From Candidatus Curtissbacteria bacterium (lineage in GTDB: Bacteria > Patescibacteriota > Microgenomatia > Curtissbacterales > GWA2-41-24): a stretch of 64,000 bases of DNA. The translations under genes and the position numbers were made by a program. A model generated the notes under the pieces. The model ran no database searches. It was not told where the DNA came from and was given only the letters and a program-made list of their open reading frames with translations. Shown here piece by piece: positions 1-64,000 of this stretch. Location of the stretch: positions 50,038-114,037 of the forward strand of contig JAUSJC010000007.1 of NCBI GenBank assembly GCA_030647775.1. The letters run 5' to 3'. How positions within the stretch are numbered: the first letter of the stretch is position 1; the number at the start of each line of letters is the position of its first letter.

Positions 1-180
1 TTTGTTGCTTTATCCGTTTTAAATTGGTACAATAACCCCTGCTTAAGTTAGAAGTGTTTAAAAGTTTTTGATTCTCCGGAAGCTATGTTTAAGTTCCTAA
101 ACTTCTCGACTCGAATCTTATTTAAGAAAAATCTGTTTGATATTTTTAATTAATTAAAAGGAGGTGAATTTAAAAACAAT

Positions 181-477
181 ATGGCAAAAAGATTATTTGT
201 AGGAAACCTTGCATATAGCGTAACTAGCGCTCAATTGGAAGAACTGTTTTCCCAAGTTGGAAAGATTTCGAGTTTAAACCTAATCACGGATAAGTTTTCC
301 GGTCAAAGCAAAGGTTTTGCTTTTCTGGAAATGACAACCGACGATGAAGCAAACGAAGCTATCAAGAAATTTAACGGTCACGAAATAGACGGCCGCAAGA
401 TGGTAGTTAACGAAGCCCGTCCGCAGGAAAATAGAGATAACAGAGACAGAAATTACAACAAATCCAAAAGTTGGTAA
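181..477 (+). CDS. RNA-binding protein with a single RRM domain, followed by an Arg/Asp/Asn-rich tail
   Basis: RNP-2 'LFVGNL' and RNP-1 'KGFAFLEM' motifs; strong RBS 'AAAGGAGGTGA' about 10 nt upstream of the ATG. Confidence 0.85.
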   Translation: MAKRLFVGNLAYSVTSAQLEELFSQVGKISSLNLITDKFSGQSKGFAFLEMTTDDEANEAIKKFNGHEIDGRKMVVNEARPQENRDNRDRNYNKSKSW

Positions 478-493
478 GCGAGGTTTTTAGTTA

Positions 494-778
494 ATGCTTA
501 TACAAAACCAGGCAAACTCGACCTGTATCCGTTGCGGGAAGATCCGTATCTTTTCTAAGAAATGGAAGGATAAAGAAAACGGTAAGGGGTCTATGGTAAC
601 TCACGAGGAAACCATATGCCCGGATCATGAATGCCAAAAAATCGTTGATGAAAAATTCAAGGAGATCCGTGACCGCAGAGAGCTTGCCGAAGAGCGAAAA
701 AGATATATAGTTCTAGCAAGGAGTGCCAAATCGAAAACGGGTATTAAGTTTGAAGGGAAAAATTTGGCTTCGTCATAA
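494..778 (+). CDS. hypothetical small Cys-containing (zinc-ribbon-like) protein
   Basis: 94-aa ORF with a GAGG upstream; 'CIRCGK...CPDHEC' cysteine pairs; no recognised family. Confidence 0.35.
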   Translation: MLIQNQANSTCIRCGKIRIFSKKWKDKENGKGSMVTHEETICPDHECQKIVDEKFKEIRDRRELAEERKRYIVLARSAKSKTGIKFEGKNLASS

Positions 779-820
779 AATTCACCTTTTTAGATACAGG
801 GAAGAGAGCTTGTAAATCCC

Positions 821-1843
821 TCATTTGAGGTATTTAGCGAAAAAGTCGAGTGATCTTTGGATGGCTGTTTCAAATGACGAGCCGGAGATGTTGTGGCCGG
901 CGCCCGGATAAGTGTAAAGTTCGACAGTTTTACCGGCAGATTTTAGGGCCGTTTCGAGCCTTTGGGAAAAAGATAAAGGAACTTCTTCGTCAGCTTCGCC
1001 ATGGTGGAGCTGAATCGGGGCCGAAATGTATTTGAGGTTATGAAAAGGGTCAATAGCGCTCCAAAATACTGGATTATCTTTTGGAGTCCCATATTTTTGG
1101 GTAAGGTTTGCCCTGTTGGCATTCCTTAGTGCTAACTGTCTCGGTGACGGTTGAAAGGGAACACGTCTTTGCCAGTTATTCATCAGATCGTTGTAAGATC
1201 CGGTAACGCCGGCCCAAATCACGGCCGCTTTTATATCTGTGGACACTTCTATGTTGCGAAGTGTTATGTTTCCCCCTAATGAATGGCCCCACATGCCAAT
1301 TTTGTTTGGGTTTGCGTCTGCAAACTTTTTGATTGACGAGACGGCATTTAAAATATCGACAGTATAAGCCGGTGAATAATAAGCACCTTCGGGCTCCCCT
1401 TCTGATTTGTCATTTCCCCGGTAATCTGATTTGAAAACTATGTAGCCGCTTGTGGCAAATGTCTCGACATAGGCAATGTAGCGCTCGGTTGTTACATATT
1501 GTTCTGGTGGAATATATCCATGGTTAAAAATAATTACCGGCCAGCCGTCTTTCGGCTTGTCCCCCATCGGAACCGTGAGAAGGGCGTAGATTTTAAGGTC
1601 CTGGGATTTGTAAGAAACTATATATTGTTTGTAATTTACGCCGTCTGGTAGGCTTTGCTCAATTGTAATATTACTGCCGGGGTAAGTCTGGCTTCGCATG
1701 TAATCAATTGCCAAAGGGTTGGAGACTGTGGTTTTAGAAGCTGGCGTTTGGCCGCTATTTGCGGCCGGTGGAGTTTTTTTAGAGAAAATTGCCAAGATAA
1801 CAAATATGAAAAGGAGAAATATTGGTATCAGATATTTTTTCAT
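821..1843 (-). CDS. secreted or membrane-anchored alpha/beta hydrolase (S9 peptidase / dienelactone-hydrolase-like)
   Basis: N-terminal hydrophobic segment; nucleophile-elbow motif 'GHSLGG'; 'GAGH' near the C-terminus. Confidence 0.7.
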   Translation of the reverse strand: MKKYLIPIFLLFIFVILAIFSKKTPPAANSGQTPASKTTVSNPLAIDYMRSQTYPGSNITIEQSLPDGVNYKQYIVSYKSQDLKIYALLTVPMGDKPKDGWPVIIFNHGYIPPEQYVTTERYIAYVETFATSGYIVFKSDYRGNDKSEGEPEGAYYSPAYTVDILNAVSSIKKFADANPNKIGMWGHSLGGNITLRNIEVSTDIKAAVIWAGVTGSYNDLMNNWQRRVPFQPSPRQLALRNANRANLTQKYGTPKDNPVFWSAIDPFHNLKYISAPIQLHHGEADEEVPLSFSQRLETALKSAGKTVELYTYPGAGHNISGSSFETAIQRSLDFFAKYLK

Positions 1844-1958
1844 GGAACTTTGGATTTTCGTCCGATCAATCCATATCCGCTACATACTTAGCGGCGATAG
1901 ACTGACTTTTATCAAGTCGGTTTAGAACCTGCTTATTTTGTGTGGGGTAATTTTATAA

Positions 1959-2144
1959 TTACCACTTGTGCGTAGCACCTACATAAACTGCCGAAGCACC
2001 TACCAATATATAGGCGGTTTTTTCGAGTGTTGGCCACGAACCCAAAAGAAGGGTTACGAGATTAAGGTTTAAGAGTGCGACTAGGCCCCAATTAAGGGCG
2101 CCAACGACAACGAGCGCGAAAGCAACCGTGCTGAGAGCTTTCAT
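1959..2144 (-). CDS. small two-helix membrane protein (DUF378-like)
   Basis: 61 aa, two hydrophobic helices, 'ALNWGLVALL' motif typical of DUF378. Confidence 0.5.
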   Translation of the reverse strand: MKALSTVAFALVVVGALNWGLVALLNLNLVTLLLGSWPTLEKTAYILVGASAVYVGATHKW

Positions 2145-2424
2145 AATTTGTTAATCACCTCCTTCCATTTACCTAATTCCAGATTACAAGTAAATGGGGA
2201 TTTAGTCAAAAGCGAAGTTTTTTGAGATAAAAAATTGGGACTAGTTAATGGTTCCTTATTTTATTGCCGCTTGGCCAGGGACGGCGCAAATATTTGGTGG
2301 GGATTCCAGTTCTTGCTTTATTCACTTTTCTTCTGGCTATTTCCAGCCATTTTTTTCCTTTTTCCCAAGAAGCTTTTATCATTACTTAAATATAACACCA
2401 AATCGCTTTGAGGCCAAATTAGAG

Positions 2425-2495
2425 CTGGGAGACCAGGATTCGAACCTGAATAAACAGCTCCAAAGGCTGTTGTCCTACCATTAGACGATCTCCCA
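2425..2495 (-). tRNA. tRNA-Gln(TTG)
   Basis: Cloverleaf folded by eye on the minus strand: acceptor UGGGAGA/UCUCCCA, D-loop 'AAUGGUAGGAC', anticodon loop CUUUGGA (anticodon UUG), T-loop GGTTCGAATCC; CCA not encoded. Confidence 0.8.
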
Positions 2496-2669
2496 ATGTC
2501 CTTCGTATTTTAGCAAATTGGTGATTGAAAACGAAATGGTTTATGTAATAAGTTCCCACCCTCACCAGGATTTTCGACTTCGTCTCCACATAGTCAACTC
2601 CGCTGGGCGGAGCAAGCCAGTGCCAGCGAAGTTCTTGTTTTTTAAAGACTTGATGTTTATTATTGAAAA

Positions 2670-2954
2670 GTGACTGACGAAAATTTAAAAAAGATAACTA
2701 AGATTGTTAGGGTTGAGATTGGTGATGCACTTAAGCCTGTCAATAAGAAACTTGACGGACACGATAGCCAGTTTAAGTCTATTACAAAGAAACTTGATGA
2801 ACATTCCCAAAGGTTAGAATCTCTCTATTTGGATATGACAGATGTCCAGAAAAAAACGGATTTATTGCCAGATATATATGATATTGTTAAGGGCACTAAA
2901 GAAAAGGTCGATGACCACGAAGAAAGACTCCAAGTTTTGGAAAACGCCGCTTAA
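2670..2954 (+). CDS. coiled-coil repeat protein, paralog 1 (unknown function)
   Basis: GTG start; repeated 'KKLDxHxxxL' heptad-like units; C-terminal 60 aa about 85% identical at DNA level to the ORF at 4984..5289. Confidence 0.5.
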   Translation: MTDENLKKITKIVRVEIGDALKPVNKKLDGHDSQFKSITKKLDEHSQRLESLYLDMTDVQKKTDLLPDIYDIVKGTKEKVDDHEERLQVLENAA

Positions 2955-3110
2955 ATATTAATAGCTTCCATAATCCGCAAGGATTATTTATAATCCTGGT
3001 CTCCCAGCCCTTCTTCGTTCCACTCATCAGGGTCTCCGACAGAATAAAATCGAAGAAGGCACTGAGGAGTCATGACATTAGGAAGGACGACGAAGTGATA
3101 AAATTCATCC

Positions 3111-3356
3111 ATGTCTTTTTTTATTTATATTCTTGAATGTGCTGACAAGACTTACTATGTCGGTTGCACCAATGACCTAGAACGAAGGCTAAAACAACAC
3201 AACGAATCCAAGTGGGGCGCCCACTATACAAAAATTCGAAGACCTGCAACCTTAAAATATTCAGAAGAATTTAAAACTCTTTTAGAAGCGCGTAGAAGAG
3301 AAGCGGAAATCAAAGGCTGGCGTAGACAGAAAAAAGAATTACTTTGGAAGTCTTAA
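3111..3356 (+). CDS. stand-alone GIY-YIG nuclease-domain protein (UPF0213/YhbQ-like)
   Basis: 'FIYILEC...YYVGCTNDLERRLKQHN' GIY-YIG core; 81 aa. Confidence 0.7.
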   Translation: MSFFIYILECADKTYYVGCTNDLERRLKQHNESKWGAHYTKIRRPATLKYSEEFKTLLEARRREAEIKGWRRQKKELLWKS

Positions 3357-3452
3357 AATTTTAAGATCGCAAATCCTAATGGCATCCTAGTCCCGTAGCT
3401 TCTTGAGGTAGTCTCAGTGTACGATGTTAGAACTTCTTGATATACTTCTGAT

Positions 3453-4031
3453 GTGAAAGTGAAAGAATATACGTCATGTTTTATAGGAATCCCTCTCCCT
3501 GAAGAATATCAACAAGATTTTGAAAGCTTACTGGTAGATGTTTCACAAATAGAACCCTTATTAGAAACAACTTATCCAAAAACTCCGCATATTACTGGAT
3601 ATTATTTGGATAAACAGTCTCAGTTTAAAATTCTAAACATCGCCGAGAATGTTAAATCCAAAATCGGTTTACTAAAAGGTGTTAAGTTAACCGTAGGAGG
3701 TTTTGGTTACTTTGGAGGTGATGATCCGAAGGTTATATTTTTGAATGTCCGATATACTGAAGCCTTAAAAGAGTTTAATGATGCAATGACAGGAAGTTTG
3801 TCAGAATATTGTGCCCCTGATAATAACTTACCCTCTCATCCACATATGACAGTCGGAAGAATGAGGATACCCAAGGTCCAGCAGTCATTTAAAAAATCAG
3901 TGTCCATTCTTAAAAATAGACTAAATAAGTTGAGCTGGACGTTTCCAGTGACTGAAGTTGTATTATATGGAGTTGATTCTACTCAAAGTCCTCAGTATCA
4001 GGAAAAGTTAATCTCCATTTCAGTTAGATAA
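3453..4031 (+). CDS. 2H phosphoesterase superfamily protein (LigT-like 2'-5' RNA ligase / cyclic phosphodiesterase)
   Basis: Two H-x-T-x motifs ('HITG' and 'HMTV') at positions typical of the 2H fold. Confidence 0.6.
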   Translation: MKVKEYTSCFIGIPLPEEYQQDFESLLVDVSQIEPLLETTYPKTPHITGYYLDKQSQFKILNIAENVKSKIGLLKGVKLTVGGFGYFGGDDPKVIFLNVRYTEALKEFNDAMTGSLSEYCAPDNNLPSHPHMTVGRMRIPKVQQSFKKSVSILKNRLNKLSWTFPVTEVVLYGVDSTQSPQYQEKLISISVR

Positions 4032-4057
4032 TAAGTTTCGATATAGTCAACTCTTCG

Positions 4058-4172
4058 ACAAATTATAATAGTGAGCGTAGTCGAACTACTCAGTGCTATA
4101 GCCCTTCGATAAGCTCAGGGTCATGACGCTTCGGTGAACTCAGTACTATAGCCAGTGCCAGTTTTATTTAGA
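4058..4172. repeat. repeat family A copy 1 (about 110 nt, internally sub-repeated 'CTTCG...ACTCAGT(A/G)CTATAGCC' units)
   Basis: Shares 'TTATAATNGTGAGCGNAGTCGAACTACTCAG' with the inverted copy at 63860..63960 and 'ACTCAGTACTATAGCCAGTGCC' with 5360..5392. Confidence 0.6.
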
Positions 4173-4282
4173 CCTAGTTTGATATAATCTGCCCAGTAAG
4201 GCTGGTATTGTAAACGCAAGAAATTGTTGGAAGAAGAGAATTTCTAACTAAGTGCCTAAGGTGGGGTATTGGCATACCGGCC

Positions 4283-4861
4283 TTGGCGGCATTGCGTCCA
4301 CTTTCAACACTTGCTGAAGGCGTAACAAATCAGGAATATCAGTTTCCCTGGTCTAGAGATGAAATTCTTTTTGGGCCAAACGCCGGATTTATAGAAGCGA
4401 AAAAAGGAATTCCTCTTGGTGTTTATGCCGCCAGCGGCATACGACCGGACCTTGTTAATTTAAGTATGGCACCCTGGAATAATTTAGCAAACAGTATGGG
4501 GAGAACTGATCTTTTTTACTTCGAAGAAAATCCATCTAGGGCAAAAATAATTATTGGTCAAAGTACGAAAGACTATAGCTATACTGTAGCAAATCCTGAT
4601 TTTAAAAGTCCCTATTTAAGATGCGATATTTACTTGGTGAATCAATGGATAGGAGTTATAACACATGAACTGGGCCATACACTTGGATTTGTTGATTTTA
4701 TTTATAAGGATACTGATCCCCGGGATTATTTCAATCCTAAACGTTGTGATCTTCCGGACAAACCTATTCACAGTATAATGGCACAAAATTTTATTGTTAC
4801 ACCAACAGTGTTGATTGGACCAGACGATGGAATCATGCTTAGGCTCGCGGGGTACGTTTAA
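4283..4861 (+). CDS. putative zinc metallopeptidase (HExxH, metzincin-like)
   Basis: 'HELGHTLGF' HExxHxxG motif followed by 'SIM' (possible Met-turn); start codon uncertain (TTG at 4283). Confidence 0.5.
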   Translation: MAALRPLSTLAEGVTNQEYQFPWSRDEILFGPNAGFIEAKKGIPLGVYAASGIRPDLVNLSMAPWNNLANSMGRTDLFYFEENPSRAKIIIGQSTKDYSYTVANPDFKSPYLRCDIYLVNQWIGVITHELGHTLGFVDFIYKDTDPRDYFNPKRCDLPDKPIHSIMAQNFIVTPTVLIGPDDGIMLRLAGYV

Positions 4862-4983
4862 ACATCACTGAACACATAGCAGGTTAAACTATTCCGAACA
4901 TAATCTAGTGTGGCCAGCTAAAATTTAGCCTCAATTTCTTAGTTATTGACATTAATTAAAGATGTACCGATAATAAAATTCCG

Positions 4984-5289
4984 ATGGCTGACTTGACAAT
5001 AAAGGAAATAGAAGAAGTGTTGGATAAAAAGCTCGATCAAAAACTCGAGCCTATTAAGAAGACACTTGATGAACATTCTAAGAAGCTTAATGAACACGAT
5101 GGTCAGTTTAGATCAATAAAAAAAACTCTTGACGAACATTCCCAAAGGTTAGAATCCATTTTCCCGGATATGGTAGATGTTCAGAAAAAGACAGATATAC
5201 TACCAGACATATATGACATTGTTAAGGGCACTAAAGAAAAGGTCGATGACCATGAAGAAAGACTAGGAGTTCTAGAACACGCTGCTTAA
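4984..5289 (+). CDS. coiled-coil repeat protein, paralog 2
   Basis: Shares the 'LDEHSQRLES...DVQKKTD(I/L)LPDIYDIVKGTKEKVDDHEERL' C-terminus with the ORF at 2670..2954. Confidence 0.5.
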   Translation: MADLTIKEIEEVLDKKLDQKLEPIKKTLDEHSKKLNEHDGQFRSIKKTLDEHSQRLESIFPDMVDVQKKTDILPDIYDIVKGTKEKVDDHEERLGVLEHAA

Positions 5290-5339
5290 TCTATCCAATT
5301 TAAATAATACATTCACACACAATTGTCCTGAGCGGGATC

Positions 5340-5392
5340 GAAGGATAGTCAACCCTTCGAAGTACTCAGTACTATAGCCAGTGCCGGCTCTA
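5340..5392. repeat. repeat family A copy 2 (partial)
   Basis: 'CCCTTCGAAGTACTCAGTACTATAGCCAGTGCCGG' matches the 3' half of copy 1. Confidence 0.55.
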
Positions 5393-5427
5393 TTTGACAA
5401 AGACTTCAAGTTTGTTAAACTCACCTG

Positions 5428-5838
5428 ATGGTAAGTAAACAAAAACGGATCAGCATTATTGCAACCAGCTTTCACAAAAAACACGTGGAGGTGATGCTTG
5501 AGGAGGCAAGAAAAACGTGCGGAGAAGTAAGGCTTGCCGTCGCCAATGAAGTATGGGTTCCGGGATCACTTGAAACCCCCTTGGCATTGCAAAGGGAACT
5601 TATGTCAGAAAAAGTAGATGGGGCCGTAGTTCTGGGTATCATCGAACGCGGAGAAACAAAGCATGGGCTGGTGATGGGCATGGCGGTAATATCTGCTATT
5701 ATCGAAATTCAGCTTCAGGCGGGGAAACCGATTGGTGTCGGGATTCTCGGGCCGGAAATTACCCCTGACCAAATTAAGCCACGCCTGAAACCATACGCAA
5801 AAGATGCTGTTTTAGCCGCTTGGGCAATGTTAAAATAG
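5428..5838 (+). CDS. ribH: 6,7-dimethyl-8-ribityllumazine synthase
   Basis: 'ISIIATSFHKKHVEVMLEEA...VWVPGSLETPLA...VVLGIIERGETKH' aligns with the lumazine synthase family. Confidence 0.8.
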   Translation: MVSKQKRISIIATSFHKKHVEVMLEEARKTCGEVRLAVANEVWVPGSLETPLALQRELMSEKVDGAVVLGIIERGETKHGLVMGMAVISAIIEIQLQAGKPIGVGILGPEITPDQIKPRLKPYAKDAVLAAWAMLK

Positions 5839-6224
5839 TGAACTTAAAACATATAGGAATTTTTTGGGGGAAAGTTGTTAAAGGTAAAAAGAGAGGCAAG
5901 TCTCTCGGTTTCCCTACTGCCAATGTTAAGCTGCACAGGGATATTGCCGACGGGATTTATATATCACTGGCGACAATTGATAAACACCAGTACCCGGCAT
6001 TAACGTTTATCGGCGCGGCTAAAACTTTTCGGGAAAAGGATGTAAAAGCGGAAACGCATCTACTTTCTTTTAGAGAAAACATTTATGGTAAACGGATTTC
6101 AGTCAGGCTTTTGGTAAAAATCCGGGGAAACCAAAATTTCAAGTCAGCAAAGATGCTTGTTTTGCAAATGAAAAGAGATAAACAGATTGCGGAAGAATAC
6201 TTTAAAACCACCAAATATGTTTAG
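5820..6224 (+). CDS. riboflavin kinase domain protein
   Basis: 'GKVVKGKKRGKSLGFPTANV' matches the riboflavin kinase signature (GxVxxGxxxGRxLGFPTANL). Confidence 0.6.
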   Translation: MGNVKIVNLKHIGIFWGKVVKGKKRGKSLGFPTANVKLHRDIADGIYISLATIDKHQYPALTFIGAAKTFREKDVKAETHLLSFRENIYGKRISVRLLVKIRGNQNFKSAKMLVLQMKRDKQIAEEYFKTTKYV

Positions 6225-6795
6225 CGGGATTATCAAGGCCAAAGCAAGCGCCAATAAGACCGAAAAGACGGGAAACGCCATGAGAATAGAGTTTACGGCG
6301 CCAAAAGGGTTTAGGGTGAGCTTGGGAGAGAGTGTAAGTATTGACGGTATATGCTCAACCGTTGAGAAAAAAGCCGGGAACAAGTTCTCTTTTTACTACA
6401 TGGCCGAAACGCTTAAAAAAACTACGCTTGCCCAAATTTCGGGTTCCCATGAGTTTAACATTGAGCGGTGCCTGACACTGCAAAGCTTGATTGGCGGACA
6501 CTTGGTAAGCGGGCATATTGATACCGTTGCCCTGTTAAAATCTATCGCCACGCAAGATGATTCAAAACTTATGGAATTTGTAGTTGACCCGAAATTCACG
6601 AGATACATTATTTATAAAGGGTCCATTGCCGTTAACGGCGTTAGCCTGACTGTTGTTTCCGTTTCCAAAAATTCTTTTCGCGTCTCTCTTATCCCATACA
6701 CACTCGCCCATACAAATCTGGGCAAGTTGAAAGCCGGAGATAAGGTGAATATTGAACTCGACCTGATTGCTAAATATCTTGAGAAACTACGGTGA
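6217..6795 (+). CDS. ribE: riboflavin synthase alpha subunit
   Basis: Begins 'MFSGIIKAK' (canonical MFTGI[IV]); two lumazine-binding repeats; ORF-track start at 6187 is probably an N-terminal over-extension. Confidence 0.75.
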   Translation: MFSGIIKAKASANKTEKTGNAMRIEFTAPKGFRVSLGESVSIDGICSTVEKKAGNKFSFYYMAETLKKTTLAQISGSHEFNIERCLTLQSLIGGHLVSGHIDTVALLKSIATQDDSKLMEFVVDPKFTRYIIYKGSIAVNGVSLTVVSVSKNSFRVSLIPYTLAHTNLGKLKAGDKVNIELDLIAKYLEKLR

Positions 6796-6825
6796 AGAAA
6801 AAATTTGAAGCAGTTTTTGTGACGA

Positions 6826-7479
6826 TTAAATTGATTGAAGTTTTTCAAAGCTAATTTCTTTAAAATCCCTAATGATGATATCTGCTTTTTCTAGGTCTTG
6901 TTTGTTGTAAGGAAGTCCTGCAAAACCAATACATTTCATGCCGGCTGCTTTGGCAGCATTTATTCCATGAGTTGAATCTTCTATCACTAAACAGTGGACT
7001 GGGGCTGTATTTAATTTTTGGGCAGCTCTTAGGAATATGTCGGGGGCTGGTTTGCCATTTTTGACATCGTCGGAGGACACAATTATAGGAAAGTGCTTGT
7101 GAAGCTTAATTATCTTAATTAAAGTAGATACTCTTTTTTGGGAGGCTGATGAGGCGACTGCTAGTTTTAATTTTAGTCGTGATAGTTCTTTAACTAATTC
7201 GACGGCACCGGGTACAGCTTTAAGATCTTTGCTTGTTTTCAAAAAATTAATGTAGCTTTCCCTTCCATCTGTAATTAATTCCTCCAATGTCTTTTCTAAT
7301 TGGTATTCCTCCTTTAGCGTTTCCCAGATTACTTTACTGGATGAGCCTCTGAATCGCTCACCGATAGTCTCGGGAGCTTTAATTCCTAATCTTTCCAGGT
7401 ATTTGACTAAATGAATATCGTTTAGGGGTTCTGTATCGACAAGAACTCCATCCATGTCGAAGATTATGGCTTTAATCAT
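6826..7479 (-). CDS. HAD-IA family hydrolase (beta-phosphoglucomutase-like phosphatase)
   Basis: 'IIFDMDGVLVDTE' motif I, 'ASSA' motif II, and 'GIKAGKAAG...IE DS' motifs III/IV. Confidence 0.75.
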   Translation of the reverse strand: MIKAIIFDMDGVLVDTEPLNDIHLVKYLERLGIKAPETIGERFRGSSSKVIWETLKEEYQLEKTLEELITDGRESYINFLKTSKDLKAVPGAVELVKELSRLKLKLAVASSASQKRVSTLIKIIKLHKHFPIIVSSDDVKNGKPAPDIFLRAAQKLNTAPVHCLVIEDSTHGINAAKAAGMKCIGFAGLPYNKQDLEKADIIIRDFKEISFEKLQSI

Positions 7480-7593
7480 ATAGAGATTATATCAACTTCT
7501 TAAAAATACTACCGTTCTCACTCCAAGCCAAATCCTGATTATGGAATTGATGATATCTCCGAAGTGCTTCCTTTGATACTTAAATAACGCTTT

Positions 7594-8277
7594 CTACACC
7601 AGGGGTTTTTGGCCGCTTTCCTTGAAATCGTCAAGGAATTTTTTGAGGCCGATATCGGTTAGCGGATGCTTTACCAATTTCTCCAGTACATCGTAAGGGC
7701 AGGTGGCAATGTCGGCACTGGCAAGGGCCGCTTGTTTTACATGAAGCGGAGAGCGCACGGACGCAAAAAGGATTTTGGTTTTGAAGCCGTAATTATCGTA
7801 GATTTGGCGGATTTCATCTATCAGGTCAATTCCGGTTTGGCCGATATCATCAAGCCTGCCGATAAAGGGGCTGACAATATAGGCGCCAAGTTTGGCAACA
7901 AGAAGTGCCTGGTTGGCGCTAAACACAAGGGTCATGTTAACTCGGATGCCAGTCTTGGTCAAAACCTTTAGCGCTTTTAGGCCTTCTTCTGTTGTCGGTA
8001 ATTTGATGACTACGTTTTTACCCATTTTTGTCAAGGCTCTCCCCTCTCGGATCATGCCCGGGGCGTCGGTTGATAAAACTTCGAGGCTGATATTATCGGG
8101 AACAATTTTGAGGATTTTGGCGACAGCTTCTTTGTAGGTCATCCCGGCTTTTGCCGCTAAGGATGGGTTTGTAGTCACGCCGTCGATTATTCCAAGAGCC
8201 ATCATCTTTTCAACTTCTTGGGGTACGGCGCTATCAATGTAAAGCTGCATGAGAGGATTTATTGTATCAAGTATCAT
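7594..8277 (-). CDS. transaldolase / fructose-6-phosphate aldolase family
   Basis: 'IDGVTTNPSL' and 'IKLP' lysine region typical of the short TalC/FSA family; -35 TTGACA on the minus strand about 25 nt upstream of the ATG. Confidence 0.8.
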   Translation of the reverse strand: MILDTINPLMQLYIDSAVPQEVEKMMALGIIDGVTTNPSLAAKAGMTYKEAVAKILKIVPDNISLEVLSTDAPGMIREGRALTKMGKNVVIKLPTTEEGLKALKVLTKTGIRVNMTLVFSANQALLVAKLGAYIVSPFIGRLDDIGQTGIDLIDEIRQIYDNYGFKTKILFASVRSPLHVKQAALASADIATCPYDVLEKLVKHPLTDIGLKKFLDDFKESGQKPLV

Positions 8278-8433
8278 GTATCACTTGCTAAGTGTCAAGG
8301 AATTAAAGTTTCCAACTCTATATGTGATAAAATTATTCGAAACTAAAGCAGGGTATATCAGCAGGTCGCTTTGGCACAGCCCTTCGGGCTTCATGCCAAT
8401 AGCGCTCCTCTGATATTCCTCCTCACTACGTTC

Positions 8434-8505
8434 GGGGGTATAGCTCAATGGTAGAGCACTCGCCTCTTAAGCGAATGGTTCAGGGTTCAAATCCCTGTGC
8501 CCCCA
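8434..8505 (+). tRNA. tRNA-Lys(CTT)
   Basis: GGGGGTA acceptor, D-loop AATGGTA, anticodon loop CUCUUAA, T-loop TTCAAAT; CCA not encoded. Confidence 0.8.
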
Positions 8506-8506
8506 C

Positions 8507-9988
8507 TTATTCTCTGACAAGGAGCTGAAAATGGCCGATATTTACTTCGTAGCTTATTGGTTTTCTTAAATTGTCTTCCTCCGTGGTTTTTTGAATCCAA
8601 TGGGGCCACTGGCGGTCGAGACTTGGCTCGATAATTGTGAATTCTGTTTTCGTAATTTCACCGGATCTTGGGAAAACCTCGATTCCCGGGAATGTTGATG
8701 CCGTATTGCCGTGGAAATGAGGCAGGAGAAGGTTATTTTGCTTGGCATACAGCTGGTATAGGTACGCCCAAGTCGTCGGGATATAAAGCGGGTTGGTAAC
8801 AGCATTGATGCTGAACCTTTGGACTGGAGAAATCTCGTAGGTTTTTTTAACGAGCGCCATTTCGTCTTTAAAAATCATGCCGTCCTGAATTCTGAATAGG
8901 ACACTGCCTTTTTGGTTCTTCTCAAAAACGGTAAGGGAGTTAGTAAGAATAATAGCGCCGATTATCAGGACAAAAGCGTATTTTGAAAATAGGCTGACCC
9001 TATGTAAAAAATAGGCGGTCAATACCAAAAGAGGGATGAGACTGCCGAGAGTTATGTAATACGAGCTGAAAGAAGACACGATAAAGATTGGTATATTGGC
9101 AAATAGAAGTATGAGCAGGAAGAGTAATGGCTTCCTTATTTTTTTATCGGTTTTGGCAAGGTAGATAGCAAAGGAAATTATGGCTAGGCCAAGAATGACA
9201 GAGATTGGCCCTGATTGAGGAAATAAATTATTACTGAGCTGCTCTTGCCATTTTTTTAAATATTCCATTAGTTGAGTGTCCAGTGCCGTTTTGGCGCCGA
9301 TGTTGCCGGCGAAAAAATCTGCCGCGCCTTTTATCCCCTGGAACTTAAATTTAAGTTCGGCAACTGCGAAGCTTGAAATAAGAAAGAGGAACCCGGATGC
9401 CCCTAAAAGCATCTCTTTTCTTGGGAAGTACCTGACATTTGCGATTGCCAGTGTCACCAATGCTGATAATATGAGATAGACTAAGAAAATCTGCGTCTGG
9501 ATGGCCAGACCGAGGGCAAGAAAAGTCATGACCCAGCCCCCTTTTTGTTTATGGACGATTTGCCAAAGGCCAAGGTAGAAAAAAGCAATTGCCGGTACTG
9601 CCAGAGATGGGTTGGAAATCCATCTGGCATAAGAAACGGCCTCGAAGGAAACGGCGTAAAGGATGAGGGCGACGATTGAAATAGAAGTGTTTTTGAAGAG
9701 TTTTTGCGTCAATTGCCAAAGAGGAATGAGGACTAAAAGATTGATTAATATCATTTCGATTAAAACTACTTGGGGATCGCCACTGCCCAAAAAGTAAAAT
9801 GGGGAGATAACGTAATAGAAAAGCGGGCCGTGGAAAAACCCCGGGATATCGCTTGGCGGGCCGACAATTTTCAGGTGGCCTTTTGTAATGCTTTGGGCGA
9901 AAAAAGCGTCCCTTGCCTGGTCATAAGTGAAAAGTAAAGTGGAGAGACCCGGCGTAAGCCGCAGGATAAAAGCAAGGGTAACAATCAA
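8507..9988 (-). CDS. polytopic integral membrane protein, possibly a GT-C-type glycosyltransferase
   Basis: 493 aa with more than 10 predicted TM helices and large loops; family not identified with certainty. Confidence 0.4.
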   Translation of the reverse strand: MIVTLAFILRLTPGLSTLLFTYDQARDAFFAQSITKGHLKIVGPPSDIPGFFHGPLFYYVISPFYFLGSGDPQVVLIEMILINLLVLIPLWQLTQKLFKNTSISIVALILYAVSFEAVSYARWISNPSLAVPAIAFFYLGLWQIVHKQKGGWVMTFLALGLAIQTQIFLVYLILSALVTLAIANVRYFPRKEMLLGASGFLFLISSFAVAELKFKFQGIKGAADFFAGNIGAKTALDTQLMEYLKKWQEQLSNNLFPQSGPISVILGLAIISFAIYLAKTDKKIRKPLLFLLILLFANIPIFIVSSFSSYYITLGSLIPLLVLTAYFLHRVSLFSKYAFVLIIGAIILTNSLTVFEKNQKGSVLFRIQDGMIFKDEMALVKKTYEISPVQRFSINAVTNPLYIPTTWAYLYQLYAKQNNLLLPHFHGNTASTFPGIEVFPRSGEITKTEFTIIEPSLDRQWPHWIQKTTEEDNLRKPISYEVNIGHFQLLVRE

Positions 9989-10013
9989 AAGAATAATAAT
10001 GAGTTTTATGCCC

Positions 10014-10265
10014 CTACCCTACTTCTTCTTGCAGTTCTTCGTCAACGTTTAGGGGACCCGGACCATGGGCTTCGTCGCCGTGCAAACCGACCTTTTTGAG
10101 TTCTTCGTCAATGTCCGGGGACTCGGAAGTTGTGGCGTCGCCGGAAAAAACATCTTCCTCGCCGGTTACAGAAGGAGGCGCAACCGGGTCTTGAAATTGG
10201 TTTTCCTCTGTCCCGGTGTCATTGATATTCGGAGCGTTTGGAATTGTGTGGTCGTCCGGAGCCAT
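10014..10265 (-). CDS. hypothetical acidic low-complexity protein
   Basis: 83-aa ORF rich in D/E/P/T; may not be coding. Confidence 0.25.
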   Translation of the reverse strand: MAPDDHTIPNAPNINDTGTEENQFQDPVAPPSVTGEEDVFSGDATTSESPDIDEELKKVGLHGDEAHGPGPLNVDEELQEEVG

Positions 10266-10294
10266 AATTATATTTTAGCAGAAATTGTGCGGTG

Positions 10295-10377
10295 TGCCGA
10301 GAGAGGGGATCGAACCCTCACGCCATTGCTGGCACAAGATTTTAAGTCTTGCGTGTCTGCCATTCCACCACCTCGGC
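10295..10377 (-). tRNA. tRNA-Leu(TAA)
   Basis: Class II tRNA with long variable arm; anticodon loop CUUAAAA; acceptor GCCGAGG; T-loop GGTTCGATCC. Confidence 0.8.
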
Positions 10378-10488
10378 CCGTTAGAAGTACGGTGATCGAT
10401 TTTTATTTTAAATAGTATATCAAAAATTTAAGAACGAATTGTGCCTTATTATAATAACCAAACTTCTAACGGGCCTCGGCTGGGTTTG

Positions 10489-10562
10489 GGGAGGCCGAGG
10501 GGAATTGAACCCCCAACCCGCAGCTCCACAAGCTGCTGCTCTACCATTGAGCTACGACCTCC
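10489..10562 (-). tRNA. tRNA-His(GTG) with G-1 and genomically encoded CCA
   Basis: Anticodon loop UUGUGGA; extra 5' G opposite discriminator C73; the only tRNA in the window followed by an encoded CCA. Confidence 0.8.
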
Positions 10563-10609
10563 ACGAATGGCCATATTATATCAGTTTTACGAGTTACGAT
10601 CAGAGTAAA

Positions 10610-11305
10610 TTAACTGGCGAAGCGATATTTTAATAAGATATATATTGCCCTAAAGCCATCCTTGATGCCGATTTTTTTCCCTTCCTGATAACTGCGGCTT
10701 TTATATGCGATTGGGATTTCCACGATTTTTAAGCCTTTTTTAAGAAGCTTACAGGTAATTTCCGGCTCAAAACCAAACCTGTCTTCACGCAGCTTGATTC
10801 CCTTTAAAACTTCACTCTTAAAGCATTTATAACAGGTTTCCATGTCTGTAATCTGGGCCCGGTAGAGGATCTTTGTCAGAAACGAAAGGAAAAGGTTACC
10901 GGCATAAAAAAGCAAATATTTTGGTTTGTGGTTGGGGTTCAGGAATCTTGAGCCGTAAATGACGTCGGTGCCGCTATTTTTTATTTCTGAAATTAATTTC
11001 AAATGATCGTTTGGGTCATACTCCAAATCGGCGTCCTGGATAAGGATTATCTCCCCTTTTGCTTTTGAAAACCCCGAGCGGAGGCAGTACCCTTTTCCCC
11101 TATTTTTGTTATTCCAGATTTTGGTAATGCCGGCGATTTTATCTATTTTCTCCTGCGTGCTGTCCTTTGAGCAATCGTTAATAACGATAATTTCAAACGT
11201 GCCCGGGTATTTGACTTTTTTAACGGCCGCGACGATTTGCCCGATTGTTTTTTCTTCGTTATAGGCGGGTATGATAATAGAGAAATCGATTTTTCTGCTT
11301 TTCAT
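10610..11305 (-). CDS. family-2 glycosyltransferase (dolichol-phosphate mannosyltransferase-like)
   Basis: 'FSIIIPAYNEE' plus 'INDCSKD' plus 'IQDADLEYDP' (DxD) GT2 motifs. Confidence 0.8.
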   Translation of the reverse strand: MKSRKIDFSIIIPAYNEEKTIGQIVAAVKKVKYPGTFEIIVINDCSKDSTQEKIDKIAGITKIWNNKNRGKGYCLRSGFSKAKGEIILIQDADLEYDPNDHLKLISEIKNSGTDVIYGSRFLNPNHKPKYLLFYAGNLFLSFLTKILYRAQITDMETCYKCFKSEVLKGIKLREDRFGFEPEITCKLLKKGLKIVEIPIAYKSRSYQEGKKIGIKDGFRAIYILLKYRFAS

Positions 11306-11510
11306 GTTTTAGGTTTGTATTATATTCGAAGAATACAAATTTTTCTCATTAATTCCTTGAGAGAATTATAATCGCAACAGCGTGGCGTCGACAATTGTCT
11401 AATTCTCGGGTACAATTAGAATCTGCAAAAGGGTTTGCGCCCGTAGCTTTAGATAGTTATTACACGCGTAGCGTGGAACTATAGCAAGCTACACAGCAAA
11501 TTGAAAATTT

Positions 11511-11584
11511 GCGCCCGTAGCTTAATGGATAGAGCAGACGGCTTCGGACCGTAAGGTTGGGGGTTCGACTCCCTCCGGGCGCAC
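11511..11584 (+). tRNA. tRNA-Arg(TCG)
   Basis: Acceptor GCGCCCG/CGGGCGC, anticodon loop CUUCGGA, T-loop GGTTCGACTCC. Confidence 0.75.
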
Positions 11585-11607
11585 TTCTGCAGAGCAGAAT
11601 TGCTAGG

Positions 11608-11868
11608 ATGTATCAGGTGTACATTTTAAGAAGTTTAAGCAATGGATCTCGGTCATATGTCGGCTTGACCTTGAAGGGGATAAAAAATAGATTAAAAGAG
11701 CACAATGCCGGGGAATCTAGATACACGAAAACCTATATTCCATGGGAGCTAGTGTACTTTGAAAACTTTTATTGTAGGTTATGTGCAGAGAAAAGAGAAA
11801 AATTTCTAAAATCGGGTTTTGGGTATCGGTTTAGAAAGTTGATTTTAGAGAAGTTTAAAGCAGGATAA
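11608..11868 (+). CDS. stand-alone GIY-YIG nuclease-domain protein
   Basis: 'YQVYILRS...YVGLT...RLKEHN' motif; ORF-track start at 11557 lies inside the tRNA-Arg gene, so the Met at 11608 is the likely start. Confidence 0.65.
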   Translation: MYQVYILRSLSNGSRSYVGLTLKGIKNRLKEHNAGESRYTKTYIPWELVYFENFYCRLCAEKREKFLKSGFGYRFRKLILEKFKAG

Positions 11869-11890
11869 TTTTACGTTCTGCTTTGCAGAA

Positions 11891-11964
11891 CGGGGAGTAG
11901 CTCAGTTGGCTAGAGCGCTGCTTTTGGGAAGCAGAGGCCGGAGGTTCAAGTCCTCTCTCCCCGA
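11891..11964 (+). tRNA. tRNA-Pro(TGG)
   Basis: C1-G72 acceptor (CGGGGAG), anticodon loop UUUGGGA, T-loop GGTTCAAGTCC. Confidence 0.8.
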
Positions 11965-12279
11965 CACTATTGGCATTTTTTAAATTTAGCTTGTTTGTAC
12001 AATCCGAAAGGGGTTCGAAGATTAAATATCACAAAAAGGCATAGCTTCGAGACGGGTTCGAAGATAGGACTACAGTATAATTTGATCTAAGTTAACCTAA
12101 TTCTAACCAAAAGATAACCTAATTCAAGTCAACCAGATACGCACAAACTTGACGCAGTTTGATCTAAATGGATACAATACTTGACGTAGTTTGTGCTATT
12201 GCCATTTTTTGCCGGGGGCATTTAAGATATCTATAGATATCTGCACTTTAATTAATTACGGGTAGGGTAAAAGAAACAG

Positions 12280-12368
12280 TCCTGCCGACGAGATTCGAAC
12301 TCGCAAAAACCGTGTCACGGGTTAGTAGCTTGATAGGCCACCGCGTCTACCAGTTGCGCCACAGCAGG
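12280..12368 (-). tRNA. class II (long variable arm) tRNA of uncertain identity, embedded in a 13-bp leader/trailer inverted repeat
   Basis: Acceptor CCUGCUG/CGGCAGG, 3-bp D-stem with GG D-loop, variable stem-loop CCGU-GAC-ACGG, T-loop GAGTTCGAATCTC. The best fold gives anticodon loop CUAUCAA (formal anticodon AUC), which matches no Leu/Ser/Tyr/Sec isoacceptor. Confidence 0.5.
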
Positions 12369-12827
12369 GCAACGTCTTTTACCCTATCCTCAATTAATTT
12401 TTAAGGTTCTCCTACAAAAAGGCACCTTGCCTTCCGGCTTAGGTGCTCGATTCTTCTCTATTTAGTCTGCACCCACAACTTTTATTTTCAGGGCTATCTC
12501 GCACCTCCTCGATAGCTCACCGTTTACCTATTAATTTATACTGCCCTTATTATGAAAATGTGGCATTTGGCATGCAGACTGAATTTCACGAATATGCCAA
12601 AAGCACAATATATTGTGGTCTAATCTTAGTATATACACAACTGAAAATAATAATCAAGCGCTTTTATCATTTCCGGCCGCCACAGACCCGGTAGCGGGTC
12701 TAGTTTCGCTTTACCTTGCCAAAAAGCCTATTTAATTCTGCTCAGTTTAATTTTTGGAGTAAATCGTTAATATATTGGATTTCAATAGCTGTAAGGGTTC
12801 GAATATCGCTCCATAGACCCGACCAAG

Positions 12828-14075
12828 TTAGTTCATATGTTTTTGGAGTGCAGGTCGAAGAACTAGGCCGATTACCGTTAGTATTAACCCTAAAATTATA
12901 AATATTGTTGTAACATCTAGCCTTTCGGTAAGCAGGGCTACCAGCAAGACCGGTATAGGGGTTATGGCAGATGCGGAAATTGTAACCAGCGAAAAAACTC
13001 TCCCCATCATTGTTTCGGGTGTATTTTGCTGCAAGACGGTTCTGGCATGAACCGCTACAAATACTGCGGCCACGCCAATTATGGTCGCCGACGCCATTGT
13101 CACCAGTCGAAGTATTGTAACGCCTGTTGGTTGACCTGCTAGAAGTTGTGCGCTCAACCCTAAGCTGAGCAATACCAAACCAAAAGTAATGACCCCTAAG
13201 AAGATGGAGTGACCCCTTTTCCACCACTTTTCGATATAACCCATTATTGCTACGCCAAGTCCCAGGCCGGCAATAAGCGGAATCACCAAGAAATAACTAG
13301 TGGAAGTTGCCGGCAGGTCTAGATATTGTTTGACGTAACCAATAAACAGAATCGCCAGCATGCCAATGTTGAATTCCATAATTGTTAGCAAAATGATTGG
13401 GATGGAAATGCCATGATTTTTCTTGGTGACGGAAAGGACGTCGCGGGTTAGGATTAAAGTGCGCATAAATATCTGTTTCCTAATCACCCCGGGACGTGCC
13501 GACTCGATAGTGTGGAGACTAAGTCTCAGGAAAAAGCCGATAGCGGTTAGTATTCCCGCGATTATGAAAGCTGCTTTAAACCCTTCGTTTCCGCCGCCGA
13601 ACAATTGGATGACAGGCCCGGCCGCCGCGTAACCTAGCATGACAGAACCAAGTTGAGTAAAGAGAAATAAGGAATTGGCCTGTGCCAATTTTTCTCCTTT
13701 TACCAGTAGTGGAATCGTTGCGGCTTCGGCAGGTGTAAAAAATTGCGAAACCGAGGCGGTTACAAAGGCAATTGCCAGTAAGCCCCAAACGCTGTGAATG
13801 CTAAACGCGTAAAGAATGAATAGCAAACTTAAGGCAAGGTCTGTTACAAGCATAAGCTTCTTGCGATTTGTCATATCGACTATCGAGCCGGCAAAAAAGC
13901 CTACAAAGAATGCCGGGAGCGTCATTGCCGCATAAAACTGCGCCAGTGCAAAGCGGGAATTTGTCAGTTGGCTGATAAGCAGCAGCGCCGTGAAGTTACA
14001 CATGTTAAAGGCAATTTGGAGAAGAACCTGGTTACCCCAAAGTTTTAAAAATTGGCTGTTTTTAAGTATTTCCAT
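12828..14075 (-). CDS. MFS transporter
   Basis: 415 aa, 12 predicted TM helices, MFS-type 'G...R...R' motif between TM2 and TM3. Confidence 0.75.
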   Translation of the reverse strand: MEILKNSQFLKLWGNQVLLQIAFNMCNFTALLLISQLTNSRFALAQFYAAMTLPAFFVGFFAGSIVDMTNRKKLMLVTDLALSLLFILYAFSIHSVWGLLAIAFVTASVSQFFTPAEAATIPLLVKGEKLAQANSLFLFTQLGSVMLGYAAAGPVIQLFGGGNEGFKAAFIIAGILTAIGFFLRLSLHTIESARPGVIRKQIFMRTLILTRDVLSVTKKNHGISIPIILLTIMEFNIGMLAILFIGYVKQYLDLPATSTSYFLVIPLIAGLGLGVAIMGYIEKWWKRGHSIFLGVITFGLVLLSLGLSAQLLAGQPTGVTILRLVTMASATIIGVAAVFVAVHARTVLQQNTPETMMGRVFSLVTISASAITPIPVLLVALLTERLDVTTIFIILGLILTVIGLVLRPALQKHMN

Positions 14076-14107
14076 AAACTAAGAATAGAATAGCGTGAGT
14101 AAATTGT

Positions 14108-14314
14108 CTAGAATCGCGCCTGTTGGATTACGAACCTCAATTTTTGTTCGTAAAGATCAAGATAACTGCGGTACTCACAGATTTGTTTTAGCGCTTGGAT
14201 ATCGTCGGCAGTTGGAGTCTTTGCTGATTTGTATAAGCTAAAGATGGGGGACAAATTGTACATTGAGGATAACACAGGGACAACTACTACCTTCATAGTT
14301 CGTGAAAGTCGCAT
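14108..14314 (-). pseudogene. 3' fragment of a matrixin-like metalloprotease gene (partial duplicate of 17865..18785)
   Basis: 'TPTADDIQALKQICEYRSYLDLYEQKLRFVIQQ' matches the C-terminus 'IPTADDIQALETICQNRSYFDLYMQRLNFVISQ' of the full-length gene. Confidence 0.55.
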
Positions 14315-14420
14315 CTATGATCCTGGGCTTGCAGGTGATGTTTTCAGTCGCAGCGATGGGACTTATTTAAACCTTATTACTTGCGATGGAGTATGGGACG
14401 GAGTTAAAAAAAAGCTATAA
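14229..14420 (+). pseudogene. 3' fragment of a sortase gene (partial duplicate of 17222..17956)
   Basis: 'GDKLYIEDNTGTTTTFIVRESRIYDPG...DVFSRSDGTYLNLITCDGVWDG' matches the sortase C-terminus including the TLxTC catalytic Cys; no N-terminal half is present. Confidence 0.55.
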
Positions 14421-14469
14421 CAAACGTTTGGTGGTATTTGCTAGGACCCTTTAGGGGTATAATAAATAT

Positions 14470-14811
14470 ATGGCAACTCTAATTTTTACTGTTTTATTTG
14501 GACTCATTATTGCCTTTTTTGCTACTCAAAACACAGCTGTTATCTCACTTAAATTCTTAAACTACCAAATACCTGGTATTCCTACCTATATTGTAGTAGT
14601 TGGTGCGCTTCTTGTTGGACTGTTTCTTTCCTGGATTATTAGTTTTGTAAACGATATAGCAACTGGTTTTACTATGCGGGGGAAAGACAGCAAAATTAAA
14701 GACTACAAAAAAGAGAATGCCGAATTACTCAAGTTAAACCATCAATTAGAACTTGAAAATACCAGACTTAAGGCAGAAACAGATGCCCCTTCAGATGATA
14801 AATCCTTGTGA
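14470..14811 (+). CDS. LapA/DUF1049-like single-pass membrane protein with C-terminal coiled coil
   Basis: Two N-terminal TM helices followed by a 'KLNHQLELENTRLK' coiled-coil tail. Confidence 0.5.
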   Translation: MATLIFTVLFGLIIAFFATQNTAVISLKFLNYQIPGIPTYIVVVGALLVGLFLSWIISFVNDIATGFTMRGKDSKIKDYKKENAELLKLNHQLELENTRLKAETDAPSDDKSL

Positions 14812-15281
14812 AAACTATTCTTGCTAAAGCCTGGCGTGTTCTGTCTCTTACTAAAGGTATTCAGCTTTCGCTTATGCGTGTTTTTCAAGACCAATTTCTA
14901 ATTGGGGTAACAGGTATTATTTTTAACAAAAATCAGGAGGTTTTACTCTTTAAACATACCTACCGCCAAACTGCTTGGAGTTTACCTGGCGGATACATTA
15001 AGTCAAAAGAGCATCCTTTTGAGGCACTAGAGCGGGAGATAAAAGAGGAGTCAGGGCTTGTCGTGAGTGCGGAAGAACAACTCAAAATTAGAACTGATAG
15101 AGAAACTTCACGTTTGGATGTAACTGTAGTTGGTCAGTATATTGGAGGAGAATTTAAGAAGTCACATGAAGTTTTGGAATTTGGCTTTTTCTCTTTTGAA
15201 AACCTCCCTTTTATTTCAAAAAATCAACTATTATTGATTGAGTATACCTTGCACAATAAAACTCCGCAGGTTGCAACTTAA
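14808..15281 (+). CDS. NUDIX hydrolase
   Basis: Nudix box 'GGYIKSKEHPFEALEREIKEESGL' (Gx5Ex7REUxEExGU). Confidence 0.8.
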   Translation: MKTILAKAWRVLSLTKGIQLSLMRVFQDQFLIGVTGIIFNKNQEVLLFKHTYRQTAWSLPGGYIKSKEHPFEALEREIKEESGLVVSAEEQLKIRTDRETSRLDVTVVGQYIGGEFKKSHEVLEFGFFSFENLPFISKNQLLLIEYTLHNKTPQVAT

Positions 15282-15514
15282 GCTGTTTAGATAATTTATT
15301 GGTATAATCTCACCTAGTTTCTTTTCTTGCTCAGGATTTGGTTCTGGCGGTGGAGTTTGATCTGCTGGTTAGTTTGGATCGTCTGGCATGATTCCAGTCT
15401 AGCACAGAATCGGCCAGAATGATGGAAATTAGCCGACTGCCATCATCCTCTCTAAATTTTCTGTTGCGTACGGAATTGAGTTCGAATTTTTCGATAAAGG
15501 TCGACTGGTTATGT

Positions 15515-15841
15515 TTATTCTTTACGTGATGCTCCCTGAAAAATATAGAAAGCAAGGCTCAAAATAATGGCAATAATAAAAATATTTGAAAGCCCGGCAA
15601 TTTGAAGAATGCCAATTGTTGAAAGTATCCAAAATAGCAATAGTATCGACGCAATTTCTCGAAACGGTTTAGGTAATATACCAATTGCCCAACCAACGGC
15701 AAGAAGAATCAGCACATTCCAAAGTGTAATTTGATAATTGTTTATGGAGATCAATTCAATATTTGGAATATGGATTACACCGTTTGGGACGTAGCCTAAA
15801 AACCAAAGAATAATAATTATTGCTAAAATTGCGGATAACAT
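15515..15841 (-). CDS. hypothetical small membrane protein
   Basis: 108 aa, three hydrophobic helices. Confidence 0.4.
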   Translation of the reverse strand: MLSAILAIIIILWFLGYVPNGVIHIPNIELISINNYQITLWNVLILLAVGWAIGILPKPFREIASILLLFWILSTIGILQIAGLSNIFIIAIILSLAFYIFQGASRKE

Positions 15842-16028
15842 ATGTGTACTACTTTATGTGAGTTAGCGGTAATTATATAACTTAAATTTAATATACGTCA
15901 AAATAACCTCTGATTTCGTTTTTCTTGACAAAATTAAGCAGGTAGTGTACCCTATAACATCTACTGCCTCATTTCTGTTTTTCTGCCTCAAAGTTAGAAA
16001 TTTTGCAAAACTAAAAAATTTTAAAAGG

Positions 16029-17225
16029 ATGAAGCCTATTTTAGTATCGCTATTTATTATTTTAATGGGGTTTGTTTTTATGCCTTTGCCGAAAGCATAT
16101 GCATACTCAAATCCGGCTGCTGTTCCACTGGGAACTGTTTCTAATTTTGCCGCTCTGGCTAAGACCTCGATTACCTCCCCGACAGGCCCGACTGTACTCA
16201 ATAATGGAGATTTAGGCATAGACAGCCCCGGTACGTGTACCGATTTTGCAACTCCCTGTTCTGCGCCGAATGCTAACGGAACGATAAACAGCGGTGCGAT
16301 TCAATTCCAAAATGCGGTTGCACTGCAGGGCCAGACGGATGCAACTGCGGCTATTACCAATATTGGTTTAAGAGTAGCCGATGACACACTTCTAGCTCAA
16401 CTTGGCGGTTAAACCTTAAATCAAGGCGTTTACGATGTGCCGGCTGCTGCGACTAATTTGACCGGGGATCTCACTTTAAATGGTGATGCCAGTTCCGTCT
16501 TTATCTTCCATTTGACATCCACTCTTATTACAGATAACGGAAGTAGAGTACTTCTTACCGGAGGGGCGCAAGCTTGCAATGTATTCTGGAAAGTTGATTC
16601 ATCGGCTACATTTAATGGAACCACAACGATGGTCGGAACCGTTTTGGCTTTGGCGGATATTACTTTTCCTGGAGGCGGAGCAACTTTAGATGGAAGAGTA
16701 GTTGCCCAAACGGGAGCGATCACTTTTAACAACACGACTATAAATAACTCCTCATGTGCTTCTACCAGCTCCAGTACTAGTTCCAGTTCCGGCGGATCAT
16801 CTACTTCAGTTTTTACTCCACTCAATAGCGGAATAATTGCCCCAACTATAATAGAATCAAAAAGAATCAGCCCAACGAGTGTTTTTATCAGCTGGGGACC
16901 ATATTCGGGAATAGATACTTTTATCATTCAGTATGGTCTTGAAAACGGGAATTGGTTATACAGCACCAACGTCACGGGGTTCTCAACCACCATCAATGCT
17001 CTACCTTCGAATCAACCCATCTGGTTTAGGATCGCAGCTAGAAACAGTCAATCAATAGGAAAGTACGGTGAGGCAAAACTTGTCGGAGGGCCGAGTCTGC
17101 CAAGTGCAGGATTTGCTCCCCGCGAGAATAATATTCCATGGTATATTCCGGTTGGTGTCGGCACCGCGTTTTTGGCCTCTTTACTTGTAATTCAAAGAAA
17201 ACGCAAACTGTCATTGGGAAGTTGA
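16029..17225 (+). pseudogene. DUF3494 (ice-binding-like) surface protein with C-terminal FN3-like region and sorting-signal-like tail, interrupted by an in-frame TAA at 16410..16412
   Basis: Signal peptide 'MKPILVSLFIILMGFVFMPLPKAYA'; 'LGTVSNFAALA...TGPTVLNNGDLG' and 'GAQACNVFWKVDSSATF' IBP beta-helix motifs continue in the same frame on both sides of the TAA; the C-terminus is 'LPSAG', a hydrophobic stretch, then 'QRKRK'. Confidence 0.7.
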
Positions 17226-17956
17226 AGGATTACGTCCAGCGGCCACTTCTAATAATTACGTTTACCGTATTTTCTCTATTTCTTCTTTTTCATATTGCCC
17301 CTGGCAGTAGCACAAAATCGGTACCTCAAAGCAAAGTAGCAAATAGTGTTTTTTTTAGCAAGGATTCTGCGGGATTGCCGATGCGTCTTTTGATACCTGC
17401 AATTAATGTTAATGCCGCTATTTTGCATCTGGGTGTTACTTCCGGTGGACAGATGGAAGTTCCGGATAATGCTGTCGATGTCGGTTGGTTTAAGTTGGGA
17501 CCGCGACCTGGAGAGATAGGCAGTGCTGTTATTTCTGGGCACTTTGACGGGAAAAATGGTGAAGAGGGAGTGTTTACTAATTTGAATAAGTTGACAGAAG
17601 GTGACAAATTATATGTTGAAGACGGTAGAGGAACATATAAAGCTTTCGTAGTCAGTGGGAGCCGCGCTTATGACCCCGGATATGCTGACGATGTTTTTAG
17701 TCGAAATGATGGTGCTCACCTAAATTTTATTACCTGTGGCGGAGTTTGGGATAATAATAAAAAAAGCTATACGGAAAGATTAGTAATATTTACAGATGCA
17801 AGCATTTATGAAAGTTGGGGTTATAAGATGAAAAGTACCCTGCAAAATACACGGTTGACCGGTTCTACCTTATCCCAAGATTCTTTTGGAGCTGGCTTAT
17901 TACAAAGTTTAGCCTTTGCATATAAAGGTCAAAATAGCTTCTATTTTGGCAAATAG
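17222..17956 (+). CDS. sortase family transpeptidase
   Basis: N-terminal TM anchor, conserved His in 'ISGHFDG', 'LNFITCGG' (TLxTC) catalytic Cys, downstream Arg. Probable TTG start at 17222 overlapping the upstream stop; the ORF-track start at 17138 is likely an over-extension. Confidence 0.7.
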   Translation: MKDYVQRPLLIITFTVFSLFLLFHIAPGSSTKSVPQSKVANSVFFSKDSAGLPMRLLIPAINVNAAILHLGVTSGGQMEVPDNAVDVGWFKLGPRPGEIGSAVISGHFDGKNGEEGVFTNLNKLTEGDKLYVEDGRGTYKAFVVSGSRAYDPGYADDVFSRNDGAHLNFITCGGVWDNNKKSYTERLVIFTDASIYESWGYKMKSTLQNTRLTGSTLSQDSFGAGLLQSLAFAYKGQNSFYFGK

Positions 17957-18785
17957 TTTCGAGCGCTTGGATATCGTCGGCAGTTGGAATGATTTGCTGA
18001 TTGGTATTGGCGTGCATGATGGACTTTTTGTTTTGCAGGTGGCCGAGACCAATAGCATGGCCAAGTTCATGGGCGATGGTGTGCACCAGCTCCTTTTTGT
18101 TGACGTTGAAGTAAATTTCGATTTTACTAGTGTTTGGGTCGTAGATTCCCTCTTCCGGTTTGACGGCAAGTTCTTGGTTAAAAGTATTAATAGTCCGGTT
18201 TAATTGGTTAACATTGGTGTTAAAGAGCTGGGCTGATTGGTTTAGAGACTCCGCCATTTTATTTAAGCGGTCGGCATCAGCTTTTAGGTCTTCCTGCTGT
18301 TTTAATAATTTTTCGTATTCGTCTTTCGGCGCCCCGCCTTTAGAATTCCAATAGTCTATTTGATAATTCAGGTCGGCAAGTTTTACCTTAAAGTCGGCCG
18401 ATTCTTTTTCATACTGGGTAAGACTGGGTTTAAGAGTGCTTTCCTGGCTCTGGACTTGGCCTTGAAGGTTCGTTATTTGTTTATTTAAAGATTGCCTCTG
18501 GTCATAAACAAGGCTGATCGTCAGTTTACCCCGGGGGTCATAGGCAAAAAGGTCTTTACCCTGCACACTCTCCCAAATTTCTGCGGCTTCTTCAACATTC
18601 CGGGTGAATTCGTCACGGCTTAAATTAAACCTGTTATCTACGGCATCAATCCGGAATTGGATAGGTTTGTCGCAGGGCGAAAAATATAGGAATTTTGTCC
18701 TGTCGGAATACGGAAGGCTGACTACTCTTAAGAAAATGGCGGCAATGGCAACTAAAATTGTCAGCTGCAACAGGACTTTTTTCAT
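17865..18785 (-). CDS. matrixin-like (M10) zinc metalloprotease with N-terminal TM anchor and coiled-coil region
   Basis: 'HELGHAIGLGH' HExxHxxGxxH plus 'SIMH' Met-turn; convergent with the sortase gene and overlapping its 3' end by about 90 nt. Confidence 0.7.
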   Translation of the reverse strand: MKKVLLQLTILVAIAAIFLRVVSLPYSDRTKFLYFSPCDKPIQFRIDAVDNRFNLSRDEFTRNVEEAAEIWESVQGKDLFAYDPRGKLTISLVYDQRQSLNKQITNLQGQVQSQESTLKPSLTQYEKESADFKVKLADLNYQIDYWNSKGGAPKDEYEKLLKQQEDLKADADRLNKMAESLNQSAQLFNTNVNQLNRTINTFNQELAVKPEEGIYDPNTSKIEIYFNVNKKELVHTIAHELGHAIGLGHLQNKKSIMHANTNQQIIPTADDIQALETICQNRSYFDLYMQRLNFVISQLQKNLGIR

Positions 18786-18851
18786 CTGTAAGAATTTTAA
18801 AGGAATAGTTTGTACTTGGCAATTGGTTAGCCGCTCATTTAAACTTGAAGA

Positions 18852-19622
18852 ATGAGACTCAAGTTTCTGCAGGTCAATATTTTCAGGGGAAAGTTTTTAG
18901 GCTCGCTTTTAGATTTTATAGAAAAGGTAGACCCGGATATTATTACGATGCAGGAGGTTTCTTGCGGGGAGATAAATTTATATGAGGACAAAAAAGCTGA
19001 CCTTTTCGAACTTATAAAGGGAAAAACAGGATATGACGGAGTTTTCCATTCGGATACAAGCCTTTCAGGCAGTCCTTTTTCGCGATTTGGAAATGGGGTT
19101 TTTAGCAAATGGCCTATTAACAGTTCAGCAGTTGTACCTCTAGCAACTTATGGATCTTTGACTTTAGATGAGTTTAATAATAACAAGGGTGACGTTTGGG
19201 CAAGACTATCCCGCCATATGTTGGACGCGGAAATTGAAATAGAAGGGAAGGCTGTGCATGCAATTTCGATCCATGGTAGAAGAATTGCGCCGCCGCTAGA
19301 TGACCCGGAGAATATTCGTCAGGCGCATGTGATGGCAAACCATTTAAAATCCTTTGGTGATAAGCCGTTTATTGTCGGAGGGGATTTTAATATGCCTCCG
19401 GGAACTGAAGTTATAAAAATTGTTTCGTCTGTTGCTAGTAACTTAATGGCCGACTGCGGGGTAAAACAGACCTTAAACCCGCAGGAACATGAGCTCGGGG
19501 AAAAAGGTTACTTGGTTGATTTTATCTTTACCTCGAAGCATTTTAAGAAGATTTCTTTGGAGGTACCGCAAGTGACGGTTTCGGACCATTTGCCGGTTGT
19601 GGCAGAGTTGGAAATGCTTTGA
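18852..19622 (+). CDS. endonuclease/exonuclease/phosphatase (EEP) family protein
   Basis: 'LQVNIF...DPDIITMQEV' N-terminal motif and C-terminal 'SDHLPV' His. Confidence 0.75.
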   Translation: MRLKFLQVNIFRGKFLGSLLDFIEKVDPDIITMQEVSCGEINLYEDKKADLFELIKGKTGYDGVFHSDTSLSGSPFSRFGNGVFSKWPINSSAVVPLATYGSLTLDEFNNNKGDVWARLSRHMLDAEIEIEGKAVHAISIHGRRIAPPLDDPENIRQAHVMANHLKSFGDKPFIVGGDFNMPPGTEVIKIVSSVASNLMADCGVKQTLNPQEHELGEKGYLVDFIFTSKHFKKISLEVPQVTVSDHLPVVAELEML

Positions 19623-19778
19623 TAAAATACTCTCCTGATTTATAATTGTTTTGCGGGGTGTGGTTCAATATACAGTGCCATGCGGTTCTCGTTCTGCAAT
19701 GCAGAACTGTGGGCCTAGGTAGAATGCGGGATTAGTTGATCGGCTCAACATTCGCTTTCCCCGCCTGCCAGAGCCTAT

Positions 19779-19849
19779 GCGGGTGTAGTTCAATGGTAGA
19801 ACACCAGTTTTCCAAACTGGATACGGCAGTTCGATTCTGCTCACCCGCT
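19779..19849 (+). tRNA. tRNA-Gly(TCC)
   Basis: Acceptor GCGGGTG, anticodon loop UUUCCAA, T-loop GTTCGATTC. Confidence 0.8.
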
Positions 19850-19905
19850 CAGCATTGGCGGGCAGGCAAGCGAAAAAGAGGGGTTCGACTCCCCTATCCC
19901 GCTCC
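19850..19905 (+). other. tRNA-like 3' fragment (T-arm plus acceptor-like end) immediately after tRNA-Gly
   Basis: 'GAGGGGTTCGACTCCCCTATCCCGCTCC' resembles a T-arm and acceptor 3' strand with no D or anticodon arm; it carries the motif 'GGCAGGCAAGCG', also found at 22917 and 23588. Confidence 0.25.
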
Positions 19906-19958
19906 CGTCTTTCGCCGTCCGTCGCCTTTGGCTAAGGACGGCTACAGACGGTAGCTTA

Positions 19959-20201
19959 TTGATGTACTACGTTTATATACTTCAGAGTTCAAAATCTGGA
20001 ATTTTTTACTACGGTTATACGACCGATTTAAAGAAGAGATTTAAAGAACATAACGAAAGCAAGTCTAAATTCACGAGCGGTCATATACCCTGGAAGCTTG
20101 TTTTCTACTGTGCATTTATTGATAAGAAAAAGGCAAAAGATTTTGAACTTTATCTAAAATCAGGATCTGGCAAGGCGTTTGCCTATAAGAGATTAGTTTA
20201 A
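19959..20201 (+). CDS. stand-alone GIY-YIG nuclease-domain protein
   Basis: 'YYVYILQS...YYGYTTDLKKRFKEHN'; paralogous to the gene at 11608..11868. Confidence 0.65.
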   Translation: MMYYVYILQSSKSGIFYYGYTTDLKKRFKEHNESKSKFTSGHIPWKLVFYCAFIDKKKAKDFELYLKSGSGKAFAYKRLV

Positions 20202-20305
20202 GTAGCTTTAGTGAAAGACGTAAGTGGTGATGAAAAAGGTGTTCCGAAACTGTCCGACGCTTAAGCTATGGACAGTGAAGGACACCCTTCACCCGCTCCA
20301 AACGC

Positions 20306-21526
20306 TTATTTATTTCTAAGAGGTAGTTCAACAGTAAAACTTGCGCCCTTAACTGGGACGCTAGAGACTTTAATTCTCCCGCCGTGTATTTTAACTATTT
20401 GTGAGGTAATGAAAAGACCCACACCCAAACCCTTTTTATATTCACCTGGCCCCGATGCTCTTTTAAAAAGATCAAAAATTACCTTCTGTTCAGAAGTTGG
20501 AATTCCTATACCCTGATCTTTAATAATAAATTTGGCCTGATTTCCACTTTTGAAAATACTAATCTCAATTGGTTTACCGTTTCCATATTTTGTGGCATTG
20601 GAGACAAGATTGGTAATTGCTTGTTCTATTCTTACTTTATCCCATTTCCCAACAACAGGAGTACTAGCATTAATTTTTATTTTGTATTTTTTCCTCTTTA
20701 GCATCTCGGAAAAACTCTGGGTTACTTGGTTGGTAATAGTTACCAGGTCGGTATCTTCAGGCTGTAAATTCATCCTCCCTGTTGTAATAAGTGAAACATC
20801 AAGCAAATCGTTAATCATTGATTTCAGCCATTCTATTTGCTGCTCCGAATTTTTTAGAACTTTCATTAATTTGGAAACTGAAAAATTCGCCAAAGAGGCG
20901 CTTCGTATGTTATTTAACTCGCCGTGAAGCTTTAAAAGCATTACAGTAAGGGGCGTTTTTAACTCGTGTGAAACTATAGAAAGAAATTCGTCTCTTGCTT
21001 GAATGTTCTGGAGGGCTATTGTGTGTTCATCGTGTAACTTTATAAAAGTACGTGCATACATTTTTTCTCGCTCCTTCAATTTTTTTACTTCACCGTCTTC
21101 TTTAATCAGATATACCAAAATACTGATAATAATTGCTCCAGCAATAAAAGAAGCAAGTTGGATATACAACGTTATATCCAAGCTGGTATTGTAAAAACCT
21201 CTAAAAAGAAGGTAGGCTTCAAGCGAAATAATTCCTGTAGTAAAGAGAGCGGATTTTAAACCACCCAAAATTGCACTGAAGGCTACGATTATTAGGAAAA
21301 GAAGGTAAAAAGGTGTTTTGTCTGGATACGCCTTTAATAAATCAACTGAAAAAAATATAAGTATTCCAAAAAGTATGTTAAGCCCCAAGGCAGTAATGTA
21401 CTCTAAGAGTTTTTGTGGAGATAATGGAATCGCTACTTTACCCAGTAATTTGTATGAGCGGTGTTTTTTTGAGTAATTATAAACTCGTTTATATAGTTTC
21501 TTTTTAGAATACTGAGTATTTGCCAT
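20306..21526 (-). CDS. membrane sensor histidine kinase
   Basis: N-terminal TM helices, H-box 'SIVSHELKTPLT', N/G1/G2 boxes 'NATKYG', 'DQGIGIP', 'GLGVGL'. Confidence 0.8.
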   Translation of the reverse strand: MANTQYSKKKLYKRVYNYSKKHRSYKLLGKVAIPLSPQKLLEYITALGLNILFGILIFFSVDLLKAYPDKTPFYLLFLIIVAFSAILGGLKSALFTTGIISLEAYLLFRGFYNTSLDITLYIQLASFIAGAIIISILVYLIKEDGEVKKLKEREKMYARTFIKLHDEHTIALQNIQARDEFLSIVSHELKTPLTVMLLKLHGELNNIRSASLANFSVSKLMKVLKNSEQQIEWLKSMINDLLDVSLITTGRMNLQPEDTDLVTITNQVTQSFSEMLKRKKYKIKINASTPVVGKWDKVRIEQAITNLVSNATKYGNGKPIEISIFKSGNQAKFIIKDQGIGIPTSEQKVIFDLFKRASGPGEYKKGLGVGLFITSQIVKIHGGRIKVSSVPVKGASFTVELPLRNK

Positions 21527-21608
21527 TTATGTATGACGAATATATCATGCCTTGTTTTAATAATACAAAGTATTAAGACGCTTACTTCAAATAGGTAGTA
21601 TAATTTCG

Positions 21609-22559
21609 GTGGTGCAAAAAACTATCCTTATTGTTGAAGATGATGATGACATCCGCGACTTTCTAAAAAAAGTCCTGGTAGCTAATAACTACAAAGTAGC
21701 AGAGGCAGCTGATGGGGCTGAGGCCCTGGAGGCTGTAGAAAAATACTTTCCAGATTTAGTACTTCTTGATTTTGGGCTACCCAAAGTTTCAGGAGAAACG
21801 GTTTGTGTAAAAATCAAAAAGGACCACCCGGAGATTATTGTTATTGCTCTAACTGAAAAAGCCAAAAGCGCTGATGTTGTGCACGGCTTACAAATAGGTG
21901 CGGATGATTATATTAGTAAGCCTTTTGTTGCCGAGGAAGTGGTAGCAAGGATAGATGCGAGGTTTAAAGCAGTTGTAAATGGGCAGGCGATACCTAAGGA
22001 AAAACCTGACCGCAATGCTTCGACAAGCGTGCCGGGCGGGAAAGAGCCGAAGATAGGGAAAATAATAATTAGAGAAAGTATTGTCCTAGTTATTATCCGG
22101 CTAATTTTTACAGAGGCTGTTTTCGGATTGTCGCTTTTTCTTCTTAGCATTTTATATTCTTACCTGAGTACATATTTAAATACTACTTACCTCTCAGGCC
22201 TGTACTCTCTAGTTTTAGCAGTAGGGGTTTTAATAAATATTGCAATAGTAATCTTAATTACTTTAAAACGGAACTCGGAATATACTGAAGTCTCTAAAGA
22301 TGGAGTTACAAAGCATAGCGGAATCCTGCAGAGGAAAGAGCAAACATACGCCTGTAATTTTGTTGAGGGAGCTAAACTTAGACAGTCTTTTTTGGGTTTA
22401 CTTTTTAATTACGGGACAATTGAATTATATGATCCAGCGTTGAAAGAGCAAGTTTACTTATTAAGTATAGCAAACCCCAAAAAATATAGTAAAACTATAC
22501 AAAATATTCTTTCAAAAGAAAAAGATCAACCCATACCGTTTATAGCCCCGGCGGGGTAA
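21609..22559 (+). CDS. response-regulator receiver domain fused to a membrane bPH_2/DUF304-like C-terminal domain
   Basis: REC motifs 'ILIVEDDDD', 'VLLDFGLP', 'LTEKAKS'; the C-terminus has two TM helices then 'GILQRKEQTYACNFVEGAKLRQSFLGLLFNYGTIELYD'; no DNA-binding domain. Confidence 0.65.
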   Translation: MVQKTILIVEDDDDIRDFLKKVLVANNYKVAEAADGAEALEAVEKYFPDLVLLDFGLPKVSGETVCVKIKKDHPEIIVIALTEKAKSADVVHGLQIGADDYISKPFVAEEVVARIDARFKAVVNGQAIPKEKPDRNASTSVPGGKEPKIGKIIIRESIVLVIIRLIFTEAVFGLSLFLLSILYSYLSTYLNTTYLSGLYSLVLAVGVLINIAIVILITLKRNSEYTEVSKDGVTKHSGILQRKEQTYACNFVEGAKLRQSFLGLLFNYGTIELYDPALKEQVYLLSIANPKKYSKTIQNILSKEKDQPIPFIAPAG

Positions 22560-22731
22560 GGGGGAATGACAACATTGGCGGTGGCTATCGGACGGTTTAT
22601 TTTGCCTCTCCTGGGCTTGATAAGCCCCCATTAATTTTCTAAAATGGGCTATAATCTGCATGAAGAAGCGGGGTTCGGAATAAGCATATCTTGCGATTCT
22701 AAGAATCTAAATTTGCGTCTCCCGCTCCAGC

Positions 22732-22834
22732 GCCCGCGTAGCTCAACGGATAGAGCAGTCGCGTTCTAAGCGATTGTGGGGGTACGCTTTTTCGCGTAGC
22801 GAAAAACTCGAGAAGTCAGATCCCTCCGCGGGCA
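22732..22834 (+). tRNA. tRNA-Arg(TCT)-like gene carrying a roughly 35-nt hairpin insertion in the T-loop
   Basis: Collinear with the canonical tRNA-Arg(TCT) at 29913..29985 through the acceptor, D-arm and anticodon arm (loop GUUCUAA). The T-loop TTCGAAT is replaced by 'T-ACGCTTTTTCGCGTAGCGAAAAACTCGAGAAGTCAG-AT'; the T-stem (GGGGG/CCCTC) and acceptor are preserved. Confidence 0.5.
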
Positions 22835-22914
22835 CAGGAAATTATGGCGTGTAGCGGAAGGATTGGGCTCTGCCCGATGCCTACCCACCCCGACTTTTCG
22901 CGCGCTAAATTCCA

Positions 22915-23000
22915 AAAGTACCGGGTGCAGGCAAGCGGAGCTGTACCAAAAAAATCCGAAGTGCTATTGCCCTGAGTTTATCGAATGGGCTAAAATTAGC
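22915..23000. repeat. 87-bp direct repeat, copy 1 (promoter/5'UTR-like), upstream of the DUF4258 toxin gene
   Basis: Shares 'ATCCGAAGTGCTATTGCCCTGAGTTTATCGAATGGGCTAAAATTAGC' (47/47) with 23583..23667, and the upstream 40 nt at about 80% identity. Confidence 0.7.
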
Positions 23001-23011
23001 CAACTTAGACG

Positions 23012-23266
23012 ATGAAAATTATTTATACACAACATTCGGAAGAAAAACTTAAACGGAGAGATATTAAGAAGTTCAAAATTAATAAAAAACTAATTAAATC
23101 AATTTTAAAAGATCCTCAAATTAAATCCAAAACAAAGTATGGTGATAGCTGCGCCCTGTCAGCTATCAATGGTGACCACGACATAAGAATTATCTATGAT
23201 ATAATAAGTAAAGATAATTCTAAGGTTATAACCTTTCATATCTCTAAAAGAGGCAGGTACGGATGA
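23012..23266 (+). CDS. DUF4258-family toxin (toxin of a DUF4258/DUF2283 TA pair)
   Basis: 'IIYTQHSEEKLKRRDI...IRIIYD...KVITFHISK' matches the DUF4258 pattern; 4-nt overlap (ATGA) with the downstream partner. Confidence 0.55.
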   Translation: MKIIYTQHSEEKLKRRDIKKFKINKKLIKSILKDPQIKSKTKYGDSCALSAINGDHDIRIIYDIISKDNSKVITFHISKRGRYG

Positions 23267-23475
23267 AATTAAAATATTACAAAAAAGACGACATTTTGGT
23301 TATGAATTTTTCCTCAAAAGCTGTTGAGGATTCGTATGAAGTGGAAAGCGCGATTTTAGAAGTCGATAAAGAGAACAATCCTGTATCACTAGAAATTCTG
23401 CATGCTTCCAACTTTTTTAATACAGCCTCCAAAGAACTTCCAATCGGAATCAAGCAAAAATTTTTCTCAGCCTAA
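23263..23475 (+). CDS. DUF2283-family antitoxin
   Basis: 'MKLKYYKKDDILVMNF...VSLEILHASN' matches DUF2283 (consensus 'MKIEYDKEADALYI...GIEILNAS'). Confidence 0.55.
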   Translation: MKLKYYKKDDILVMNFSSKAVEDSYEVESAILEVDKENNPVSLEILHASNFFNTASKELPIGIKQKFFSA

Positions 23476-23582
23476 CTCCTTGCGCTTTCGCACATATCAT
23501 CACAAACTGTGATGATATGGATTAAATACAATCGTAAAAGGTCACCATATATTTTTGCGCTGAGGATTCCCAAAACGCGCCA

Positions 23583-23667
23583 AAGTACCGGGCGCAGGCA
23601 AGCGGCCCTATCCCCAAAAAATCCGAAGTGCTATTGCCCTGAGTTTATCGAATGGGCTAAAATTAGC
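23583..23667. repeat. 87-bp direct repeat, copy 2, upstream of the 732-aa ORF
   Basis: See copy 1. Confidence 0.7.
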
Positions 23668-23687
23668 TCGTTTAAATTTATATGTAA

Positions 23688-25886
23688 ATGGCACAACAAT
23701 ACCTTGAATTAAAAACAAGCGAAGGCTCTGTAAGAAAATATCCAAACGTCATGTGGTTTCCTCGTTCCAAGACTGACCCCCAAGAAATAAGAGAGGTGCT
23801 TAAACTTGCCTTAAAAATACAAGACGAAAATTCTGATAAATATTTCAATGATAAATTATTGGGTGAACACATGGCACGAATAGGATCAATTAATGTCCTG
23901 GGGATGAAAGGGGAAGATTATATAAAATCGTACCAAGGAAAAAGTATTGGAGACGTTTCTTATATAACCAATGCTCGCATGTTGATGCGACTTTTTAGAT
24001 TCCTTGGTCTTGCCACTAGACTTGAAAGGGGGAAATACGCAATTACTGTACTTGGTAGAACCTATGTAAAATTTAATGGGGACTTCCCTTCTCAGCTAAA
24101 TGGGGAAAATGAAGAACAGATACTGCTACAATTACTCGCAAACTTTGCATTTTACTGCGTTAACGACGACAGCAAGTACAGAGATTCGTCTTTTCAAGTT
24201 AGGCCTTTCATTTGGCTACTCAACACATTAGCTATTGAGCCGCAATGCATTATTCAACTTATCGTAACCGCTTATGCTTCCAAAAGTGAAGGTTTTAATG
24301 AAATTAAAAGGATTAAAAATATTTTAAGTAATCTCAAATCAGGGAAAAGCACCCTTAAAGACGAGTTCACAAATCTAGGGCTGAATCCTAACGACTATAG
24401 CTGCGTTCATAATTTTTACGATAGTGCAAAGATATTAGTTTACTTGGGAATAAGCTTGGGGCTAGTAAAAAAAACCAAAAGCCCTACATATGGAAGAAAA
24501 ATTGCGGGAAACGCTAAGTATCTTAAAAACGCGTCTGCTTTTTACAATCTTACCGTAAAGGGCGAGAAGTATTTAGAAGAAAATATTCAGAAAAAACTCA
24601 TTTATTACTCCGACTTATACAAGGTACTAGGAAACAAAGACGTCCTTCAGTGCTCCTTTATATTAGCGGTGCTCAACACTTCAATCGGCGCTAAGAAAAT
24701 TGAGTCCATAAATATTAATTTTTTCAAAAAAATCTTGGGAAACAAATGGGAAAAATATACAAACTCTCTTAGAAAAAACCTGCAAATTGAAATAGAAATA
24801 AAAGATGGAAAAGTTGCTCTAAAAGATCGGATTTCATTCAACTTTTTCCAAAGCATGCCCCCCGAGTTTTTATACGATGAACCTATGAAAAATTGGTACA
24901 CTGTATTCATGGAGGAATTTAGTGACAAAAAATCTAAGTTATTAAATACAACCACATCAAAAATGGAAGAGCAATTTTCGGGAGAAATAACATCCAAATT
25001 TATACTAGACAAAGATAAAAATCTTGCATACGAAGTTCCTTCACTCACTCTCAAAGAAGCACAAGATTACATAAAGTACGAATACATGGACAATATTTTT
25101 GGGGGTCAAGATAGATATGCTAGTAGGATTTCTCCAACAAATTCAGTAATTCTAGTGGGTGATAAGGTTCATGTAGACAATGTCATTGACGCTCTTGACT
25201 TATTAATTCCGCTTAGACATCCAGACGAAAGGTTAAGAAAATTTATCGATGCCAACATTTCTCAGTTGCTAAAAACCTTTTTGTCCAGATCTGATACATG
25301 GGCAAAGGATCAACATTACGCATGGGTAAGAAACTGCTTTAGACTTTTTGGGGCTACGGCAATTTACTCCGGTTCTAGCGGCATGCTTTCTAGAGCAGAC
25401 ATTAGCATCATTGATCCATTTCTTGGTGGCGTTGAAGCAAAAAGCCCTAGTGAGAACAGGGGCAGTATAAACACAAAAGCAATTAGACAAGCACTCGATG
25501 CTAAAGTTCAGGTTGTAGATTTATATCCCGAAAAGAAAGGCATTCCAAAAATTGCGATAGCAATCGGAAGAAGAATTACTCCATTAGCAATTGCAGAAGA
25601 AAAGAAATGGCGATCAGGAGAAAATCAACCAGTACTTCTAATAACTGATGTAGTTCTTTACTATTTAACACTTAAGTCACTTGATATTCCCTTTGACGAC
25701 AAAGATTTAATTAGACTTTTTACCCAAAATGTAGGACTGCTCGATACGAAATCTTTGAGTGTATCCCTTGAAGAAATAATGAATAACAAAAAAATAGATA
25801 GTCAGGTTAAAGAGAAAATTAGAGAGGAGCTCAATAACTTAGGGGGATTGGTAAGTGGCTCGATTGAGGGAGCAATCGAGGAGTAA
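23688..25886 (+). CDS. large hypothetical protein (732 aa); candidate restriction endonuclease or defense effector partnered with two DNA methyltransferases
   Basis: No recognised family. A possible PD-(D/E)xK-like 'IIDPFLGGVEAK' lies near residue 570. Convergent with, and overlapping by 56 nt, the first MTase gene. Confidence 0.35.
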   Translation: MAQQYLELKTSEGSVRKYPNVMWFPRSKTDPQEIREVLKLALKIQDENSDKYFNDKLLGEHMARIGSINVLGMKGEDYIKSYQGKSIGDVSYITNARMLMRLFRFLGLATRLERGKYAITVLGRTYVKFNGDFPSQLNGENEEQILLQLLANFAFYCVNDDSKYRDSSFQVRPFIWLLNTLAIEPQCIIQLIVTAYASKSEGFNEIKRIKNILSNLKSGKSTLKDEFTNLGLNPNDYSCVHNFYDSAKILVYLGISLGLVKKTKSPTYGRKIAGNAKYLKNASAFYNLTVKGEKYLEENIQKKLIYYSDLYKVLGNKDVLQCSFILAVLNTSIGAKKIESININFFKKILGNKWEKYTNSLRKNLQIEIEIKDGKVALKDRISFNFFQSMPPEFLYDEPMKNWYTVFMEEFSDKKSKLLNTTTSKMEEQFSGEITSKFILDKDKNLAYEVPSLTLKEAQDYIKYEYMDNIFGGQDRYASRISPTNSVILVGDKVHVDNVIDALDLLIPLRHPDERLRKFIDANISQLLKTFLSRSDTWAKDQHYAWVRNCFRLFGATAIYSGSSGMLSRADISIIDPFLGGVEAKSPSENRGSINTKAIRQALDAKVQVVDLYPEKKGIPKIAIAIGRRITPLAIAEEKKWRSGENQPVLLITDVVLYYLTLKSLDIPFDDKDLIRLFTQNVGLLDTKSLSVSLEEIMNNKKIDSQVKEKIREELNNLGGLVSGSIEGAIEE

Positions 25887-26640
25887 TTTCATTTAATCTT
25901 TTCTCCGCCATTTCTACATATTTAGGATTTAATTCAAAACCAATATATTTTCGATCATTCATTCTTGCACTTACGCATTCACTCCCTGACCCCACGAATG
26001 GCATCAACAATGTGTCTCCCTGATTTGAAAAATGGTTGATGATTTTATGACATATGGCTAACGGTTTTTGCGTAGGATGATCAACTTTCTCGTTAGCAAA
26101 TCTTTTACCCGCTAACGTAGGAATTTCCCATATATCTCCACCATGCTTTCCTTCAGGATGTGGCGTCCAGACCTTACCATTTTTTATAATTTTATTCCTT
26201 AATCTCTCCGTACTTTTATAAGGTTCCCTAATCGTATGGTAAGTGTAATCTTTACCTTTATAAAACCATAATAGAGGTTCGTAAGCGGCTGCAGGCGCGC
26301 GTCTATACATTGAAAAGTTATTTTCATAATGCCAAATAAATAATCTCCCATAGAATAACCCTATATCGTATAAGTATGCCTGAATGTACCCAATATTATG
26401 ATGAATACCATATACAAAAAGAGAACCATTTGGCTTTAGGACTCGCTTTGATTCCTTTAGCCATTTTTTCATCCACTTAAACCATTCTTCATGATTCTTG
26501 AGATTCCATTTTTCACCATTTCCAAAATCTTTTTCTATTCCATATGGAGGATCTGCAATAATTAGGTTAATTGATTCATTGTCAATTTTTTTATATAAAT
26601 CAAGACAATCACCGGTATAAATTTTATTTAAATTAAACAT
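25831..26640 (-). CDS. DNA methyltransferase, beta-class N6A/N4C family (DPPY)
   Basis: Motif IV 'ADPPYG' near the N-terminus, motif I 'MPFVGSGSE' near the C-terminus (beta-class order). Confidence 0.8.
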   Translation of the reverse strand: MFNLNKIYTGDCLDLYKKIDNESINLIIADPPYGIEKDFGNGEKWNLKNHEEWFKWMKKWLKESKRVLKPNGSLFVYGIHHNIGYIQAYLYDIGLFYGRLFIWHYENNFSMYRRAPAAAYEPLLWFYKGKDYTYHTIREPYKSTERLRNKIIKNGKVWTPHPEGKHGGDIWEIPTLAGKRFANEKVDHPTQKPLAICHKIINHFSNQGDTLLMPFVGSGSECVSARMNDRKYIGFELNPKYVEMAEKRLNEITPRLLPQSSHLPIPLSY

Positions 26641-26641
26641 G

Positions 26642-27499
26642 CTACTTATTGTTCTGCAAGATTAGTATATATTGATTGTGAATATTGGGAACATAAGAAA
26701 AAGGATATCCATAGGGAAAGATTTTTTTGCGGCTTTGATAGAGTATAGTTATTCCTTTCAATTTATAATTCTTTTGTTCTAATTTGTTAGCAAGATCTGC
26801 ATGGAACATATAATATCTATCTTTGTGTCTAAAATCGCTAACTACTATACATAAATATTTCTTTGGTTTTAAAATCCGACTACAATCATTGAAAAAACCG
26901 GACAAAATTTCAAGAAACTGATCATAATCAGTAATATTTCCTAAATCTTCTTTAAGTTCACTATATTTTGTGTCTAGACCATTTGAAATCCGAGTGGAAA
27001 TGACTTTATGGTCAGCCTTTTTATTTAAAATACTCCAGTACGGAGGACTCGTTACAATAAAATCAAAATGGTCATCTTTAAAATCTTCGACCACTTTCAG
27101 CGCATCTCCTTGAATAACAGACTGGTCTTTATTGTCAAATAAACCATTGAGTTCAGTCTCAAGTCTCTTTTTCGTTAACTCCACATATTTAGGAACTAAC
27201 TCAATACCGACACCCCTTCGATTTAATATAGCGCAGGCCTTAAGAGTAGATCCTACTCCAACAAAAGGGTCTAATACTTTCTGCCCTGATTTCGTAAAGA
27301 ACCTGATTAGCCTTCCCACGTCTTGGAAAGAATATGGAGCGGGATGTTGTTTCTCAATTTGAGCTTCTTTATGGCCTGCCCCTAATCCTTTTTGAACATA
27401 CACCGAGATTGTTTCGGGAATCCATTCTGAGGCTGAAAGATCATTAAGATTATTTACAAGTTTCCTCTTCAACTGCCCATCGTTTATATTTAAACCCAT
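26642..27499 (-). CDS. DNA methyltransferase (SPPY motif, probable N4-cytosine type)
   Basis: Motif I 'DPFVGVGST' then motif IV 'TSPPYW'; SPPY/SPPF is characteristic of m4C methyltransferases. Confidence 0.7.
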   Translation of the reverse strand: MGLNINDGQLKRKLVNNLNDLSASEWIPETISVYVQKGLGAGHKEAQIEKQHPAPYSFQDVGRLIRFFTKSGQKVLDPFVGVGSTLKACAILNRRGVGIELVPKYVELTKKRLETELNGLFDNKDQSVIQGDALKVVEDFKDDHFDFIVTSPPYWSILNKKADHKVISTRISNGLDTKYSELKEDLGNITDYDQFLEILSGFFNDCSRILKPKKYLCIVVSDFRHKDRYYMFHADLANKLEQKNYKLKGITILYQSRKKIFPYGYPFSYVPNIHNQYILILQNNK

Positions 27500-27671
27500 T
27501 GTTATTATTAAATTTATTCTACACAGTATCTAACCACAATTAACACACAACATTAAATATACGAATAAAACCCGAAGATGTCAAGCGTGGACTTGACCCT
27601 AATTAAACCTAGTTGGGTTGTGTAACAACAAAAAACCAAGTAAGATCTATCACAAATCTTAAAATAATTAG

Positions 27672-27938
27672 ATGAACCCACTAGAACACATAGAAAAAAT
27701 TCAACAAGTAACAGACATCAACGAAAAAATAAGGTTGCGAACAGAATTTAAAGAAAAATATCCAAACGAATTTGAAGAATACATGAAGGCAATACCCAAA
27801 CAAAAACAGAGACCGCCACTTTGCTATGGTTGCAAGCATTTTATAAAAAGCGGTGATTGCGAATTAAATCTATTCCCGATTGGGAATGTTTTTAAGGATG
27901 TTATTAATTACACATGTCCCTCTTTTGAGAAAAAATAA
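27672..27938 (+). CDS. hypothetical small Cys-containing protein
   Basis: 88-aa ORF containing 'CYGCKHF...C...C'. Confidence 0.3.
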   Translation: MNPLEHIEKIQQVTDINEKIRLRTEFKEKYPNEFEEYMKAIPKQKQRPPLCYGCKHFIKSGDCELNLFPIGNVFKDVINYTCPSFEKK

Positions 27939-28051
27939 ACGGAAATTGACACCTTTCCTCCCAAATAATAATCTATACTTGTGTTAAAAACCCTGGAAAA
28001 AGAAAAAGCATATAAGGTTGGCCGGAAGAAATTGCAATTGTGGATGGGAAA

Positions 28052-28639
28052 TTAGGAATTATTCTTTAAGATTCCTTCCTTTTGCAGTCTTCTTAAAATA
28101 ACAGCGTCTGAAACTTGAAAAATTTCAGGTAGATCCTGCACAGCTGGAGCAATGATTTCCGGTAATTCCATGGATGGAATTTTTCCGAGCCGCTTTTTTA
28201 ATTCTTCAAGCAATTGCTCAGTTGGAACCAAAACCAATCCCGCAAAAGTATGTGCTTGTATTTCAGTAAACTTGTAAACTTGCTCATCTATTCGATCATG
28301 AGATGTAAGATATTCTTCAAAATTATTCGGTCCGTACTTTTCGTACCATTCCTTGTGCAATATTAAATGACCAACTTCATGGGCGATGGAAAATCTCGTT
28401 CTTTCGGGAAAACGCGTGAAATAATTTTCATCAACCGTTATTTGGGTAAAGTCCGAACTTATAAATGCATCTACTCCAATTAATGATCTAATGCCTGGTA
28501 CCGCGAACAGAGCAATTCCCATTTTGCTTTCAACTATATTTTCAATTGGAATTGGTAGGGTTAGCGAGGAATGATATGTCTGTAAAAATTTATCTGCTGC
28601 TCGTGCTACATCTACTAATCTTAAATTCGGTCCTTGCAT
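28052..28639 (-). CDS. ImmA/IrrE-family metallo-endopeptidase (DUF955)
   Basis: 'SIAHEVGHLILH' HExxH motif in the DUF955 context; immediately downstream of an XRE HTH gene. Confidence 0.7.
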   Translation of the reverse strand: MQGPNLRLVDVARAADKFLQTYHSSLTLPIPIENIVESKMGIALFAVPGIRSLIGVDAFISSDFTQITVDENYFTRFPERTRFSIAHEVGHLILHKEWYEKYGPNNFEEYLTSHDRIDEQVYKFTEIQAHTFAGLVLVPTEQLLEELKKRLGKIPSMELPEIIAPAVQDLPEIFQVSDAVILRRLQKEGILKNNS

Positions 28640-28642
28640 CCA

Positions 28643-29038
28643 TTATTCCTTCTTACCGACATCATTGAGAAGCTTGATTAATTGGATAATTTTCTTTTTA
28701 TCCAACTTTTCACCTCTAGCAGTTCTGTAAAAGGCAGGCAAAATAGAAAGAATGTGTGGACTTTTAAGCAAATCCTCTGGGAGTTTTCCTTTTGCTGCAT
28801 GAGCAAGATCAAAGAATATTGTCCATTCTTCGCTGTCGCGCGGAATTTTTAAGGCTAATGCGTATCCTTCAAGTTTTTGTTTATCTATGCTTGGAGGAAG
28901 AATATTTCTTTCAAGTCTGCTGATGTTACCCGGGTCGTAGCTATACCTTTCACAAAAAGATCTCAAGGTAAACCCTAAGGTTATTCTTTTTAATCTGAAA
29001 AATTCTCCGAAGGTTTGAGCAGTGTCTTGACTTTTCAC
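28643..29038 (-). CDS. XRE-family helix-turn-helix transcriptional regulator
   Basis: N-terminal 'FGEFFRLKRITLGFTLRSFCERYSYDPGNISRLERN' HTH_3-like segment; 4-nt gap before the ImmA partner. Confidence 0.6.
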   Translation of the reverse strand: MKSQDTAQTFGEFFRLKRITLGFTLRSFCERYSYDPGNISRLERNILPPSIDKQKLEGYALALKIPRDSEEWTIFFDLAHAAKGKLPEDLLKSPHILSILPAFYRTARGEKLDKKKIIQLIKLLNDVGKKE

Positions 29039-29129
29039 AGGAAGTGTTGTAAAAATATTACAACGTTATTTTAACGCAGCACTTGACTATTGTCAAGTCG
29101 ACAAAAAATTAGAAAGGCGGTGAATAAAA

Positions 29130-29339
29130 ATGGCAGTATTTAAGATCTACAAAGACGTTCAAGGCTATTACCGATGGCGATTCCGAGCAGCTAACAATAA
29201 AATCATCGCCGACAGCGGTGAAGGATACGTAAAGTGGCAAGATGCGAAAGCAGGAATAGATTTTATTAAGAAATATGCACCTGATGCCGAAGTTAAAGAC
29301 TTAACCGCACAAAAAACTGCTCGAGGACTCTTTAGTTAA
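29130..29339 (+). CDS. DUF1508 (YegP-like) protein
   Basis: 'FKIYKDVQGYYRWRFRAANNKIIADSGEGY' matches the DUF1508 repeat. Confidence 0.55.
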   Translation: MAVFKIYKDVQGYYRWRFRAANNKIIADSGEGYVKWQDAKAGIDFIKKYAPDAEVKDLTAQKTARGLFS

Positions 29340-29391
29340 AGGAGGTGAAGTCGATGAAATTTATACAAATTGCGGTTACCCGCGCAGGGGA

Positions 29392-29553
29392 AATGTATTT
29401 AGTATTTAGGATTGTGGTTTAGTCCCAGTACTAGATTCCGGGCTTGGAGTCGGCGAGGGAATTACTGTTGGATTAAATACGGGTTCGACAAGCTCACTGC
29501 TATAACTTGTACCTCCGCGATATCTGTCACCTTAAGCACGTTGGGATTTTAGC
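29392..29553. repeat. repeat family C copy 1 (about 160 nt)
   Basis: About 80% identical to 31528..31667. It contains the hairpin ACAAGCT-N9-AGCTTGT and the conserved 'CCGCGATATCTGTCACCTTA'. Confidence 0.65.
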
Positions 29554-29831
29554 TTCGTTTCTTGAGCAGCTAATTAATTTTGGCTTGGATGGTAAAAAAC
29601 TAAAACTGTCCGAACTTAAAAAACACTTTAGTAGGTTGCAGATAGATCCGGCGAAAAAAAGGTATTTGAAGTTTTTGCTCTCCTCGCCCCAATGAGCCAA
29701 ACACACATTCTAACTGAGAGGCAAAAGCTTCTTTGAATGAGCGCGATTGGCAGGATTTTTTTCTGATCTGGAATGTTATAATCCCCAAAGCAGCAGACCG
29801 GTTAGAATTTCGTCCAACCAGCCGCTCCCAT

Positions 29832-29877
29832 GCGCCTGTAGCTCAACGGATATCAGCAGCGCTTCGCGCTCTGATAT
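29832..29877 (+). other. tRNA 5' fragment (acceptor plus D-arm of the tRNA-Arg family) fused to an unrelated hairpin
   Basis: 'GCGCCTGTAGCTCAACGGATA' is identical to the 5' 21 nt of the tRNA-Arg-like genes, then 'TCAGCAGCGCTTCGCGCTCTGATA'. Confidence 0.4.
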
Positions 29878-29912
29878 TTTTAAGTTACACTTAAAAAGAG
29901 AGCAAATTTTAT

Positions 29913-29985
29913 GCGCCTGTAGCTCAATGGATAGAGCACTCGCGTTCTAAGCGATTGGTTGGGGGTTCGAATCCCTCCAGGCGCA
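29913..29985 (+). tRNA. tRNA-Arg(TCT), canonical copy
   Basis: Acceptor GCGCCTG/CAGGCGC, anticodon loop GUUCUAA, T-loop GGTTCGAATCC. Confidence 0.75.
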
Positions 29986-29995
29986 CATAAAATTA

Positions 29996-30075
29996 ATCGC
30001 GTTCTAAGCGAATGATTGGGGGTTCGCTTTTTTCGCGCAGCGAAAAACTCGAGAAGTCAGATCCCTCCAGGCGCA
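29996..30075 (+). other. tRNA-Arg(TCT) 3'-half fragment (anticodon stem to 3' end) carrying the T-loop hairpin insertion; att-like
   Basis: 'TCGCGTTCTAAGCGAATGATTGGGGGTTCG-CTTTTTTCGCGCAGCGAAAAACTCGAGAAGTCAG-ATCCCTCCAGGCGCA'; the same insertion as at 22732..22834 with compensatory changes in its stem. Confidence 0.5.
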
Positions 30076-30244
30076 CACACGTCTTGCTCCGACGTAAACG
30101 CTTCAGTTTCTCTCATGTATAATATTTTTAGTGAAGATTTCCGGCGGGCTTGTTGTTAATCTTATTGCAGGTTTAAAAGGACTTATGTCAAAAACATATA
30201 CCAAAAATTAAGAAAGATGTTTGTGGAGATGAATAAAAATTACT

Positions 30245-30772
30245 ATGGCTAAAAAACAGGCAATAAAAAAATTACCGGATAATCAAATCGCTTTCTATCA
30301 ATCACCTGATGGATCAGTGAATATTGAAGTGCTGTTTGCCGAAGAAAATATCTGGCTCACCCAAAAGAAAATGGCAGAGCTTTTTGATTGCTCAACAGAT
30401 AATATCTCGCTTCATCTAAAAAACATCTTTGGGGAAAAAGAATTGGATAAAGATTCAGTTACCGAGGAATACTCGACAACCATGACAAGCGGTTTAATGA
30501 GAGGGTCAAATATAGTTGCCTCGGTGCCAAAATATCTAGTGATGCCAGAAGAGAGAGAAGAGCAATTCAACAGAAAAATAAAGTCGCCTTTATTCGCAGA
30601 AAGATTCAAAGATGATAATTGGCAAATCCTTTATTTTGATTCAATCAGAAATAATTGGAAAAAACTTAAACAGAAAAATATAAAACTTGGCTCATTAGTG
30701 GGTAAAAAAGGCCCAGAAGCACTCCGCCCTAATTCTAATGAAAATGATAATGGACAAATAGGACTTTTATAA
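30245..30772 (+). CDS. RhuM-like (virulence protein RhuM family) DNA-binding protein
   Basis: 'IAFYQSPDGSVNIEVLFAEENIWLTQKKMAELFDCSTDNISLHLKNIF' matches the RhuM N-terminal signature. Confidence 0.55.
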   Translation: MAKKQAIKKLPDNQIAFYQSPDGSVNIEVLFAEENIWLTQKKMAELFDCSTDNISLHLKNIFGEKELDKDSVTEEYSTTMTSGLMRGSNIVASVPKYLVMPEEREEQFNRKIKSPLFAERFKDDNWQILYFDSIRNNWKKLKQKNIKLGSLVGKKGPEALRPNSNENDNGQIGLL

Positions 30773-30815
30773 TAAATGGGGCTTATTGATCACAAAAATC
30801 TAAAAATTATTAAGA

Positions 30816-31313
30816 TTATTTTAAATACCTATAAATTCCGAAAACATGAATAGCTTTTCTCTTTATCACGTTTATATGTGTTTCTAGCTTATAAATATTT
30901 GCCGGAAAGTCCTTGATATCTTTTGTCATAAGATAAATGTTTTTACCATATTTAACTAATGTTCCACCTAATAAAAGGTCTACGATTGAGATATCTTTAC
31001 CTTCTATTCCGTAAAGTTTTAATAACCCGATTGCATTGTCAAATACACCCTTTTCCAGAGGTATAATTGCATCAATGATTTCATCAAGGAATTTTTTCTT
31101 TTCTTCAAAAATCTTCAATTCAAAAGAACCTTTAGTAAACTCAATTAACACGGCATTGACGGTAACTAAAGTCACGCCATTTCCTTTCAATTCATTGAAG
31201 AATTTGCCATATTCACCCGGATTATGGAACGCGTCTATAAAGACATTTGTATCAAGAAGCAAATGAGAATTTTTAAGAGTTTGGAAAAATCCCTGAGGTG
31301 TTACTATTTGCAT
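30816..31313 (-). CDS. PIN-domain toxin (VapC-like)
   Basis: 'LLLDTNVFIDA' N-terminal acidic motif; further conserved acidic residues downstream. Confidence 0.65.
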   Translation of the reverse strand: MQIVTPQGFFQTLKNSHLLLDTNVFIDAFHNPGEYGKFFNELKGNGVTLVTVNAVLIEFTKGSFELKIFEEKKKFLDEIIDAIIPLEKGVFDNAIGLLKLYGIEGKDISIVDLLLGGTLVKYGKNIYLMTKDIKDFPANIYKLETHINVIKRKAIHVFGIYRYLK

Positions 31314-31449
31314 CGCTTCTAGTTTTTTCGAGATACCTTTCCTCTTCGTCGAAATATTTCTTTATTTTAGCTGCAAGTTTTTCAAACTTATTAATATCAA
31401 TCTTTTTGCCCTTTTTAGTTTTGGGAAGAGTTTCACTTTTTGTTTTCAT
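31273..31449 (-). CDS. putative antitoxin partner of the PIN toxin
   Basis: Small basic ORF 'MKTKSETLPKTKKGKKIDINKFEKLAAKIKKYF...' overlapping the PIN gene start. The ORF-track start at 31509 would run into repeat C2, so the internal Met is preferred. Confidence 0.4.
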   Translation of the reverse strand: MKTKSETLPKTKKGKKIDINKFEKLAAKIKKYFDEEERYLEKTRSDANSNTSGIFPNS

Positions 31450-31527
31450 TTTGATGACCTCTAAATATAGTATACCATTTGTCGTAAATACTCTAAGTAC
31501 CCAAAACAATTCCCGTCGCGCCTTGGA

Positions 31528-31667
31528 GATGTATTTAGTTTAGGGCCTGGAAGCGCCAGATGTTGACTCTACCGGGCTGGGAGTCGGTGAGGAGATTACG
31601 GTGGCGTTAAATACGGGTTCGACAAGCTCACTGCTATAGCTTGTACCTCCGCGATATCTGTCACCTT
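31528..31667. repeat. repeat family C copy 2
   Basis: See copy 1. Confidence 0.65.
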
Positions 31668-31904
31668 ATTTCAATAGACTTTCTTTGGAAGTTCAAAATA
31701 GAAATCTTATGAGGTGTGTTTATAGCTCTTGGAGCAAAGATTAAAACGACTCTTGTGGTGCTAATCTGTCGTATTCCGTAGATAATTTTTTTTGCAACTT
31801 ATTCGAACCACGTACCGCTTCTTTAATTATTCGTTTCTTTTCTTTAGCGGGTAATTCGAAGAAGTTTGTACCTTTGTCTTTTTTGATCAAGAAATTGAGT
31901 ACTT

Positions 31905-32633
31905 TCATTTAATTAATCTCTCCAGATCTTGTTCATTGTACCCTATTTTAAGGTGGTTATCAATCATATCGATATTAAACTTAGTATTCTCTTGCTCATT
32001 TGTATAATTCTTCTCAACTAAATGAAGCTCAATTTTATCACCAAGAATCTTTTTCACTTTATTCACGTTCGCTTTAGCTAAAAAGAACGAATTTATAAAC
32101 ATATCTTTTGAAACATGTCTTCCTTCAACCTTTTCTCTCTTCTTTGTAAAATCCCATGCAATAAGAGGATCCTGGTATAGGTAGAAAATACCAACCTTCC
32201 GACCTCTATTTAAGGCTCTCTTAACATCTTGAAACCCTTTACCAAAGTCAGAAAACGTTCCATCAACAATAACATTCTGACTTCTTTTTTGAACTTCATC
32301 GTAAAGTTTCTCAACGCCTAATGCGGCCGCCCCTTGAAACTTGTAAGCATTGCCGCCCGTGTAGCCTGGAATAATATCCCTAATTTCGTCAGCGTCTATC
32401 CTAATAATTTTTGTATTGGGATCGTAGTTTTTTATAAACGACTTAGAATATTCTGTTTTGCCTGCACCAGGGGAACCGGCCATAAAAATTGTGAAAGGGT
32501 TGGATACGCCAGGAAATTTAGTAGGGTCAGCAAATTTTTCAATAAGCAAATTCTTATTATCTCTAACCCATTTCTTTGCTTTTTCTTCTAGATCATTATT
32601 ATTCATCGACTGATTATAGCAATTAAGGATCAC
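31905..32633 (-). CDS. zeta-toxin family P-loop kinase
   Basis: Walker A 'GSPGAGKT' in a zeta-toxin-like context ('IFMAGSPGAGKTEYS...RIDADE'). Confidence 0.7.
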   Translation of the reverse strand: MILNCYNQSMNNNDLEEKAKKWVRDNKNLLIEKFADPTKFPGVSNPFTIFMAGSPGAGKTEYSKSFIKNYDPNTKIIRIDADEIRDIIPGYTGGNAYKFQGAAALGVEKLYDEVQKRSQNVIVDGTFSDFGKGFQDVKRALNRGRKVGIFYLYQDPLIAWDFTKKREKVEGRHVSKDMFINSFFLAKANVNKVKKILGDKIELHLVEKNYTNEQENTKFNIDMIDNHLKIGYNEQDLERLIK

Positions 32634-32659
32634 ACCTTACTGCGCCGAAGAAGTAGACT

Positions 32660-32742
32660 GAGGGACAGGAGAAGAAATCATTGTTGCATTGAATACTTGA
32701 ACCTCGGCGATATCTGTCACCTTAAGCACGTTGGTATTTTAC
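32660..32742. repeat. repeat family C copy 3 (internally deleted)
   Basis: 'ACCTCGGCGATATCTGTCACCTTAAGCACGTTGGTATTTTA' matches the 3' 45 nt of copy 1 (including the 'AAGCACGTTGG' tail); the central hairpin is missing. Confidence 0.55.
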
Positions 32743-32798
32743 CAAAATTGACCTAATTTAGTTTTGGTGAGTACGTTTGCGGTTGTCTAATATATAAT

Positions 32799-33344
32799 TT
32801 GCTTGTGGGACTGATTGTAAATGTCTTAATAAGACTCGGAATCTTTTATTTTCTGGGGGAGGTTTTGCTTTTTGCCGACGACCCGAGGTTTGCCGGCAAA
32901 GCCATCCCGATCAGGAACTTGGTGATTGTAATTTCGCTTAGCCTGCTTTTTCCGCTTCTCTATTTTTTAAAGAAGAAGTCAAGAAAATATCCTTTGTGGT
33001 TCGACAACCTTTACCTTTCAATTTTTCTTTTGGATATGGCCGGCAACTCCTTTAATTTATACGACCGCTATTTTTATTTTGATTTAATCCCCCATTTCCA
33101 CGGGACCGGCGCCATCAGCGCGGTTATGGCCGGGGCTTTTGGGCTTGGCGGTTTGGCGGCAGTCGGGCTTGCCAATATTATCCATATGGTTTTAGAGGCG
33201 CAGGAATATTACACGGATGTTTTCTTTAAAACCCATAACGTGCGGGGTATTGGCGATACGGTCAATGACCTTAGCGTCGGGCTGATCGGTTCGGCTGTCT
33301 ACATTGGGTTTTTGATTTTGGTGAAGAGACTGGCGAAAAAGTGA
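32799..33344 (+). CDS. hypothetical polytopic membrane protein
   Basis: 181 aa, about five TM helices. Confidence 0.4.
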   Translation: MLVGLIVNVLIRLGIFYFLGEVLLFADDPRFAGKAIPIRNLVIVISLSLLFPLLYFLKKKSRKYPLWFDNLYLSIFLLDMAGNSFNLYDRYFYFDLIPHFHGTGAISAVMAGAFGLGGLAAVGLANIIHMVLEAQEYYTDVFFKTHNVRGIGDTVNDLSVGLIGSAVYIGFLILVKRLAKK

Positions 33345-33355
33345 CGCTAATTTTT

Positions 33356-34732
33356 TTACTTTGGGAGTTTGGCAATGAGGGGTAGGATATTTTTGTAAGT
33401 GACCTGGTATTTATAAGGGTGATAGAGAAACGCGGCGGGAGCATCATCGACTAGAAACCTCTGGAAGTCGAAGTAGAGATTTTTTCTGTCATCTTCGTTT
33501 TCCGTACTTCTAGCATCCTCTAATAGTTTATCAATTTTGACATTTTTATAGTTGGTGATATTGGTTGTATTTATCTGGGAAGAATGCCAAAGGCCGTATT
33601 GGTCGGGGTCCGGTGAGAGTCTGTTTGTTGTAAGGAAAGCCTGAAAGTTTTTAGGCACTCCCTTTTCCTGTTTGAGGGCAACTTCGAAACCGACCGCTTC
33701 CCAATCCTTCTTAATGGATTTGGCCGTTTCTTCTAAAGATTGCATGTAACTTAAGGTGATTTTTAGGCTCGCTGAATTTACTTTGGATATCAGTTCTTTG
33801 GCGCGGGAGGTATTGTAATCGTACCTTTTGACCTGCTCACTGTAAGCCCAGTTTTTTGGTGATATCGGGCCGGTTGCTCCAACCCCATCAAATTCCGACT
33901 TGTTAACTGCAAAATTGAGGGCTTGGCGCAGGTCTTTTGAAGACAGCACCGGATCGTTATTATTGAAAAAGACGGTGACAACTTCATCCAGGGCAGCTTT
34001 TTTTTGGACTTCTAAATTGGGCCAGTTTTCAAATTCCTTAGCATTGGCAACAGAGGCCGTTTTAATTTCCCCAATTTTTACGGCTTCCAGCGCTTGGGTT
34101 TCGGTCTGATAAAATTTAATGTCGACATTTGGGAGGTTCTTATCCTTAGGAACAAGGCTAATTTTTTTAACAACGCTGGCGATCTGGTCTATACCAACGA
34201 TTCTAAACTCCCCTACACCATAAAAACTTTTGGCCTTAAAAACCGGTTTATTGAGAGCAAGGGGAAAGGAATAGATCGGATTCGGAAGTTTAAACTGGAT
34301 GGATTTGTTGTTGAGAGCTGTGATTTGGACGTTTTTAATGGCGATTGAAATATCGTTGGCATTCACCTGTGTGCCGTCATGCCACTTAAGATTATCCTTT
34401 AAAAATACCGTGTATGTTTTGCCGCCATCTGTGACTTGCCAATGCGAAGCAAGAGAAGGAACGGGTCTATCTTTCTCGTCAACCGTGGTTAGGGATTGGG
34501 TTGCCAAAAGGAGTGTTTGTGTCGAAATAGTTTCAAGGGTGTAAGAACCGACGTAGCCCATGCTTATGTAGTTTGTTTGGGAAAGCCGGGGAATAATTTT
34601 GTAAGCGCCAAAAACGACCGCTCCCAAAACCAGCATTGAAATTAGAATTCTTAATCTGTATCTAGATACGTAAGCGGAGCCAAGATGCCACCAAAAACGA
34701 ATGCGTCGGAGTTTAACTTTCAGAGACAGCAT
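33356..34732 (-). CDS. membrane-anchored extracellular solute-binding protein (family 5 / peptide-nickel-type SBP-like)
   Basis: N-terminal TM helix, 458 aa, overall resemblance to SBP_bac_5; weakly supported. Confidence 0.45.
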   Translation of the reverse strand: MLSLKVKLRRIRFWWHLGSAYVSRYRLRILISMLVLGAVVFGAYKIIPRLSQTNYISMGYVGSYTLETISTQTLLLATQSLTTVDEKDRPVPSLASHWQVTDGGKTYTVFLKDNLKWHDGTQVNANDISIAIKNVQITALNNKSIQFKLPNPIYSFPLALNKPVFKAKSFYGVGEFRIVGIDQIASVVKKISLVPKDKNLPNVDIKFYQTETQALEAVKIGEIKTASVANAKEFENWPNLEVQKKAALDEVVTVFFNNNDPVLSSKDLRQALNFAVNKSEFDGVGATGPISPKNWAYSEQVKRYDYNTSRAKELISKVNSASLKITLSYMQSLEETAKSIKKDWEAVGFEVALKQEKGVPKNFQAFLTTNRLSPDPDQYGLWHSSQINTTNITNYKNVKIDKLLEDARSTENEDDRKNLYFDFQRFLVDDAPAAFLYHPYKYQVTYKNILPLIAKLPK

Positions 34733-34948
34733 TTAGATAATTACCTGAACAATAGAAAGAACCAAAAATAAAAACGCGAGAATTACGGTGAAAGCGACAA
34801 AAAGTTTTTCGATTCCCCTTTTGGACCTGTAAAATCCCCCTTGGCCGCCGAATACTGTTGAGATACCCGAGCCTTTGGCCTGCATGAGAATGATGAGGAT
34901 GAGAAGAGCAGAAATTATTATTTGGACTATGAGTAAAATAGTTTTCAT
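34733..34948 (-). CDS. secG: preprotein translocase subunit SecG
   Basis: 71 aa, two TM helices, 'LMQAKGSGISTVFGG' signature. Confidence 0.7.
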   Translation of the reverse strand: MKTILLIVQIIISALLILIILMQAKGSGISTVFGGQGGFYRSKRGIEKLFVAFTVILAFLFLVLSIVQVII

Positions 34949-34984
34949 TTTTTAATACTTGTTTTAAAAAACAAGCTCTCTTAT

Positions 34985-35989
34985 TTATCGAGCCAGGTTC
35001 TCTATGACTGCGGCCATTTTTTGGCTGTTATGGTAAATGGCAAAACTTTCGTCGACATAATTACCTTCAATGATTTTACCGCTCAACTTATCCAGGTTTT
35101 TCGTGTCGACGTTAACGTATTTGTAATTAAAGCCTTGAGGTATTTTAGCATCTTGGTTTGAGTTAACCAAAATTTTATCAAAAGGGTTTGTGCCAAGATG
35201 GGCTTCGAGCGTATTTATGTGATCGGAGACTTTAAAACCTGCCGTTTCAAACGGTTTATTGGCGATATTAACGATAAAGATCTTTTTGGCTTTGGATGAT
35301 AGAAGCAGGTTTTTAATTTGGGGGACGATTATAACCGGCAGGATTGTGGAAAAAAGATCGCCGGGACCGACAATAATTATATCGGCTGTCTTTATGGCAT
35401 CGGCGGCCGCTTTGTAAGTTTTGACTTTGGGCGGATCAAGATGAACTTCTTTTAACGATTTGGCGCGGTTTTTATATTTTCCAAGGTCAATATTTTGTTC
35501 GCCGTAGACCTTTTTACCGTCCGCGGTTTTTGCCCAAATGTTGACGTCACCCAAAGTTGCCGGCAGGACTCTTCCCCTTGGGGAAATAATTCTGGAAAAT
35601 TCTTCGAGCGCTTTCCCGGTATCGCCTTTATAGATATCCACAAGGGCGACAAAAATTAAGTTGCCCAATTTTTGCCCGCCCAGATCCGTATCTTTTCCGT
35701 AGCGCTGGCCGGCGAAGCGGTAGAGGAAGAGTTCTTTGATAACAGACTCTTCGTCGGAAAGCGCTGCCAGGCAATTGACGAGATCACCAGGAGGCGGGAC
35801 TGAGAATGCGCGCCTAAGCCTGCCGGCGGAACCTCCATCGTCCGCCATCGAAACTATAGCAGTCAGGTTATAAGGCATATGCCTTAGGCCTTTAAGGATT
35901 TGGGCAGTGCCGACCCCACCACCAAGGCAGACAATGCTTTGAGCTTTTTCCGGCAGTTCGAAGTAATGCCGAAAGAACGTTTTGAACAT
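34985..35989 (-). CDS. YvcK/CofD-like gluconeogenesis-factor family protein (UPF0052)
   Basis: 'VCLGGGVGTAQILKGL' N-terminal Rossmann-like motif and 'IIVGPGDLFSTILP' segment. Confidence 0.75.
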   Translation of the reverse strand: MFKTFFRHYFELPEKAQSIVCLGGGVGTAQILKGLRHMPYNLTAIVSMADDGGSAGRLRRAFSVPPPGDLVNCLAALSDEESVIKELFLYRFAGQRYGKDTDLGGQKLGNLIFVALVDIYKGDTGKALEEFSRIISPRGRVLPATLGDVNIWAKTADGKKVYGEQNIDLGKYKNRAKSLKEVHLDPPKVKTYKAAADAIKTADIIIVGPGDLFSTILPVIIVPQIKNLLLSSKAKKIFIVNIANKPFETAGFKVSDHINTLEAHLGTNPFDKILVNSNQDAKIPQGFNYKYVNVDTKNLDKLSGKIIEGNYVDESFAIYHNSQKMAAVIENLAR

Positions 35990-36108
35990 TAAGGGTAATG
36001 ATAACGGTTAAGGCATTGAGGCGTCAATCAAATTGTCGATTGTTGATGGTTGATAGTTGATTGGGATTATTGTTCGAACGAAGTGAGAACTTTCCTTAAC
36101 AATTCCCG

Positions 36109-36540
36109 CTACTCGAAAATTATGTGAAGGACTTTTTGGATGAAAGTTATAATTAGCGCGACAAGAATAATGGTAGCCAGTTGATTAAAGTGGTACGCGG
36201 GAAGGATAAGCCCGCCCACGTCGGCACCTTTAAAGTCAAAAGCTTTAATGGTGAAACCAGGGAGATAGATAGTTAGGCCATAAACGAGAATTGCATTCAA
36301 AATAAACGAGACAGACCCGAGAGTTAAAAAGTTAATTGGAAGCAGAATCAGGGAGAAGATCGGCTTTATAAAAAGCGAGAAAGCAAGAAGGGCGCCGATA
36401 ATAACAGCGATGTTTTTAGGGTCATTGCCGATAACAATTGTAGGAATAAGCTTGTAAGCACCAAAGAAGGCTGTTGAGGAAATAATTAATGCTTTTAGGT
36501 AGTGGCGCATGGCAGGTGTATTTAGCGTATCAGGTAACAA
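36109..36540 (-). CDS. YvlD/DUF360-like membrane protein (phage-holin_4_2 family)
   Basis: 143 aa, four TM helices, pattern similar to pfam04020. Confidence 0.45.
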   Translation of the reverse strand: MLPDTLNTPAMRHYLKALIISSTAFFGAYKLIPTIVIGNDPKNIAVIIGALLAFSLFIKPIFSLILLPINFLTLGSVSFILNAILVYGLTIYLPGFTIKAFDFKGADVGGLILPAYHFNQLATIILVALIITFIQKVLHIIFE

Positions 36541-36564
36541 GTATCATGTGTCAAGTATTGAGTG

Positions 36565-37824
36565 TCAAGTCTTTATGAAAGCCTTTGAGCGGAGTTTGCG
36601 GTGATAGGTGATGGCAAAGCGGTGGGCTTCATCACGGATTTCCTGCGCCAGCTGACGCGCCGGGCTTTCTTTGGGGAGGGAGATAGGTCGGATTTTACCC
36701 GATGTATAAATTTCTTCTAAGCGCTTAGCAAGGGAAATGACGGTTGTTTGGTATTTATATTTGTTGAGGATTGATAATACGGCATTTAATTGTCCGCGGC
36801 CGCCGTCGATTATCATCACATCCGGTTTAGGCCAGTTATTTTTAATGCGGCGGGCTAAGACTTCGCGCATCATTTCGTAATCGTTTGGTGTGCTGGAGAA
36901 TTTAATTTTGAAGCGGCGGTACTCTCCTTTGTCGATTTTTCCATTGGTCATAACGACCATCGATCCCGTCGCGTCTGTACCGGAGATATTAGAAATGTCG
37001 TAGCACTCAATCCTTTTAGGAAGTTTCGGGAGATTGAGCGCTCTTTGAAAATCTTTAAGCCTGGTTAACGTGAGATCGTCAACCAGGGTTGGCTGTTCCA
37101 TGAATTCGCGGGGTGTATGGTAGGTTGTCATTAAATACTGCAGGTTTTCTATTTGTTTTTTGGCGGCGGCGGCATCTTCGTATTTTTGAAGCTTTGACAG
37201 GTCTTTCATTCCGTGAACCAGGTCACGAAGCAGAGATTTGGATTTGCCGGACAGGAGCTTTTTTATCTTGACGATTGTCGAAACGTATTCTTGTTTTGTT
37301 TGGCCGTCCCTGTAAGGATAAGGGCACAAACCAAGATGGACATAAAGGCAAGGCTTCCCGGGGTTTTTGTGGACACAGTAGGGGAAAATGCGTCTTGTCA
37401 TTTTTAGAATTTCCCTCGTAGTTTTCGTGTTTGGAAAAGGACCTTTGAGAAAAATCCCCCGTACTGGTTTTTCTTTTCTGGTCGTTTGGATAAGAGGAAT
37501 TTCGTCACTAGTGATTTTTATGTAGAGAGGGCTTTTATCATCTTTGGCAATTACGTTATAAAATGGTTTATTTTCGCGAATTAGCTCGGATTCCAGAAGC
37601 AACGCTTCGAATTCTGAAAAAACTTTGATGTAGTCGATGCTTGTGATGTTTTGTACCAGCTTATTGGTTTTGGGGCCAAGATCTTTGCCGACAAAGTACG
37701 ACTGGGCGCGTTTTTTGATAGAGACGGATTTGCCGACGTAAATTAATTTGCCGTTTTTGTCAAAGAATTTATAAACCCCCGGCTCCTCAGGGAGTTTGGC
37801 GATTTGCCGCTTGAGACTTCCCAC
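36565..37824 (-). CDS. uvrC: excinuclease ABC subunit C, short form lacking the C-terminal (HhH)2 domain
   Basis: N-terminal GIY-YIG 'EEPGVYKFFDKNGKLIYVGKS...KRAQSYF', UvrBC-interaction region, 'ECYDISNISGTDATGSMVV' RNase-H-like endonuclease core; ends at 419 aa. Confidence 0.75.
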   Translation of the reverse strand: MGSLKRQIAKLPEEPGVYKFFDKNGKLIYVGKSVSIKKRAQSYFVGKDLGPKTNKLVQNITSIDYIKVFSEFEALLLESELIRENKPFYNVIAKDDKSPLYIKITSDEIPLIQTTRKEKPVRGIFLKGPFPNTKTTREILKMTRRIFPYCVHKNPGKPCLYVHLGLCPYPYRDGQTKQEYVSTIVKIKKLLSGKSKSLLRDLVHGMKDLSKLQKYEDAAAAKKQIENLQYLMTTYHTPREFMEQPTLVDDLTLTRLKDFQRALNLPKLPKRIECYDISNISGTDATGSMVVMTNGKIDKGEYRRFKIKFSSTPNDYEMMREVLARRIKNNWPKPDVMIIDGGRGQLNAVLSILNKYKYQTTVISLAKRLEEIYTSGKIRPISLPKESPARQLAQEIRDEAHRFAITYHRKLRSKAFIKT

Positions 37825-37836
37825 GGGGGAATTTTA

Positions 37837-39753
37837 CTACAAGTGGTACTTTTTTCTGCTCCTCGCGGTTTTTTTGTAAAGAATAAGCCCGGCGGCGATG
37901 ATTAAAACCGTTATGAGCATGCTCACTAAAAAGCTTTTTAGGAAAATAAGGTTATAGATGGGAAAAGCAGAAACCGGAAGAGCAATTTGGGTACCAGCAT
38001 AGCTTAAAGTGAGCGTATCATTTGAGGAGCCAAAAATGGCCGGGTTTGTAAGTCTGAACTGGAAGCTTCTTTTGGCATAGGGCGGCAAAAGGGCTATTTC
38101 AACAGAATTATCTGTCGGTTGCGGTTTTGCAATATCGGTAATCCTGCGCAGAGTATATGACGTTAGCGTAAGGGATTTTCCAAAAATTGAGGTATTGCCG
38201 GCATTTTCCAGCCTGGCTATAACAGAAACGGGAATGCCGGAAATTATTTTTTGGGGAGCACTTAGGGAAAGCTCGGGTATGACACTTGGCGTCGGAAGGT
38301 CCTGGGCAAATTCGATGGCAATATCTTTGCCAAGATCACCGCTTCTTTTATAGCTTCCGGCAGGGTAAGGGGTTTGGGATGATACTCCCCTTTGAACGAA
38401 AGTAATATGGTTAAAATCCAGTTTTTTAAAATAATCGAGGCCGCCGGAGGTTGAACCCCACGTCGGGTCAACTTGAACCCAGCCCAGCTTATCGTCCCAA
38501 TATTCGGGCCAAGCGTGCAGAACGTCACCCGGAAAAAGAGCCAGCGAAAGAGGCCTTAGGCGCTCGTTTTGCGTATAGGCATAACCTTCAACTTCGCGGG
38601 CGGGAATACCTGCCGCCCTGGCGATAGCGATGAAAAGGTCCGTAAATTCTGTACAGATGGCATCATTAGGACTGGCGGCCGCCGCGGCAGCCCCTTTTCT
38701 TTCAACCCTTGTTTGCTTCAGGCGGTCCTCATTGTAGCTTAAGTATGTTGTGACGAAGTTATAAATTGCCTGCGGGTTTTTGAGCTCTTGAGCCTTTTTT
38801 TTAATGAATGCTGAATCTGTTTCCCAGTATTTTTGTTTTGTTGTATAAAGTTCCCTGTCGCTTTGGCCCAGAGGAGAGTAGATATTCCTGAAGGGCCTGC
38901 TAAAAACTTCTACGAAGCCCGTAGCCGTGACATCAATCTTTTGGTGCGATGAAAGTTTGTAAAGAGCCAGGAAGTTATTATCTTTGTCGACAATGACATC
39001 ACGCGGTGCGGGGTCCAGTTTCTGGATGACAATTTTTTGATAATTGTTATCCGGCGGCAGGGCGATTTCCCGCATTTGGCTTGTCAAATTATTATTTTCA
39101 AGGTGGTAGTTCAGGGTAAAGGAAAAAACCTGTTTTTCGCCGAAAGATATGGCAATGCCTGATTCAACCAGTTGATCTTTGCCAAAGGTGAAGGATTGAC
39201 GAATCCCAACCTTCTCGCTTGTAAGCGGTGACGGGACCGCAAAAGCAATTTGCCCAAAGGATATGGGGGTCGAAACCGCAGCGCTGTAATCGGTTATATC
39301 GGCCGAGCGGGCGAGGCGCGGAATTGAAACTTCCCAAATCTGGCCGGATTTGGAGGCAAGTTCACCCGAGGTATACGTAAGGGTCCAGGGGAGGGTTTTT
39401 TCGATACCAATGACCTTTTGGTTAAATTTAACGCTGATTGTGGTCAAGTTGTTTTCGAATTTCGCCTCTGTTTCCAATGGACCCGTTGCATCCTGGGCTT
39501 TGACGTTTTCTACTTTGGTCGAGCCGATTTTCAGTTCAAATTTATCGGCGTAATAATTGGAAGTTTTATTTTTTAAGACTATTTGTTGGGTAACTTGGGT
39601 TTTGCCCGTTTCGTCGACATCGTACTCGACCTTGTAAGTTGTTCCAAATTCGCCGGCGGCGTGAGTGACGGGAGTGAATAGTGCGTAGTGCACAGTGATT
39701 AGTGAGAGGAGGACGAAAGCGGCAAGACAAAAGCGAACAAGAAAACGCATCAA
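37837..39753 (-). CDS. transglutaminase-like domain protein, membrane anchored at both ends
   Basis: 'CTEFTDLFIAIARAAGIPAREVEGY' catalytic Cys region, 'HAWPEYW' His, N- and C-terminal TM segments. Confidence 0.7.
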   Translation of the reverse strand: MMRFLVRFCLAAFVLLSLITVHYALFTPVTHAAGEFGTTYKVEYDVDETGKTQVTQQIVLKNKTSNYYADKFELKIGSTKVENVKAQDATGPLETEAKFENNLTTISVKFNQKVIGIEKTLPWTLTYTSGELASKSGQIWEVSIPRLARSADITDYSAAVSTPISFGQIAFAVPSPLTSEKVGIRQSFTFGKDQLVESGIAISFGEKQVFSFTLNYHLENNNLTSQMREIALPPDNNYQKIVIQKLDPAPRDVIVDKDNNFLALYKLSSHQKIDVTATGFVEVFSRPFRNIYSPLGQSDRELYTTKQKYWETDSAFIKKKAQELKNPQAIYNFVTTYLSYNEDRLKQTRVERKGAAAAAASPNDAICTEFTDLFIAIARAAGIPAREVEGYAYTQNERLRPLSLALFPGDVLHAWPEYWDDKLGWVQVDPTWGSTSGGLDYFKKLDFNHITFVQRGVSSQTPYPAGSYKRSGDLGKDIAIEFAQDLPTPSVIPELSLSAPQKIISGIPVSVIARLENAGNTSIFGKSLTLTSYTLRRITDIAKPQPTDNSVEIALLPPYAKRSFQFRLTNPAIFGSSNDTLTLSYAGTQIALPVSAFPIYNLIFLKSFLVSMLITVLIIAAGLILYKKTARSRKKYHL

Positions 39754-39832
39754 GAACTAGTGTCAGGTATAAGAGAGCTTATTGTCAACTCCGTTGATAA
39801 GCACGTATCAGGTGTCAAGTCCGCCCACTATT

Positions 39833-39926
39833 GTCATCCTGAATTTATTTCAGGATCTTGGTGAAGATGCTGAAATATACAGTGCCATGCGCCCTCGCTT
39901 CGCTCGGGGCTAGAGTTCAGCATGAC
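39833..39926. repeat. repeat family B copy 1 (about 95-nt double-hairpin element with 11-bp terminal inverted repeats)
   Basis: 'GTCATCCTGAA-TTTAT-TTCAGGATC...GATGCTGAA-ATATACAGTGCCATGCGCCC...-TTCAGCATGAC'; about 85% identical to 42888..42985. Confidence 0.7.
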
Positions 39927-39936
39927 ATTTATGGTT

Positions 39937-42876
39937 TTATAATTCCCTTGCTAAAAATTGTCCGGTGTAGGAGGTTTTGATTTTACTAACTTCTTTAGGT
40001 GTACCGACAGCGATGACCTGACCGCCGCCATCGCCGCCTTCGGGGCCAAGGTCGATTATCCAATCGGTGTTTTTAATGACATCCAAGTTGTGCTCTATGA
40101 TTACCACCGTGTTCCCCTGCCCGACCAAACGTTTGAGGATTAAAAGTAAGCGTTCGATATCGGCAAAGTGCAAACCCGTTGTCGGTTCATCCAGAATATA
40201 CATTGTGCGGCCTGTGGCGCGTTTAGAAAGCTCTGTTGCCAGCTTTACCCTTTGGGCTTCACCGCCGGATAAAGTCGGGGCCGGCTGACCAAGGTGGATA
40301 TATCCCAGACCGACGTCATAAATTGTTTCCAGTTTTATTTTAATTTGTGGAATGTTTTCGAAAAAACGTAAGGATTCCTCGACGGTCATATCCAAAACTT
40401 CAGAAATATTCTTGTTTTTATAATGGATTTCTAATGCCTCTTCGTTGTACCTTTTACCGCTGCAAACTTCACAGTCGACATAGACGTCGGGGAGAAACTG
40501 CATTTCAATTTTAACCTGGCCTTCTCCCTCGCAGGCTTCACAGCGGCCGCCCTTAACGTTGAAAGAGAATCGGCCGGGTTTATAACCCCTAATTCTTGCG
40601 TCCGTTGTTTGGGCAAAAAGCTCGCGGATATGGGTAAAGGCGCCGGTATAAGTTGCCGGGTTAGAACGGGGTGTCCTGCCGATTGGAGACTGGTCGATTA
40701 AGATAACTTTGTCCAGGTTTTCGGCGCCCCTTATTAAATCGTGCTGTCCGGCTTTTTGGCGGGAGCGAAAGATTTCCGTGGCAAGGGCATTATAAAGGAT
40801 GTCGTGAATCAGGGTTGATTTGCCGGAGCCGGAGACACCGGTGATACAAATAAACTTGCCCAGCGGAAATTCGACGTCTATATTTTTCAAATTATGTTCG
40901 GTAGCACCAATGATTGTTAAGGTCTGATCAGCGCCTATATTGTTCGAGCGATAGCGAGAACTAAAAGTAGGTAGTTCTCGATTCGCTCCGCTCCCTCGAA
41001 CAATATCGGCAGATGTAACTTCTACTTTTTTCTTCCCCGAAAGGTATTTGCCGGTAATCGATGCCGGGTTTTTCATAATTTGTGCCGGAGTGCCCTGGGC
41101 AATAATTTTACCGCCGTGTTCCCCCGCCGCGGGTCCAAAATCCAGGATCTCATCCGACTCCATCATCATTTCCCTATCATGCTCAACAACTATAACGGTG
41201 TTCTGGAGGTCCCTTAAGCGTTTTAAAGTGTTAATAAGCCGGATATTGTCCCTTTGGTGGAGACCGATAGACGGCTCGTCCAGAACATAGAGAACGCCGG
41301 AAAGGCCCGAACCGATTTGGGAAGCAAGACGAATCCTCTGGGCTTCACCGCCGGCTAAGGTATTGGCAGTTCTGGAAATGGTTAGGTAATCTAAGCCGAC
41401 ATCAACCAGAAACTGCACCCTGGCGATTAATTCTTTAAAAATGGGTTTGGCGACAATTTTTTCCCTTTCGGATAATTTGTCTTCGCTAGTGGATAAGTCT
41501 TTTAGCCAGATGCTTAAATTGGTGATGGAAAGATCCGTAACTTGGGCAATGGAATTTTTGTCAATGCTGACGGAAAGCGCTTCCGGTTTAAGCCGCGCGC
41601 CGCGACAGGCATCGCAAATATCAATCCTCATAAACTTTTCCGATTCTTTGCGCACAAAATCGGATTCTGTTTCACCGTATTTTCGCTCGAGTTGCGGGAT
41701 TACACCTTCATACTGGGTATCCCAGGTAACGACTTTGCCAAAACGGTTGGGGCCTTTAACACGATAAACTTGATCTTTGTCCCCATAAAGAATTAACTTC
41801 CTTTCGTCATCTGAAAGTTCGCCGACAGATTTATTGATATCGATTGCGTTTTCGCGGCAGACAGTTTCCAGAACGCGCCACGACCACGAATCGCTTTGGA
41901 CCAGACGGGCCCATGGCAGGATGGCGCCTTCGGCGATTGTTAGGTTTTTGTTAAAGACAAGATCCGGATCAACTTTGCGCAGAGTTCCAAGACCACTACA
42001 AAGCTCACAGGCGCCGTGAGGAGAATTGAAAGAGAAAAATCGCGGTTCGATTTCAGGAAGAGATATGTTGTCAACCGGGCAAGCAAATTTTTCGGAAAAA
42101 AGGTGGTCTTTTAATTCCTTTGGATAAGCGGGTATATCAAAAGATTTATCCAGGATTTCGGAAATAATGAGGCTGCCTTCACCGAGCTTTAGGGCCTGTT
42201 CGACAGACTGGGAGAGACGGCTTTTGTCACTGGGTAAAACCAGTCTATCGATGACTGCTTCTATTGAATGCTTATTGGTTTTAATAAGAACAAAGTCCTC
42301 GTCGTTATCCTTAACCTGGCCATCGACTCTGCTATAGGTGTAACCTTTTTTCACCAGATCGCGGAAAAGATCTTTGAACTCCCCTTTCCTGTCTTTAACT
42401 ACCGGTGCCAGAATTAAAACACGGGTACCCGGGCCTTTTTTATCGGTAGCGAGTTTTTGGATTTCATCGACTATTTGTTCTTTAGATCTATGAGAAATTT
42501 CGCGGCCGCAGGTTGGACAATGCGGATGGCCGACTCTGGCAAAAAGTAAACGCAAGTAATCGTAAATTTCAGTAACCGTACCAACTGTGGAGCGCGGGTT
42601 GTGGGAAGCGGCTTTTTGGTCAATGGAAATGGCAGGTGATAAGCCTTCTATAGAATCGACGTCCGGTTTATCCATGACTCCGAGGAACTGGCGGGCGTAA
42701 GATGCCAGTGATTCGACATAACGGCGCTGGCCTTCGGCGTAAATTGTGTCAAACGCCAGAGATGATTTGCCTGAACCGGAAATACCGGTAAAAACCACTA
42801 ACTTATTCTTGGGAATCTCAACCGAGACGTTTTTTAAATTATGCTCGCGGGCACCTTTGATAATGAGTTTATCCAT
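39937..42876 (-). CDS. uvrA: excinuclease ABC subunit A
   Basis: Two ABC ATPase modules ('GISGSGKSS', 'GVSGSGKST'), zinc-finger CxxC pairs, signature 'LSGGE' motifs; 979 aa. Confidence 0.95.
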
Positions 42877-42887
42877 GATTGATTTGT

Positions 42888-42985
42888 GTCATCCTGAACT
42901 CGTTTCAGGATCTCTTTTGCGTTAGATGCCGAAATATACAGTGCCATGCGCCCTTGCTTCGCTCGGAGCTAAAGTTCGGCATGAC
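42888..42985. repeat. repeat family B copy 2
   Basis: See copy 1; located immediately upstream of the uvrA start. Confidence 0.7.
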
Positions 42986-43069
42986 GAAGTGCAAAGCGAA
43001 TCTACAATTCTAGCACCAAATACAATATTTGGGCAAGAGTTATTGCTGTGAATTTACTTTGACCGCTTG

Positions 43070-43899
43070 GATTTGGTCGCGGAGGATGGCTGCCTGGCTA
43101 ATGCAGTGGCTAATGCAGGTCCGACCTGTTTAGCTTTTGTTTGCTCTCCTTCTCTTCAAATTCCAAAGTTAATTCTGCCAGAACTTCTGCGGAATTAATC
43201 TGGTAATCTTCCACAAAACTCTTGTACGATGAATTGTTTTGCAAGAAGGCTGTTTTTGCAATATTGAAGAAAGCAAGTATTTCTTCCGGGTGGATCCATG
43301 TAGTGTTTCTGGATCCTAAATATTCACCATAGCTAGAATAAGGATATGACAACAGGTCGGACCTGTTTTGATCGTCTAATGTGGCAATACCAGCCGGGTT
43401 TAAATGAATATACCGAGTTAGGTGAAGTAAGTAGGAATCTTCGGTTACAAGAACTCCTTTATATTTTCCTTGAAAAAGTGGCCCTACTCTTTCGTGACGT
43501 TCGTTAAAGTACTTTGTGTAAGCATTACCAATTCTTCTCATAAAACCGACTATCCCGTACTTAGTATTCTGTTTAAGCAATAAATGAAAATGGTTCGGCA
43601 TTAAGGCATAGCAAATAAGTTGTACTTCTTCGAAGATCTTCGATTGTCTTACAGGTCGGACCTGTTTGGGCGTAGGTGGTAGTAAATAGCTTTTAAGGTA
43701 TGAGAGGAAAATTTTGTAATCCATTTCGTCGTCAAAAACTATTCGTTTATCTACTCCACGGTTGTACACGTGATAAAAACCACCCTCTAAGTATTGTTTG
43801 ACGGAGTTTTTCGAAGGCATGCAGAATATAATAATACACCAAAGCAGGTCGGACCTGTTATGGGGATTTGAGTGACATGATTTGGTCGCGGAGGATGGC
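43070..43899. mobile_element. IS200/IS605-family (RAYT-like Y1 transposase) element bounded by perfect 21-bp direct repeats and carrying four 17-bp palindromes
   Basis: Direct repeat 'GATTTGGTCGCGGAGGATGGC' at 43070..43090 and 43879..43899. Palindrome 'AACAGGTC(G/C)GACCTGTT' at 43115..43130, 43351..43367, 43651..43666 and 43844..43860. The insertion truncates the uvrB 3' end. Confidence 0.65.
43110..43820 (-). CDS. IS200-like Y1 (HuH) tyrosine transposase / RAYT
   Basis: HuH motif 'MPNHFHLLL' and catalytic Tyr region 'RYIHLNP'; likely start at the Met of 'MPSKNSVKQYLEGGF'. Two of the palindromes lie inside the reading frame, translated as 'NRSDL' and 'VRPV'. Confidence 0.65.
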   Translation of the reverse strand: MPSKNSVKQYLEGGFYHVYNRGVDKRIVFDDEMDYKIFLSYLKSYLLPPTPKQVRPVRQSKIFEEVQLICYALMPNHFHLLLKQNTKYGIVGFMRRIGNAYTKYFNERHERVGPLFQGKYKGVLVTEDSYLLHLTRYIHLNPAGIATLDDQNRSDLLSYPYSSYGEYLGSRNTTWIHPEEILAFFNIAKTAFLQNNSSYKSFVEDYQINSAEVLAELTLEFEEKESKQKLNRSDLH

Positions 43900-45855
43900 G
43901 GCGCGTTCAAAGTCGAGGACGCGGGCGGCATCTTTCATCTCGCGGGTGAGAACCCTGACCAATTTTTGTTTGTCGTCAGCAAGTAGTGAACCCTCTTTGG
44001 CACGGTCGAGAGCGGATTGGATAACCGCATCCTGGTAGGACTTTTTCTTTTCTTCGAACATCTGTTCGCGATTGACCAGTTTTTCGCGGATAGGTTTGGC
44101 GATAGATTCGGGGGTGATACCATGTTCTTTGTTGTAATCGGTCTGGATTTTGCGTCTGCGGTTGACCTCGTCAATGGCCCTTTGCATGGAACCGGTAATG
44201 TTGTCTGCATACAAAACGACCAAACCCTCGAGGTGGCGGGCGGCGCGGCCCATTGTTTGCACAAGGGACGTTTCGGAACGCAAAAATCCTTCTTTGTCGG
44301 CGTCTAAGATGGCGACAAGAGAGACTTCAGGCAGGTCTAGACCCTCTCTGAGTAAATTTATACCTACAAGAACATCATAATTACCCAACCGAAGGTCGTC
44401 GAGGATATCGCTTCTATCTAAAGTTAGGACTTCCGAATGTAAATACTGGACTTTTAAGCCTTTTTCTTCTAAATATTTGGACAGTTCCTCTGCCATACGT
44501 TTTGTAAGCGTAGTAACCAATGCCCTTTGTTTTTTGGCGGTGCGCTTCTTAATTTCGGCCATTAAATCTTCTATTTGGCCTTCGGATGGCCGGATTTCTA
44601 TCTGCGGATCGATTAAACCCGTTGGCCTAATCAATTGTTCGACGACTTGGCTGGAAATATTCAGCTCGTACTGTGCCGGTGTGGCGGATGTGTAAACAAC
44701 TTGCTTGATTTTGCGTGAAAATTCGTCAAATCTCAACGGCCGGTTGTCAAACGCGCTTGGCAGGCGAAACCCAAAATCAACAAGCATTTGTTTCCTAGCA
44801 CGGTCACCATTATACATGCCGTTTATTTGGGGTACAGTCATATGGGATTCGTCGAGTATTAATAGATAATCTTTAGGAAAATGGTCCAGTAAACTAAATG
44901 GGGGATCTCCGGGATTCCTGCCGTCAAAGTACCTCGAATAGTTTTCAATCCCCTTGCAGTATCCAAAAGTTTGAATCATTTCCAGGTCGTATAGTGTTCT
45001 TTGCTTTAGCCTGTGAGCTTCCAATTCTTTGCCGGCGGCTTTAAGTTCCTTTAGCCGAGCTTCTAGTTCCAGCCGGATTGATTGCATCGCCCCGAAGGCG
45101 CTTTCGTCCGAGGCTACATGATGTTTGGCGGGGTAAATAAAAGCGAAGTCGAGTTTTTCGATTGTTTGGCCCGTTATTGGAGAAATTGATTCAATTTTAG
45201 ATAATGTTTCGCCCGAGAAAGTAAGTTTGAGGGCATCGTTTTCGTACGAAGGAAGGATTTGGACTGATTCGCCGCGGATCCTGTAAGTTCCCCTGGCAAA
45301 ATCAACGTCGTTCCTTTCATATTGAAGCTTGGCAAATGCCGTCAAAAGGTCGTTCCTGGCCCAATCTTTTCCTATTTCCAGGGTAACTCTGGAGTTTTGG
45401 TATTCTGTGGGAGAACCCAAGTTGTAGATAGCGGAAACAGAAGCAATGACTATGACGTCTTTTCTAGTAGCCAGAGCGGTGGTAGCAGCCAGCCGCAGCC
45501 TGTCGATTTCTTCATTAATTTCGGTTTCTTTTTCGATGTAAGTGTCTGTAGCCGGCATATAGGCTTCCGGCTGGTAATAGTCGTAATAAGAAACAAAGTA
45601 GCAGACGGCGTTTTGGGGGAAAAATTCGCGGAATTCCTGGTAAAGCTGGGCGGCGAGTGTTTTGTTGTGGGAAATAACCAAAGTTGGTTTTTGGGTTTTT
45701 TGGATAACGTTGGCCATGGTAAAAGTTTTACCGGAGCCTGTTACGCCAAGCAGGGTTTGGTATTTAAATCCTTTTTCGATGCCCTTAACTAACTTATCAA
45801 TGGCTTGCGGCTGGTCACCGGTAGGTTTATAAGCTGATGTAAGTTCGAATTTCAT
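43858..45855 (-). CDS. uvrB: excinuclease ABC subunit B, with its C-terminal codons replaced by the insertion
   Basis: 'GVTGSGKTFTMA' Walker A, helicase motifs, beta-hairpin region, C-terminal UVR domain '...ERAAILRDQI'. The original terminus 'QAVKVNSQQ*' can be read beyond the downstream direct repeat at 43041..43069. Confidence 0.9.
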   Translation of the reverse strand: MKFELTSAYKPTGDQPQAIDKLVKGIEKGFKYQTLLGVTGSGKTFTMANVIQKTQKPTLVISHNKTLAAQLYQEFREFFPQNAVCYFVSYYDYYQPEAYMPATDTYIEKETEINEEIDRLRLAATTALATRKDVIVIASVSAIYNLGSPTEYQNSRVTLEIGKDWARNDLLTAFAKLQYERNDVDFARGTYRIRGESVQILPSYENDALKLTFSGETLSKIESISPITGQTIEKLDFAFIYPAKHHVASDESAFGAMQSIRLELEARLKELKAAGKELEAHRLKQRTLYDLEMIQTFGYCKGIENYSRYFDGRNPGDPPFSLLDHFPKDYLLILDESHMTVPQINGMYNGDRARKQMLVDFGFRLPSAFDNRPLRFDEFSRKIKQVVYTSATPAQYELNISSQVVEQLIRPTGLIDPQIEIRPSEGQIEDLMAEIKKRTAKKQRALVTTLTKRMAEELSKYLEEKGLKVQYLHSEVLTLDRSDILDDLRLGNYDVLVGINLLREGLDLPEVSLVAILDADKEGFLRSETSLVQTMGRAARHLEGLVVLYADNITGSMQRAIDEVNRRRKIQTDYNKEHGITPESIAKPIREKLVNREQMFEEKKKSYQDAVIQSALDRAKEGSLLADDKQKLVRVLTREMKDAARVLDFERAAILRDQIMSLKSP

Positions 45856-45900
45856 TGAACCTACATTATACCTTACATATCCAGTAGAGTGCGGAAGAAT

Positions 45901-46752
45901 TTAGTTTCCTATAACCAACGTGCTTGCTGCCGGTTCAGTTTTACTTATATCTCGATACACTCCCTGATATTCGTCCGGCAAGAGCTTTGCAATTTCGATC
46001 ATGACGTAGTCAACAAGTGTACCTCTTTTTTCTTCTCTGGGAATCAAGTGATTAAAATCAGCCTTAACAGCCGGAATATCAATAGGTTTGCCCACATTCA
46101 TTGCCACATAGCTTTTTTTTCTAGGAATCAGTGCACCAATGGGAAGCACTGTTTCTGTTCCGTATAGGCCAATAGGTACGACCCAGTTACCTTCAAGGTA
46201 GTGTGAGATGGCAGGATAACCTTCTATCAACTGACTCGTTCTACTTCTGCCTCCTTCTGGAAATAGCGCTATAATTCCGCCCTGCTTTATAACCGAGCGT
46301 GTTGCTCTTATAGATTTGTATGTAAAAGACATCGCCATCTTTTCTTGTTCGGCGTTTTTGGGTTTTAGATTTGGGGGCCAAACAGGTATGAAAGAATAAC
46401 CACCAACGAATTTTGATGTAAGCTTGTTGAGAAGCAGTTTGGCGCCTAGAATAAAGACCGTTCTTTGCGCTATATCCTGAAATCCATGCCTTCGTAAAGC
46501 AGAGATGATCGCGGGAGCATCGAAATTGCTAAGATGGTTAAAAGCAAAAACGACTTTTTCTCCTGCCGCTATCAACTGTCTAACTTCTTCTAGGTTTTCT
46601 TGGCCAGACAATAAGATATTCTCTATATATATGCGTGTTAGACACTCGTTGAGTAACAATTGCAGGGGATTTGCCTTTTTGACATCTTTGACAGCACCGT
46701 GATTATACCTTTCGGACATTTGGCGAATTATAATGAATTTTGATGGTTTCAT
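45901..46752 (-). CDS. 1-acyl-sn-glycerol-3-phosphate acyltransferase family (LPLAT/PlsC-like)
   Basis: 'FNHLSNFD' (HX4D) and 'FPEGGRS' motifs; the N-terminus of the ORF-track version (to 46800) is probably over-extended. Confidence 0.65.
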   Translation of the reverse strand: MKPSKFIIIRQMSERYNHGAVKDVKKANPLQLLLNECLTRIYIENILLSGQENLEEVRQLIAAGEKVVFAFNHLSNFDAPAIISALRRHGFQDIAQRTVFILGAKLLLNKLTSKFVGGYSFIPVWPPNLKPKNAEQEKMAMSFTYKSIRATRSVIKQGGIIALFPEGGRSRTSQLIEGYPAISHYLEGNWVVPIGLYGTETVLPIGALIPRKKSYVAMNVGKPIDIPAVKADFNHLIPREEKRGTLVDYVMIEIAKLLPDEYQGVYRDISKTEPAASTLVIGN

Positions 46753-46761
46753 CAAAGCCTC

Positions 46762-46790
46762 TTGACAACTTCGGGTTTTATTTGGTAGTA
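46762..46790 (+). promoter_or_regulatory. sigma70-like promoter of lexA (TTGACA-N17-TAGTAT)
   Basis: -35 TTGACA at 46762..46767 and -10 TAGTAT at 46785..46790; the -10 overlaps the first ATG, so the second Met (46802) is the likely start. Confidence 0.5.
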
Positions 46791-46801
46791 TGGTTTTCAA
46801 T

Positions 46802-47419
46802 ATGGCTACAGTAATTTACCGCAGACAGAAACAAATTTTGGATTTTCTCAACGATTACATTGAAGAGCATGGTCATGCGCCGACATTAGTAGAGATTGCT
46901 AAAAATTTAGGGGTTCGGTCTTTGGCGACAGTCCATGAACACCTAGCGACTCTTGAAAAGAAAGGCTTAATTAAAAAATCGGGAGGAATTGCCCGCGGGA
47001 TTGAGCTGATTGAGAAAAGGATAGGCAGAATTGTCAAAGGGATAGAACTGCCGGTAATGGGGTTTATTGCGGCCGGTGCCCCGATAGAACCATATACAGA
47101 CCCTAATGCTACATTTCCTGTTTCTCCAAATCTTGTAACACCGAACAAAAAATCATATGTTCTTCAGGTTAAAGGTGAATCAATGATTGATGACGGAATC
47201 TTAGATGGTGACTTTGTGGTTGTTGAAGAAACGAACCACGCTAATAATGGCGATATTGTGGTGGCGATGATCGAAAATGGTGTTGTAACTCTGAAGAGAT
47301 TTTTCAAAGAATCAGATAGGGTCAGACTCCAGCCGGCCAATTCCACCATGCAGCCGATTTATGCCAAAAACGTGACGATACAGGGTAAAGTTACTTCCGT
47401 AATCCGCAAGTACAACTGA
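46802..47419 (+). CDS. lexA: LexA repressor (S24 peptidase)
   Basis: N-terminal winged-helix 'LTKRQKQILDFL'-type segment, cleavage-site region, 'VKGESMIDDGI' Ser and 'VVAMIENGVVTLKR' Lys. Confidence 0.85.
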   Translation: MATVIYRRQKQILDFLNDYIEEHGHAPTLVEIAKNLGVRSLATVHEHLATLEKKGLIKKSGGIARGIELIEKRIGRIVKGIELPVMGFIAAGAPIEPYTDPNATFPVSPNLVTPNKKSYVLQVKGESMIDDGILDGDFVVVEETNHANNGDIVVAMIENGVVTLKRFFKESDRVRLQPANSTMQPIYAKNVTIQGKVTSVIRKYN

Positions 47420-47422
47420 TTA

Positions 47423-48691
47423 TCACTTACTAAAAAAGCTTAGGAGAAGGGCAAAGGCGGCGAAGGTCATCACAAGCGTGATTGCCCAACCGGCGATATT
47501 GGAGAAAGTGTTGCTTTTATATTTCCCCATGATTTTAGAATTATTTGATATTAAAAGAATTAAAACCATGAGTGGCGGGGCAACAATCCCATTTAAAACT
47601 GCCGTGTAGTAGAGGATTTTAAAAGGCGGGATACCGGTAAAGTTAACTAGGAGACCCAAGACAGTTGCTATCGTGATAATGCCGTAAAAACCGTGAGCTT
47701 GTTTGAACTTGCGGTATAAACCTTCTTTCCAGCCGAAAGCTTCGGAAATTGCATAAGAGGCGGAACCGGCAAGAACCGGTACAGCCAAAAGACCGGTGCC
47801 GATCACCCCCACCCCAAAAAGGAAAAAGGTAAAATTTCCGGCAATCGGCCTTAGAGCTTCAGCTGCGTCTGTAGCGGTGTTGATATTATTTATACCTTTT
47901 GCCGCTAAAGTTGAAGCTGTTGTGACAATAATAAAGAACATAACCAGTTGAGAGAAAAACATGCCTACTAGGGTATCGATTCTCATTTTCTTAATATCAA
48001 TCGCGGTTATTTTCGGGACTCCCCTGCCCATTGCCCGGATTTTATGAAATTCGACTTCTTCTTCGACTTCTTCATCTGATTGCCAGAAAAATAAATACGG
48101 GGATATAGTGGTTCCGAGAATAGCGACGATATTGAGAAAATAATCCCGGTTAAAGGATATCGCCGGAATAAAAGTAGCTGTAAGAATTCTTGACCAATCT
48201 TGCTTAACGACAAAGGCAACTATAATGTATGAAAACAGGGAAAACGTGAGATATTTTAGAATTTTTGAATAAACTTTATAGGAGACGAAAACTTCCAAAA
48301 TTAAAGACAGCGCGGTGATTATCAGAAGTAAAACGACGAATGGCAATGGAATAAGGAGCTCGGCAGATGATGCCATGGCTCCAAGATCCGCACCGATATT
48401 GATGGTATTGGCAATAAGCAGTAAAAGTATTGAGAAATAGAGAATTTTTTTGGAGTAATGAATACGGATTACGCCGGATAAACCTTTACCAGTAACCATG
48501 CCGATGCGGCCGCACATTTCCTGAATAACAGTCATAAAAGGAAAGGAAAAGAGGGCGGTCCACAGTTGCGTATAGCCAAACTGGGCACCGGCTTGGGAGT
48601 ATGTAGCGATGCCCGAAGGATCATCATCGGCGGCTCCGGTTATAAACCCGGGCCCAAGGCGGGAAAGGATTTTTTTAAGTTTTTTGAGCAC
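47423..48691 (-). CDS. mntH: NRAMP-family divalent metal transporter
   Basis: 'GPGFITGAADDDPSGIATYSQAGAQFGY' consensus Nramp motif; 11 TM helices. Confidence 0.8.
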   Translation of the reverse strand: MLKKLKKILSRLGPGFITGAADDDPSGIATYSQAGAQFGYTQLWTALFSFPFMTVIQEMCGRIGMVTGKGLSGVIRIHYSKKILYFSILLLLIANTINIGADLGAMASSAELLIPLPFVVLLLIITALSLILEVFVSYKVYSKILKYLTFSLFSYIIVAFVVKQDWSRILTATFIPAISFNRDYFLNIVAILGTTISPYLFFWQSDEEVEEEVEFHKIRAMGRGVPKITAIDIKKMRIDTLVGMFFSQLVMFFIIVTTASTLAAKGINNINTATDAAEALRPIAGNFTFFLFGVGVIGTGLLAVPVLAGSASYAISEAFGWKEGLYRKFKQAHGFYGIITIATVLGLLVNFTGIPPFKILYYTAVLNGIVAPPLMVLILLISNNSKIMGKYKSNTFSNIAGWAITLVMTFAAFALLLSFFSK

Positions 48692-49319
48692 TTAGTTTTC
48701 GCTTGTGAAGCTTATGATAGACGTAAGCCGCAACTGCGATTATTGCAAGAATAATAATCAAAACGTCAAACTTGCGAAATAGCGGCCTGATACTTTCCCA
48801 GTTTTCACCGAGTTTGACTCCGATTAATGTGAGAAAAGCAGACCAGATTAAAGATCCAAAAAATGTGAGCGCAGAAAATTTCCAAAAAGGTAATTTAGCC
48901 ATACCGGCCGGAAGGGAGATGACTGTCCTTATGGCTGGTAGTATCCTGGAAACTGCGGCCGCCCACTGTCCGTATTTGTTGAACAGCTTTATGGAGCTAT
49001 CGAATTCCTCTTCCGTCAAAAGGATAAATTTCCCGTACTTTATGACCAGCTTTCTGATAAGCCTTTTTTCGCCCCAATATCCAAGGGCATAAGCTATCCA
49101 AGACCCGGCAAGATTCCCTAGAGCACCGACTAAGATAACCGCCAGCAAGTTAAACTTTCCCTGTGAAACCAGAAAGCCGGAAAAGGGCATGATCACTTCG
49201 GAAGGAATCGGGATTAAGGCTGATTCTATGGCCATGAGAACAAAAATCCCCGGGTAGCCTAATGTATCTATAACCGATATAACCCATAAGACTATGGTTT
49301 CCAAGATAGACTGATCCAT
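48675..49319 (-). CDS. DedA-family membrane protein
   Basis: 'GYPGIFVLMAIESALIPIPSE' re-entrant loop motif. Confidence 0.7.
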   Translation of the reverse strand: MDQSILETIVLWVISVIDTLGYPGIFVLMAIESALIPIPSEVIMPFSGFLVSQGKFNLLAVILVGALGNLAGSWIAYALGYWGEKRLIRKLVIKYGKFILLTEEEFDSSIKLFNKYGQWAAAVSRILPAIRTVISLPAGMAKLPFWKFSALTFFGSLIWSAFLTLIGVKLGENWESIRPLFRKFDVLIIILAIIAVAAYVYHKLHKRKLSAQKT

Positions 49320-49361
49320 CGGTCTATTGTAAAGGCAGGCAGTTAAAATTTAAAGTAGTAT

Positions 49362-50960
49362 TTAAGCTAGGAGACTTCTGCCGGTCATCGTGGATGGCTT
49401 GGGAATATTTAAAAGCGCAAGAATTGTGGGGGCAACATCGGCAAGCAAGCCTTCAGACTGATCGGTGCTGCTCCCTCCGAGTTCTTTAATGACAAAAATA
49501 CATGGCGCGGGGCCGGCATTATGTGCGGTATCTATTTGGCCTGTCTTGGCATTAACCATTACCTCGGCGTTTCCATGATCGGCGGTAATAATAAGTCCCC
49601 CGCCGGCTCCAAGCGTGGTTTCGGATATTTTTTTAAGGCAAGTATCGATTTCATTTACCGCCTTAACTGTTGCTTCGAAGTTTCCCGTATGGCCAACCAT
49701 ATCTGCATTGGCAAGATTGAGGACTATAAAATCGTAAATGCCGCTTTTGATTTTTGAGATTAGTTTTTCTGTTATTTGGGGCGCGGACATTCCCGGCGCC
49801 AGATCGTAAGACGCAACTTTTTGGGAATTAACAAGAACCCGGTCTTCGCCGGGGAACGGTTCTTCTCTGCCGCCGTTGAAAAAATAGGTGACATGGGCAT
49901 ATTTTTCTGTTTCTGCTATATGAAGTTGTCTCATGTTCCTTTCGGAAATGATTTGGGCAAGCGGAATTTCGACTTCTTCAGGCGGGAAAGCGACGGCGGA
50001 AACAGGTAAGCCTTTTTCATACCGGGTCATGGAAGCAAAGAACAGGTTTTCAATTTTTGGTTCCCTTTCGAAAGTCTTTACCTCGTCGCCGGACGGAGCT
50101 TTTTGGTGATCGAGCGAAGGGAGAACAAAAGCTTTGGTCAGCTGGCGTGCCCGATCCGGCCGAAAGTTGAAAAAAATTATGGCATCATTTTGCCTGATAC
50201 GACCAATAGGATTGCCCTCTTGGTCGGTAATGGCAAACGGCTCTATAAACTCATCGGTTTTACCGTCGGCGTACGAATCTACAATTGCTTTTTCTAAGTC
50301 GGTTTTAAAATTAAGAGTTTGGCCAAGCATTGCAAAATAGGCCTTGGCAGTTCTTTCCCAGCGGTTATCGCGATCCATAGAATAGTATCTGCCGGAAATG
50401 GAGGCAATTTGGCCGAGATTTTCTTTCTCAAGTTTTTCCTGAAGCTGGGAAATAACTGCTTTTGCGGAGGTCGGGGGGCTATCGCGGCCGTCAGTAAAAA
50501 GGTGCAATTTTATTTTCTCTTTGGGGACCAATTTTTTTTGCAGCAGGCTAAGAAGCGCAAATAGGTGGCTACTGGCGCTATGGACGAAGCCCAAACCCAC
50601 AAGACCCATCAAATGAATGTTGCCGCCGTTTTTTTGGTAGTGGTTAATTGCGCCGGTAAAAGCCTCATTAGTAAAAAAAGAACCATCTGTGATTGCGCTG
50701 TTAATTCGCAAAAGATCTTGAAAAACAATTCTGCCGGCGCCAAGATTCAAGTGGCCGACTTCGCTGTTGCCGACACACCCGCGGGGAAGACCAACGCCGG
50801 GTCCGGAAGTAACCAGTGTTGTGTGGGGATAGTTTAACCAAAGACTTGTAAAGTTTAAAGGGTTAGCGCAAGTTATGGCATTTCCCGGTGACGGCGGTGC
50901 CTGCCCCCAGCCATCAAGGATACAAAGAACTAAAGGTTTGGGGATTCGGGATGGTTTCAT
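49362..50960 (-). CDS. gpmI: 2,3-bisphosphoglycerate-independent phosphoglycerate mutase
   Basis: 'LCILDGWG', 'GNSEVGHLN', 'ITADHGNAE' iPGM motifs. Confidence 0.9.
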   Translation of the reverse strand: MKPSRIPKPLVLCILDGWGQAPPSPGNAITCANPLNFTSLWLNYPHTTLVTSGPGVGLPRGCVGNSEVGHLNLGAGRIVFQDLLRINSAITDGSFFTNEAFTGAINHYQKNGGNIHLMGLVGLGFVHSASSHLFALLSLLQKKLVPKEKIKLHLFTDGRDSPPTSAKAVISQLQEKLEKENLGQIASISGRYYSMDRDNRWERTAKAYFAMLGQTLNFKTDLEKAIVDSYADGKTDEFIEPFAITDQEGNPIGRIRQNDAIIFFNFRPDRARQLTKAFVLPSLDHQKAPSGDEVKTFEREPKIENLFFASMTRYEKGLPVSAVAFPPEEVEIPLAQIISERNMRQLHIAETEKYAHVTYFFNGGREEPFPGEDRVLVNSQKVASYDLAPGMSAPQITEKLISKIKSGIYDFIVLNLANADMVGHTGNFEATVKAVNEIDTCLKKISETTLGAGGGLIITADHGNAEVMVNAKTGQIDTAHNAGPAPCIFVIKELGGSSTDQSEGLLADVAPTILALLNIPKPSTMTGRSLLA

Positions 50961-52210
50961 GAGAGTTCATGTTCAATTTCCAGGAGCCTGTTATATTTAG
51001 CCACCCGCTCACCCCTGGCCGGAGCCCCAAATTTGGTGTAGTCCGCCCCGACGCCGACAGCAAAGTCAACAATAAAGTCATCGTTGGTTTCACCCGAACG
51101 ATGAGAGACGATGACTTTGAATTTTGCCTCTTTTGCTTTTTTGACAAACGCCAGAGTCTCGGAAATAGTGCCTATCTGGTTTGGTTTGACAATAACGGCA
51201 TTTAGGGCGTGCCCTTCTATTGCTTTATCTAAAAGTTTGGTATTCGTGGAGGTAAGATCGTCGCCAACGATCAGAGTTTCTGTGCCAAGTTTTCCTAGAA
51301 GATCTGACCAGTCACCCCAGTCATCATCCGAAAAAGGGTCTTCCAAGGAAAGCAGGTGATACCGCTCATTTGCCGAAATGTAAAATTCGATAAGGTCGCT
51401 TCCTGTTTGGGGAACGGGTTTATCCTTGATTCTGTAAGTATTTCCCTCTTTAAGATTCGAGGCCGCGACGTCGAGAGAGAAAAAGGCATCAAGGCCGGTT
51501 TTGTAACCGGCAATGGTGACTGCTTCTTCGAAAATCTTAAAAACTTCCATGTTGGAATAAAGCATGGGGGCGTACCCGCCCTCATCGCCGATCAAGGTGG
51601 CATAGTTTTGGGATTTAAGAACCTCTTTGAGGGCAAAGTAGACTTCGGCGCCAAATTTCAGGTTTTGGGAAAAAGTATTAGCCTTAGGGGGAACAATTAA
51701 AAATTCCTGGAAGTCGAGATTGAAGCCGCCATGGAGACCCCCGTTTAGGATGTTAAACATCGGCGTGGGGATGGAAAACTCGCGAGTACTTATACCGGCA
51801 ATTTGGGCAATATATTGGTATAGCGGCACTTTCTGGCTCATGCTTTGGGCTCTCGCAACTGCCCCGGACAGGGCAAGGATACTGTTTGCCCCCAGTTTGC
51901 TTTTATCATCAGTACCGTCCAGGGTAATCATTGCTTCGTCTACTTGCGCTTGGTTTTTGGCATCCATACCAATTATCTGGGGGGCAAGAATAGTCGCGAT
52001 ATTGCCAAGCGCTTTCAAAACCCCCTTGCCGCCAAACCTTGTTTTATCACCGTCACGAAGCTCTATCGCTTCGTGCTTTCCGACAGATGCGCCCGAAGGG
52101 ACAGAGTAAATGCCGATTGCGCCGTCCTCCAGTTCCAGGATTGCTTCAACGGTCGGCTGGCCGCGGCTGTCTAAAATTTCCCTGGCAACTATTTTTTTAA
52201 TTTTCGACAT
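50957..52210 (-). CDS. eno: enolase
   Basis: 'IVAREILDSRGQPTVE' N-terminus and 'SHRSGETED'-type motif 'SHRSGETND'. Confidence 0.95.
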   Translation of the reverse strand: MSKIKKIVAREILDSRGQPTVEAILELEDGAIGIYSVPSGASVGKHEAIELRDGDKTRFGGKGVLKALGNIATILAPQIIGMDAKNQAQVDEAMITLDGTDDKSKLGANSILALSGAVARAQSMSQKVPLYQYIAQIAGISTREFSIPTPMFNILNGGLHGGFNLDFQEFLIVPPKANTFSQNLKFGAEVYFALKEVLKSQNYATLIGDEGGYAPMLYSNMEVFKIFEEAVTIAGYKTGLDAFFSLDVAASNLKEGNTYRIKDKPVPQTGSDLIEFYISANERYHLLSLEDPFSDDDWGDWSDLLGKLGTETLIVGDDLTSTNTKLLDKAIEGHALNAVIVKPNQIGTISETLAFVKKAKEAKFKVIVSHRSGETNDDFIVDFAVGVGADYTKFGAPARGERVAKYNRLLEIEHELS

Positions 52211-52234
52211 AATTTAAGTATAAAGTATCTCGTG

Positions 52235-54505
52235 TCAAGATTTTGATACAAGTTTGTGTTCCGCGCCCGCGATTATCCGGCGGGTTGATTCGATGGCGTC
52301 CGGGTTAACAGAAACGGAAGTTATGCCCCAGGAAACCAGTTTTTGGGTAAGTTCGGGGTAAATTGAAGGCGCTTGCCCGCAGATTGACGAGGTAATGCCT
52401 TCTTTGACGCAGGTTTTAATAAGGTGCTCGAGTGCCCACAAGACAGACGGGTCGAGTTCGTTAAATTCGCTTGCCACCTCTTCGTTATCGCGGTCGGTGC
52501 CCAGAATCAGCATCGTTAAATCGTTTGAGCCGATGGAAATGCCGTCAATACCTATTTTAATAAATTCCGAAAGGCTGATGACATTTGTAGGAATCTCGGC
52601 CATCATCCAGAATTTGAAGTGCTTGTCTTCGAAAAGGCCGGACGCGCTAACTAGCTCTTTGACGTTTTGAAGCTCTTGCGGGCTCCTGACAAAGGGAATC
52701 ATCAGGTGAAGATTTTTGTGGAGCCGGCGCACTTTTTTTATCGCGTCAAGTTCCAGCTTGAATGTTTCGGGATCTTTTATATAACGGAAAGCGCCCCGGT
52801 AACCAAGCATCGGGTTTGATTCATTGGGCTCAAACATATCACCTCCGGCGAGGTTTCTGTATTCGTTGGATTTAAGGTCGGAGGCTCTATAGATAACCGG
52901 CCGGCTTCCGAAGGCTTTAGCAAAAACGGTAAGCTCGCCCGCCATTCTATCGACAAAAATATCCTCTTTACCGTCTTTTATAAATTTTTTGGGGTGGGTG
53001 CCAATTTGTGCCAAAATAAACTCGGCACGCAAAAGCCCCACGCCATCAACATTTCTGGCGGCGACTTTTGGAGCAAGGTCTGGTTCAGCCAGATTAACGT
53101 AGAGCTTTGTGGCGGTTTTTCTTGGCGGTACTTTGGCGCTTGCCGAAGCACTATTTTGATTTTTTTTATCAGGGTTTAACGCCCCGTTATAGACTATACC
53201 CTTGGCCCCGTCGACAGTGACAACTTGTCCGTTTTTAAGTTTTTTTGTTGCATTGCCGGTACCTACCACGCAGGCGATGCCAAGCTCTCTTGAAACAATG
53301 GCGGCGTGGGAAGTTCGGCCGCCGCGGTCGGTAACGATTGCGCTCGCCCGTTTCATGGCGGGCACAAAATCCGGGTTTGTCATTTCAGTTACCAGAACCA
53401 TGCCTTTTTGGACTTTTGAAAGTTCAGCCGCGGATTTAATAATCACTACCGGGCCGGATGCCAACGCCGGTGAGGCCGGAGCACCCTGGAGAATTATAAC
53501 TTTGGCGGCTTTTTCCAAATCTGCCGATTCTTTCTTTTCCAGCCGAGGTTCTTTGTTTCCGGTTGTTGTTACCGGCCTTGTCTGGACGATATAGAGTTTG
53601 CTATCTTTATAGGCCCATTCAATGTCTTGCGGCCAGAAATAGTGTTTTTCGATAATTGAACCGATTTTTGCCAGTTCGATAATTTTTTGATCCGACAGCT
53701 TCTGGGATTTTTTGTAGGCCTTGGCAATCTTGATTTCTTTGTTGCCGCCTGCGCCCCTTACTAATTGTTTATCCTGGGAGACAATATTTCTGGCGATTAT
53801 TTCAAAAGTGTCTTTGGCGACTTCATAATGGTCCGGGGTCACCTGGCCTGAGACAATCAGCTCACCAAGCCCGAAGATTGCCTCTATAACAATCTTTTTG
53901 GCGTTGGTGACGGGGTCGATTGTAAACATGACACCGGAAACGTCCGATTCCACCATTAGCTGGACCGGGAGAGCGATACCGACTTTGAAGTGATCAAACC
54001 CTTTTTGGACACGGTAGTAGATTGCCCTGGCTTCGAAGAGGGATGCCCAGCCATCAAGGACTGCTTTCTGAAGTTTGCCGGTACCGGATATATTAAGGAA
54101 TGTTTTTTGCTGGCCGGCAAAGGATGCTTCCGGTAAGTCTTCGGCCGTAGCCGAGGAGCGAACGGCAACCAGTTTATTTTTACTTTGAGTCAGTTTGTTA
54201 TAGTAGGAGTTAACTTGCGATTCGAGCTTTGGGTCAAGCTTTATGCCGCTAATGACCTTTTGGCAAGCAAGTGCTTTATCTGCTAAAAGCGCCGGGTTCT
54301 CGACGTCTAGGTTAAAGAGGATTCCTTTGATTTTGTCTATGGCACCTGAATCTTCCAGAGTACGAAAGTACGCTTGGGCAGTGATAATAAAACCGTTGGG
54401 TACCGGTGCGCCAATTTTATAAAGCTCGCCAAGGTTTGCACCTTTACCACCAACCAGGGCCGTATCGTTTTTATCAATTTCGGAAAACCAAACAAGATCT
54501 TTCAC
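52235..54505 (-). CDS. ppsA: phosphoenolpyruvate synthase / pyruvate, water dikinase family
   Basis: N-terminal ATP-grasp PEP-utilising region, central phospho-His domain 'GGRTSHAAIVSRELGIACVVG', C-terminal PEP-utilising TIM barrel. Confidence 0.85.
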   Translation of the reverse strand: MKDLVWFSEIDKNDTALVGGKGANLGELYKIGAPVPNGFIITAQAYFRTLEDSGAIDKIKGILFNLDVENPALLADKALACQKVISGIKLDPKLESQVNSYYNKLTQSKNKLVAVRSSATAEDLPEASFAGQQKTFLNISGTGKLQKAVLDGWASLFEARAIYYRVQKGFDHFKVGIALPVQLMVESDVSGVMFTIDPVTNAKKIVIEAIFGLGELIVSGQVTPDHYEVAKDTFEIIARNIVSQDKQLVRGAGGNKEIKIAKAYKKSQKLSDQKIIELAKIGSIIEKHYFWPQDIEWAYKDSKLYIVQTRPVTTTGNKEPRLEKKESADLEKAAKVIILQGAPASPALASGPVVIIKSAAELSKVQKGMVLVTEMTNPDFVPAMKRASAIVTDRGGRTSHAAIVSRELGIACVVGTGNATKKLKNGQVVTVDGAKGIVYNGALNPDKKNQNSASASAKVPPRKTATKLYVNLAEPDLAPKVAARNVDGVGLLRAEFILAQIGTHPKKFIKDGKEDIFVDRMAGELTVFAKAFGSRPVIYRASDLKSNEYRNLAGGDMFEPNESNPMLGYRGAFRYIKDPETFKLELDAIKKVRRLHKNLHLMIPFVRSPQELQNVKELVSASGLFEDKHFKFWMMAEIPTNVISLSEFIKIGIDGISIGSNDLTMLILGTDRDNEEVASEFNELDPSVLWALEHLIKTCVKEGITSSICGQAPSIYPELTQKLVSWGITSVSVNPDAIESTRRIIAGAEHKLVSKS

Positions 54506-54568
54506 GCAGACATAAACTTACCTTCCGATTTAAAATCGGTGTGGGTGAAGATAGCTTTATTGTAGCAT

Positions 54569-55288
54569 TTAACTTCTCAAATATTTAAGCATGAGAAAGG
54601 CGGTAAGTTCCGGTTCTTCTAAACCGGTCTTGCCTGTTTTTATTGCCAAGTCTGCCTTAAGACTTCCGGTAAGGAAATTTTTCAGAGTTTTCAATTCGAA
54701 TAAGTTTGCCTGGTTTTTGATCTTGTCCCACTGCCACGGGGCAAGATTCCTGCCGCTGATTTGACCGGCCTGGGAGGCGCTTGCGCCGAGTTTTGCGAGA
54801 GTAAGAAGGATTAGTCTCGCCGAAATATGCCAAATTAGAGGGTAGCTATAGGCTGCGGGATCAGGGTCTTGTTGATATTCGAGATCACGAAGAATCGACA
54901 AGGATCTTTTGGCATCCGGGGAAAGTGTGTCGAGAAACTGGAAAATAAAAGCCCGGGGTTTGAATGTTTCGACTCTTGCTAAGAGTGCGATAGATTTTAT
55001 TTGAGCAGGTGCAATCTCTGCCTGCTCCCAAAAAACTATGGTCGTATCTTTGGGAGTGTTTTTGAAAATTTCATCTTTTACAGTTAACTTTTTGTCTTTT
55101 AGGAAATTATGCGCAACTAGGATATTTTCGTCCTCCAGAAGCGTGGTGCCAAAAATTGCCATATAGAGATCGTCTCTGGTGTTTTCCTTTGAAAAGTGCA
55201 GGCGCTTTGCCTTGGGGTATGTTTTGATAATTTGCTCGAGACGGATATAGGCGGCAGTTTTATCTTCTCCGTGCAGTAAGTAAATCAT
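54569..55288 (-). CDS. holA: DNA polymerase III delta subunit-like protein
   Basis: 'IYLLHGEDK...IRLEQII' N-terminal pattern, 239 aa; weak. Confidence 0.45.
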   Translation of the reverse strand: MIYLLHGEDKTAAYIRLEQIIKTYPKAKRLHFSKENTRDDLYMAIFGTTLLEDENILVAHNFLKDKKLTVKDEIFKNTPKDTTIVFWEQAEIAPAQIKSIALLARVETFKPRAFIFQFLDTLSPDAKRSLSILRDLEYQQDPDPAAYSYPLIWHISARLILLTLAKLGASASQAGQISGRNLAPWQWDKIKNQANLFELKTLKNFLTGSLKADLAIKTGKTGLEEPELTAFLMLKYLRS

Positions 55289-55289
55289 C

Positions 55290-55565
55290 TCAAACCTTTG
55301 TTATTGGCGAAGGAGTCTTAACGGGTTTTTGGACTTTTATGCCGAATTCGTCTCCTTTTTTGGCAATATCAATATTGGCGTGTTCTATTTGCATTGAGGT
55401 TACGTCTTCCGTAAATTCCTGGCCGTCTTTACCAGCTAATTTAACCTGATCGCCAATTTTTAGATCTCCGCCGGTAAGCTTAACAACGGCGACACCAATT
55501 TTGTCGTAATAATGGGTAACAGTACCCAATTTTTTATCTGCTATTTTTATCACCCCCTGACTCAA
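55290..55565 (-). CDS. hypothetical small beta-barrel protein
   Basis: 91-aa ORF, translationally coupled (1-nt spacing) to the upstream gene; no family assigned. Confidence 0.35.
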   Translation of the reverse strand: MSQGVIKIADKKLGTVTHYYDKIGVAVVKLTGGDLKIGDQVKLAGKDGQEFTEDVTSMQIEHANIDIAKKGDEFGIKVQKPVKTPSPITKV

Positions 55566-55569
55566 ATTA

Positions 55570-55794
55570 TTATATCTCCTCTACTTCCGAACTCTCATCT
55601 TTAAGAATAGCCGAGATTTTGGTGCTTGCCTCCGTTAATTTATTTTTGCAAAGCTTGTGAAGTTTTACCCCTTCTTCGAGAAGTTTGAGGCCTTCTTCCA
55701 AATCGAGATCCGGTTCTTCGAGTTTTTGGACAATTTCCTCAAGTCTTTTTAGGGACCGGGTAAAATTAATGTCGTCCGCTGTCTTTTTTGTCAT
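55570..55794 (-). CDS. xseB: exodeoxyribonuclease VII small subunit
   Basis: 74 aa, 'LKRLEEIVQKLEEPDLDLEEGLKLLEEGVKLHKLC' matches the XseB helical hairpin consensus; 4-nt overlap with xseA. Confidence 0.7.
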   Translation of the reverse strand: MTKKTADDINFTRSLKRLEEIVQKLEEPDLDLEEGLKLLEEGVKLHKLCKNKLTEASTKISAILKDESSEVEEI

Positions 55795-56987
55795 TTATTT
55801 TTAGATTGAACTTGTGATGTTAAACTTCCGCGAGCCAATTTTACACCAATGATGTCGCCAAGGACAACGCCCTCAATGCTTTTGACGATCCGGCCACGGC
55901 TATCGGTGGTAATAGAATAGCCGCGGGAAAGAGTATTTTCGGGCGAGAGAATTCGCAGTGATTTGGCAAGGTTTTCCAATTTAGTGGAAGCGTCGGTAAT
56001 TAAATATTTTTGCTGATGGGCAAAAGCCTGGGCAATGATTGTCAGACGATGGGGCAGATCCTTAAAATAAGATTTTACTTGCAGAAGCTGGCGGAAATTA
56101 TAGTCAAGCTTTTGAAAATTGGCAGAGAAAAAATAGTCGGCACGGATTTTAAGGCGCGTGCCAATGCTTTCCAGTTTATCTATGATCAGCAAATAGCCGT
56201 TTGTGACGATATTGGCGGCGTCCGTTGGGGTTGAAGCGCGGCGGTCGGCCACCCATTCGGCGAGCGATTCATTGGCTTCATGGCCAATGGCAACAACGGT
56301 TGGAGTTTTCATCTTAAAAATTGCTCGGGCAACCGCCTCATCGTTGAAAGCCGCCAAATCCTCCAGCGATCCGCCGCCGCGGGTAATGACGACTACGTCG
56401 AACCCCTCCCGATCGACCTTTGGAAGAATCGCAAGAAGCTGTGGGATTGATTTTATTCCCTGCACGCGGACATCGGCAGTTGCTAGATCGATAATCGGAA
56501 ATTTATCAGTCGTGTGGCGTTTAAAATCATTCCAGGCGTCGGATCCGGCAGACGTTACGACGCAAACTTTTTTAGGGTAAAGTGGGATTTCTTTTTTGTG
56601 TTGCTGATCAAATAGACCTTCGCCTTTTAATTTTTTGATTAATTCCTCAAGTTTTTTAGCTAAAACGCCTTCACCGATGGCTTCCACTTTCTTAATTTTG
56701 AACTGGTACTGACCGCGGGGCTCGTAGAGCGACAAGAATCCGAAGGCTAGGATTTTTTGGCCAACGAGTTCCGATCCGCCAAAATCTTTAAAGATTGACC
56801 CGTCGGCAACACAGGGGAGGAGGGCATTATCGTCTTTTAAATCCAAATAAAAGAAGCGCCAGTTGGGGTTTTCTTTAAAGGTCGTAACTTCTCCTTCGAC
56901 CCAGAGCTCCATTTGCTCCAGGGTCTCTTTGGCGAAATAATTGACTTCGGAGACGGAGTAGATTTTGCGGTCTTTGTCGGTTTTCAT
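55791..56987 (-). CDS. xseA: exodeoxyribonuclease VII large subunit
   Basis: N-terminal OB fold 'YSVSEVNYFAKETLE...WVEGEV', central catalytic region. Confidence 0.85.
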   Translation of the reverse strand: MKTDKDRKIYSVSEVNYFAKETLEQMELWVEGEVTTFKENPNWRFFYLDLKDDNALLPCVADGSIFKDFGGSELVGQKILAFGFLSLYEPRGQYQFKIKKVEAIGEGVLAKKLEELIKKLKGEGLFDQQHKKEIPLYPKKVCVVTSAGSDAWNDFKRHTTDKFPIIDLATADVRVQGIKSIPQLLAILPKVDREGFDVVVITRGGGSLEDLAAFNDEAVARAIFKMKTPTVVAIGHEANESLAEWVADRRASTPTDAANIVTNGYLLIIDKLESIGTRLKIRADYFFSANFQKLDYNFRQLLQVKSYFKDLPHRLTIIAQAFAHQQKYLITDASTKLENLAKSLRILSPENTLSRGYSITTDSRGRIVKSIEGVVLGDIIGVKLARGSLTSQVQSKNK

Positions 56988-57101
56988 TTAGGAAAGTATA
57001 TCAGTTCGGAGATTCCGGCGAAATATTAAATTTTAAAATTACTATCATTTTAGCCTCATTTTGCCCCGTTGACAATGTTTTTTTCTTGTTATATTATATC
57101 C

Positions 57102-57165
57102 AAGCTTATCGCAAGATAGGCAATCTGAAAGGGCCCCTCGCAAGAAGGGCCTTTTCTTTTGGGAA
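57102..57165 (+). ncRNA. candidate small RNA 1 (promoter TTGACA-N17-TATTAT at 57070..57100; GNRA hairpins; intrinsic terminator)
   Basis: 'TATC-GCAA-GATA' and 'CCTC-GCAA-GAAGG' hairpins followed by GGCCC/GGGCC stem plus 'TTTTCTTTTGG'. Confidence 0.25.
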
Positions 57166-57175
57166 AAAATAAGAT

Positions 57176-57236
57176 GTCATGCTGAACTCGTTTCAGCATC
57201 TTAAATAGAAGAGATCCCGAAACAGGTCCGGGATGA
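57176..57236. repeat. repeat family B variant copy
   Basis: 'GTCATGCTGAA-CTCGT-TTCAGCATC' plus 'ATCCCG-AAACAGGTC-CGGGAT-GAC'; the loop shares 'AACAGGTC' with the RAYT-element palindrome arm. Confidence 0.5.
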
Positions 57237-57439
57237 CAAGAGTAACCATTTTGCCCCGTTGACCCCGCCAATCTTACTTCTCGCCTTTCCCGCCTGCAAC
57301 CCGCCCAGAACTGTGTAGCTGTTGGCGGGTAGCATTGCGGGCAGGTCACTATTATTCATACACGGCTCGAAGAGCGATTTTGGAGGGGCAAGCAAATTTT
57401 GATGTATTGACAAGTATTTTTACACGCTATATATTGCCT

Positions 57440-57523
57440 TTTGTAATTACAGCAATGTAGTTACACGGTTGCCGCAAGGTGACCAAAACTGAAGGGGCCT
57501 TACCAAAAGTGAGGCCTTTTCTT
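57440..57523 (+). ncRNA. candidate small RNA 2 (promoter TTGACA-N17-TATATT at 57411..57439; terminator GGCCT/AGGCC plus TTTTCTTTTGG)
   Basis: The promoter region 'ATTTTGCCCCGTTGAC' is duplicated at 57049 and 57244; a 'GCCGCAAGG' GNRA loop is present; the terminator is near-identical to that of candidate 1. Confidence 0.25.
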
Positions 57524-57604
57524 TTGGTTTTTAAGTCGCAAAAACATACCAATCGTGGCGTTGGTAATTATTCCTTAATTTTTTTAAAGGAAAGCGTTTT
57601 TAGA

Positions 57605-57886
57605 TTAACCCTGCGAGTTTTTCTTTTGCATGTAACAATCTCGGCAGTATACCGGCCTATCTCCTGATGGCTGAAAAGGTACTTGCGTATCTTTACCACA
57701 ATTGCTGCACTTTACGTTGTAAAGCGTACGGCCTTGTTGGTCTGTCCCCTCTGACTGGGCTGCGGGCGCATCTTTTGCAACTTCTTCTGCTTTTGGTTCT
57801 ACATCTGCGGCTGGCTGGGCAGCTGCTTCATCTGCTGCATCAGCGGCCGGTTCATCTGTTGTTGTTGTTTTATCGTCATCTAACAT
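57605..57886 (-). CDS. CxxC-x17-CxxC zinc-ribbon protein with acidic Ala/Asp-rich N-terminus
   Basis: 'CSNCGKDTQVPFQPSGDRPVYCRDC' gives exactly CxxC-x17-CxxC. Confidence 0.55.
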   Translation of the reverse strand: MLDDDKTTTTDEPAADAADEAAAQPAADVEPKAEEVAKDAPAAQSEGTDQQGRTLYNVKCSNCGKDTQVPFQPSGDRPVYCRDCYMQKKNSQG

Positions 57887-58016
57887 TATTTATCACCTCC
57901 TTTTTGTTTATTATGAGCGAATATCAAAACACCACGGCCTTTAGACCGTGTGTAATTTATTTTACCAAAAATTAGCGGAGAAAACATTTATGCTACAGAT
58001 CGCTACTTTCATATAT

Positions 58017-58727
58017 CTAGAAATAGGTGAGACTACGGGCCATGTCTTCGAGAACTTTCCCGCTTGAATCCGCATCTTCTTTGGCATCCTGCTGCTGGTA
58101 AATGATCACAATCGGATTTTGGGCATCGGGAATTAAAAAGGTTATTTGGGAAAAGCCTTTTGTCGTTGAACCTCTACCCGTAGTTTGCGCCTTTACTTTT
58201 TGGACGGACTTTCCATTAACTTCAATATTCTGGCTAGTGACGATGATTTGGAGGTCATTGGGATTTTGGTAGTAACCTACGGTTCCCTGCCAATCTTCGG
58301 GTTTGATGACCTCAAGATATATGGGGGTGAATTGGATATCGGTATCGGCCGGGACCGTAAAAGAGTAAGGGGCGAAGTAATTACATTTCTGACTGTCGTC
58401 GTTATAGGTAGTAAACCAGTCTTTGGGATAAGAGACGCTAAAGCCGTAAGTAGCGTTGGAGCAAAGCTTAACGTAGGAAGCAATGATTGAGTTTGATTGG
58501 GTGTCGGCGGCGGGAATCGGGCTGTCGATCGGCGCGATTGGCCCGGCTTTTGTGGTTGCGCCGCGAACGTTAAGGAGCGAAGCGACGTTTTGCCGAATGG
58601 ATGTTGACCCCAAAAGAAAAAACCCCAATCCGTACAAGGCCATAAAAGTAACTGCGAGTGTGATTTTGGAATGTTTTTTAAAAGAAGATAGAGTCAACTT
58701 TGATTCCTTAGCTTGATAGCCTAACAC
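58017..58727 (-). CDS. hypothetical secreted / membrane-anchored protein
   Basis: N-terminal TM/signal segment, 236 aa, no family. Confidence 0.4.
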   Translation of the reverse strand: MLGYQAKESKLTLSSFKKHSKITLAVTFMALYGLGFFLLGSTSIRQNVASLLNVRGATTKAGPIAPIDSPIPAADTQSNSIIASYVKLCSNATYGFSVSYPKDWFTTYNDDSQKCNYFAPYSFTVPADTDIQFTPIYLEVIKPEDWQGTVGYYQNPNDLQIIVTSQNIEVNGKSVQKVKAQTTGRGSTTKGFSQITFLIPDAQNPIVIIYQQQDAKEDADSSGKVLEDMARSLTYF

Positions 58728-59086
58728 TCTCTAGCATAGGGAACCAAAGTTGACTCTGTCAACCCCGTTAGAAGTGTGGTCTTTGACATTATCGAGTCGA
58801 TAAATATCAAAAATTTTCCGGACTTCTAACGGGGTCAATACGTTTTAATTACTTTTTAGATAATTAGGCCGCTTGAGAATCGTCTGCCGGTACTTCTCCT
58901 GCAGTCGGTTCTTCTGCGGGTGGAGGCGGAGCAATCTCGCCTTCTTCTGCCGGAGCAGCCGGCGCACCACCCTGGTCGTCAGCCGGAGCAACAGGCGCTT
59001 GGCCGTCATCGGTTACCGGTTGACCCGTAGGGTTTTGATTTTGGTCATCGTTCGGATCCATAATATTTTCCCTCCTTTTTTCAATT

Positions 59087-60172
59087 TTACCAAATTGCGA
59101 GTGGGGTTTGTAAAGCCTGTAAAAATTTTGTCCCGGCGGGGAGGTTACTAATAACTTTGATAACGGTTTGAGGTATCTGGTAGGTTTTCGGCTGGGGCTG
59201 GTTCTGGTAGAGATCCGTCAGCTTTGCCTGAAGCGCGTTTTGGGTAATATTAACCTGGGCAAATTTTTCTAAATTCCTCTTTTTATCAAAGACTTTAAGC
59301 TTTTGGGAAAGCAGCTGTCCCGACAAGCCTTCATTCTTAATTTTGGCCTGCTGGAGTATTTGGTAGGCTTTTTCAATTTGGGGGACGCTGTCTTTTTCGG
59401 TTTCGTTTGCTCCGGACAGGGTTTTGGTGATATCGCTTGCGACATTGACCAAAAGCTCGAGGTAAGCAATCTGGGTGTCGTAATAAGTTTTAAAACCGTC
59501 CGGAACGGTGAGACGGGACAGATCGGAAAGGGTAATATTGGCCTGACGTTTTTTGGCTTCATAATAATCGATGATCGGCTGCGGCTTTTGGTTGGGCCAG
59601 AGGGTTTCGTCGGTTAGAACAGGCAGATAAAATCCGGTACCGGAGGCGATAAGAATTTCCCGCTGAAAATTCTGGTCGGCCAAAAAGCCGTCTAAAAGAA
59701 TTGCGCTTCCATTGTAGTAGGCGAACAAATCTTTTCTAATTGCCTGGAATTTATCCGGCACTTCCAGCTTGGAAAGCTGGTTTTTTTGCTCCAGTAAACT
59801 TTTTTGAGTCGATTCTACCTGGGAAATTGCCTTTTCGATGTCGTTGAGGCTGACATAGTAACCTTGAGGTGTCGGTGTTGCTTCTTTTAGGATATCGACG
59901 GCTTTGACCTTAGCCCCGGCGACCTGAAACGAACCAATAATCTCCGAGAGCGAGTTTTTGGAAGAGGTAAAACCGCTTATAGCTACTTCCAAATAATGGT
60001 TTTCGGTTCTAAGAGGCGCCTCTTTGTAATATTGCCAAAATGAAAAGGCGCTAGCGGCACCGCCGGTAATAAGAACAAGAGCCAAAAATAAAAAAAGTGT
60101 TTTTTGGATAAGAGAAGCTTTAGGCTTTTTCTCCAAAACCGAAACGTAATACTTATAAGAGTGGATATGCAT
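59087..60172 (-). CDS. hypothetical membrane-anchored protein
   Basis: N-terminal TM helix, 361 aa, coiled-coil segments. Confidence 0.4.
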   Translation of the reverse strand: MHIHSYKYYVSVLEKKPKASLIQKTLFLFLALVLITGGAASAFSFWQYYKEAPLRTENHYLEVAISGFTSSKNSLSEIIGSFQVAGAKVKAVDILKEATPTPQGYYVSLNDIEKAISQVESTQKSLLEQKNQLSKLEVPDKFQAIRKDLFAYYNGSAILLDGFLADQNFQREILIASGTGFYLPVLTDETLWPNQKPQPIIDYYEAKKRQANITLSDLSRLTVPDGFKTYYDTQIAYLELLVNVASDITKTLSGANETEKDSVPQIEKAYQILQQAKIKNEGLSGQLLSQKLKVFDKKRNLEKFAQVNITQNALQAKLTDLYQNQPQPKTYQIPQTVIKVISNLPAGTKFLQALQTPLAIW

Positions 60173-60263
60173 GAATTTCTTACTACTAGATTATCACGGT
60201 CGGCAAAACAAACCAATTTTGACCATTGATATTCGGGTTTTCTTTGGTATATTTAGAGTTAAG

Positions 60264-61715
60264 ATGGACAACAATCAACGAGTCATTATCCATGCGGACT
60301 TGAATAGTTTCTTTGCAACGGCCGAACAGCAAACAAACCCTGCCCTACGCGGTAAACCGGTAGGAGTTATCAAAGCCCCGGGCAGAACTTGCATTATCGC
60401 CGCTTCCGTTGAAGCTAAAAAGTTTGGCGTCGGTACTGGCAGCCGCGTTTACGATGCCAAGAAACTCTGTCCCGAGATTATTCTGGTGCCGGCTAACTTT
60501 AGCAAATACGAGAAAATGACTTACCGTTTTATTGATATTTGCAAAACTTATTCACCGGCTTGCGAGGTCTTTTCACTGGACGAGTGTTTTATCGATGTAA
60601 CGGAAACGGAATTTATCTGGCCGCGCCCGCCACGCAATGCCAGTCTTGAACAACTCGCTTGGCTGGAAATGGGGAAAGCATTGCGAGGCAATGCGGGCGG
60701 GAAGAATGTTTTTAACATTGCCTTTGAAATTAAGGACAGGTTAAGGCGAGAAGTCGGCGATTATATGACTTGCTCCGTCGGTGTTTCCCACAACAGGTTT
60801 TTGGCCAAGCTTGCTTCTTCCCAAATTAAACCCGATGGGCTTTTTTGGATAACGGACGATAATAAACTTGAAGTTTTGGATAGAAGCAAACTGACGGATG
60901 TCTGCGGCCTTGGGGACGGACTGTATCAGCATCTGACCCGCGTCGGGATTGATAGTTTTCCAATACTTAGGGCAAAATCCATAACATTTTTGCAAGAACA
61001 TTTCGGGCCGCACTGGTCTTTACATCTTTATAACTTAGCGCGGGGAATTGATGATTCAGGGGTAGGATCGATTCTCGAAATTCCCGACGCCAAAAGCGTT
61101 GGGCGCACTTATACAACCCACCGCAATTTATATAGAAAAGAAGAAGTTTGGCGCTTAACCCGTAATCTATGTGAGGAGACGGCGGCCAAAGCCCGCAAGA
61201 TGCATTTGGCGGGCCGGTACGTAGGGTTTTGTCTTCGCGGCGGGCCTGCCCGCATCGCTACCCGCCAACAGCTACACAGTTCTGGGCGGGTTGCTGGCGG
61301 GGAAGTGTCAGAGTGGGGACATTTGACTTTAAAAAATTATATTAACGACGGCAAAATTCTTTTTGATCTATGCTTGCAAATTTCTAAGAACTGGAACTTC
61401 TTCCAACAGCCCTTCGACTTCGCTCAGGTCTTCGACTCCGAGGTCGCTCAGACTCGAGGAGGTCTTCGACCTTATGTGCGTTTTTGCGGAGTAACACTGG
61501 GGATGCTTACCAAATCGGCGTATCTCCCCTCTCCCCTTTTCGTTTCTGATAGCCGGCGGGTAGATCTAATAAAAACAATTGACAAGGTTAACGGCAAGTA
61601 CGGAGACTACACCATTTACCCGGGCCAACTGCTTGGAACGAGCTTAATTCGGCCGGAGGTAAACGGTTTTTTCGGCGACCGCAAATACCGGTTAGACTTT
61701 GCAAGCAAAAATTAA
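60264..61715 (+). CDS. dinB: Y-family DNA polymerase (DinB/Pol IV-like)
   Basis: 'VIIHADLNSFFATAEQ' catalytic Asp motif, 'SLDECFIDVT', 'SVGVSHNRFLAKLAS'; probable start at 'MDNNQRVII'. Confidence 0.8.
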   Translation: MDNNQRVIIHADLNSFFATAEQQTNPALRGKPVGVIKAPGRTCIIAASVEAKKFGVGTGSRVYDAKKLCPEIILVPANFSKYEKMTYRFIDICKTYSPACEVFSLDECFIDVTETEFIWPRPPRNASLEQLAWLEMGKALRGNAGGKNVFNIAFEIKDRLRREVGDYMTCSVGVSHNRFLAKLASSQIKPDGLFWITDDNKLEVLDRSKLTDVCGLGDGLYQHLTRVGIDSFPILRAKSITFLQEHFGPHWSLHLYNLARGIDDSGVGSILEIPDAKSVGRTYTTHRNLYRKEEVWRLTRNLCEETAAKARKMHLAGRYVGFCLRGGPARIATRQQLHSSGRVAGGEVSEWGHLTLKNYINDGKILFDLCLQISKNWNFFQQPFDFAQVFDSEVAQTRGGLRPYVRFCGVTLGMLTKSAYLPSPLFVSDSRRVDLIKTIDKVNGKYGDYTIYPGQLLGTSLIRPEVNGFFGDRKYRLDFASKN

Positions 61716-61948
61716 AAGCGGGTTAAACTAACTAAAAAGTTTTTTGGGAGGGGGAATTATTAATATATAACTAGAGGGCGGGCCATAGAGCATTACAACC
61801 CGCCACTTGCTAATTACCAGCGGTGTGCTTACTTAGCAACTTCCTCTGTTTTAACTTCTTCAACTGCCGGTTTTTCTTCAGCAGCGTCTTCTACTTTTTC
61901 TTCTGTTTTTGTGTCGTCCATATATTTCACCCCCTCTCAAAAATGTTG

Positions 61949-62377
61949 TTAATTTATACAAAGCTTGTGGTTAATCAAGTGAAGCAACTGGTCGGGATTT
62001 TTCATAAGGTTTACTTCTATCCAGGAATCGTAATTGTCATGTTTTTTCAAGGTATTGACCTCGGACGCGAAAAGTTCGTCATCGAGCAGGAAAAATCTGC
62101 GGTTAAAATCGATGGCCTCGGTTTTATCCAGCCGAAAAGTAGTCGGCTTAATTTTCTCAAGCAGGGCAACGGTCGTCGGCAAAAGAAACTGGGATAAGTA
62201 TTTAATTAAGGCTTTGCTGTCACCGTTGCACTTGGAAGTCAGCCAGAAAACAGAATAATTTTTCAAAATATATCCGAGAAATTTATCGAGATGTTGCGCG
62301 GGCGCGACACCCCTTGTCAGGATAACCCCATCGACATCGATATAAATATTTTTGGGCAAAACTTTGATCTTTTTCAT
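61949..62377 (-). CDS. HAD-like hydrolase (small)
   Basis: 'IYIDVDGVI' motif I; 142 aa. Confidence 0.4.
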   Translation of the reverse strand: MKKIKVLPKNIYIDVDGVILTRGVAPAQHLDKFLGYILKNYSVFWLTSKCNGDSKALIKYLSQFLLPTTVALLEKIKPTTFRLDKTEAIDFNRRFFLLDDELFASEVNTLKKHDNYDSWIEVNLMKNPDQLLHLINHKLCIN

Positions 62378-62382
62378 ATAAC

Positions 62383-63567
62383 TCAGACAAATGTTAACGC
62401 GGTACCTTTCTTCTGCATCCGGCCGGTCCTGCCAATCCTGTGGATGTAATCATCATAGGAAGCGGGCATATCGTAGTTTATCACATGGCTTACGTCTTCG
62501 ATATCGAGCCCGCGTGAGGCAACGTCGGTAGCCAGAAGTATATGAATTTGATTGGTACGGAATTGATCAAGTGTTTTTTGCCGTTGGCTTTGGCTTTTGT
62601 TGCCGTGAATTGCCCCCGCCTTAAAACCGCGCCCGGCAAGTTCATCGGAAAGCCTTTGGACTCCCCATTTAGTCCGGCCAAAAATTAATACCTTATTAAA
62701 GCCTTCCTGGATTAATAAGTCGTGGAGTTTGTCTACTTTTTGTTTGCTGTTTTCAACCTTAATAATTTCCTGGCTGATATTTTCAACCGTATCCCTAACT
62801 TTAACCGAAATGGTTACGGGGTCGGTGACAAATGTTTGGATAATTTCTTTGACCTTTGAAGAAACGGTTGCCGAAAAGAAAAGCGACTGACGCCTCCCGG
62901 GAAGAAGCGAAATTAAGTACTTGATGTCTTTGATAAAGCCGATATCGACCATGCGGTCCGTTTCGTCCAGTACCACACTAGCAAAGCCGCCAAGGTGCAG
63001 GCAGTTCTGGCGGACAAGGTCGATTATTCTTCCCGGTGTACCAATGACAAAATTAGGCCGATAGGCAATTTCCGTTCTCTGCCTTCTCATACTGGTCCCG
63101 CCAATACAAAGGGCCGATTTTATACCAAACCCCCTGGCGAATAGGACCAGTTCGTCCTGAATTTGTAAAGCCAGTTCGCGGGTTGGAGTGATAATCAGAA
63201 CATTTTGAGTCCTGTCCTTTATAACTTTATCGATAAGCGGAATTAAAAACGCGGCGGTTTTACCCGTGCCGGTGTTGGCAATGCCGATAACGTCCTTGCC
63301 TTCCAGAATTGCCTCAATAGCCTGATCCTGGATCGGGGTTGTTTCAGTGTAATTTTTGGCGGCAATATTTCTTTTAATGCCCTCATCGATAGCGAAATCC
63401 GCAAATTTATGTTTGGGGACATAGGCCTCGCGGATGGGCACATCGCTGGGCATATTTTTGCTTTGGCCGGCCGTAATTGCCCATAAAAGGCCCTGGTCGG
63501 TTCTGGCACTCGGCCTTGGAGAAAATCTTCTCCTGAAACCTCCTCTTGGTCTAAATCTTTGCGGCAT
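62383..63567 (-). CDS. DEAD-box ATP-dependent RNA helicase with Arg-rich N-terminal extension
   Basis: Q-motif, 'ANTGTGKTAAF' (motif I), 'DETD' (motif II variant), 'SAT', 'HRIGRTGR'. Confidence 0.85.
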   Translation of the reverse strand: MPQRFRPRGGFRRRFSPRPSARTDQGLLWAITAGQSKNMPSDVPIREAYVPKHKFADFAIDEGIKRNIAAKNYTETTPIQDQAIEAILEGKDVIGIANTGTGKTAAFLIPLIDKVIKDRTQNVLIITPTRELALQIQDELVLFARGFGIKSALCIGGTSMRRQRTEIAYRPNFVIGTPGRIIDLVRQNCLHLGGFASVVLDETDRMVDIGFIKDIKYLISLLPGRRQSLFFSATVSSKVKEIIQTFVTDPVTISVKVRDTVENISQEIIKVENSKQKVDKLHDLLIQEGFNKVLIFGRTKWGVQRLSDELAGRGFKAGAIHGNKSQSQRQKTLDQFRTNQIHILLATDVASRGLDIEDVSHVINYDMPASYDDYIHRIGRTGRMQKKGTALTFV

Positions 63568-63859
63568 GTTATTTTTGTTTGTTTTTAGAAAAAAGTTGAA
63601 GAAGTAAACCTACTTTAGGCCCGCAGACCACGTAGTGGACGAGGACCGCAAGCTCTGCTTAATTAAGAGTTGTATTTGTGAATAGGGAGAAAGATACTTT
63701 AGTAAAAATAAAACAATAGACTATCTTTATCTTGTCTAATCAAAAATTATTCGAAGTTAAGCAGAGTTACTGCTTCAATCTGCAAATCTAAAATACAGTA
63801 TAGCAGAAAACGCGAATTAATTCAACTATAAGCCCACTTCGTGAGCTTGCGTCCTTGGG

Positions 63860-63960
63860 GACTAAGGTTCAGTGACCCAAGGGTCTTGGAAATGCTATAA
63901 CCCTGAGTAGTTCGACTTCGCTCACCATTATAATCTATCGAAGGGGAACCAAGTCTTCTC
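63860..63960. repeat. repeat family A copy 3 (inverted orientation)
   Basis: Its reverse complement, 'ATTATAATGGTGAGCGAAGTCGAACTACTCAGGGTTATAGC', matches 4061..4101. Confidence 0.55.
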
Positions 63961-64000
63961 GGAACTTGGGTTATTATACTCGAGCCTGTCTGTTGAGAGC

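Follow-up and report, generated by a model that had tools for sequence, protein, structure and literature searches.

The segment between 2.4 and 5.4 kb of the analysed DNA (a 64,000-nt stretch, here called the window, from a metagenome-assembled genome of an uncultured Candidatus Curtissbacteria bacterium of the CPR) is, on balance, rather likely a mosaic variable region flanking a tRNA-Gln gene, in which five small genes of unrelated functions have separate histories and the GIY-YIG gene is probably a selfish insert. The common denominator of the region is the tRNA-Gln gene and not a shared function. The ORF listing of window positions 1-9000 gives, in order, a coiled-coil gene (cc1), a GIY-YIG gene, a 2H gene, a HExxH gene and a second coiled-coil gene (cc2); together with family matches, it bears out every gene claimed by an earlier sequence-only reading, namely two coiled-coil paralogs, a GIY-YIG nuclease, a ThpR-like 2H phosphoesterase and a metzincin-like HExxH protein. 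That reading's hint of mobile DNA also survives in part, as the region is variable and linked to tRNA-Gln and the GIY-YIG gene looks independently inserted, but the unit that it drew was the wrong one. What the analysis shows directly is the identity of the genes, their divergence and contexts, the repeats and the tRNA-end copies; mobility and how it would work, the use of the promoters and leaderless translation are inferred from these. The comparison loci are few and were collected through homologues of cc and 2H, and their sampling is therefore biased.

The tRNA-Gln(UUG) gene lies on the minus strand at 2424..2495 (ARAGORN and Rfam, 63.3 bits). Its 3′ trailer, CTCTAATTTGGCCTCAA (2408-2423, minus strand), is similar to the sequence upstream of the cc promoters, and comparison locus L047 begins with a tRNA-Gln that matches the gene at 100% identity. 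Together with cc1 and an intergenic element copy (W1), it occupies a 591-bp segment (2421..3011, unstranded) with 20-nt inverted repeats at its ends; these repeats, at 2421-2440 and 2992-3011, are 95% complementary in a repeat search and have 17/17 identity by blastn-short (E=4e-4). At the far side, the region meets its housekeeping boundary at ribH (lumazine synthase; 5428..5838, plus strand; PF00885, E=1.8e-24), the first gene of a riboflavin cluster, whose upstream neighbours differ between relatives. In this region, cc1, the HExxH gene, cc2 and ribH each have a promoter-like sequence in front of them, and most genes therefore look like separate transcription units.

The small, stand-alone GIY-YIG nuclease gene (3111..3356, plus strand) encodes 81 aa that match PF01541 at 65.2 bits against a cutoff of 22.6 (E=6.6e-18). 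The protein carries the motifs IYI...YVG, and homologues conserve the positions of an Arg (within ERRLKQH) and a Glu (within EAEIKGW); the Pfam match over residues 3-75 covers the catalytic domain alone, and no attached DNA-binding module was found in the protein. The gene is placed between two partial copies of tRNA 3′ ends. Upstream, W5 (2992..3008, plus strand), AATCCTGGTCTCCCAGC, perfectly repeats 17 nt from the 3′ end of the window's own tRNA-Gln(UUG) (E=4e-4; empirical p ~7e-4) and is preceded by a block, ATTATTTATAATCC, that is also found in L006. Downstream, W6 (3384..3399, plus strand), ATCCTAGTCCCGTAGC, is a remnant of a tRNA-Gln(CUG)-type 3′ end, with a 12-nt exact match (p ~7e-4) and 15/16 identity to the tRNA-Gln ends of L010 and L012.

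Similar arrangements recur in this and related genomes, where small GIY-YIG genes with tRNA-end copies occur at tRNA-Gln, tRNA-Gly and tRNA-Phe. In particular, 7 of 12 small GIY-YIG genes have a tRNA gene within 200 nt (six lie just 3′ of the tRNA and one just 5′), against a background density of one tRNA per 11 kb. Copies of tRNA 3′ ends flank the GIY-YIG genes of L006, L022, L002 and L012 and those at window positions 19959 and 3111; none was found at two further loci tested, window position 11608 and L019a. Some copies have decayed, through an in-frame stop in L006 and a truncation in L019a. Moreover, the 3′ flank of tRNA-Gln is occupied by a GIY-YIG gene in L006, L012, L019 and the window and empty in L047, and the flank of tRNA-Gly(UCC) is occupied in the window and L022 and empty in L016, L023 and L025; this pattern is no more than suggestive, because the compared genomes are distant. 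Two points count against insertion: the tRNA-end copies could be decayed tandem tRNA genes, and mobility is judged across distant genomes and not from near-identical occupied and empty pairs.

Overall, small GIY-YIG genes are probably selfish mini-cassettes that insert at the ends of tRNA genes. The GIY-YIG nuclease, or a factor acting in trans, would target tRNA 3′ ends, and insertion would regenerate the tRNA end. Against this, classical homing makes no target duplications, and characterised homing endonucleases carry a DNA-binding module. Free-standing GIY-YIG homing genes (seg) occur in T4-like phages, with SegB in the T4 tRNA gene cluster (background partly from PMC2988022 and PMC13096335). 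The genes of the window type resemble them in being stand-alone, intergenic and beside or among tRNA genes, and in being patchy between related genomes with decayed copies; they differ in being chromosomal in CPR bacteria and not in phage, in encoding about 80 aa with no DNA-binding domain and a nuclease role predicted from sequence, and in forming inserts bracketed by short tRNA 3′-end copies, which classical homing does not produce.

Integrative islands that target tRNA genes are integrase-mediated and duplicate the tRNA 3′ end as attL and attR, and the whole region could instead be an integrase-made genomic islet at tRNA-Gln. In that case, site-specific recombination would have placed one or more elements into the tRNA 3′ end and left att-like partial tRNA copies, the integrase would have disappeared since or work in trans, and the GIY-YIG, cc, 2H and HExxH genes would be passive cargo. 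This explanation is unlikely. It shares with such islands that partial tRNA 3′-end copies (W5 and W6, and similar direct copies in L006) delimit accessory DNA at a tRNA gene and that gene content varies between relatives. Further, partial duplicates of tRNA-Arg(TCT) that lie 7.2 kb apart elsewhere in the window are consistent with islands of this kind, and TA modules stand beside cc in other genomes. However, no integrase- or recombinase-like gene is seen among the identified products of window 1-9000 (a family scan of some ORFs), and no tyrosine or serine recombinase appears in the Pfam annotation of related loci. The units bracketed by tRNA ends are also tiny for islands (~350-450 bp, with the GIY-YIG gene alone inside). 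Finally, the actual tRNA-Gln is inverted relative to W5, while the copies in L006 are direct, and a simple attL/attR picture therefore requires an extra inversion here. An integron gene-cassette array, as defined by attC sites with RYYYAAC and GTTRRRY cores and an IntI integrase, was also considered and rejected: by eye, the left end of the intergenic element, AGTCAAC, is one base off the R″ consensus and has no GTTRRRY partner, and no IntI-like integrase ORF was found in window 1-9000.

Beyond W6, a ThpR/LigT-like 2H phosphoesterase (3453..4031, plus strand; 192 aa), a putative RNA 2′,3′-cyclic phosphodiesterase, matches PF13563 at 50.1 bits against a cutoff of 27 (E=4e-13), with Pfam matches to 2_5_RNA_ligase2 and LigT_PEase. 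Its two H-x-T motifs are H46-I-T48 and H131-M-T133; across 30 homologues, H46, T48 and H131 never vary and T133 hardly does, and NCBI names the close homologues RNA 2′,3′-cyclic phosphodiesterase. The protein thus resembles ThpR/LigT (TIGR02258) in its paired motifs, its length of about 190 aa and its Pfam matches, but narrowly misses the equivalog cutoff (63.2 versus 65.7 bits). The ThpR-like family to which it is assigned is conserved throughout Microgenomates, and the genes of its Microgenomates-specific subfamily are often adjacent to tRNA genes.

A second alternative, equally improbable, is that the GIY-YIG and 2H proteins form a real pair that processes nucleic-acid ends, for instance when damaged tRNA or RNA is repaired, and that is kept at tRNA-Gln by acting on tRNA, with the protease and coiled-coil genes as bystanders. 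The two genes are near each other in four lineages (adjacent in the window, in L019 and in L036, where GIY-YIG follows immediately downstream, and with one gene between them in L012), and in L019 they are joined in an in-frame fusion (P0077, 275 aa). Moreover, a tRNA gene adjoins 2H in 8-9 of 27 loci, and L016 carries an Rnl1-like RNA ligase close to 2H. Against the pair, the conservation of the GIY-YIG/LigT pairing that the sequence-only reading proposed to examine did not hold, as GIY-YIG is missing from the available flanks (up to 5 kb on each side) at about 20 of the 27 2H loci. The histories of the two genes also disagree where they are linked: the GIY-YIG proteins of L012, L019 and L036 are 70-77% identical among themselves while their 2H proteins are 44-56% identical, and between the window and L012 the 2H proteins are 73% identical and the GIY-YIG proteins 46%. 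The window GIY-YIG protein has 41-46% identity to this clade linked with tRNA-Gln and 2H (L012, L019 and L036). Further, the W6 tRNA-end remnant stands between the two genes in the window, other GIY-YIG subtypes lie at tRNA genes without any 2H gene, and no paper in the literature collection searched links GIY-YIG and 2H domains. A shared position beside tRNA-Gln accounts for the adjacency; because 2H is often tRNA-adjacent, its proximity to GIY-YIG inserts is a side effect.

The next gene encodes a HExxH metzincin-like protease (4214..4861, plus strand; annotated at 4283-4861 with a TTG start, 192 aa). An in-frame stretch upstream of the TTG encodes a twin-arginine motif (GRREFLTK), and an ACG at 4214 takes the position of the Met in homologues; this copy has lost the canonical start codon for the signal peptide. 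The family is rare, with 38 representatives, and its members carry Tat export signals. Its HELGHxLGFxD stretch is invariant, including residues H128, E129, H132, G135 and D138, and a downstream G-[VI]-M-S-Y block holds a conserved Met. The AF2 model has a pLDDT of 91.7, and its top Foldseek matches are astacin, karilysin and MMPs (probability ~1.0, TM-scores ~0.45-0.55). The protein resembles snapalysin (M7) and the MMP and astacin metzincins in its HExxHxxGxxD zinc motif, where Asp provides the third ligand just as it does in snapalysin 1C7K, and in its downstream conserved Met, its predicted fold and the secretion signals of its homologues. It differs from them in reaching no family threshold, in the low TM-scores, in the small size of its family and in that this copy is without a canonical signal-peptide start. 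Family alignment and predicted fold place it among the metzincins. No curated family matched at threshold in Pfam or NCBIfam, where matches were at motif level; Peptidase_M57, the best of the below-cutoff Pfam matches, reached 15 versus 21 bits, and the M7 profile gave no reported match. Coming from a Tat-signal family, the protein is unrelated to nucleic-acid ends.

The two coiled-coil genes, cc1 (2670..2954, plus strand; 94 aa, GTG start) and cc2 (4984..5289, plus strand; 101 aa, ATG start), flank these three enzymes. They differ by one 7-aa LDEHxxK repeat, which cc2 has in addition, and a hairpin, ATAATCC-GCAA-GGATTAT, lies 3′ of cc1 at 2970-2987. The earlier estimate of about 85% identity between their 3′ halves was roughly right: positions 2744-2954 and 5079-5289 share 81% DNA identity, and by codon alignment the 3′ halves are 83% identical and the diverged 5′ halves 61%. 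However, dS is 0.93 in the 3′ half, where dN/dS is 0.095, and 1.41 in the 5′ half. The duplication is old, with saturated synonymous sites, and the likeness of the 3′ halves reflects purifying selection on a conserved C-terminal domain and not a recent duplication or gene conversion. No DNA similarity continues past the two stop codons, and the promoters keep weak similarity only. In particular, the N-terminal half of cc2 has 94% identity to P0003, an ortholog from another sample, and 43% to cc1, while the N-terminal half of cc1 is at most 55% identical to any homologue and the C-terminal half of cc1 shares 85% identity with cc2 and with P0003. The resident gene is cc2, a syntenic ortholog of the family, and cc1 is an old diverged paralog.

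The cc family is restricted to Curtissbacteria and comprises 33 clusters only (73-122 aa) among 5.8 billion proteins. Eight other lineages carry a single copy with different neighbours, among them Phd/ParE, HicAB with NYN, a DUF2283 pair and GIY-YIG, and the cassette sought there was never present. What recurs is the tRNA: in other genomes, cc lies just downstream of tRNA-Gln(UUG) or of a tRNA-Gln remnant. The order in L006 is tRNA-Gln(UUG), GIY-YIG, a 15-nt tRNA-end copy, cc and a further tRNA-end copy; L047 has the window-identical tRNA-Gln 1.8 kb upstream of cc and shares with the window the gene order cc ... transaldolase; and L050 has a tRNA-Gln-like remnant with its trailer directly upstream of cc. 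The XhlA haemolysin family (PF10779) was rejected for the coiled-coil proteins (18.1 bits for cc1 and 12.9 for cc2, against a cutoff of 34.7); weak matches to it come from 17 of 32 family members (best E=2.4e-5), and the hydrophobic C-terminal segment expected of XhlA is absent from the family alignment.

The sequence-only reading took the region for one mobile or defence module bracketed by coiled-coil duplicates and repeats, or for a recent segmental duplication that trapped the cassette, and although the paralogs do flank three enzymes, a motif does recur three times and TA and nuclease genes abound around cc homologues, as in defence islands, this is very improbable and already largely refuted by a dS near 1, flanks that share no homology, a cc2 N-terminal half closer to P0003 than to cc1, three inner genes that co-occur at no other locus, a HExxH family with export signals and the apparently separate transcription units. 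PADLOC defence models gave no more than weak coiled-coil or partial matches (E of 0.002 or worse), and a viral contig search found no relative. The counter-evidence that the sequence-only reading itself had named is largely borne out: elsewhere, the paralog family is single-copy and lacks the cassette.

The recurring motif itself is real. TAGCCAGTGCCRG has three matches, all on the plus strand (2614, 4149 and 5375), where chance would give 0.10, and none of 100 shuffles reaches three; similarly, ATAGTCAAC occurs three times, on the plus strand only (2590, 4043 and 5345). The motif forms the right side of a composite element between genes. That element consists of CCTACATAGTCAAC, optional REP-like hairpins and then TAGCCAG(TGCCAG)-CTCTAATTTAGCCTCAA. 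The first copy, W1 (2583..2626, plus strand), contains TCCACATAGTCAAC, a hairpin CTCCGC...GCGGAG and AAGCCAGTGCCAG, and has its match in L047, where the element likewise precedes cc (TCTCCACATAGT...GCAAGCCAGTGCCAGC); it stands upstream of cc1, between cc1 and tRNA-Gln, and not downstream of a unit as had been claimed. W2 (4043..4161, plus strand) has ATAGTCAAC, several REP-like modules and TAGCCAGTGCCAG, the modules being of the CCCTTCGA-N5-CTCAGGG type at 4104 and 4129, with an inverted copy at ~4071. W3 (5326..5387, plus strand) is an imperfect palindrome, in which CCTGAG..TCGAAGG and CCTTCGA..CTCAG enclose ATAGTCAAC, followed by TATAGCCAGTGCCGG; L006, L047 and L050 have its counterparts downstream of cc. 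To these three confirmed copies is added a degenerate fourth, W4 (4898-4934, plus strand; ACATAATCTAG..GGCCAG-CTAAAATTTAGCCTCAA), which lies upstream of cc2 and had been missed. The repeats do not bracket both paralogs alike, as had been proposed; they bracket cc1 and cc2 differently, because DNA similarity between the flanks is absent past the stops and weak in the promoters.

These elements resemble REP/BIME and the Neisseria Correia elements, as the CCCTTCGA-N5-CTCAGGG imperfect palindromes are scattered between genes of several related genomes in both orientations, frequently in clusters, and abut promoter-like sequence; they differ in their sequence family and in that their folds are not significant, with folding no better than that of shuffled sequence (z from -1.7 for W3 to +0.8 for W2). 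As we read them, TTGTTT-17-TATTAT after W1 is a weak promoter-like sequence, and TGATATAAT at 4180-4188, past W2, is extended -10-like. The predicted cc2 promoter, TTGACA-17-GATAAT (4946-4974, plus strand), has 11/12 consensus matches, and the architecture of W4 and promoter upstream of cc is repeated in 7 of 8 cc loci. Since the ATG lies 9 nt past the -10 hexamer, the cc2 transcript is probably leaderless, and the cc family is probably leaderless as well. W3 abuts the predicted ribH promoter, TTGACA-16-TAAACT (5394-5421, plus strand). Towards its end, the composite element runs into sequence similar to the final bases of tRNA-Gln and the adjoining trailer, right against the -35 region of the following gene's promoter, and the composite ATAGTCAAC...AGCCAGTGCCAG is confined to this 2.8-kb stretch of the window and to the cc and tRNA-Gln loci of relatives.

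The five-gene interval at 2670-5289 in this CPR/Microgenomates bacterium is a mosaic on the flank of a tRNA-Gln gene; its genes do not form one functional cassette, and they are not a defence system. All of the open reading frames named in the sequence-only reading are present in the ORF listing: two paralogous coiled-coil genes, cc1 (2670-2954) and cc2 (4984-5289), whose products are deposited under Q7S45_01655 and Q7S45_01675 as hypothetical proteins in a Candidatus Curtissbacteria MAG, enclose a GIY-YIG gene (3111-3356), a ThpR/LigT-like 2H phosphoesterase gene (3453-4031) and an HExxH gene (4283-4861). A minus-strand tRNA-Gln(UUG) gene (2424-2495) lies just upstream of the interval, and ribH (5428) is the first gene of the downstream riboflavin cluster. 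Its parts are a resident, lineage-specific coiled-coil gene and an old paralog of this gene; a GIY-YIG gene that is probably a selfish insert; the conserved ThpR-like 2H enzyme; an orphan metzincin, from a family that is exported, whose gene has lost its canonical start; and composite repeats that separate the genes. The single nuclease-phosphoesterase-protease module proposed earlier is not borne out, and the interval accordingly drops out as a candidate for a defence or mobile system.

Twelve GIY-YIG genes were detected in the 416 kb examined, and seven of them abut a same-strand tRNA gene at a distance of 200 nt or less, against a background of one tRNA per 11 kb; six of the seven are just 3′ of the tRNA, and one (in the related locus L030) is just 5′ of a tRNA-Val pair. 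The associated tRNAs are Arg and Pro (window 11608), Gly (window 19959 and L022), Phe (L002), Gln (L006) and Val (L030), while the gene at 3111, whose product matches PF01541 (E=6.6e-18), is associated with a tRNA-Gln end remnant, W5. In six of the eight loci tested, a tRNA 3′-end copy of 9-17 nt is located just before or beyond the GIY-YIG gene (empirical p from <0.001 to 0.01). Moreover, two GIY-YIG copies are pseudogenes, and some cognate tRNA flanks are empty of GIY-YIG. The abutment, the end copies, the pseudogenes and the empty flanks together fit a selfish element that would target tRNA 3′ ends. A DNA-binding domain is absent from the GIY-YIG protein, and no recombinase was seen among the products identified at 1-9000 or in the annotation of the related loci. 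Classical homing leaves its target unduplicated; in contrast, most of these inserts adjoin a duplicated tRNA end.

A tentative and rather doubtful extension is that the ~80-aa GIY-YIG genes of Curtissbacteria/Microgenomates are autonomous or trans-mobilised mini-elements that insert at tRNA 3′ ends, regenerate the end and leave a short duplicate, with repeated insertions and a composite promoter-bearing repeat building small arrays beside tRNA-Gln without an integrase. The insertion targets would be tRNA Gln, Gly, Phe, Arg/Pro and Val, and the coiled-coil gene, toxin-antitoxin pairs, 2H and orphan genes like the metzincin would then accumulate in the tRNA-Gln arrays. A literature search found no paper tying small bacterial GIY-YIG genes to tRNA 3′ ends. 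CPR genomes are tiny and thought to be poor in mobile elements. If the mini-element proposal is true, tRNA-3′-end-homing ultra-small GIY-YIG genes would be a simple, abundant class of selfish DNA in CPR genomes, and would account for many 'GIY-YIG nuclease family' annotations beside tRNAs.

Individual copies show the layouts at finer scale. One small GIY-YIG gene (window 11608-11868) is wedged between tRNA-Arg(TCG) and tRNA-Pro; another (window 19959-20201) begins 109 nt after tRNA-Gly(UCC), and 10 nt of the tRNA-Gly 3′ end are repeated 88 nt past the stop of this gene. The L022 gene (7861-8097) matches the latter layout, with a 14-nt tRNA-end copy at the same offset, and L030 holds a further small gene at 3221-3457. 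Genes of the 19959 type are flanked by a 19-nt inverted repeat, AATCTTTCGCTAAAGCTTC and its complement (L006 7587-7605 and 7854-7872; window 20204-20218); one arm is right after the tRNA end, the other is within the 3′ end of the ORF, and they resemble terminal inverted repeats.

Within the interval, W5 (2992-3008, AATCCTGGTCTCCCAGC) is a perfect 17-nt copy of the window's own tRNA-Gln 3′ end, located 103 nt upstream of the GIY-YIG start (E=4e-4, p about 7e-4). A second copy, W6 (ATCCTAGTCCCGTAGC, 3384-3399), starts 28 nt past the GIY-YIG stop and shares 15 of 16 positions with the 3′ ends that tRNA-Gln(CUG)-type genes have in L010 and L012. In L006, the order is tRNA-Gln(UUG), a GIY-YIG gene with an in-frame stop, a 15-nt tRNA-end copy, the cc promoter and cc, followed by a ATAGTCAA..AGTGCCAG element, ATTATTTATAATCC and another tRNA-end copy; the ATTATTTATAATCC block likewise stands before W5 in the window, and in each case the genome's own acceptor sequence follows. 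L047 opens with a tRNA-Gln identical to the window's, followed by a 207-aa gene, Phd/ParE and cc. In L050, a degenerate tRNA-Gln-like remnant with its trailer is found directly upstream of cc. As an alternative to insertion, the tRNA-end copies could be decayed tandem tRNA genes. W5 and the real tRNA end also form a 20-nt inverted repeat around tRNA-Gln and cc1, and the segment at 2421-3011 could be invertible or the scar of a past inversion. Recombination between the repeats would flip this segment, with the tRNA staying intact.

The GIY-YIG and 2H genes had been read as an end-processing pair. In a count over 27 2H loci with flanks of up to 5 kb each side, GIY-YIG is missing from about 20. 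A GIY-YIG gene immediately adjoins 2H only in the window, L019 and L036; the L019 genes make up a single in-frame fusion, P0077 (275 aa), with a second, truncated GIY-YIG gene upstream, and in L012 one gene separates them. All four loci have tRNA-Gln in common, its 3′ half standing at the start of both L012 and L019, and a tRNA-Gln(CUG) gene lying 1.8 kb upstream in L036. Among L012, L019 and L036, the GIY-YIG proteins are 70-77% identical and the 2H proteins 44-56%; between the window and L012, 2H is 73% identical and GIY-YIG only 46%, and the two genes have discordant histories. From the shared tRNA-Gln and these histories, we conclude that the adjacency arises mainly from both genes adjoining tRNA-Gln, and that the two became fused by accident, secondarily. 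A functional pair is improbable, and a literature search found no paper connecting GIY-YIG with 2H. The recurrent adjacency and the one fusion illustrate how guilt-by-association and Rosetta-stone arguments can mislead at a shared insertion hotspot.

The 2H protein matches PF13563 (E=4e-13), scores 63.2 bits on TIGR02258 (cutoff 65.7) and keeps both H-x-T motifs; its family, of ~190 aa, is well conserved in Daviesbacteria, Curtissbacteria and other Patescibacteria. There are hints that this family has its own tRNA- or RNA-repair context. In several Daviesbacteria-like loci (L016, L023, L025 and L041), 2H converges on a tRNA gene 20-50 nt away, which is tRNA-Gly(UCC), or tRNA-Gln(UUG) in L041. 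A T4 Rnl1-like RNA ligase is encoded 2 kb upstream of 2H in L016 (1781-2830).

The coiled-coil genes are 81% identical over 211 nt, and their DNA likeness stops at the stop codons. Synonymous divergence reaches 1.41 in the 5′ half and is still 0.93 in the similar 3′ half; these are old paralogs and not the product of a recent segmental duplication. The reported '85% identical half' is genuine as a contrast (83% in the 3′ half versus 61% in the 5′ half at the codon level), but its cause is purifying selection on an old duplicate, with dN/dS = 0.095 in the 3′ half. Gene conversion is ruled out, since synonymous sites in the 3′ half are also strongly diverged. The pair is a worked example of half-gene similarity explained by purifying selection, not recent duplication. 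All members of the family alignment share the C-terminal domain (LDSLTLDMIDVQKKTDILPDL..KGTKEKVDDHEERI..LE) and differ in the number of 7-residue LDEHxxK repeats in the middle, which accounts for lengths of 73, 80, 87, 94, 101, 108 and 122 aa. Over its N-terminal half, cc2 shares 94% identity with P0003, a homologue from another sample, and only 43% with cc1, whose own N-terminal half has no close relative. At the DNA level, the LDEH(S/T)xK repeat is a 21-nt repeat that is gained and lost (window 5048-5141).

The coiled-coil family is very small: clustering at 90% identity gives 33 clusters among 5.8 billion proteins, and its named members are from Curtissbacteria only. In eight other lineages it is single-copy, without the cassette, and with different neighbours in each, an outcome that the sequence-only reading had itself named as speaking against its module. 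These neighbours are Phd alone (L001), a DUF2283 pair with unknown genes (L002-5), tRNA-Gln and GIY-YIG (L006-8), Phd/ParE with an MBL-fold protein (L047), HicAB with NYN (L048/49), a DUF5678 pair (L050) and hydrolases (L051); the HExxH and 2H genes are absent from all of these loci. Searches of Pfam, NCBIfam and PDB profiles for a function returned generic coiled-coil similarity and nothing more, with an XhlA-like similarity below threshold. A viral origin is rejected, as no relative was found in the viral contigs searched and the PHROGs matches are weak and to families without assigned function.

The HExxH protein is a small metzincin and has nothing to do with the processing of nucleic-acid ends. 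One homologue came from a word-indexed search and 38 representatives from an exhaustive HMMER search; the family alignment shows an invariant HELGHxLGFxD motif, a G-[VI]-M-S-Y block further downstream and signal peptides of the twin-arginine type, and the family is accordingly predicted to be exported by the Tat pathway. The assignment follows from this zinc motif together with weak PDB profile matches to serralysins and snapalysin (1C7K, HETGHVLGLPD), a confident AlphaFold model (pLDDT 91.7) and best Foldseek matches to an astacin-type hatching enzyme, karilysin and MMPs. The annotated TTG start of the window's gene leaves out the export signal. The in-frame sequence upstream of it (4211-4285) encodes a twin-arginine signal, reading stop-TQEIVGRREFLTK, and an ACG at 4214, immediately after a TAA stop, aligns exactly with the homologues' Met. 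This points either to the use of a non-canonical start or to decay of the gene.

The motif TAGCCAGTGCCRG has three real copies, all on the plus strand, where 0.1 is expected; the first is upstream of cc1 and not, as had been described, downstream of a unit, and a degenerate fourth copy upstream of cc2 had been overlooked. The motif closes a larger composite element on its right-hand side. This element consists of CCTACATAGTCAAC, 0-100 nt often with REP-like modules, (TA)TAGCCAG(TGCCAG) and CTCTAATTTAGCCTCAA, and within the 64-kb window it is limited to this 2.8-kb interval. The REP-like module (CCCTTCGA-N5-CTCAGGG) is intergenic, in either orientation, in many of these genomes, and occurs in the window at 4104, 4129, 5328 (minus strand), 5355 and 61412. 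Composite copies follow cc in the window (cc2), L006, L047 and L050, and precede it in L047 and in the window (before cc1 and, in degenerate form, before cc2); others stand between neighbouring small genes. At the right end of the element, CCAG-CTCTAATTTAGCCTCAA is similar to the final bases of tRNA-Gln together with its trailer (TCTCCCAG-CTCTAATTTGGCCTCAA, 2408-2431 minus). Further, the element lies just upstream of promoter-like hexamers, TTGACA-17-GATAAT for cc2 and TTGACA-16-TAAACT for ribH. Seven of eight cc loci keep the cc promoter architecture, in which 7-9 nt separate the -10 hexamer from the ATG; cc mRNAs would accordingly be leaderless. A structured RNA is rejected, as Rfam over 2200-5500 (gathering or E≤5 thresholds) gave nothing except tRNA, and three repeat copies and two spacers did not fold clearly better than shuffles (z -2.2 to +1.4); intrinsic terminators are likewise rejected, with sites no commoner than in shuffled sequence and none at the repeats.

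A defence system is rejected on a negative PADLOC result, and integron-like attC sites, considered for TA-rich, cassette-array-like neighbourhoods, are rejected because core sites and an integrase are missing. A contig scan for ribH relatives found only three loci, 67-77% identical, with different genes upstream of ribH, and ribH synteny therefore offers no empty-site comparison.

Elsewhere in the window, tRNA-Arg(TCT) and its 3′ flank are partly duplicated 7.2 kb upstream of the gene itself (22738-22836 versus 29913-30077; 95% and 92% identity), which suggests an island integrated at tRNA-Arg. Between the duplicate and the gene lie a 732-aa ORF (23688-25886) and a DUF4258/DUF2283-like toxin-antitoxin pair (23012-23475), the latter enclosed by direct repeats of 86 nt that are 93% identical (22915-23000 and 23582-23667). 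Dispersed direct repeats of 62-97 nt, 91-92% identical, occur at 29438-29534/31572-31668 and 39865-39926/42924-42985, some with a TTCGACAAGCTCA core, and the genome carries several intergenic repeat families. On the minus strand at 12279-12368, ARAGORN calls a 90-nt tRNA-Asp with an unusual ATC anticodon that scores only 42.5 bits in Rfam, and this may be an intron-containing or aberrant tRNA.

Follow-up and report, generated by a model that had tools for sequence, protein, structure and literature searches.

The window analysed here, a 64-kb stretch of DNA from a Candidatus Curtissbacteria MAG (CPR/Microgenomates), contains a gene for a DUF3494/ice-binding-like, sortase-anchored surface protein that is most probably a recent nonsense pseudogene (Q128*, CAA to TAA). 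The gene (16029..17225, + strand) comprises 398 codons, from the ATG at 16029 to the terminal TGA at 17223..17225, and its translation shows exactly one internal stop, the TAA at codon 128 (16410..16412), derived from a Gln codon CAA through a C-to-T change at 16410. The disabling stop lies in an otherwise conserved open-reading frame, orthologs of which are intact, and the change looks like an ordinary gene-killing mutation and not like a special coding mechanism. The original prediction had offered four options for the interruption, of which a fresh pseudogene fits best, while phase variation, programmed readthrough and an assembly error all fit poorly.

The main value of this assignment is the correction of the annotation. 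The NCBI record splits one gene with an internal stop into two proteins, both located on one 117,946-nt contig. The N-terminal fragment as translated, of 127 residues (16029..16412, + strand), is MDO8486999.1, a “hypothetical protein” identified by exact look-up, and the C-terminal fragment of 262 residues (16437..17225, + strand), which starts from a GTG and has no signal peptide, is MDO8487000.1, an “ice-binding family protein” (100% identical to P0008). As one gene is recorded as a 127-aa and a 262-aa protein, small errors have entered the family counts and the inventory of surface proteins of this MAG.

The disrupted gene and its protein

The translation across the site reads DTLLAQLGG, stop, TLNQGVYDVPAAATNLTGDLTLNG, with codon 128 flanked as LGG-x-TLNQGVYDVPAAATNLTGDLTLNGDASSVF and the stop sitting within GGT TAA ACC. 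The coordinates and the peptide reported in the original prediction, which described a DUF3494 gene with a single in-frame TAA, are exact. The GTG at 16437, which was said to reopen the frame, is the next in-frame start after the stop, 24 nt downstream with a weak AAGG upstream, and is the codon at which the 262-aa CDS of NCBI begins.

The protein starts with a predicted signal peptide (residues 1–25, MKPILVSLFIILMGFVFMPLPKAYA; 16029..16103, + strand), read from the sequence, with a putative cleavage-type site between AYA and YS. The DUF3494/Ice_binding β-helix domain comprises residues 43–239 (16155..16745, + strand), as delineated by Pfam, the alignment with PDB entry 6EIO and the AlphaFold model of the ortholog P0002. 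A Ser-rich linker (approximately residues 244–260) joins the β-helix to an FN3-like β-sandwich (approximately residues 271–347; 16839..17069, + strand), which is recognized through a weak Pfam fn3 match (E 0.0085, below the curated cutoff) and in the P0002 model. The C-terminal sorting signal (17097..17222, + strand) consists of LPSAG (residues 357–361; 17097..17111), followed by IPWYIPVGVGTAFLASLLVI and then QRKRK, which provide the hydrophobic segment and the basic tail RKRK. The fourth residue of the motif is Ala and not Thr; L357, P358 and G361 are conserved in an alignment of 50 homologs, and the orthologs have LPNTG or LPNAG at the same position. The suggestion that the intact protein would end in a sortase-type sorting signal is thus borne out by the motif, the hydrophobic segment and the basic tail, and also by the sortase gene located directly after it. 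A regular-expression search for sorting signals over the 64 kb returned the window protein as the only convincing open-reading frame; its one other hit, a 68-aa frame at 58277..58483 (− strand), was rejected, having neither a hydrophobic segment nor a basic tail.

When the stop is repaired, PF11999 matches residues 43–239 over profile positions 2–208 of 208 (E 1e-40, 140.1 bits vs. a cutoff of 28.7), and the solved ice-binding protein 6EIO aligns over the site with residues 31–237 (E 3e-31). The C-terminal piece by itself matches PF11999 only at profile positions 107–208, and the N-terminal piece by itself has no Pfam match. The family consensus is therefore unbroken across the stop, as had been claimed from reading the sequence. 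Since both matches are contiguous over the site, the stop cuts one domain, far beyond what chance would produce, and does not separate two same-frame genes. The term “ice-binding” is a family label and at most a predicted function, and the score against the ice-binding equivalog model NF045625 of NCBIfam is 76.8 bits vs. a cutoff of 400.

The fold was viewed through the AlphaFold model of P0002, which in alignment A2 has 73% identity to the window protein with its stop repaired; the mean pLDDT is 85. This model contains an N-terminal helix (residues 2–23), the counterpart of the signal peptide in the window protein, a β-helix (residues 41–245) with strands in 46–99 and 139–245 and a long α-helix at 102–119, a disordered linker (residues 253–267), a confidently modeled β-sandwich (residues 282–361) and a C-terminal membrane helix (residues 390–414). 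These elements fit the right-handed β-helix with a long α-helix at its side that is expected of the family. The stop corresponds to Q134 of P0002, located directly past the long α-helix and ahead of the main coil stack.

The FN3-like domain of the window protein differs from that of its orthologs by the loss of both cysteines, which almost all orthologs keep. These changes are found at 16806..16812 (residues ~260–261, F-T vs. C-P in orthologs) and 17049..17051 (Q341 vs. the Cys of NxCxIG), and could represent the paired loss of a probable disulfide.

The gene for a sortase, sortase_B (17222..17956, + strand; Pfam Sortase, E 1.4e-20), follows immediately. Its likely start, TTG at 17222, was placed by alignment with ortholog sortases and overlaps the stop codon of the ice-binding-like gene (TTGA). 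The adjacency of the two genes is shared with loci L001, L002 and L084, and the 4-nt overlap with L002 and L084. Sortase_B is full length when compared with its orthologs, and the putative catalytic His, Cys and Arg are present by eye. The best of seven NCBIfam sortase models is that of class F (NF033748), with 114.6 bits vs. a cutoff of 166, which is not reached, and the enzyme is accordingly described as class F-like only. The sortase frame extends ~50 codons beyond the ends of its orthologs (17810..17956) and shares 92 nt with the matrixin gene that converges on it (17865..18785, − strand); it may have lost its ancestral stop codon.

Judging from this domain content and from what is known of LPXTG sorting, the intact protein would be exported by its signal peptide and would display the DUF3494 β-helix and the FN3-like domain on a Ser-rich stalk, the downstream sortase cleaving it at LPSAG and linking the product to the cell wall. 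Following a single C-to-T transition that turned Gln128 (CAA) into TAA, translation would stop after 127 residues, which contain the signal peptide, the first coils and the α-helix and are devoid of most of the β-helix, the FN3-like domain and the anchor. If translation restarts at GTG 16437, the product has no signal peptide and should for this reason be unable to reach the sortase. We infer a loss of function, as both pieces should be non-functional, the 127-residue one being without most of the fold and without the anchor and the 262-residue one having no signal peptide. Translation of the sortase may also drop, since its TTG start overlaps the stop of a frame that is now terminated early.

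Ancestral codon and age of the lesion

A protein search identified 767 relatives (E ≤ 0.001). Many of the best 120 of these are intact and ~400 residues long, and the closest among these 120 show 66–74% identity, most of them being from CPR bacteria of the Microgenomates type. The orthologs share the architecture of signal peptide, DUF3494 β-helix, Ser-rich linker, FN3-like domain, LPNTG or LPNAG motif, hydrophobic segment and basic tail.

The position of the stop is occupied by Gln, in the context L/I-G-G-Q-T-L, in 16 of the 16 closest orthologs that bear GG-x-TL (60–74% identity), and the codon is CAA in all three orthologs for which DNA was fetched. P0025, with 61% identity, has Ala there in a TG-A-TL variant. 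The ancestral codon was therefore the Gln codon CAA and the event a C-to-T transition, CAA to TAA. A Leu codon TTA had originally been suggested as the ancestor, and was dropped in view of these residues and codons; Leu at the position is found only in more distant relatives, where it represents the broad family consensus, and the position is variable further out. The inspection of orthologs advised in the original prediction thus returned Gln at the site in the closest orthologs bearing GG-x-TL, CAA as its codon in the three with DNA, and a stop in none of the relatives. Among 187 tblastn alignments that span residue 128 in 168 fetched loci, one shows a stop there, that of the Logan contig SRR13727527_557291 (L088) from the same genome, and the 186 others show none.

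No strain-level relative was encountered in the protein search, in which, the fragment itself aside, no match exceeded 77% identity, or 74% where over two-thirds of the query was covered. JGI metagenome contigs were scanned for an intact strain-level allele with an exact pattern that had N at the first base of the stop, and gave no match. The best match among GTDB species representatives is a Daviesbacteria MAG with 62% identity; the source genome is not one of the representatives. The look-up of P0008 returned nothing on record, and those of the 127-aa fragment and the sortase returned a single Logan contig only.

The condition of the remainder of the gene was assessed by counts at conserved columns and by pairwise identities and not by dN/dS, as synonymous sites are saturated at the ~70% identity of even the nearest orthologs. 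Of 156 strongly conserved columns, 5 deviate from the consensus in the window protein and 3–24 in the intact orthologs. The 15 nearest orthologs have a mean identity of 69.2% to the window protein, and their own values range from 64.8 to 71.5%. The frame 16029..17225 contains no frameshift and no second stop. As the gene and its sortase are otherwise undamaged, either the mutation happened very recently or the gene continues to be used. The event looks recent, and a gene that is still functional would show the same preservation outside the stop and in the sortase.

Relics of related cassettes

Two older relics lie back to back at 14120..14454, ~2 kb upstream of the disrupted gene. The first is a remnant of a sortase gene (14214..14454, + strand), of which only the 3′ third is present and which is truncated by one surplus A within the A8 run at 14406..14413; with one A removed from this run, the remnant reads through KKSYNKRLVVFARTL to its stop. 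It shows 85% amino acid identity to the sortase of L001 and 62% to sortase_B. The second relic (14120..14215, − strand) consists of 32 codons from near the C-terminus of a matrixin-type metalloprotease, and is 72% identical by tblastn to residues 267–298 of the intact matrixin encoded at 17865..18785 (− strand).

L001 is a 567-kb JGI contig, which contains the intact order of ice-binding-like gene, sortase, LapA and NUDIX. Positions 14214..15271 of the window are 91% identical in nucleotide sequence to positions 7700..8756 of L001, a segment that contains the 3′ third of the sortase gene followed by LapA and NUDIX. The flanks of this block on both sides have no such similarity to L001, and the EEP proteins are only 28% identical. 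The junction at 14120..14454 may be the scar of a deletion or else a patch introduced by recombination. Since the sortase remnant and the LapA–NUDIX block match L001, which keeps the cassette in that place, an earlier cassette of the same kind was probably deleted here. The present cassette is only 70% identical to that of L001 in nucleotide sequence, and is a paralogous copy.

The Logan contig L088 ends at 15276, five bases past the end of the 91%-identical LapA–NUDIX block (15271), its other end being at 19706. There may be a related genome in the sample that shares this block, or structural variation at the 15271/15276 junction. Elsewhere in the window, two 86-nt direct repeats of 93% identity (22915..23000 and 23582..23667) bracket a module of two genes, 23012..23266 and 23263..23475, the latter with a DUF2283 domain; this module (22915..23667) may be a small mobile or toxin-antitoxin-like insert.

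A different kind of damage is seen in P0017 from a related genome (L082, 10001..11215, and L083), in which the frame of the ice-binding-like protein continues directly into the C-terminal part of the sortase, with the sorting signal and the N-terminal part of the sortase missing. The fusion is present on three contigs, and the two named here come from two runs. A cassette of this kind was thus inactivated there independently. Together with the upstream relics, this deletion fusion indicates that modules of an ice-binding-like protein and a sortase are evidently dispensable, and the disrupted gene provides one data point for the expendability of sortase-anchored DUF3494 surface modules in CPR bacteria.

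Alternative explanations and comparison with known systems

The first alternative is that the organism has CAA and that the T at 16410 is a read or consensus error, or a minority allele chosen by both assemblers. L088 (4431 nt), retrieved through a look-up of the neighboring matrixin protein and produced by a different assembly pipeline, is 100% identical to window positions 15276..19706, the TAA included, and the 127-aa fragment is called as a gene on it as well. Only one sequencing run, SRR13727527, carries the genome, and the Logan assembly was thus probably built from the same reads and probably provides no read-level independence. C-to-T is a common type of error and of DNA damage, and the gene is flawless otherwise, which would also suit an artefact. 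However, a random read error cannot dominate a consensus, and two assemblers gave the identical base within 4.4 kb of perfectly matching sequence. The genes of the window are otherwise long and unbroken (45 long open-reading frames, including ones of 979, 756 and 732 residues), which speaks against an error-prone assembly, as an assembly of low accuracy would have left other broken genes. An assembler or polishing error, one of the options originally listed, is largely excluded by the recovery of the TAA from these reads by a second assembler, and an artefact of any of these kinds, a systematic read error or a minor intact CAA allele included, is unlikely.

A second alternative accepts the stop as real and disputes its neutrality. 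The null allele would not be neutral decay but selected or deliberately leaky, and lineages of the Curtissbacteria type would repeatedly switch off their modules of ice-binding-like protein and sortase. Three separate inactivations are in line with this, namely the deleted older upstream cassette, Q128* and the fusion in the relative. Under a leaky reading Q128* would be attenuated and not dead, because UAA replaced a Gln codon and tRNA-Gln, through rare near-cognate decoding, would yield small amounts of protein identical to the wild type. If the loss were shown to be selected, it would point to these surface proteins as targets of phage or host pressure, and the switch-off could, for example, allow escape from phage or change the attachment to the host. 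We consider this reading quite improbable, and loss through an ordinary recent nonsense mutation is preferred.

Readthrough of the stop, leaky or programmed, would have tRNA-Gln(UUG) or a suppressor restore Gln and would yield some, possibly regulated, full-length anchored protein. Near-cognate decoding of UAA does insert Gln among other residues, the window encodes a tRNA-Gln(ttg), and no damage is seen in the frame past the stop, in the sorting signal or in the sortase. However, both release factors recognize UAA, which is the stop least prone to leakage, and TAA is also the main genuine stop in the window, terminating 24 of the 45 long open-reading frames, 11 of them in the context TAA-A, the most frequent of the four-base contexts. 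None of the 186 other alignments shows the stop, and the 126 nt around and downstream of it are less stable than shuffled sequences (z = +1.67), showing no stimulatory RNA structure. An Rfam scan of the window found tRNAs only; the nine tRNAs include tRNA-Gln(ttg) and tRNA-Leu(taa) and none with the anticodon UUA of a suppressor. The genome beyond the window, which covers 64 kb of the 118-kb contig, could encode a suppressor tRNA or intact paralogs. Readthrough of either form is very unlikely on this evidence, and the programmed variant among the original options finds no favor.

Genome-wide recoding of TAA was rejected in view of the same usage of TAA as a terminator. No other gene of the window contains a stop that interrupts a domain. 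The remaining same-frame pairs of open-reading frames of similar size in the window proved to be distinct neighboring genes or antisense artefacts; the distinct genes, named by eye, are an HTH protein and a putative ImmA-like peptidase, and an acyltransferase-like protein and UvrB. One of the nine tRNAs is odd, an 89-nt molecule (12280..12368, − strand) with a long variable arm (type II body), the anticodon loop CUAUCAA and the anticodon AUC. It is reported by ARAGORN as tRNA-Asp(atc), has the lowest Rfam score of the nine (42.5 bits) and is not a UAA suppressor.

The least probable account is that of a phase-variable or split gene, with programmed on/off expression or two working polypeptides (a secreted one of 127 residues and one of 262 residues from GTG 16437): surface proteins are common targets of phase variation and the GTG with its weak AAGG lies shortly past the stop, but the cut falls inside a single β-helix domain, the split is found in no relative, the restarted piece cannot reach an extracytoplasmic sortase, and the site has neither a homopolymer nor a short tandem repeat, with no inverted repeats bracketing a promoter and no invertible element, the repeats in 13500..19800 being only weak and scattered. 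Mutagenesis of the DGR type was also rejected, as the change is C-to-T and not at an adenine and there is no template repeat nearby.

The intact form of the gene can be compared with the DUF3494 or type 1 ice-binding proteins (PF11999; EfcIBP, PDB code 6EIO). The profile and the 6EIO structure are matched over their full length, and the P0002 model has the same layout as the canonical one of first coil, long α-helix and β-coil stack (PMC11645318). Unlike in these proteins, the domain of the window forms part of a fusion with a Ser-rich linker, an FN3-like domain and an LPxTG-type cell-wall anchor, and the gene comes from a CPR bacterium and is truncated at codon 128. No literature linking DUF3494 with sortase or with CPR bacteria was found, nor any mention of the accessions.

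The organization of the cassette is similar to that of LPXTG proteins with a dedicated sortase in Gram-positive bacteria. The substrate has the signal peptide, the LPxxG motif, the hydrophobic segment and the basic tail, and the sortase gene is located directly downstream with a start that overlaps the stop of the substrate gene, a pairing also present in L001, L002 and L084. The differences are the LPSAG motif with Ala in place of the usual Thr, also seen as LPNAG in several orthologs, the score of the sortase below the class F cutoff, and anchoring that in Curtissbacteria is predicted from genes.

Natural premature-stop alleles of LPXTG surface proteins are represented by the truncated inlA alleles in Listeria monocytogenes. 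As in those alleles, one nonsense substitution would remove the C-terminal anchor of the sortase substrate while the sortase and the locus stay intact. Unlike in those alleles, the stop in the window comes early, inside the first domain, and for this reason a secreted functional ectodomain is unlikely to be made here.

Follow-up and report, generated by a model that had tools for sequence, protein, structure and literature searches.

The window, by which we mean the whole 64,000-nucleotide stretch that was analyzed, belongs to a Candidatus Curtissbacteria MAG and most probably carries, at positions 16029 to 18785, a two-gene cassette of CPR bacteria next to an unrelated gene. According to our in silico analysis, the cassette consists of a substrate gene, which is broken in this genome, and a sortase gene; the adjoining matrixin gene does not belong to it, and the overlap between the sortase and matrixin genes comes from a run-on tail of the sortase. 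All three genes (the remainder of the substrate, the sortase and the matrixin) are already covered by the NCBI annotation of this MAG.

The initial annotation had paired the substrate with the sortase, and synteny across related loci shows that this is a real, conserved pair. We surveyed 73 related loci, which span many CPR lineages: in 56 of them the sortase is preceded on the same strand by an Ice_binding homologue, in 42 as its direct neighbour, and a tail of the form [LFM]Px[TAS]G was found at 53 loci. Loci L002, L003 and L005 provide independent examples. The TTG start codon of the sortase (17222-17224) overlaps the TGA of the substrate as TTGA, and NCBI uses the same start. This junction is found in 9 of the 11 orthologous junctions that we examined; the overlap that had suggested translational coupling is thus not only confirmed but conserved. 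The Ice_binding/FN3 gene and the class-F-like sortase gene are a widely conserved two-gene cassette in CPR. The sortase family itself occurs in more than half of CPR genomes and is near ubiquitous in Microgenomates (Meheust et al. 2019, PMC6744442), which contradicts the earlier statement that surface display is uncommon in ultrasmall bacteria. Searching the literature for DUF3494 together with sortases, or for DUF3494 in CPR papers, we found no paper with both, and no substrate of a CPR sortase is named in the literature searched. The CPR Pam pili described in a 2026 preprint are a different system.

The substrate gene (16029..17225, + strand, 398 codons with read-through) starts with an ATG at 16029 and encodes the N-terminal signal peptide MKPILVSLFIILMGFVFMPLPKAYA. 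With its internal stop read as X, the product matches the Ice_binding profile (PF11999) over positions 2-208 of 208 with 139.6 bits (cutoff 28.7), and the solved antifreeze protein 6eio at an E value of 1.9e-31. The FN3 region is weak: PF00041 gives 19.6 bits, below its cutoff of 25, and the matches to solved FN3 domains are weak as well (E 0.002-0.009). A precomputed PF00041 hit is present on some of the substrate homologues. The DUF3494 ice-binding proteins (solved structures 6eio and 5uyt) share the full-length Ice_binding beta-helix domain with the substrate, which differs in carrying an FN3-like domain and a sortase signal fused to it. The substrate is moreover found in groundwater- or soil-type CPR MAGs, and antifreeze activity is not implied; we infer that a role as an adhesin or surface structure is more likely. 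All stop-to-stop ORFs were scanned for an LPxTG-like motif or for a hydrophobic segment with a basic tail at the C-terminus, and this protein alone emerged as a sortase substrate in the window. A transglutaminase-like protein (37837..39753) was considered as a second substrate and rejected, as its tail (LPVSAF...) misfits the motif.

The description of this gene as a DUF3494/FN3 protein holds for its domain and tail features but not for its reading frame, which is not a single open one. At codon 128, an in-frame TAA (16410-16412, + strand; LAQLGG*TLNQGVYDV) cuts the substrate after codon 127 of 398. Since 10 of 11 aligned homologues have a conserved Gln at this position (LGGQTL), the stop is explained by a single CAA to TAA change. 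The NCBI record has the same stop, and its annotated product is the 262-aa remainder only (P0121). An assembly artefact is unlikely given that a separate Logan contig (L091) is 100% identical over 4431 nt, TAA included. Both TAA-bearing assemblies may stem from the same reads, and variation within the population is thus possible. Recoding of the stop codon was rejected: of the 38 long ORFs in the window, 18 end with TAA, more than with any other true stop, and a search of the window revealed no suppressor tRNA. As assembled, the putative substrate is a pseudogene, in which the TAA separates the N-terminal signal peptide from the C-terminal sorting tail. A recent nonsense mutation of this kind would leave either a secreted stub of 127 aa or a product of 262 aa that lacks the signal peptide. 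Probably, the cassette is not functional in this genome, or else the mutation is a strain variant.

Alternatively, the cassette could be intact and active in the living population, the TAA being a minority or strain-specific allele, or being read through, with the full-length LPSAG protein anchored. The stop is the sole lesion of the gene, whose frame is not shifted anywhere and which shows 64-74% identity to close homologues of full length (393-456 aa); the TTGA junction has been kept, as has the complete sorting signal. The sortase differences relative to the close relative L001, counted by codon position (32/21/67), also indicate purifying selection on the sortase core. However, the TAA is common to the NCBI record and the Logan assembly and is the commonest genuine stop of the window, in which no suppressor tRNA accompanies it. 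Decay of the cassette has moreover occurred in other lineages, as a fusion (P0143), a frameshifted tail (L017) and a truncated gene (L002). We consider an intact, active cassette unlikely and retain the reading of a conserved cassette with a broken substrate.

The C-terminus of the substrate reads LPSAG-FAPRENNIPWYIPVGVGTAFLASLLVIQRKRKLSLGS and closes at the TGA at 17223-17225. Its layout, with LPSAG, a hydrophobic stretch and QRKRK, is seen in the translation as first described. The extended cell-wall sorting signal (17097..17222, + strand) is made of LPSAG, the spacer FAPRENNIPWYIPVG, the hydrophobic segment and the basic tail IQRKRKLSLGS. A sorting motif is present in 116 of 120 substrate homologues. 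Its consensus is LPNTG, and position 4 is occupied by Thr in about 85% of the homologues and by Ala in about 11% (about 11-17% of orthologues). Beyond the pentapeptide, the family consensus extends to LPNTG-FAP(H/R)(E/K)NNIPWYIPAG, followed by a TM segment and IQRK, and in 62 of 101 complete tails a Trp stands exactly 10 residues past the Gly of the motif. The Gram-positive LPXTG and LPX(A/S)G signals have the same pentapeptide-hydrophobic-basic layout and accept Ala at position 4, but the CPR family adds the conserved 10-residue spacer ending in Trp (FAPxxNNIPW). The generic anchor models fall just below threshold on the tail of the substrate, with 13.8 for the LPXTG model TIGR01167 (cutoff 15.9) and 14.0 for PF00746 (cutoff 20), both near misses.

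The initial annotation had taken LPSAG for an unusual sortase specificity, and our comparison speaks against this. In addition to the LPNTG consensus and the recurrence of Ala, loci with Ala at position 4 are phylogenetically scattered, 8 of 10 having a Thr-type locus as the nearest sortase neighbour, and no column of the sortase alignment was found that discriminates Ala-type from Thr-type loci. LPxAG substrates are also known already, namely two proteins in S. aureus and SUB0207 and SUB0241 in S. uberis. Since the Ala variants are scattered without a matching change in the sortase, LPSAG is, judging from these alignments, a tolerated variant of the family motif and not a new specificity.

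The sortase gene (17222..17956, + strand) encodes a 244-aa protein with an N-terminal membrane helix. The NCBI protein P0001 is 100% identical, has the same length and TTG start, and is named 'class F sortase'. Pfam Sortase (PF04203) matches with 73.7 bits (cutoff 26.6). The NCBIfam model class_F_sortase (NF033748) is covered over its whole 155 positions with 114.9 bits, below the listed cutoff of 166; the next best sortase class reaches at most 28 bits, which leaves class F ahead by about 80 bits or more. Five other CPR sortases score 113-122 bits with the class F model, likewise below 166. In a sequence search against solved structures, only distant class C/D matches were obtained (E 3e-4 or weaker), too weak to decide the class. 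The AlphaFold2 model is of low confidence (mean pLDDT 53, and about 25 for residues 196-244, in the C-terminal extension). We treat the protein, on these profile scores, as a divergent, class-F-like CPR branch.

The predicted catalytic residues His107 (SGHF), Cys172 (FITC) and Arg186 (ERLVIF) fall in alignment columns that are invariant or nearly so, and GH and TC were found in 120 of 120 sortase homologues. Beside the catalytic Cys, the sortase of the window has a Gly where 114 of the 120 homologues have an Asp, and its activity is therefore not assured. With the class F sortases, of which the housekeeping sortase of Propionibacterium/Cutibacterium acnes is characterized, the CPR enzyme shares the best-scoring profile, the His-Cys-Arg triad and the N-terminal membrane anchor. 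The likeness may extend to the substrates: the sole characterized class F sortase recognizes LPXTG (PMC8225981), and the putative substrates adjacent to the CPR sortases carry LPNTG in most loci. In contrast to class F sortases, the CPR enzyme belongs to a two-gene operon dedicated to a single substrate and does not serve many, and the copy in the window differs further by the Gly that follows its catalytic Cys and by a 50-aa C-terminal run-on tail.

In the mechanism that we propose, the first gene specifies a protein that is exported by Sec and combines an Ice_binding (DUF3494) beta-helix with an FN3-like domain and the extended C-terminal sorting signal, and the second a membrane-anchored, class-F-like cysteine transpeptidase with its TTG start on the TGA of the first. 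By analogy with characterized sortases, the precursor would be exported and retained in the membrane by its C-terminal segment. Cys172 would then cleave between position 4 (Thr or Ala) and Gly, and the substrate would be moved to a peptidoglycan precursor, with the beta-helix and FN3 displayed on the wall. Cleavage, an acyl-enzyme intermediate and transfer to the cell wall are steps that we infer only, from this analogy.

The sortase could instead polymerize its substrate into a fibre, as class C enzymes do with pilins, or link it not to peptidoglycan but to a different acceptor, for example an S-layer or a lipid. A dedicated operon of one sortase and one substrate is typical of pilus or specialized sortases, the spacer that follows the motif shows more conservation than a generic sorting signal would require, and CPR cells rely, according to the literature, on surface appendages for host contact. 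The best profile is nevertheless that of class F, which is housekeeping-like, while class C models reach at most 36 bits, and each locus has one substrate gene, with no second pilin or tip protein. Polymerization or another acceptor seems to us quite improbable, and anchoring to peptidoglycan is kept in the proposed mechanism.

More broadly, we suggest tentatively, as a possibility on which we would not yet rely, that the DUF3494/FN3 protein and its dedicated class-F-like sortase form a conserved, as yet undescribed system for surface display in Microgenomates and other CPR bacteria. Such a system would have its own extended signal (LPN[T/A]G-FAPxxNNIPW-TM-IQRK) and a translationally coupled TTG start, and it might supply the main wall-anchored adhesin of episymbionts for contact with hosts or surfaces. 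If this were true, the repeated decay of the cassette would mark lineages that change lifestyle or escape selective pressure on the surface protein. For a sortase family present in more than half of CPR genomes, the comparison supplies a candidate for the cognate substrate as well as a sorting signal that is extended and defined. It also makes a direct biochemical test possible, with a CPR sortase and LPNTG and LPNAG peptides, and suggests that a conserved, wall-anchored protein with a beta-helix could be an adhesin.

Downstream, the sortase gene ends with a TAG at 17954-17956, inside the convergent matrixin gene (17865..18785, - strand), whose stop lies at 17865-17867. The overlap of the two 3' ends, previously estimated at about 90 nt, measures 92 nt (17865..17956), and it amounts to 107 nt in the close relative L001. 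It exists because of the lineage-specific run-on extension of the sortase, 50 aa long (17806..17956, + strand). Among 120 homologues, in which the median is 24 residues past the catalytic Cys, only P0001 and P0002 have more than 40. Within the overlap, 7 of the 13 differences in all fall at third codon positions of the matrixin, which are second positions of the sortase; this suggests, from a comparison of the aligned sequences, that the sortase tail evolves in the matrixin frame. A lineage-specific rearrangement would have set the 3' end of the matrixin against the sortase, whose reading frame would then have continued for 50 more codons, antisense to the protease gene, to give the 92-nt overlap. 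The run-on tail is open in two lineages (50 and 60 codons) and may have some function. A scan for a terminator-like site between the convergent genes found none; it showed only a weak AT-rich 8-bp hairpin at 17930-17948.

The matrixin-like protein, by family a metzincin metalloprotease, matches Peptidase_M10 (PF00413) with 32.6 bits (cutoff 24), and its translation contains the zinc motif HELGHAIGLGH and a SIMH Met-turn. It therefore has, like other Matrixin (Peptidase M10) proteases, the HExxHxxGxxH site, the Met-turn and an above-cutoff M10 match. Unlike them, it has an N-terminal membrane segment and a catalytic domain split by a coiled-coil-like insert of roughly 115 aa. This insert-bearing, membrane-anchored form is conserved in Microgenomates, with orthologues of about 300 aa, and is not linked to the sortase. 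In L086 and L088, the matrixin is divergently paired with an Exo_endo_phos gene, as it is here with the one at 18852..19622. Orthologues with 69-70% identity have Exo_endo_phos alongside and unrelated genes downstream, and no LPxTG-type tails were found near matrixin orthologues.

The initial annotation had included the matrixin in one module with the substrate and the sortase and had taken LPSAG for an unusual specificity; in such a module, the task of the protease could, for example, be to process the anchored protein or to release it. The three genes are indeed contiguous, with the 92-nt overlap between sortase and protease, this overlap is kept in L001, the closest relative, and a decayed sortase fragment also abuts a matrixin fragment in the window, which makes the two families neighbours twice in this lineage. 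Yet, of 85 loci searched, L001 is the only one with a matrixin homologue within about 6 kb of the sortase, the matrixin orthologues keep other company, the overlap depends on a tail present in 2 of 120 sortases, and LPxAG-type motifs recur among orthologues with no sortase co-variation; the module is largely refuted by this synteny and, in our view, highly implausible. Judged by gene order, the matrixin is an unrelated, accidental neighbour of the sortase. For this window, the first reading is corrected: there is neither a new sortase specificity nor a protease module, and the gene of the putative substrate is, as assembled, a pseudogene.

The decayed second copy of the sortase/matrixin pair lies at 14108..14452 and was recognized by its Pfam Sortase match, alignments and reading frames. 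On the - strand, a C-terminal remnant of a matrixin-like gene runs from 14108 to about 14222; it is abutted on the + strand by what is left of a sortase, its C-terminal half (about 14214 to 14452). This half scores 29.6 bits with Pfam Sortase on 14229-14420, carries a frameshift in an A8 run and has a normal short C-terminus. The sortase of L005 occupies the corresponding place, immediately upstream of LapA and NUDIX.

Analysis of the sortase gene (17222-17956, + strand) and of the gene that precedes it (16029-17225, + strand) showed that the two form a conserved cassette. The upstream ORF opens with an ATG at 16029 and encodes an N-terminal signal peptide, an Ice_binding/DUF3494 domain matched over its full length (139.6 bits; match to the solved antifreeze protein 6eio, E 1.9e-31), a weakly matching FN3 region and the C-terminus LPSAG-FAPRENNIPWYIPVGVGTAFLASLLVIQRKRKLSLGS. 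Its TGA stop (17223-17225) is overlapped, as TTGA, by the TTG at 17222 with which the sortase begins, in the NCBI annotation too. We scanned species-representative genomes and retained the 73 loci with enough upstream sequence. An Ice_binding homologue lies upstream on the same strand in 56 of them (immediately next to the sortase in 42), and a [LFM]Px[TAS]G tail is present in 53; the pair also occurs in L002, L003 and L005, three of the compared loci. The scanned loci are labelled in their records as Woese-, Davies-, Roizman-, Collier-, Shapiro-, Levy-, Uhr-, Falkow- and Vogelbacteria, Saccharimonadales and others, some labels being non-CPR taxa. The TTGA junction recurs in 9 of the 11 orthologous junctions examined. 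The LPSAG tail, the TTG/TGA overlap and the convergent 3' overlap reported in the initial annotation are thus all present, its sortase-substrate pairing is real, and the translational coupling that it proposed is supported.

The initial annotation missed, however, an in-frame TAA at 16410-16412 that interrupts the Ice_binding gene after codon 127. Ten of the 11 aligned homologues have a glutamine (LGGQTL) at this position, which points to a single CAA to TAA change, and the same alignment revealed no other defect in the gene. Among the genuine stops of the window TAA is the commonest, and the window has no suppressor tRNA. The TAA also stands in a Logan contig (L091), assembled separately, that matches the window without a difference over 4431 nt. 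The gene, as assembled, allows for no product other than a secreted stub of 127 aa or a 262-aa protein devoid of signal peptide, neither of which could serve as sortase substrate. In this genome it is a recent pseudogene. Similar cassette decay is seen in other lineages: the 404-aa homologue P0143 joins Ice_binding/FN3 in frame with a C-terminal sortase half, the LPSAG tail of L017 is frameshifted or truncated (around 5900-5992), and the Ice_binding gene of L002 (4334-6004) lacks its N-terminal third.

Each of the three proteins discussed here has a 100% identical counterpart at NCBI, on a 117,946-bp contig of a Candidatus Curtissbacteria MAG (Microgenomates, CPR), where they are named "class F sortase" (P0001, 244 aa), "ice-binding family protein" (P0121, 262 aa) and "matrixin family metalloprotease" (P0241, 306 aa); the genes therefore already carry automatic annotation. 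The sortase contains the Pfam Sortase domain (73.7 bits), an N-terminal membrane helix and the catalytic His107, Cys172 and Arg186. Profile search gives class F as the best NCBIfam class, with 114.9 bits across the whole profile, below the listed cutoff of 166; all other classes score at most 28 bits. Since five other CPR members likewise reach only 113-122 bits with this model, the clade can be placed as a divergent, class-F-like CPR branch of which the window gene is a typical member. Residue 173 (17738-17740), next to the catalytic Cys, is a Gly; 114 of the 120 homologues have Asp and only 2 have Gly.

The LPSAG motif had been taken as an unusual sortase specificity, which our comparison does not bear out. 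A sorting pentapeptide is present in 116 of the 120 substrate homologues (P0121-P0240). With three false picks corrected by eye, it is LPNTG in about 80, and its fourth position is Thr in ~85%, Ala in ~11% (LPNAG 10, LPSAG 2, MPNAG 1), Ser in 3 and Val in 1; at the genome loci, Ala occupies it in 9 of 53. The Ala-type loci are scattered, the nearest sortase relative having a Thr-type substrate for 8 of 10, and no column of the sortase alignment separates the Ala- and Thr-type groups. S. aureus and S. uberis both have known LPxAG substrates, and the single characterised class F sortase uses LPXTG. Together, these observations argue that LPSAG is a tolerated variant of the LPNTG family signal. 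The pentapeptide is followed by a conserved spacer, FAPxxNNIPWYIPxG (17112-17156); among the 101 complete tails, 62 have its Trp exactly 10 residues past the motif Gly. This family-specific spacer may explain why generic anchor models score the window tail just under threshold. In several Shapirobacteria-type loci (L023, L034, L035, L039, L041, L042 and L056), LPNTG is kept and the protein has a short end, ...NxLFIFINQIKNWFL, in which neither a membrane segment nor a basic end is clear.

Our literature search found no paper that connects DUF3494 proteins with sortases or with CPR, and the cassette appears not to have been described before, though it is assembled from known parts. Its main value is to draw attention to a sortase cassette that is dedicated, CPR-wide and equipped with a defined, extended sorting signal. 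Surface display itself is not uncommon in ultrasmall bacteria, contrary to what had been assumed: Meheust et al. (2019; PMC6744442) report that over half of CPR genomes have a sortase family, which in Microgenomates is close to ubiquitous, and other CPR genome papers mention sortases too.

The convergent matrixin-like protease gene (17865-18785, - strand), previously proposed as a third member of the module, is not supported as such by the gene neighbourhoods. Among 85 loci searched, only L001, the locus of the closest relative (79% sortase protein identity, 107-nt overlap), has a matrixin homologue within ~6 kb of the sortase. Orthologues in L086 and L088 (69-70% identity) are divergently paired with an Exo_endo_phos gene, as is the window protease (with the Exo_endo_phos gene at 18852-19622), and the genes downstream of them are unrelated to sortase. 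The conserved unit is thus matrixin plus Exo_endo_phos, with the sortase as a recent neighbour.

The 92-nt overlap between the sortase end (17956) and the protease end (17865) exists because the window sortase carries 50 extra C-terminal residues. Across 120 sortase homologues, the median number of residues after the catalytic Cys is 24, and more than 40 are found only in P0001 (73) and P0002 (78). This tail is modelled without structure (pLDDT ~25), in a model that is poor as a whole (mean pLDDT 53). In the sortase core, differences from L001 distribute 32/21/67 over the codon positions, which speaks clearly for purifying selection. The 13 differences in the overlap, a small sample, fall 3/7/3 by sortase and 3/3/7 by matrixin codon position, the overlap evolving in the protease frame. 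No terminator-like site was found between the two genes. Most economically, the sortase would have lost its own stop in a rearrangement that also deleted the intergenic spacer, and would have been left with a run-on tail that is tolerated and a transcript that overlaps its convergent neighbour.

The window also contains, at 14108-14452, a back-to-back pair of gene remnants that lack their 5' parts: about 40 terminal codons of a matrixin-like gene (- strand) and, on the + strand, a C-terminal sortase half that is 64% identical to the intact copy, is frameshifted within an A8 run and keeps a C-terminus of normal, short length (...RLVVFARTL*). A 46-nt patch (14190-14234 versus 17962-18007) is 91% identical, against ~69% for the remainder, with microhomology at the junction. 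LapA_dom and NUDIX genes flank the cassette upstream in L003 (3867-6570) and downstream in L005 (4749-7435). In the window, the sortase remnant sits directly upstream of these genes, in the exact place of the L005 sortase, and the intact copy downstream, as in L003; the lineage thus once had two copies.

A 638-aa transglutaminase-like protein (37837-39753, - strand) ends in a membrane segment and a basic tail (…LPVSAFPIYN…LYKKTARSRKKYHL); LPVSAF does not match an LPxTG-type signal, and we rejected it as such. Its orthologue in L086 is ~6 kb from the matrixin gene, against ~19 kb, and on the opposite side, in the window, so the region has been rearranged. At 19779-20201, an 80-aa ORF comes after a tRNA-Gly(TCC) gene; judged by its sequence (YVYIL...GYT...), the ORF looks like a small GIY-YIG-type protein. 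ARAGORN calls a 90-nt tRNA-Asp with anticodon ATC at 12279-12368 (- strand); it scores only 42.5 bits with the Rfam tRNA model and is an odd or mis-typed tRNA.
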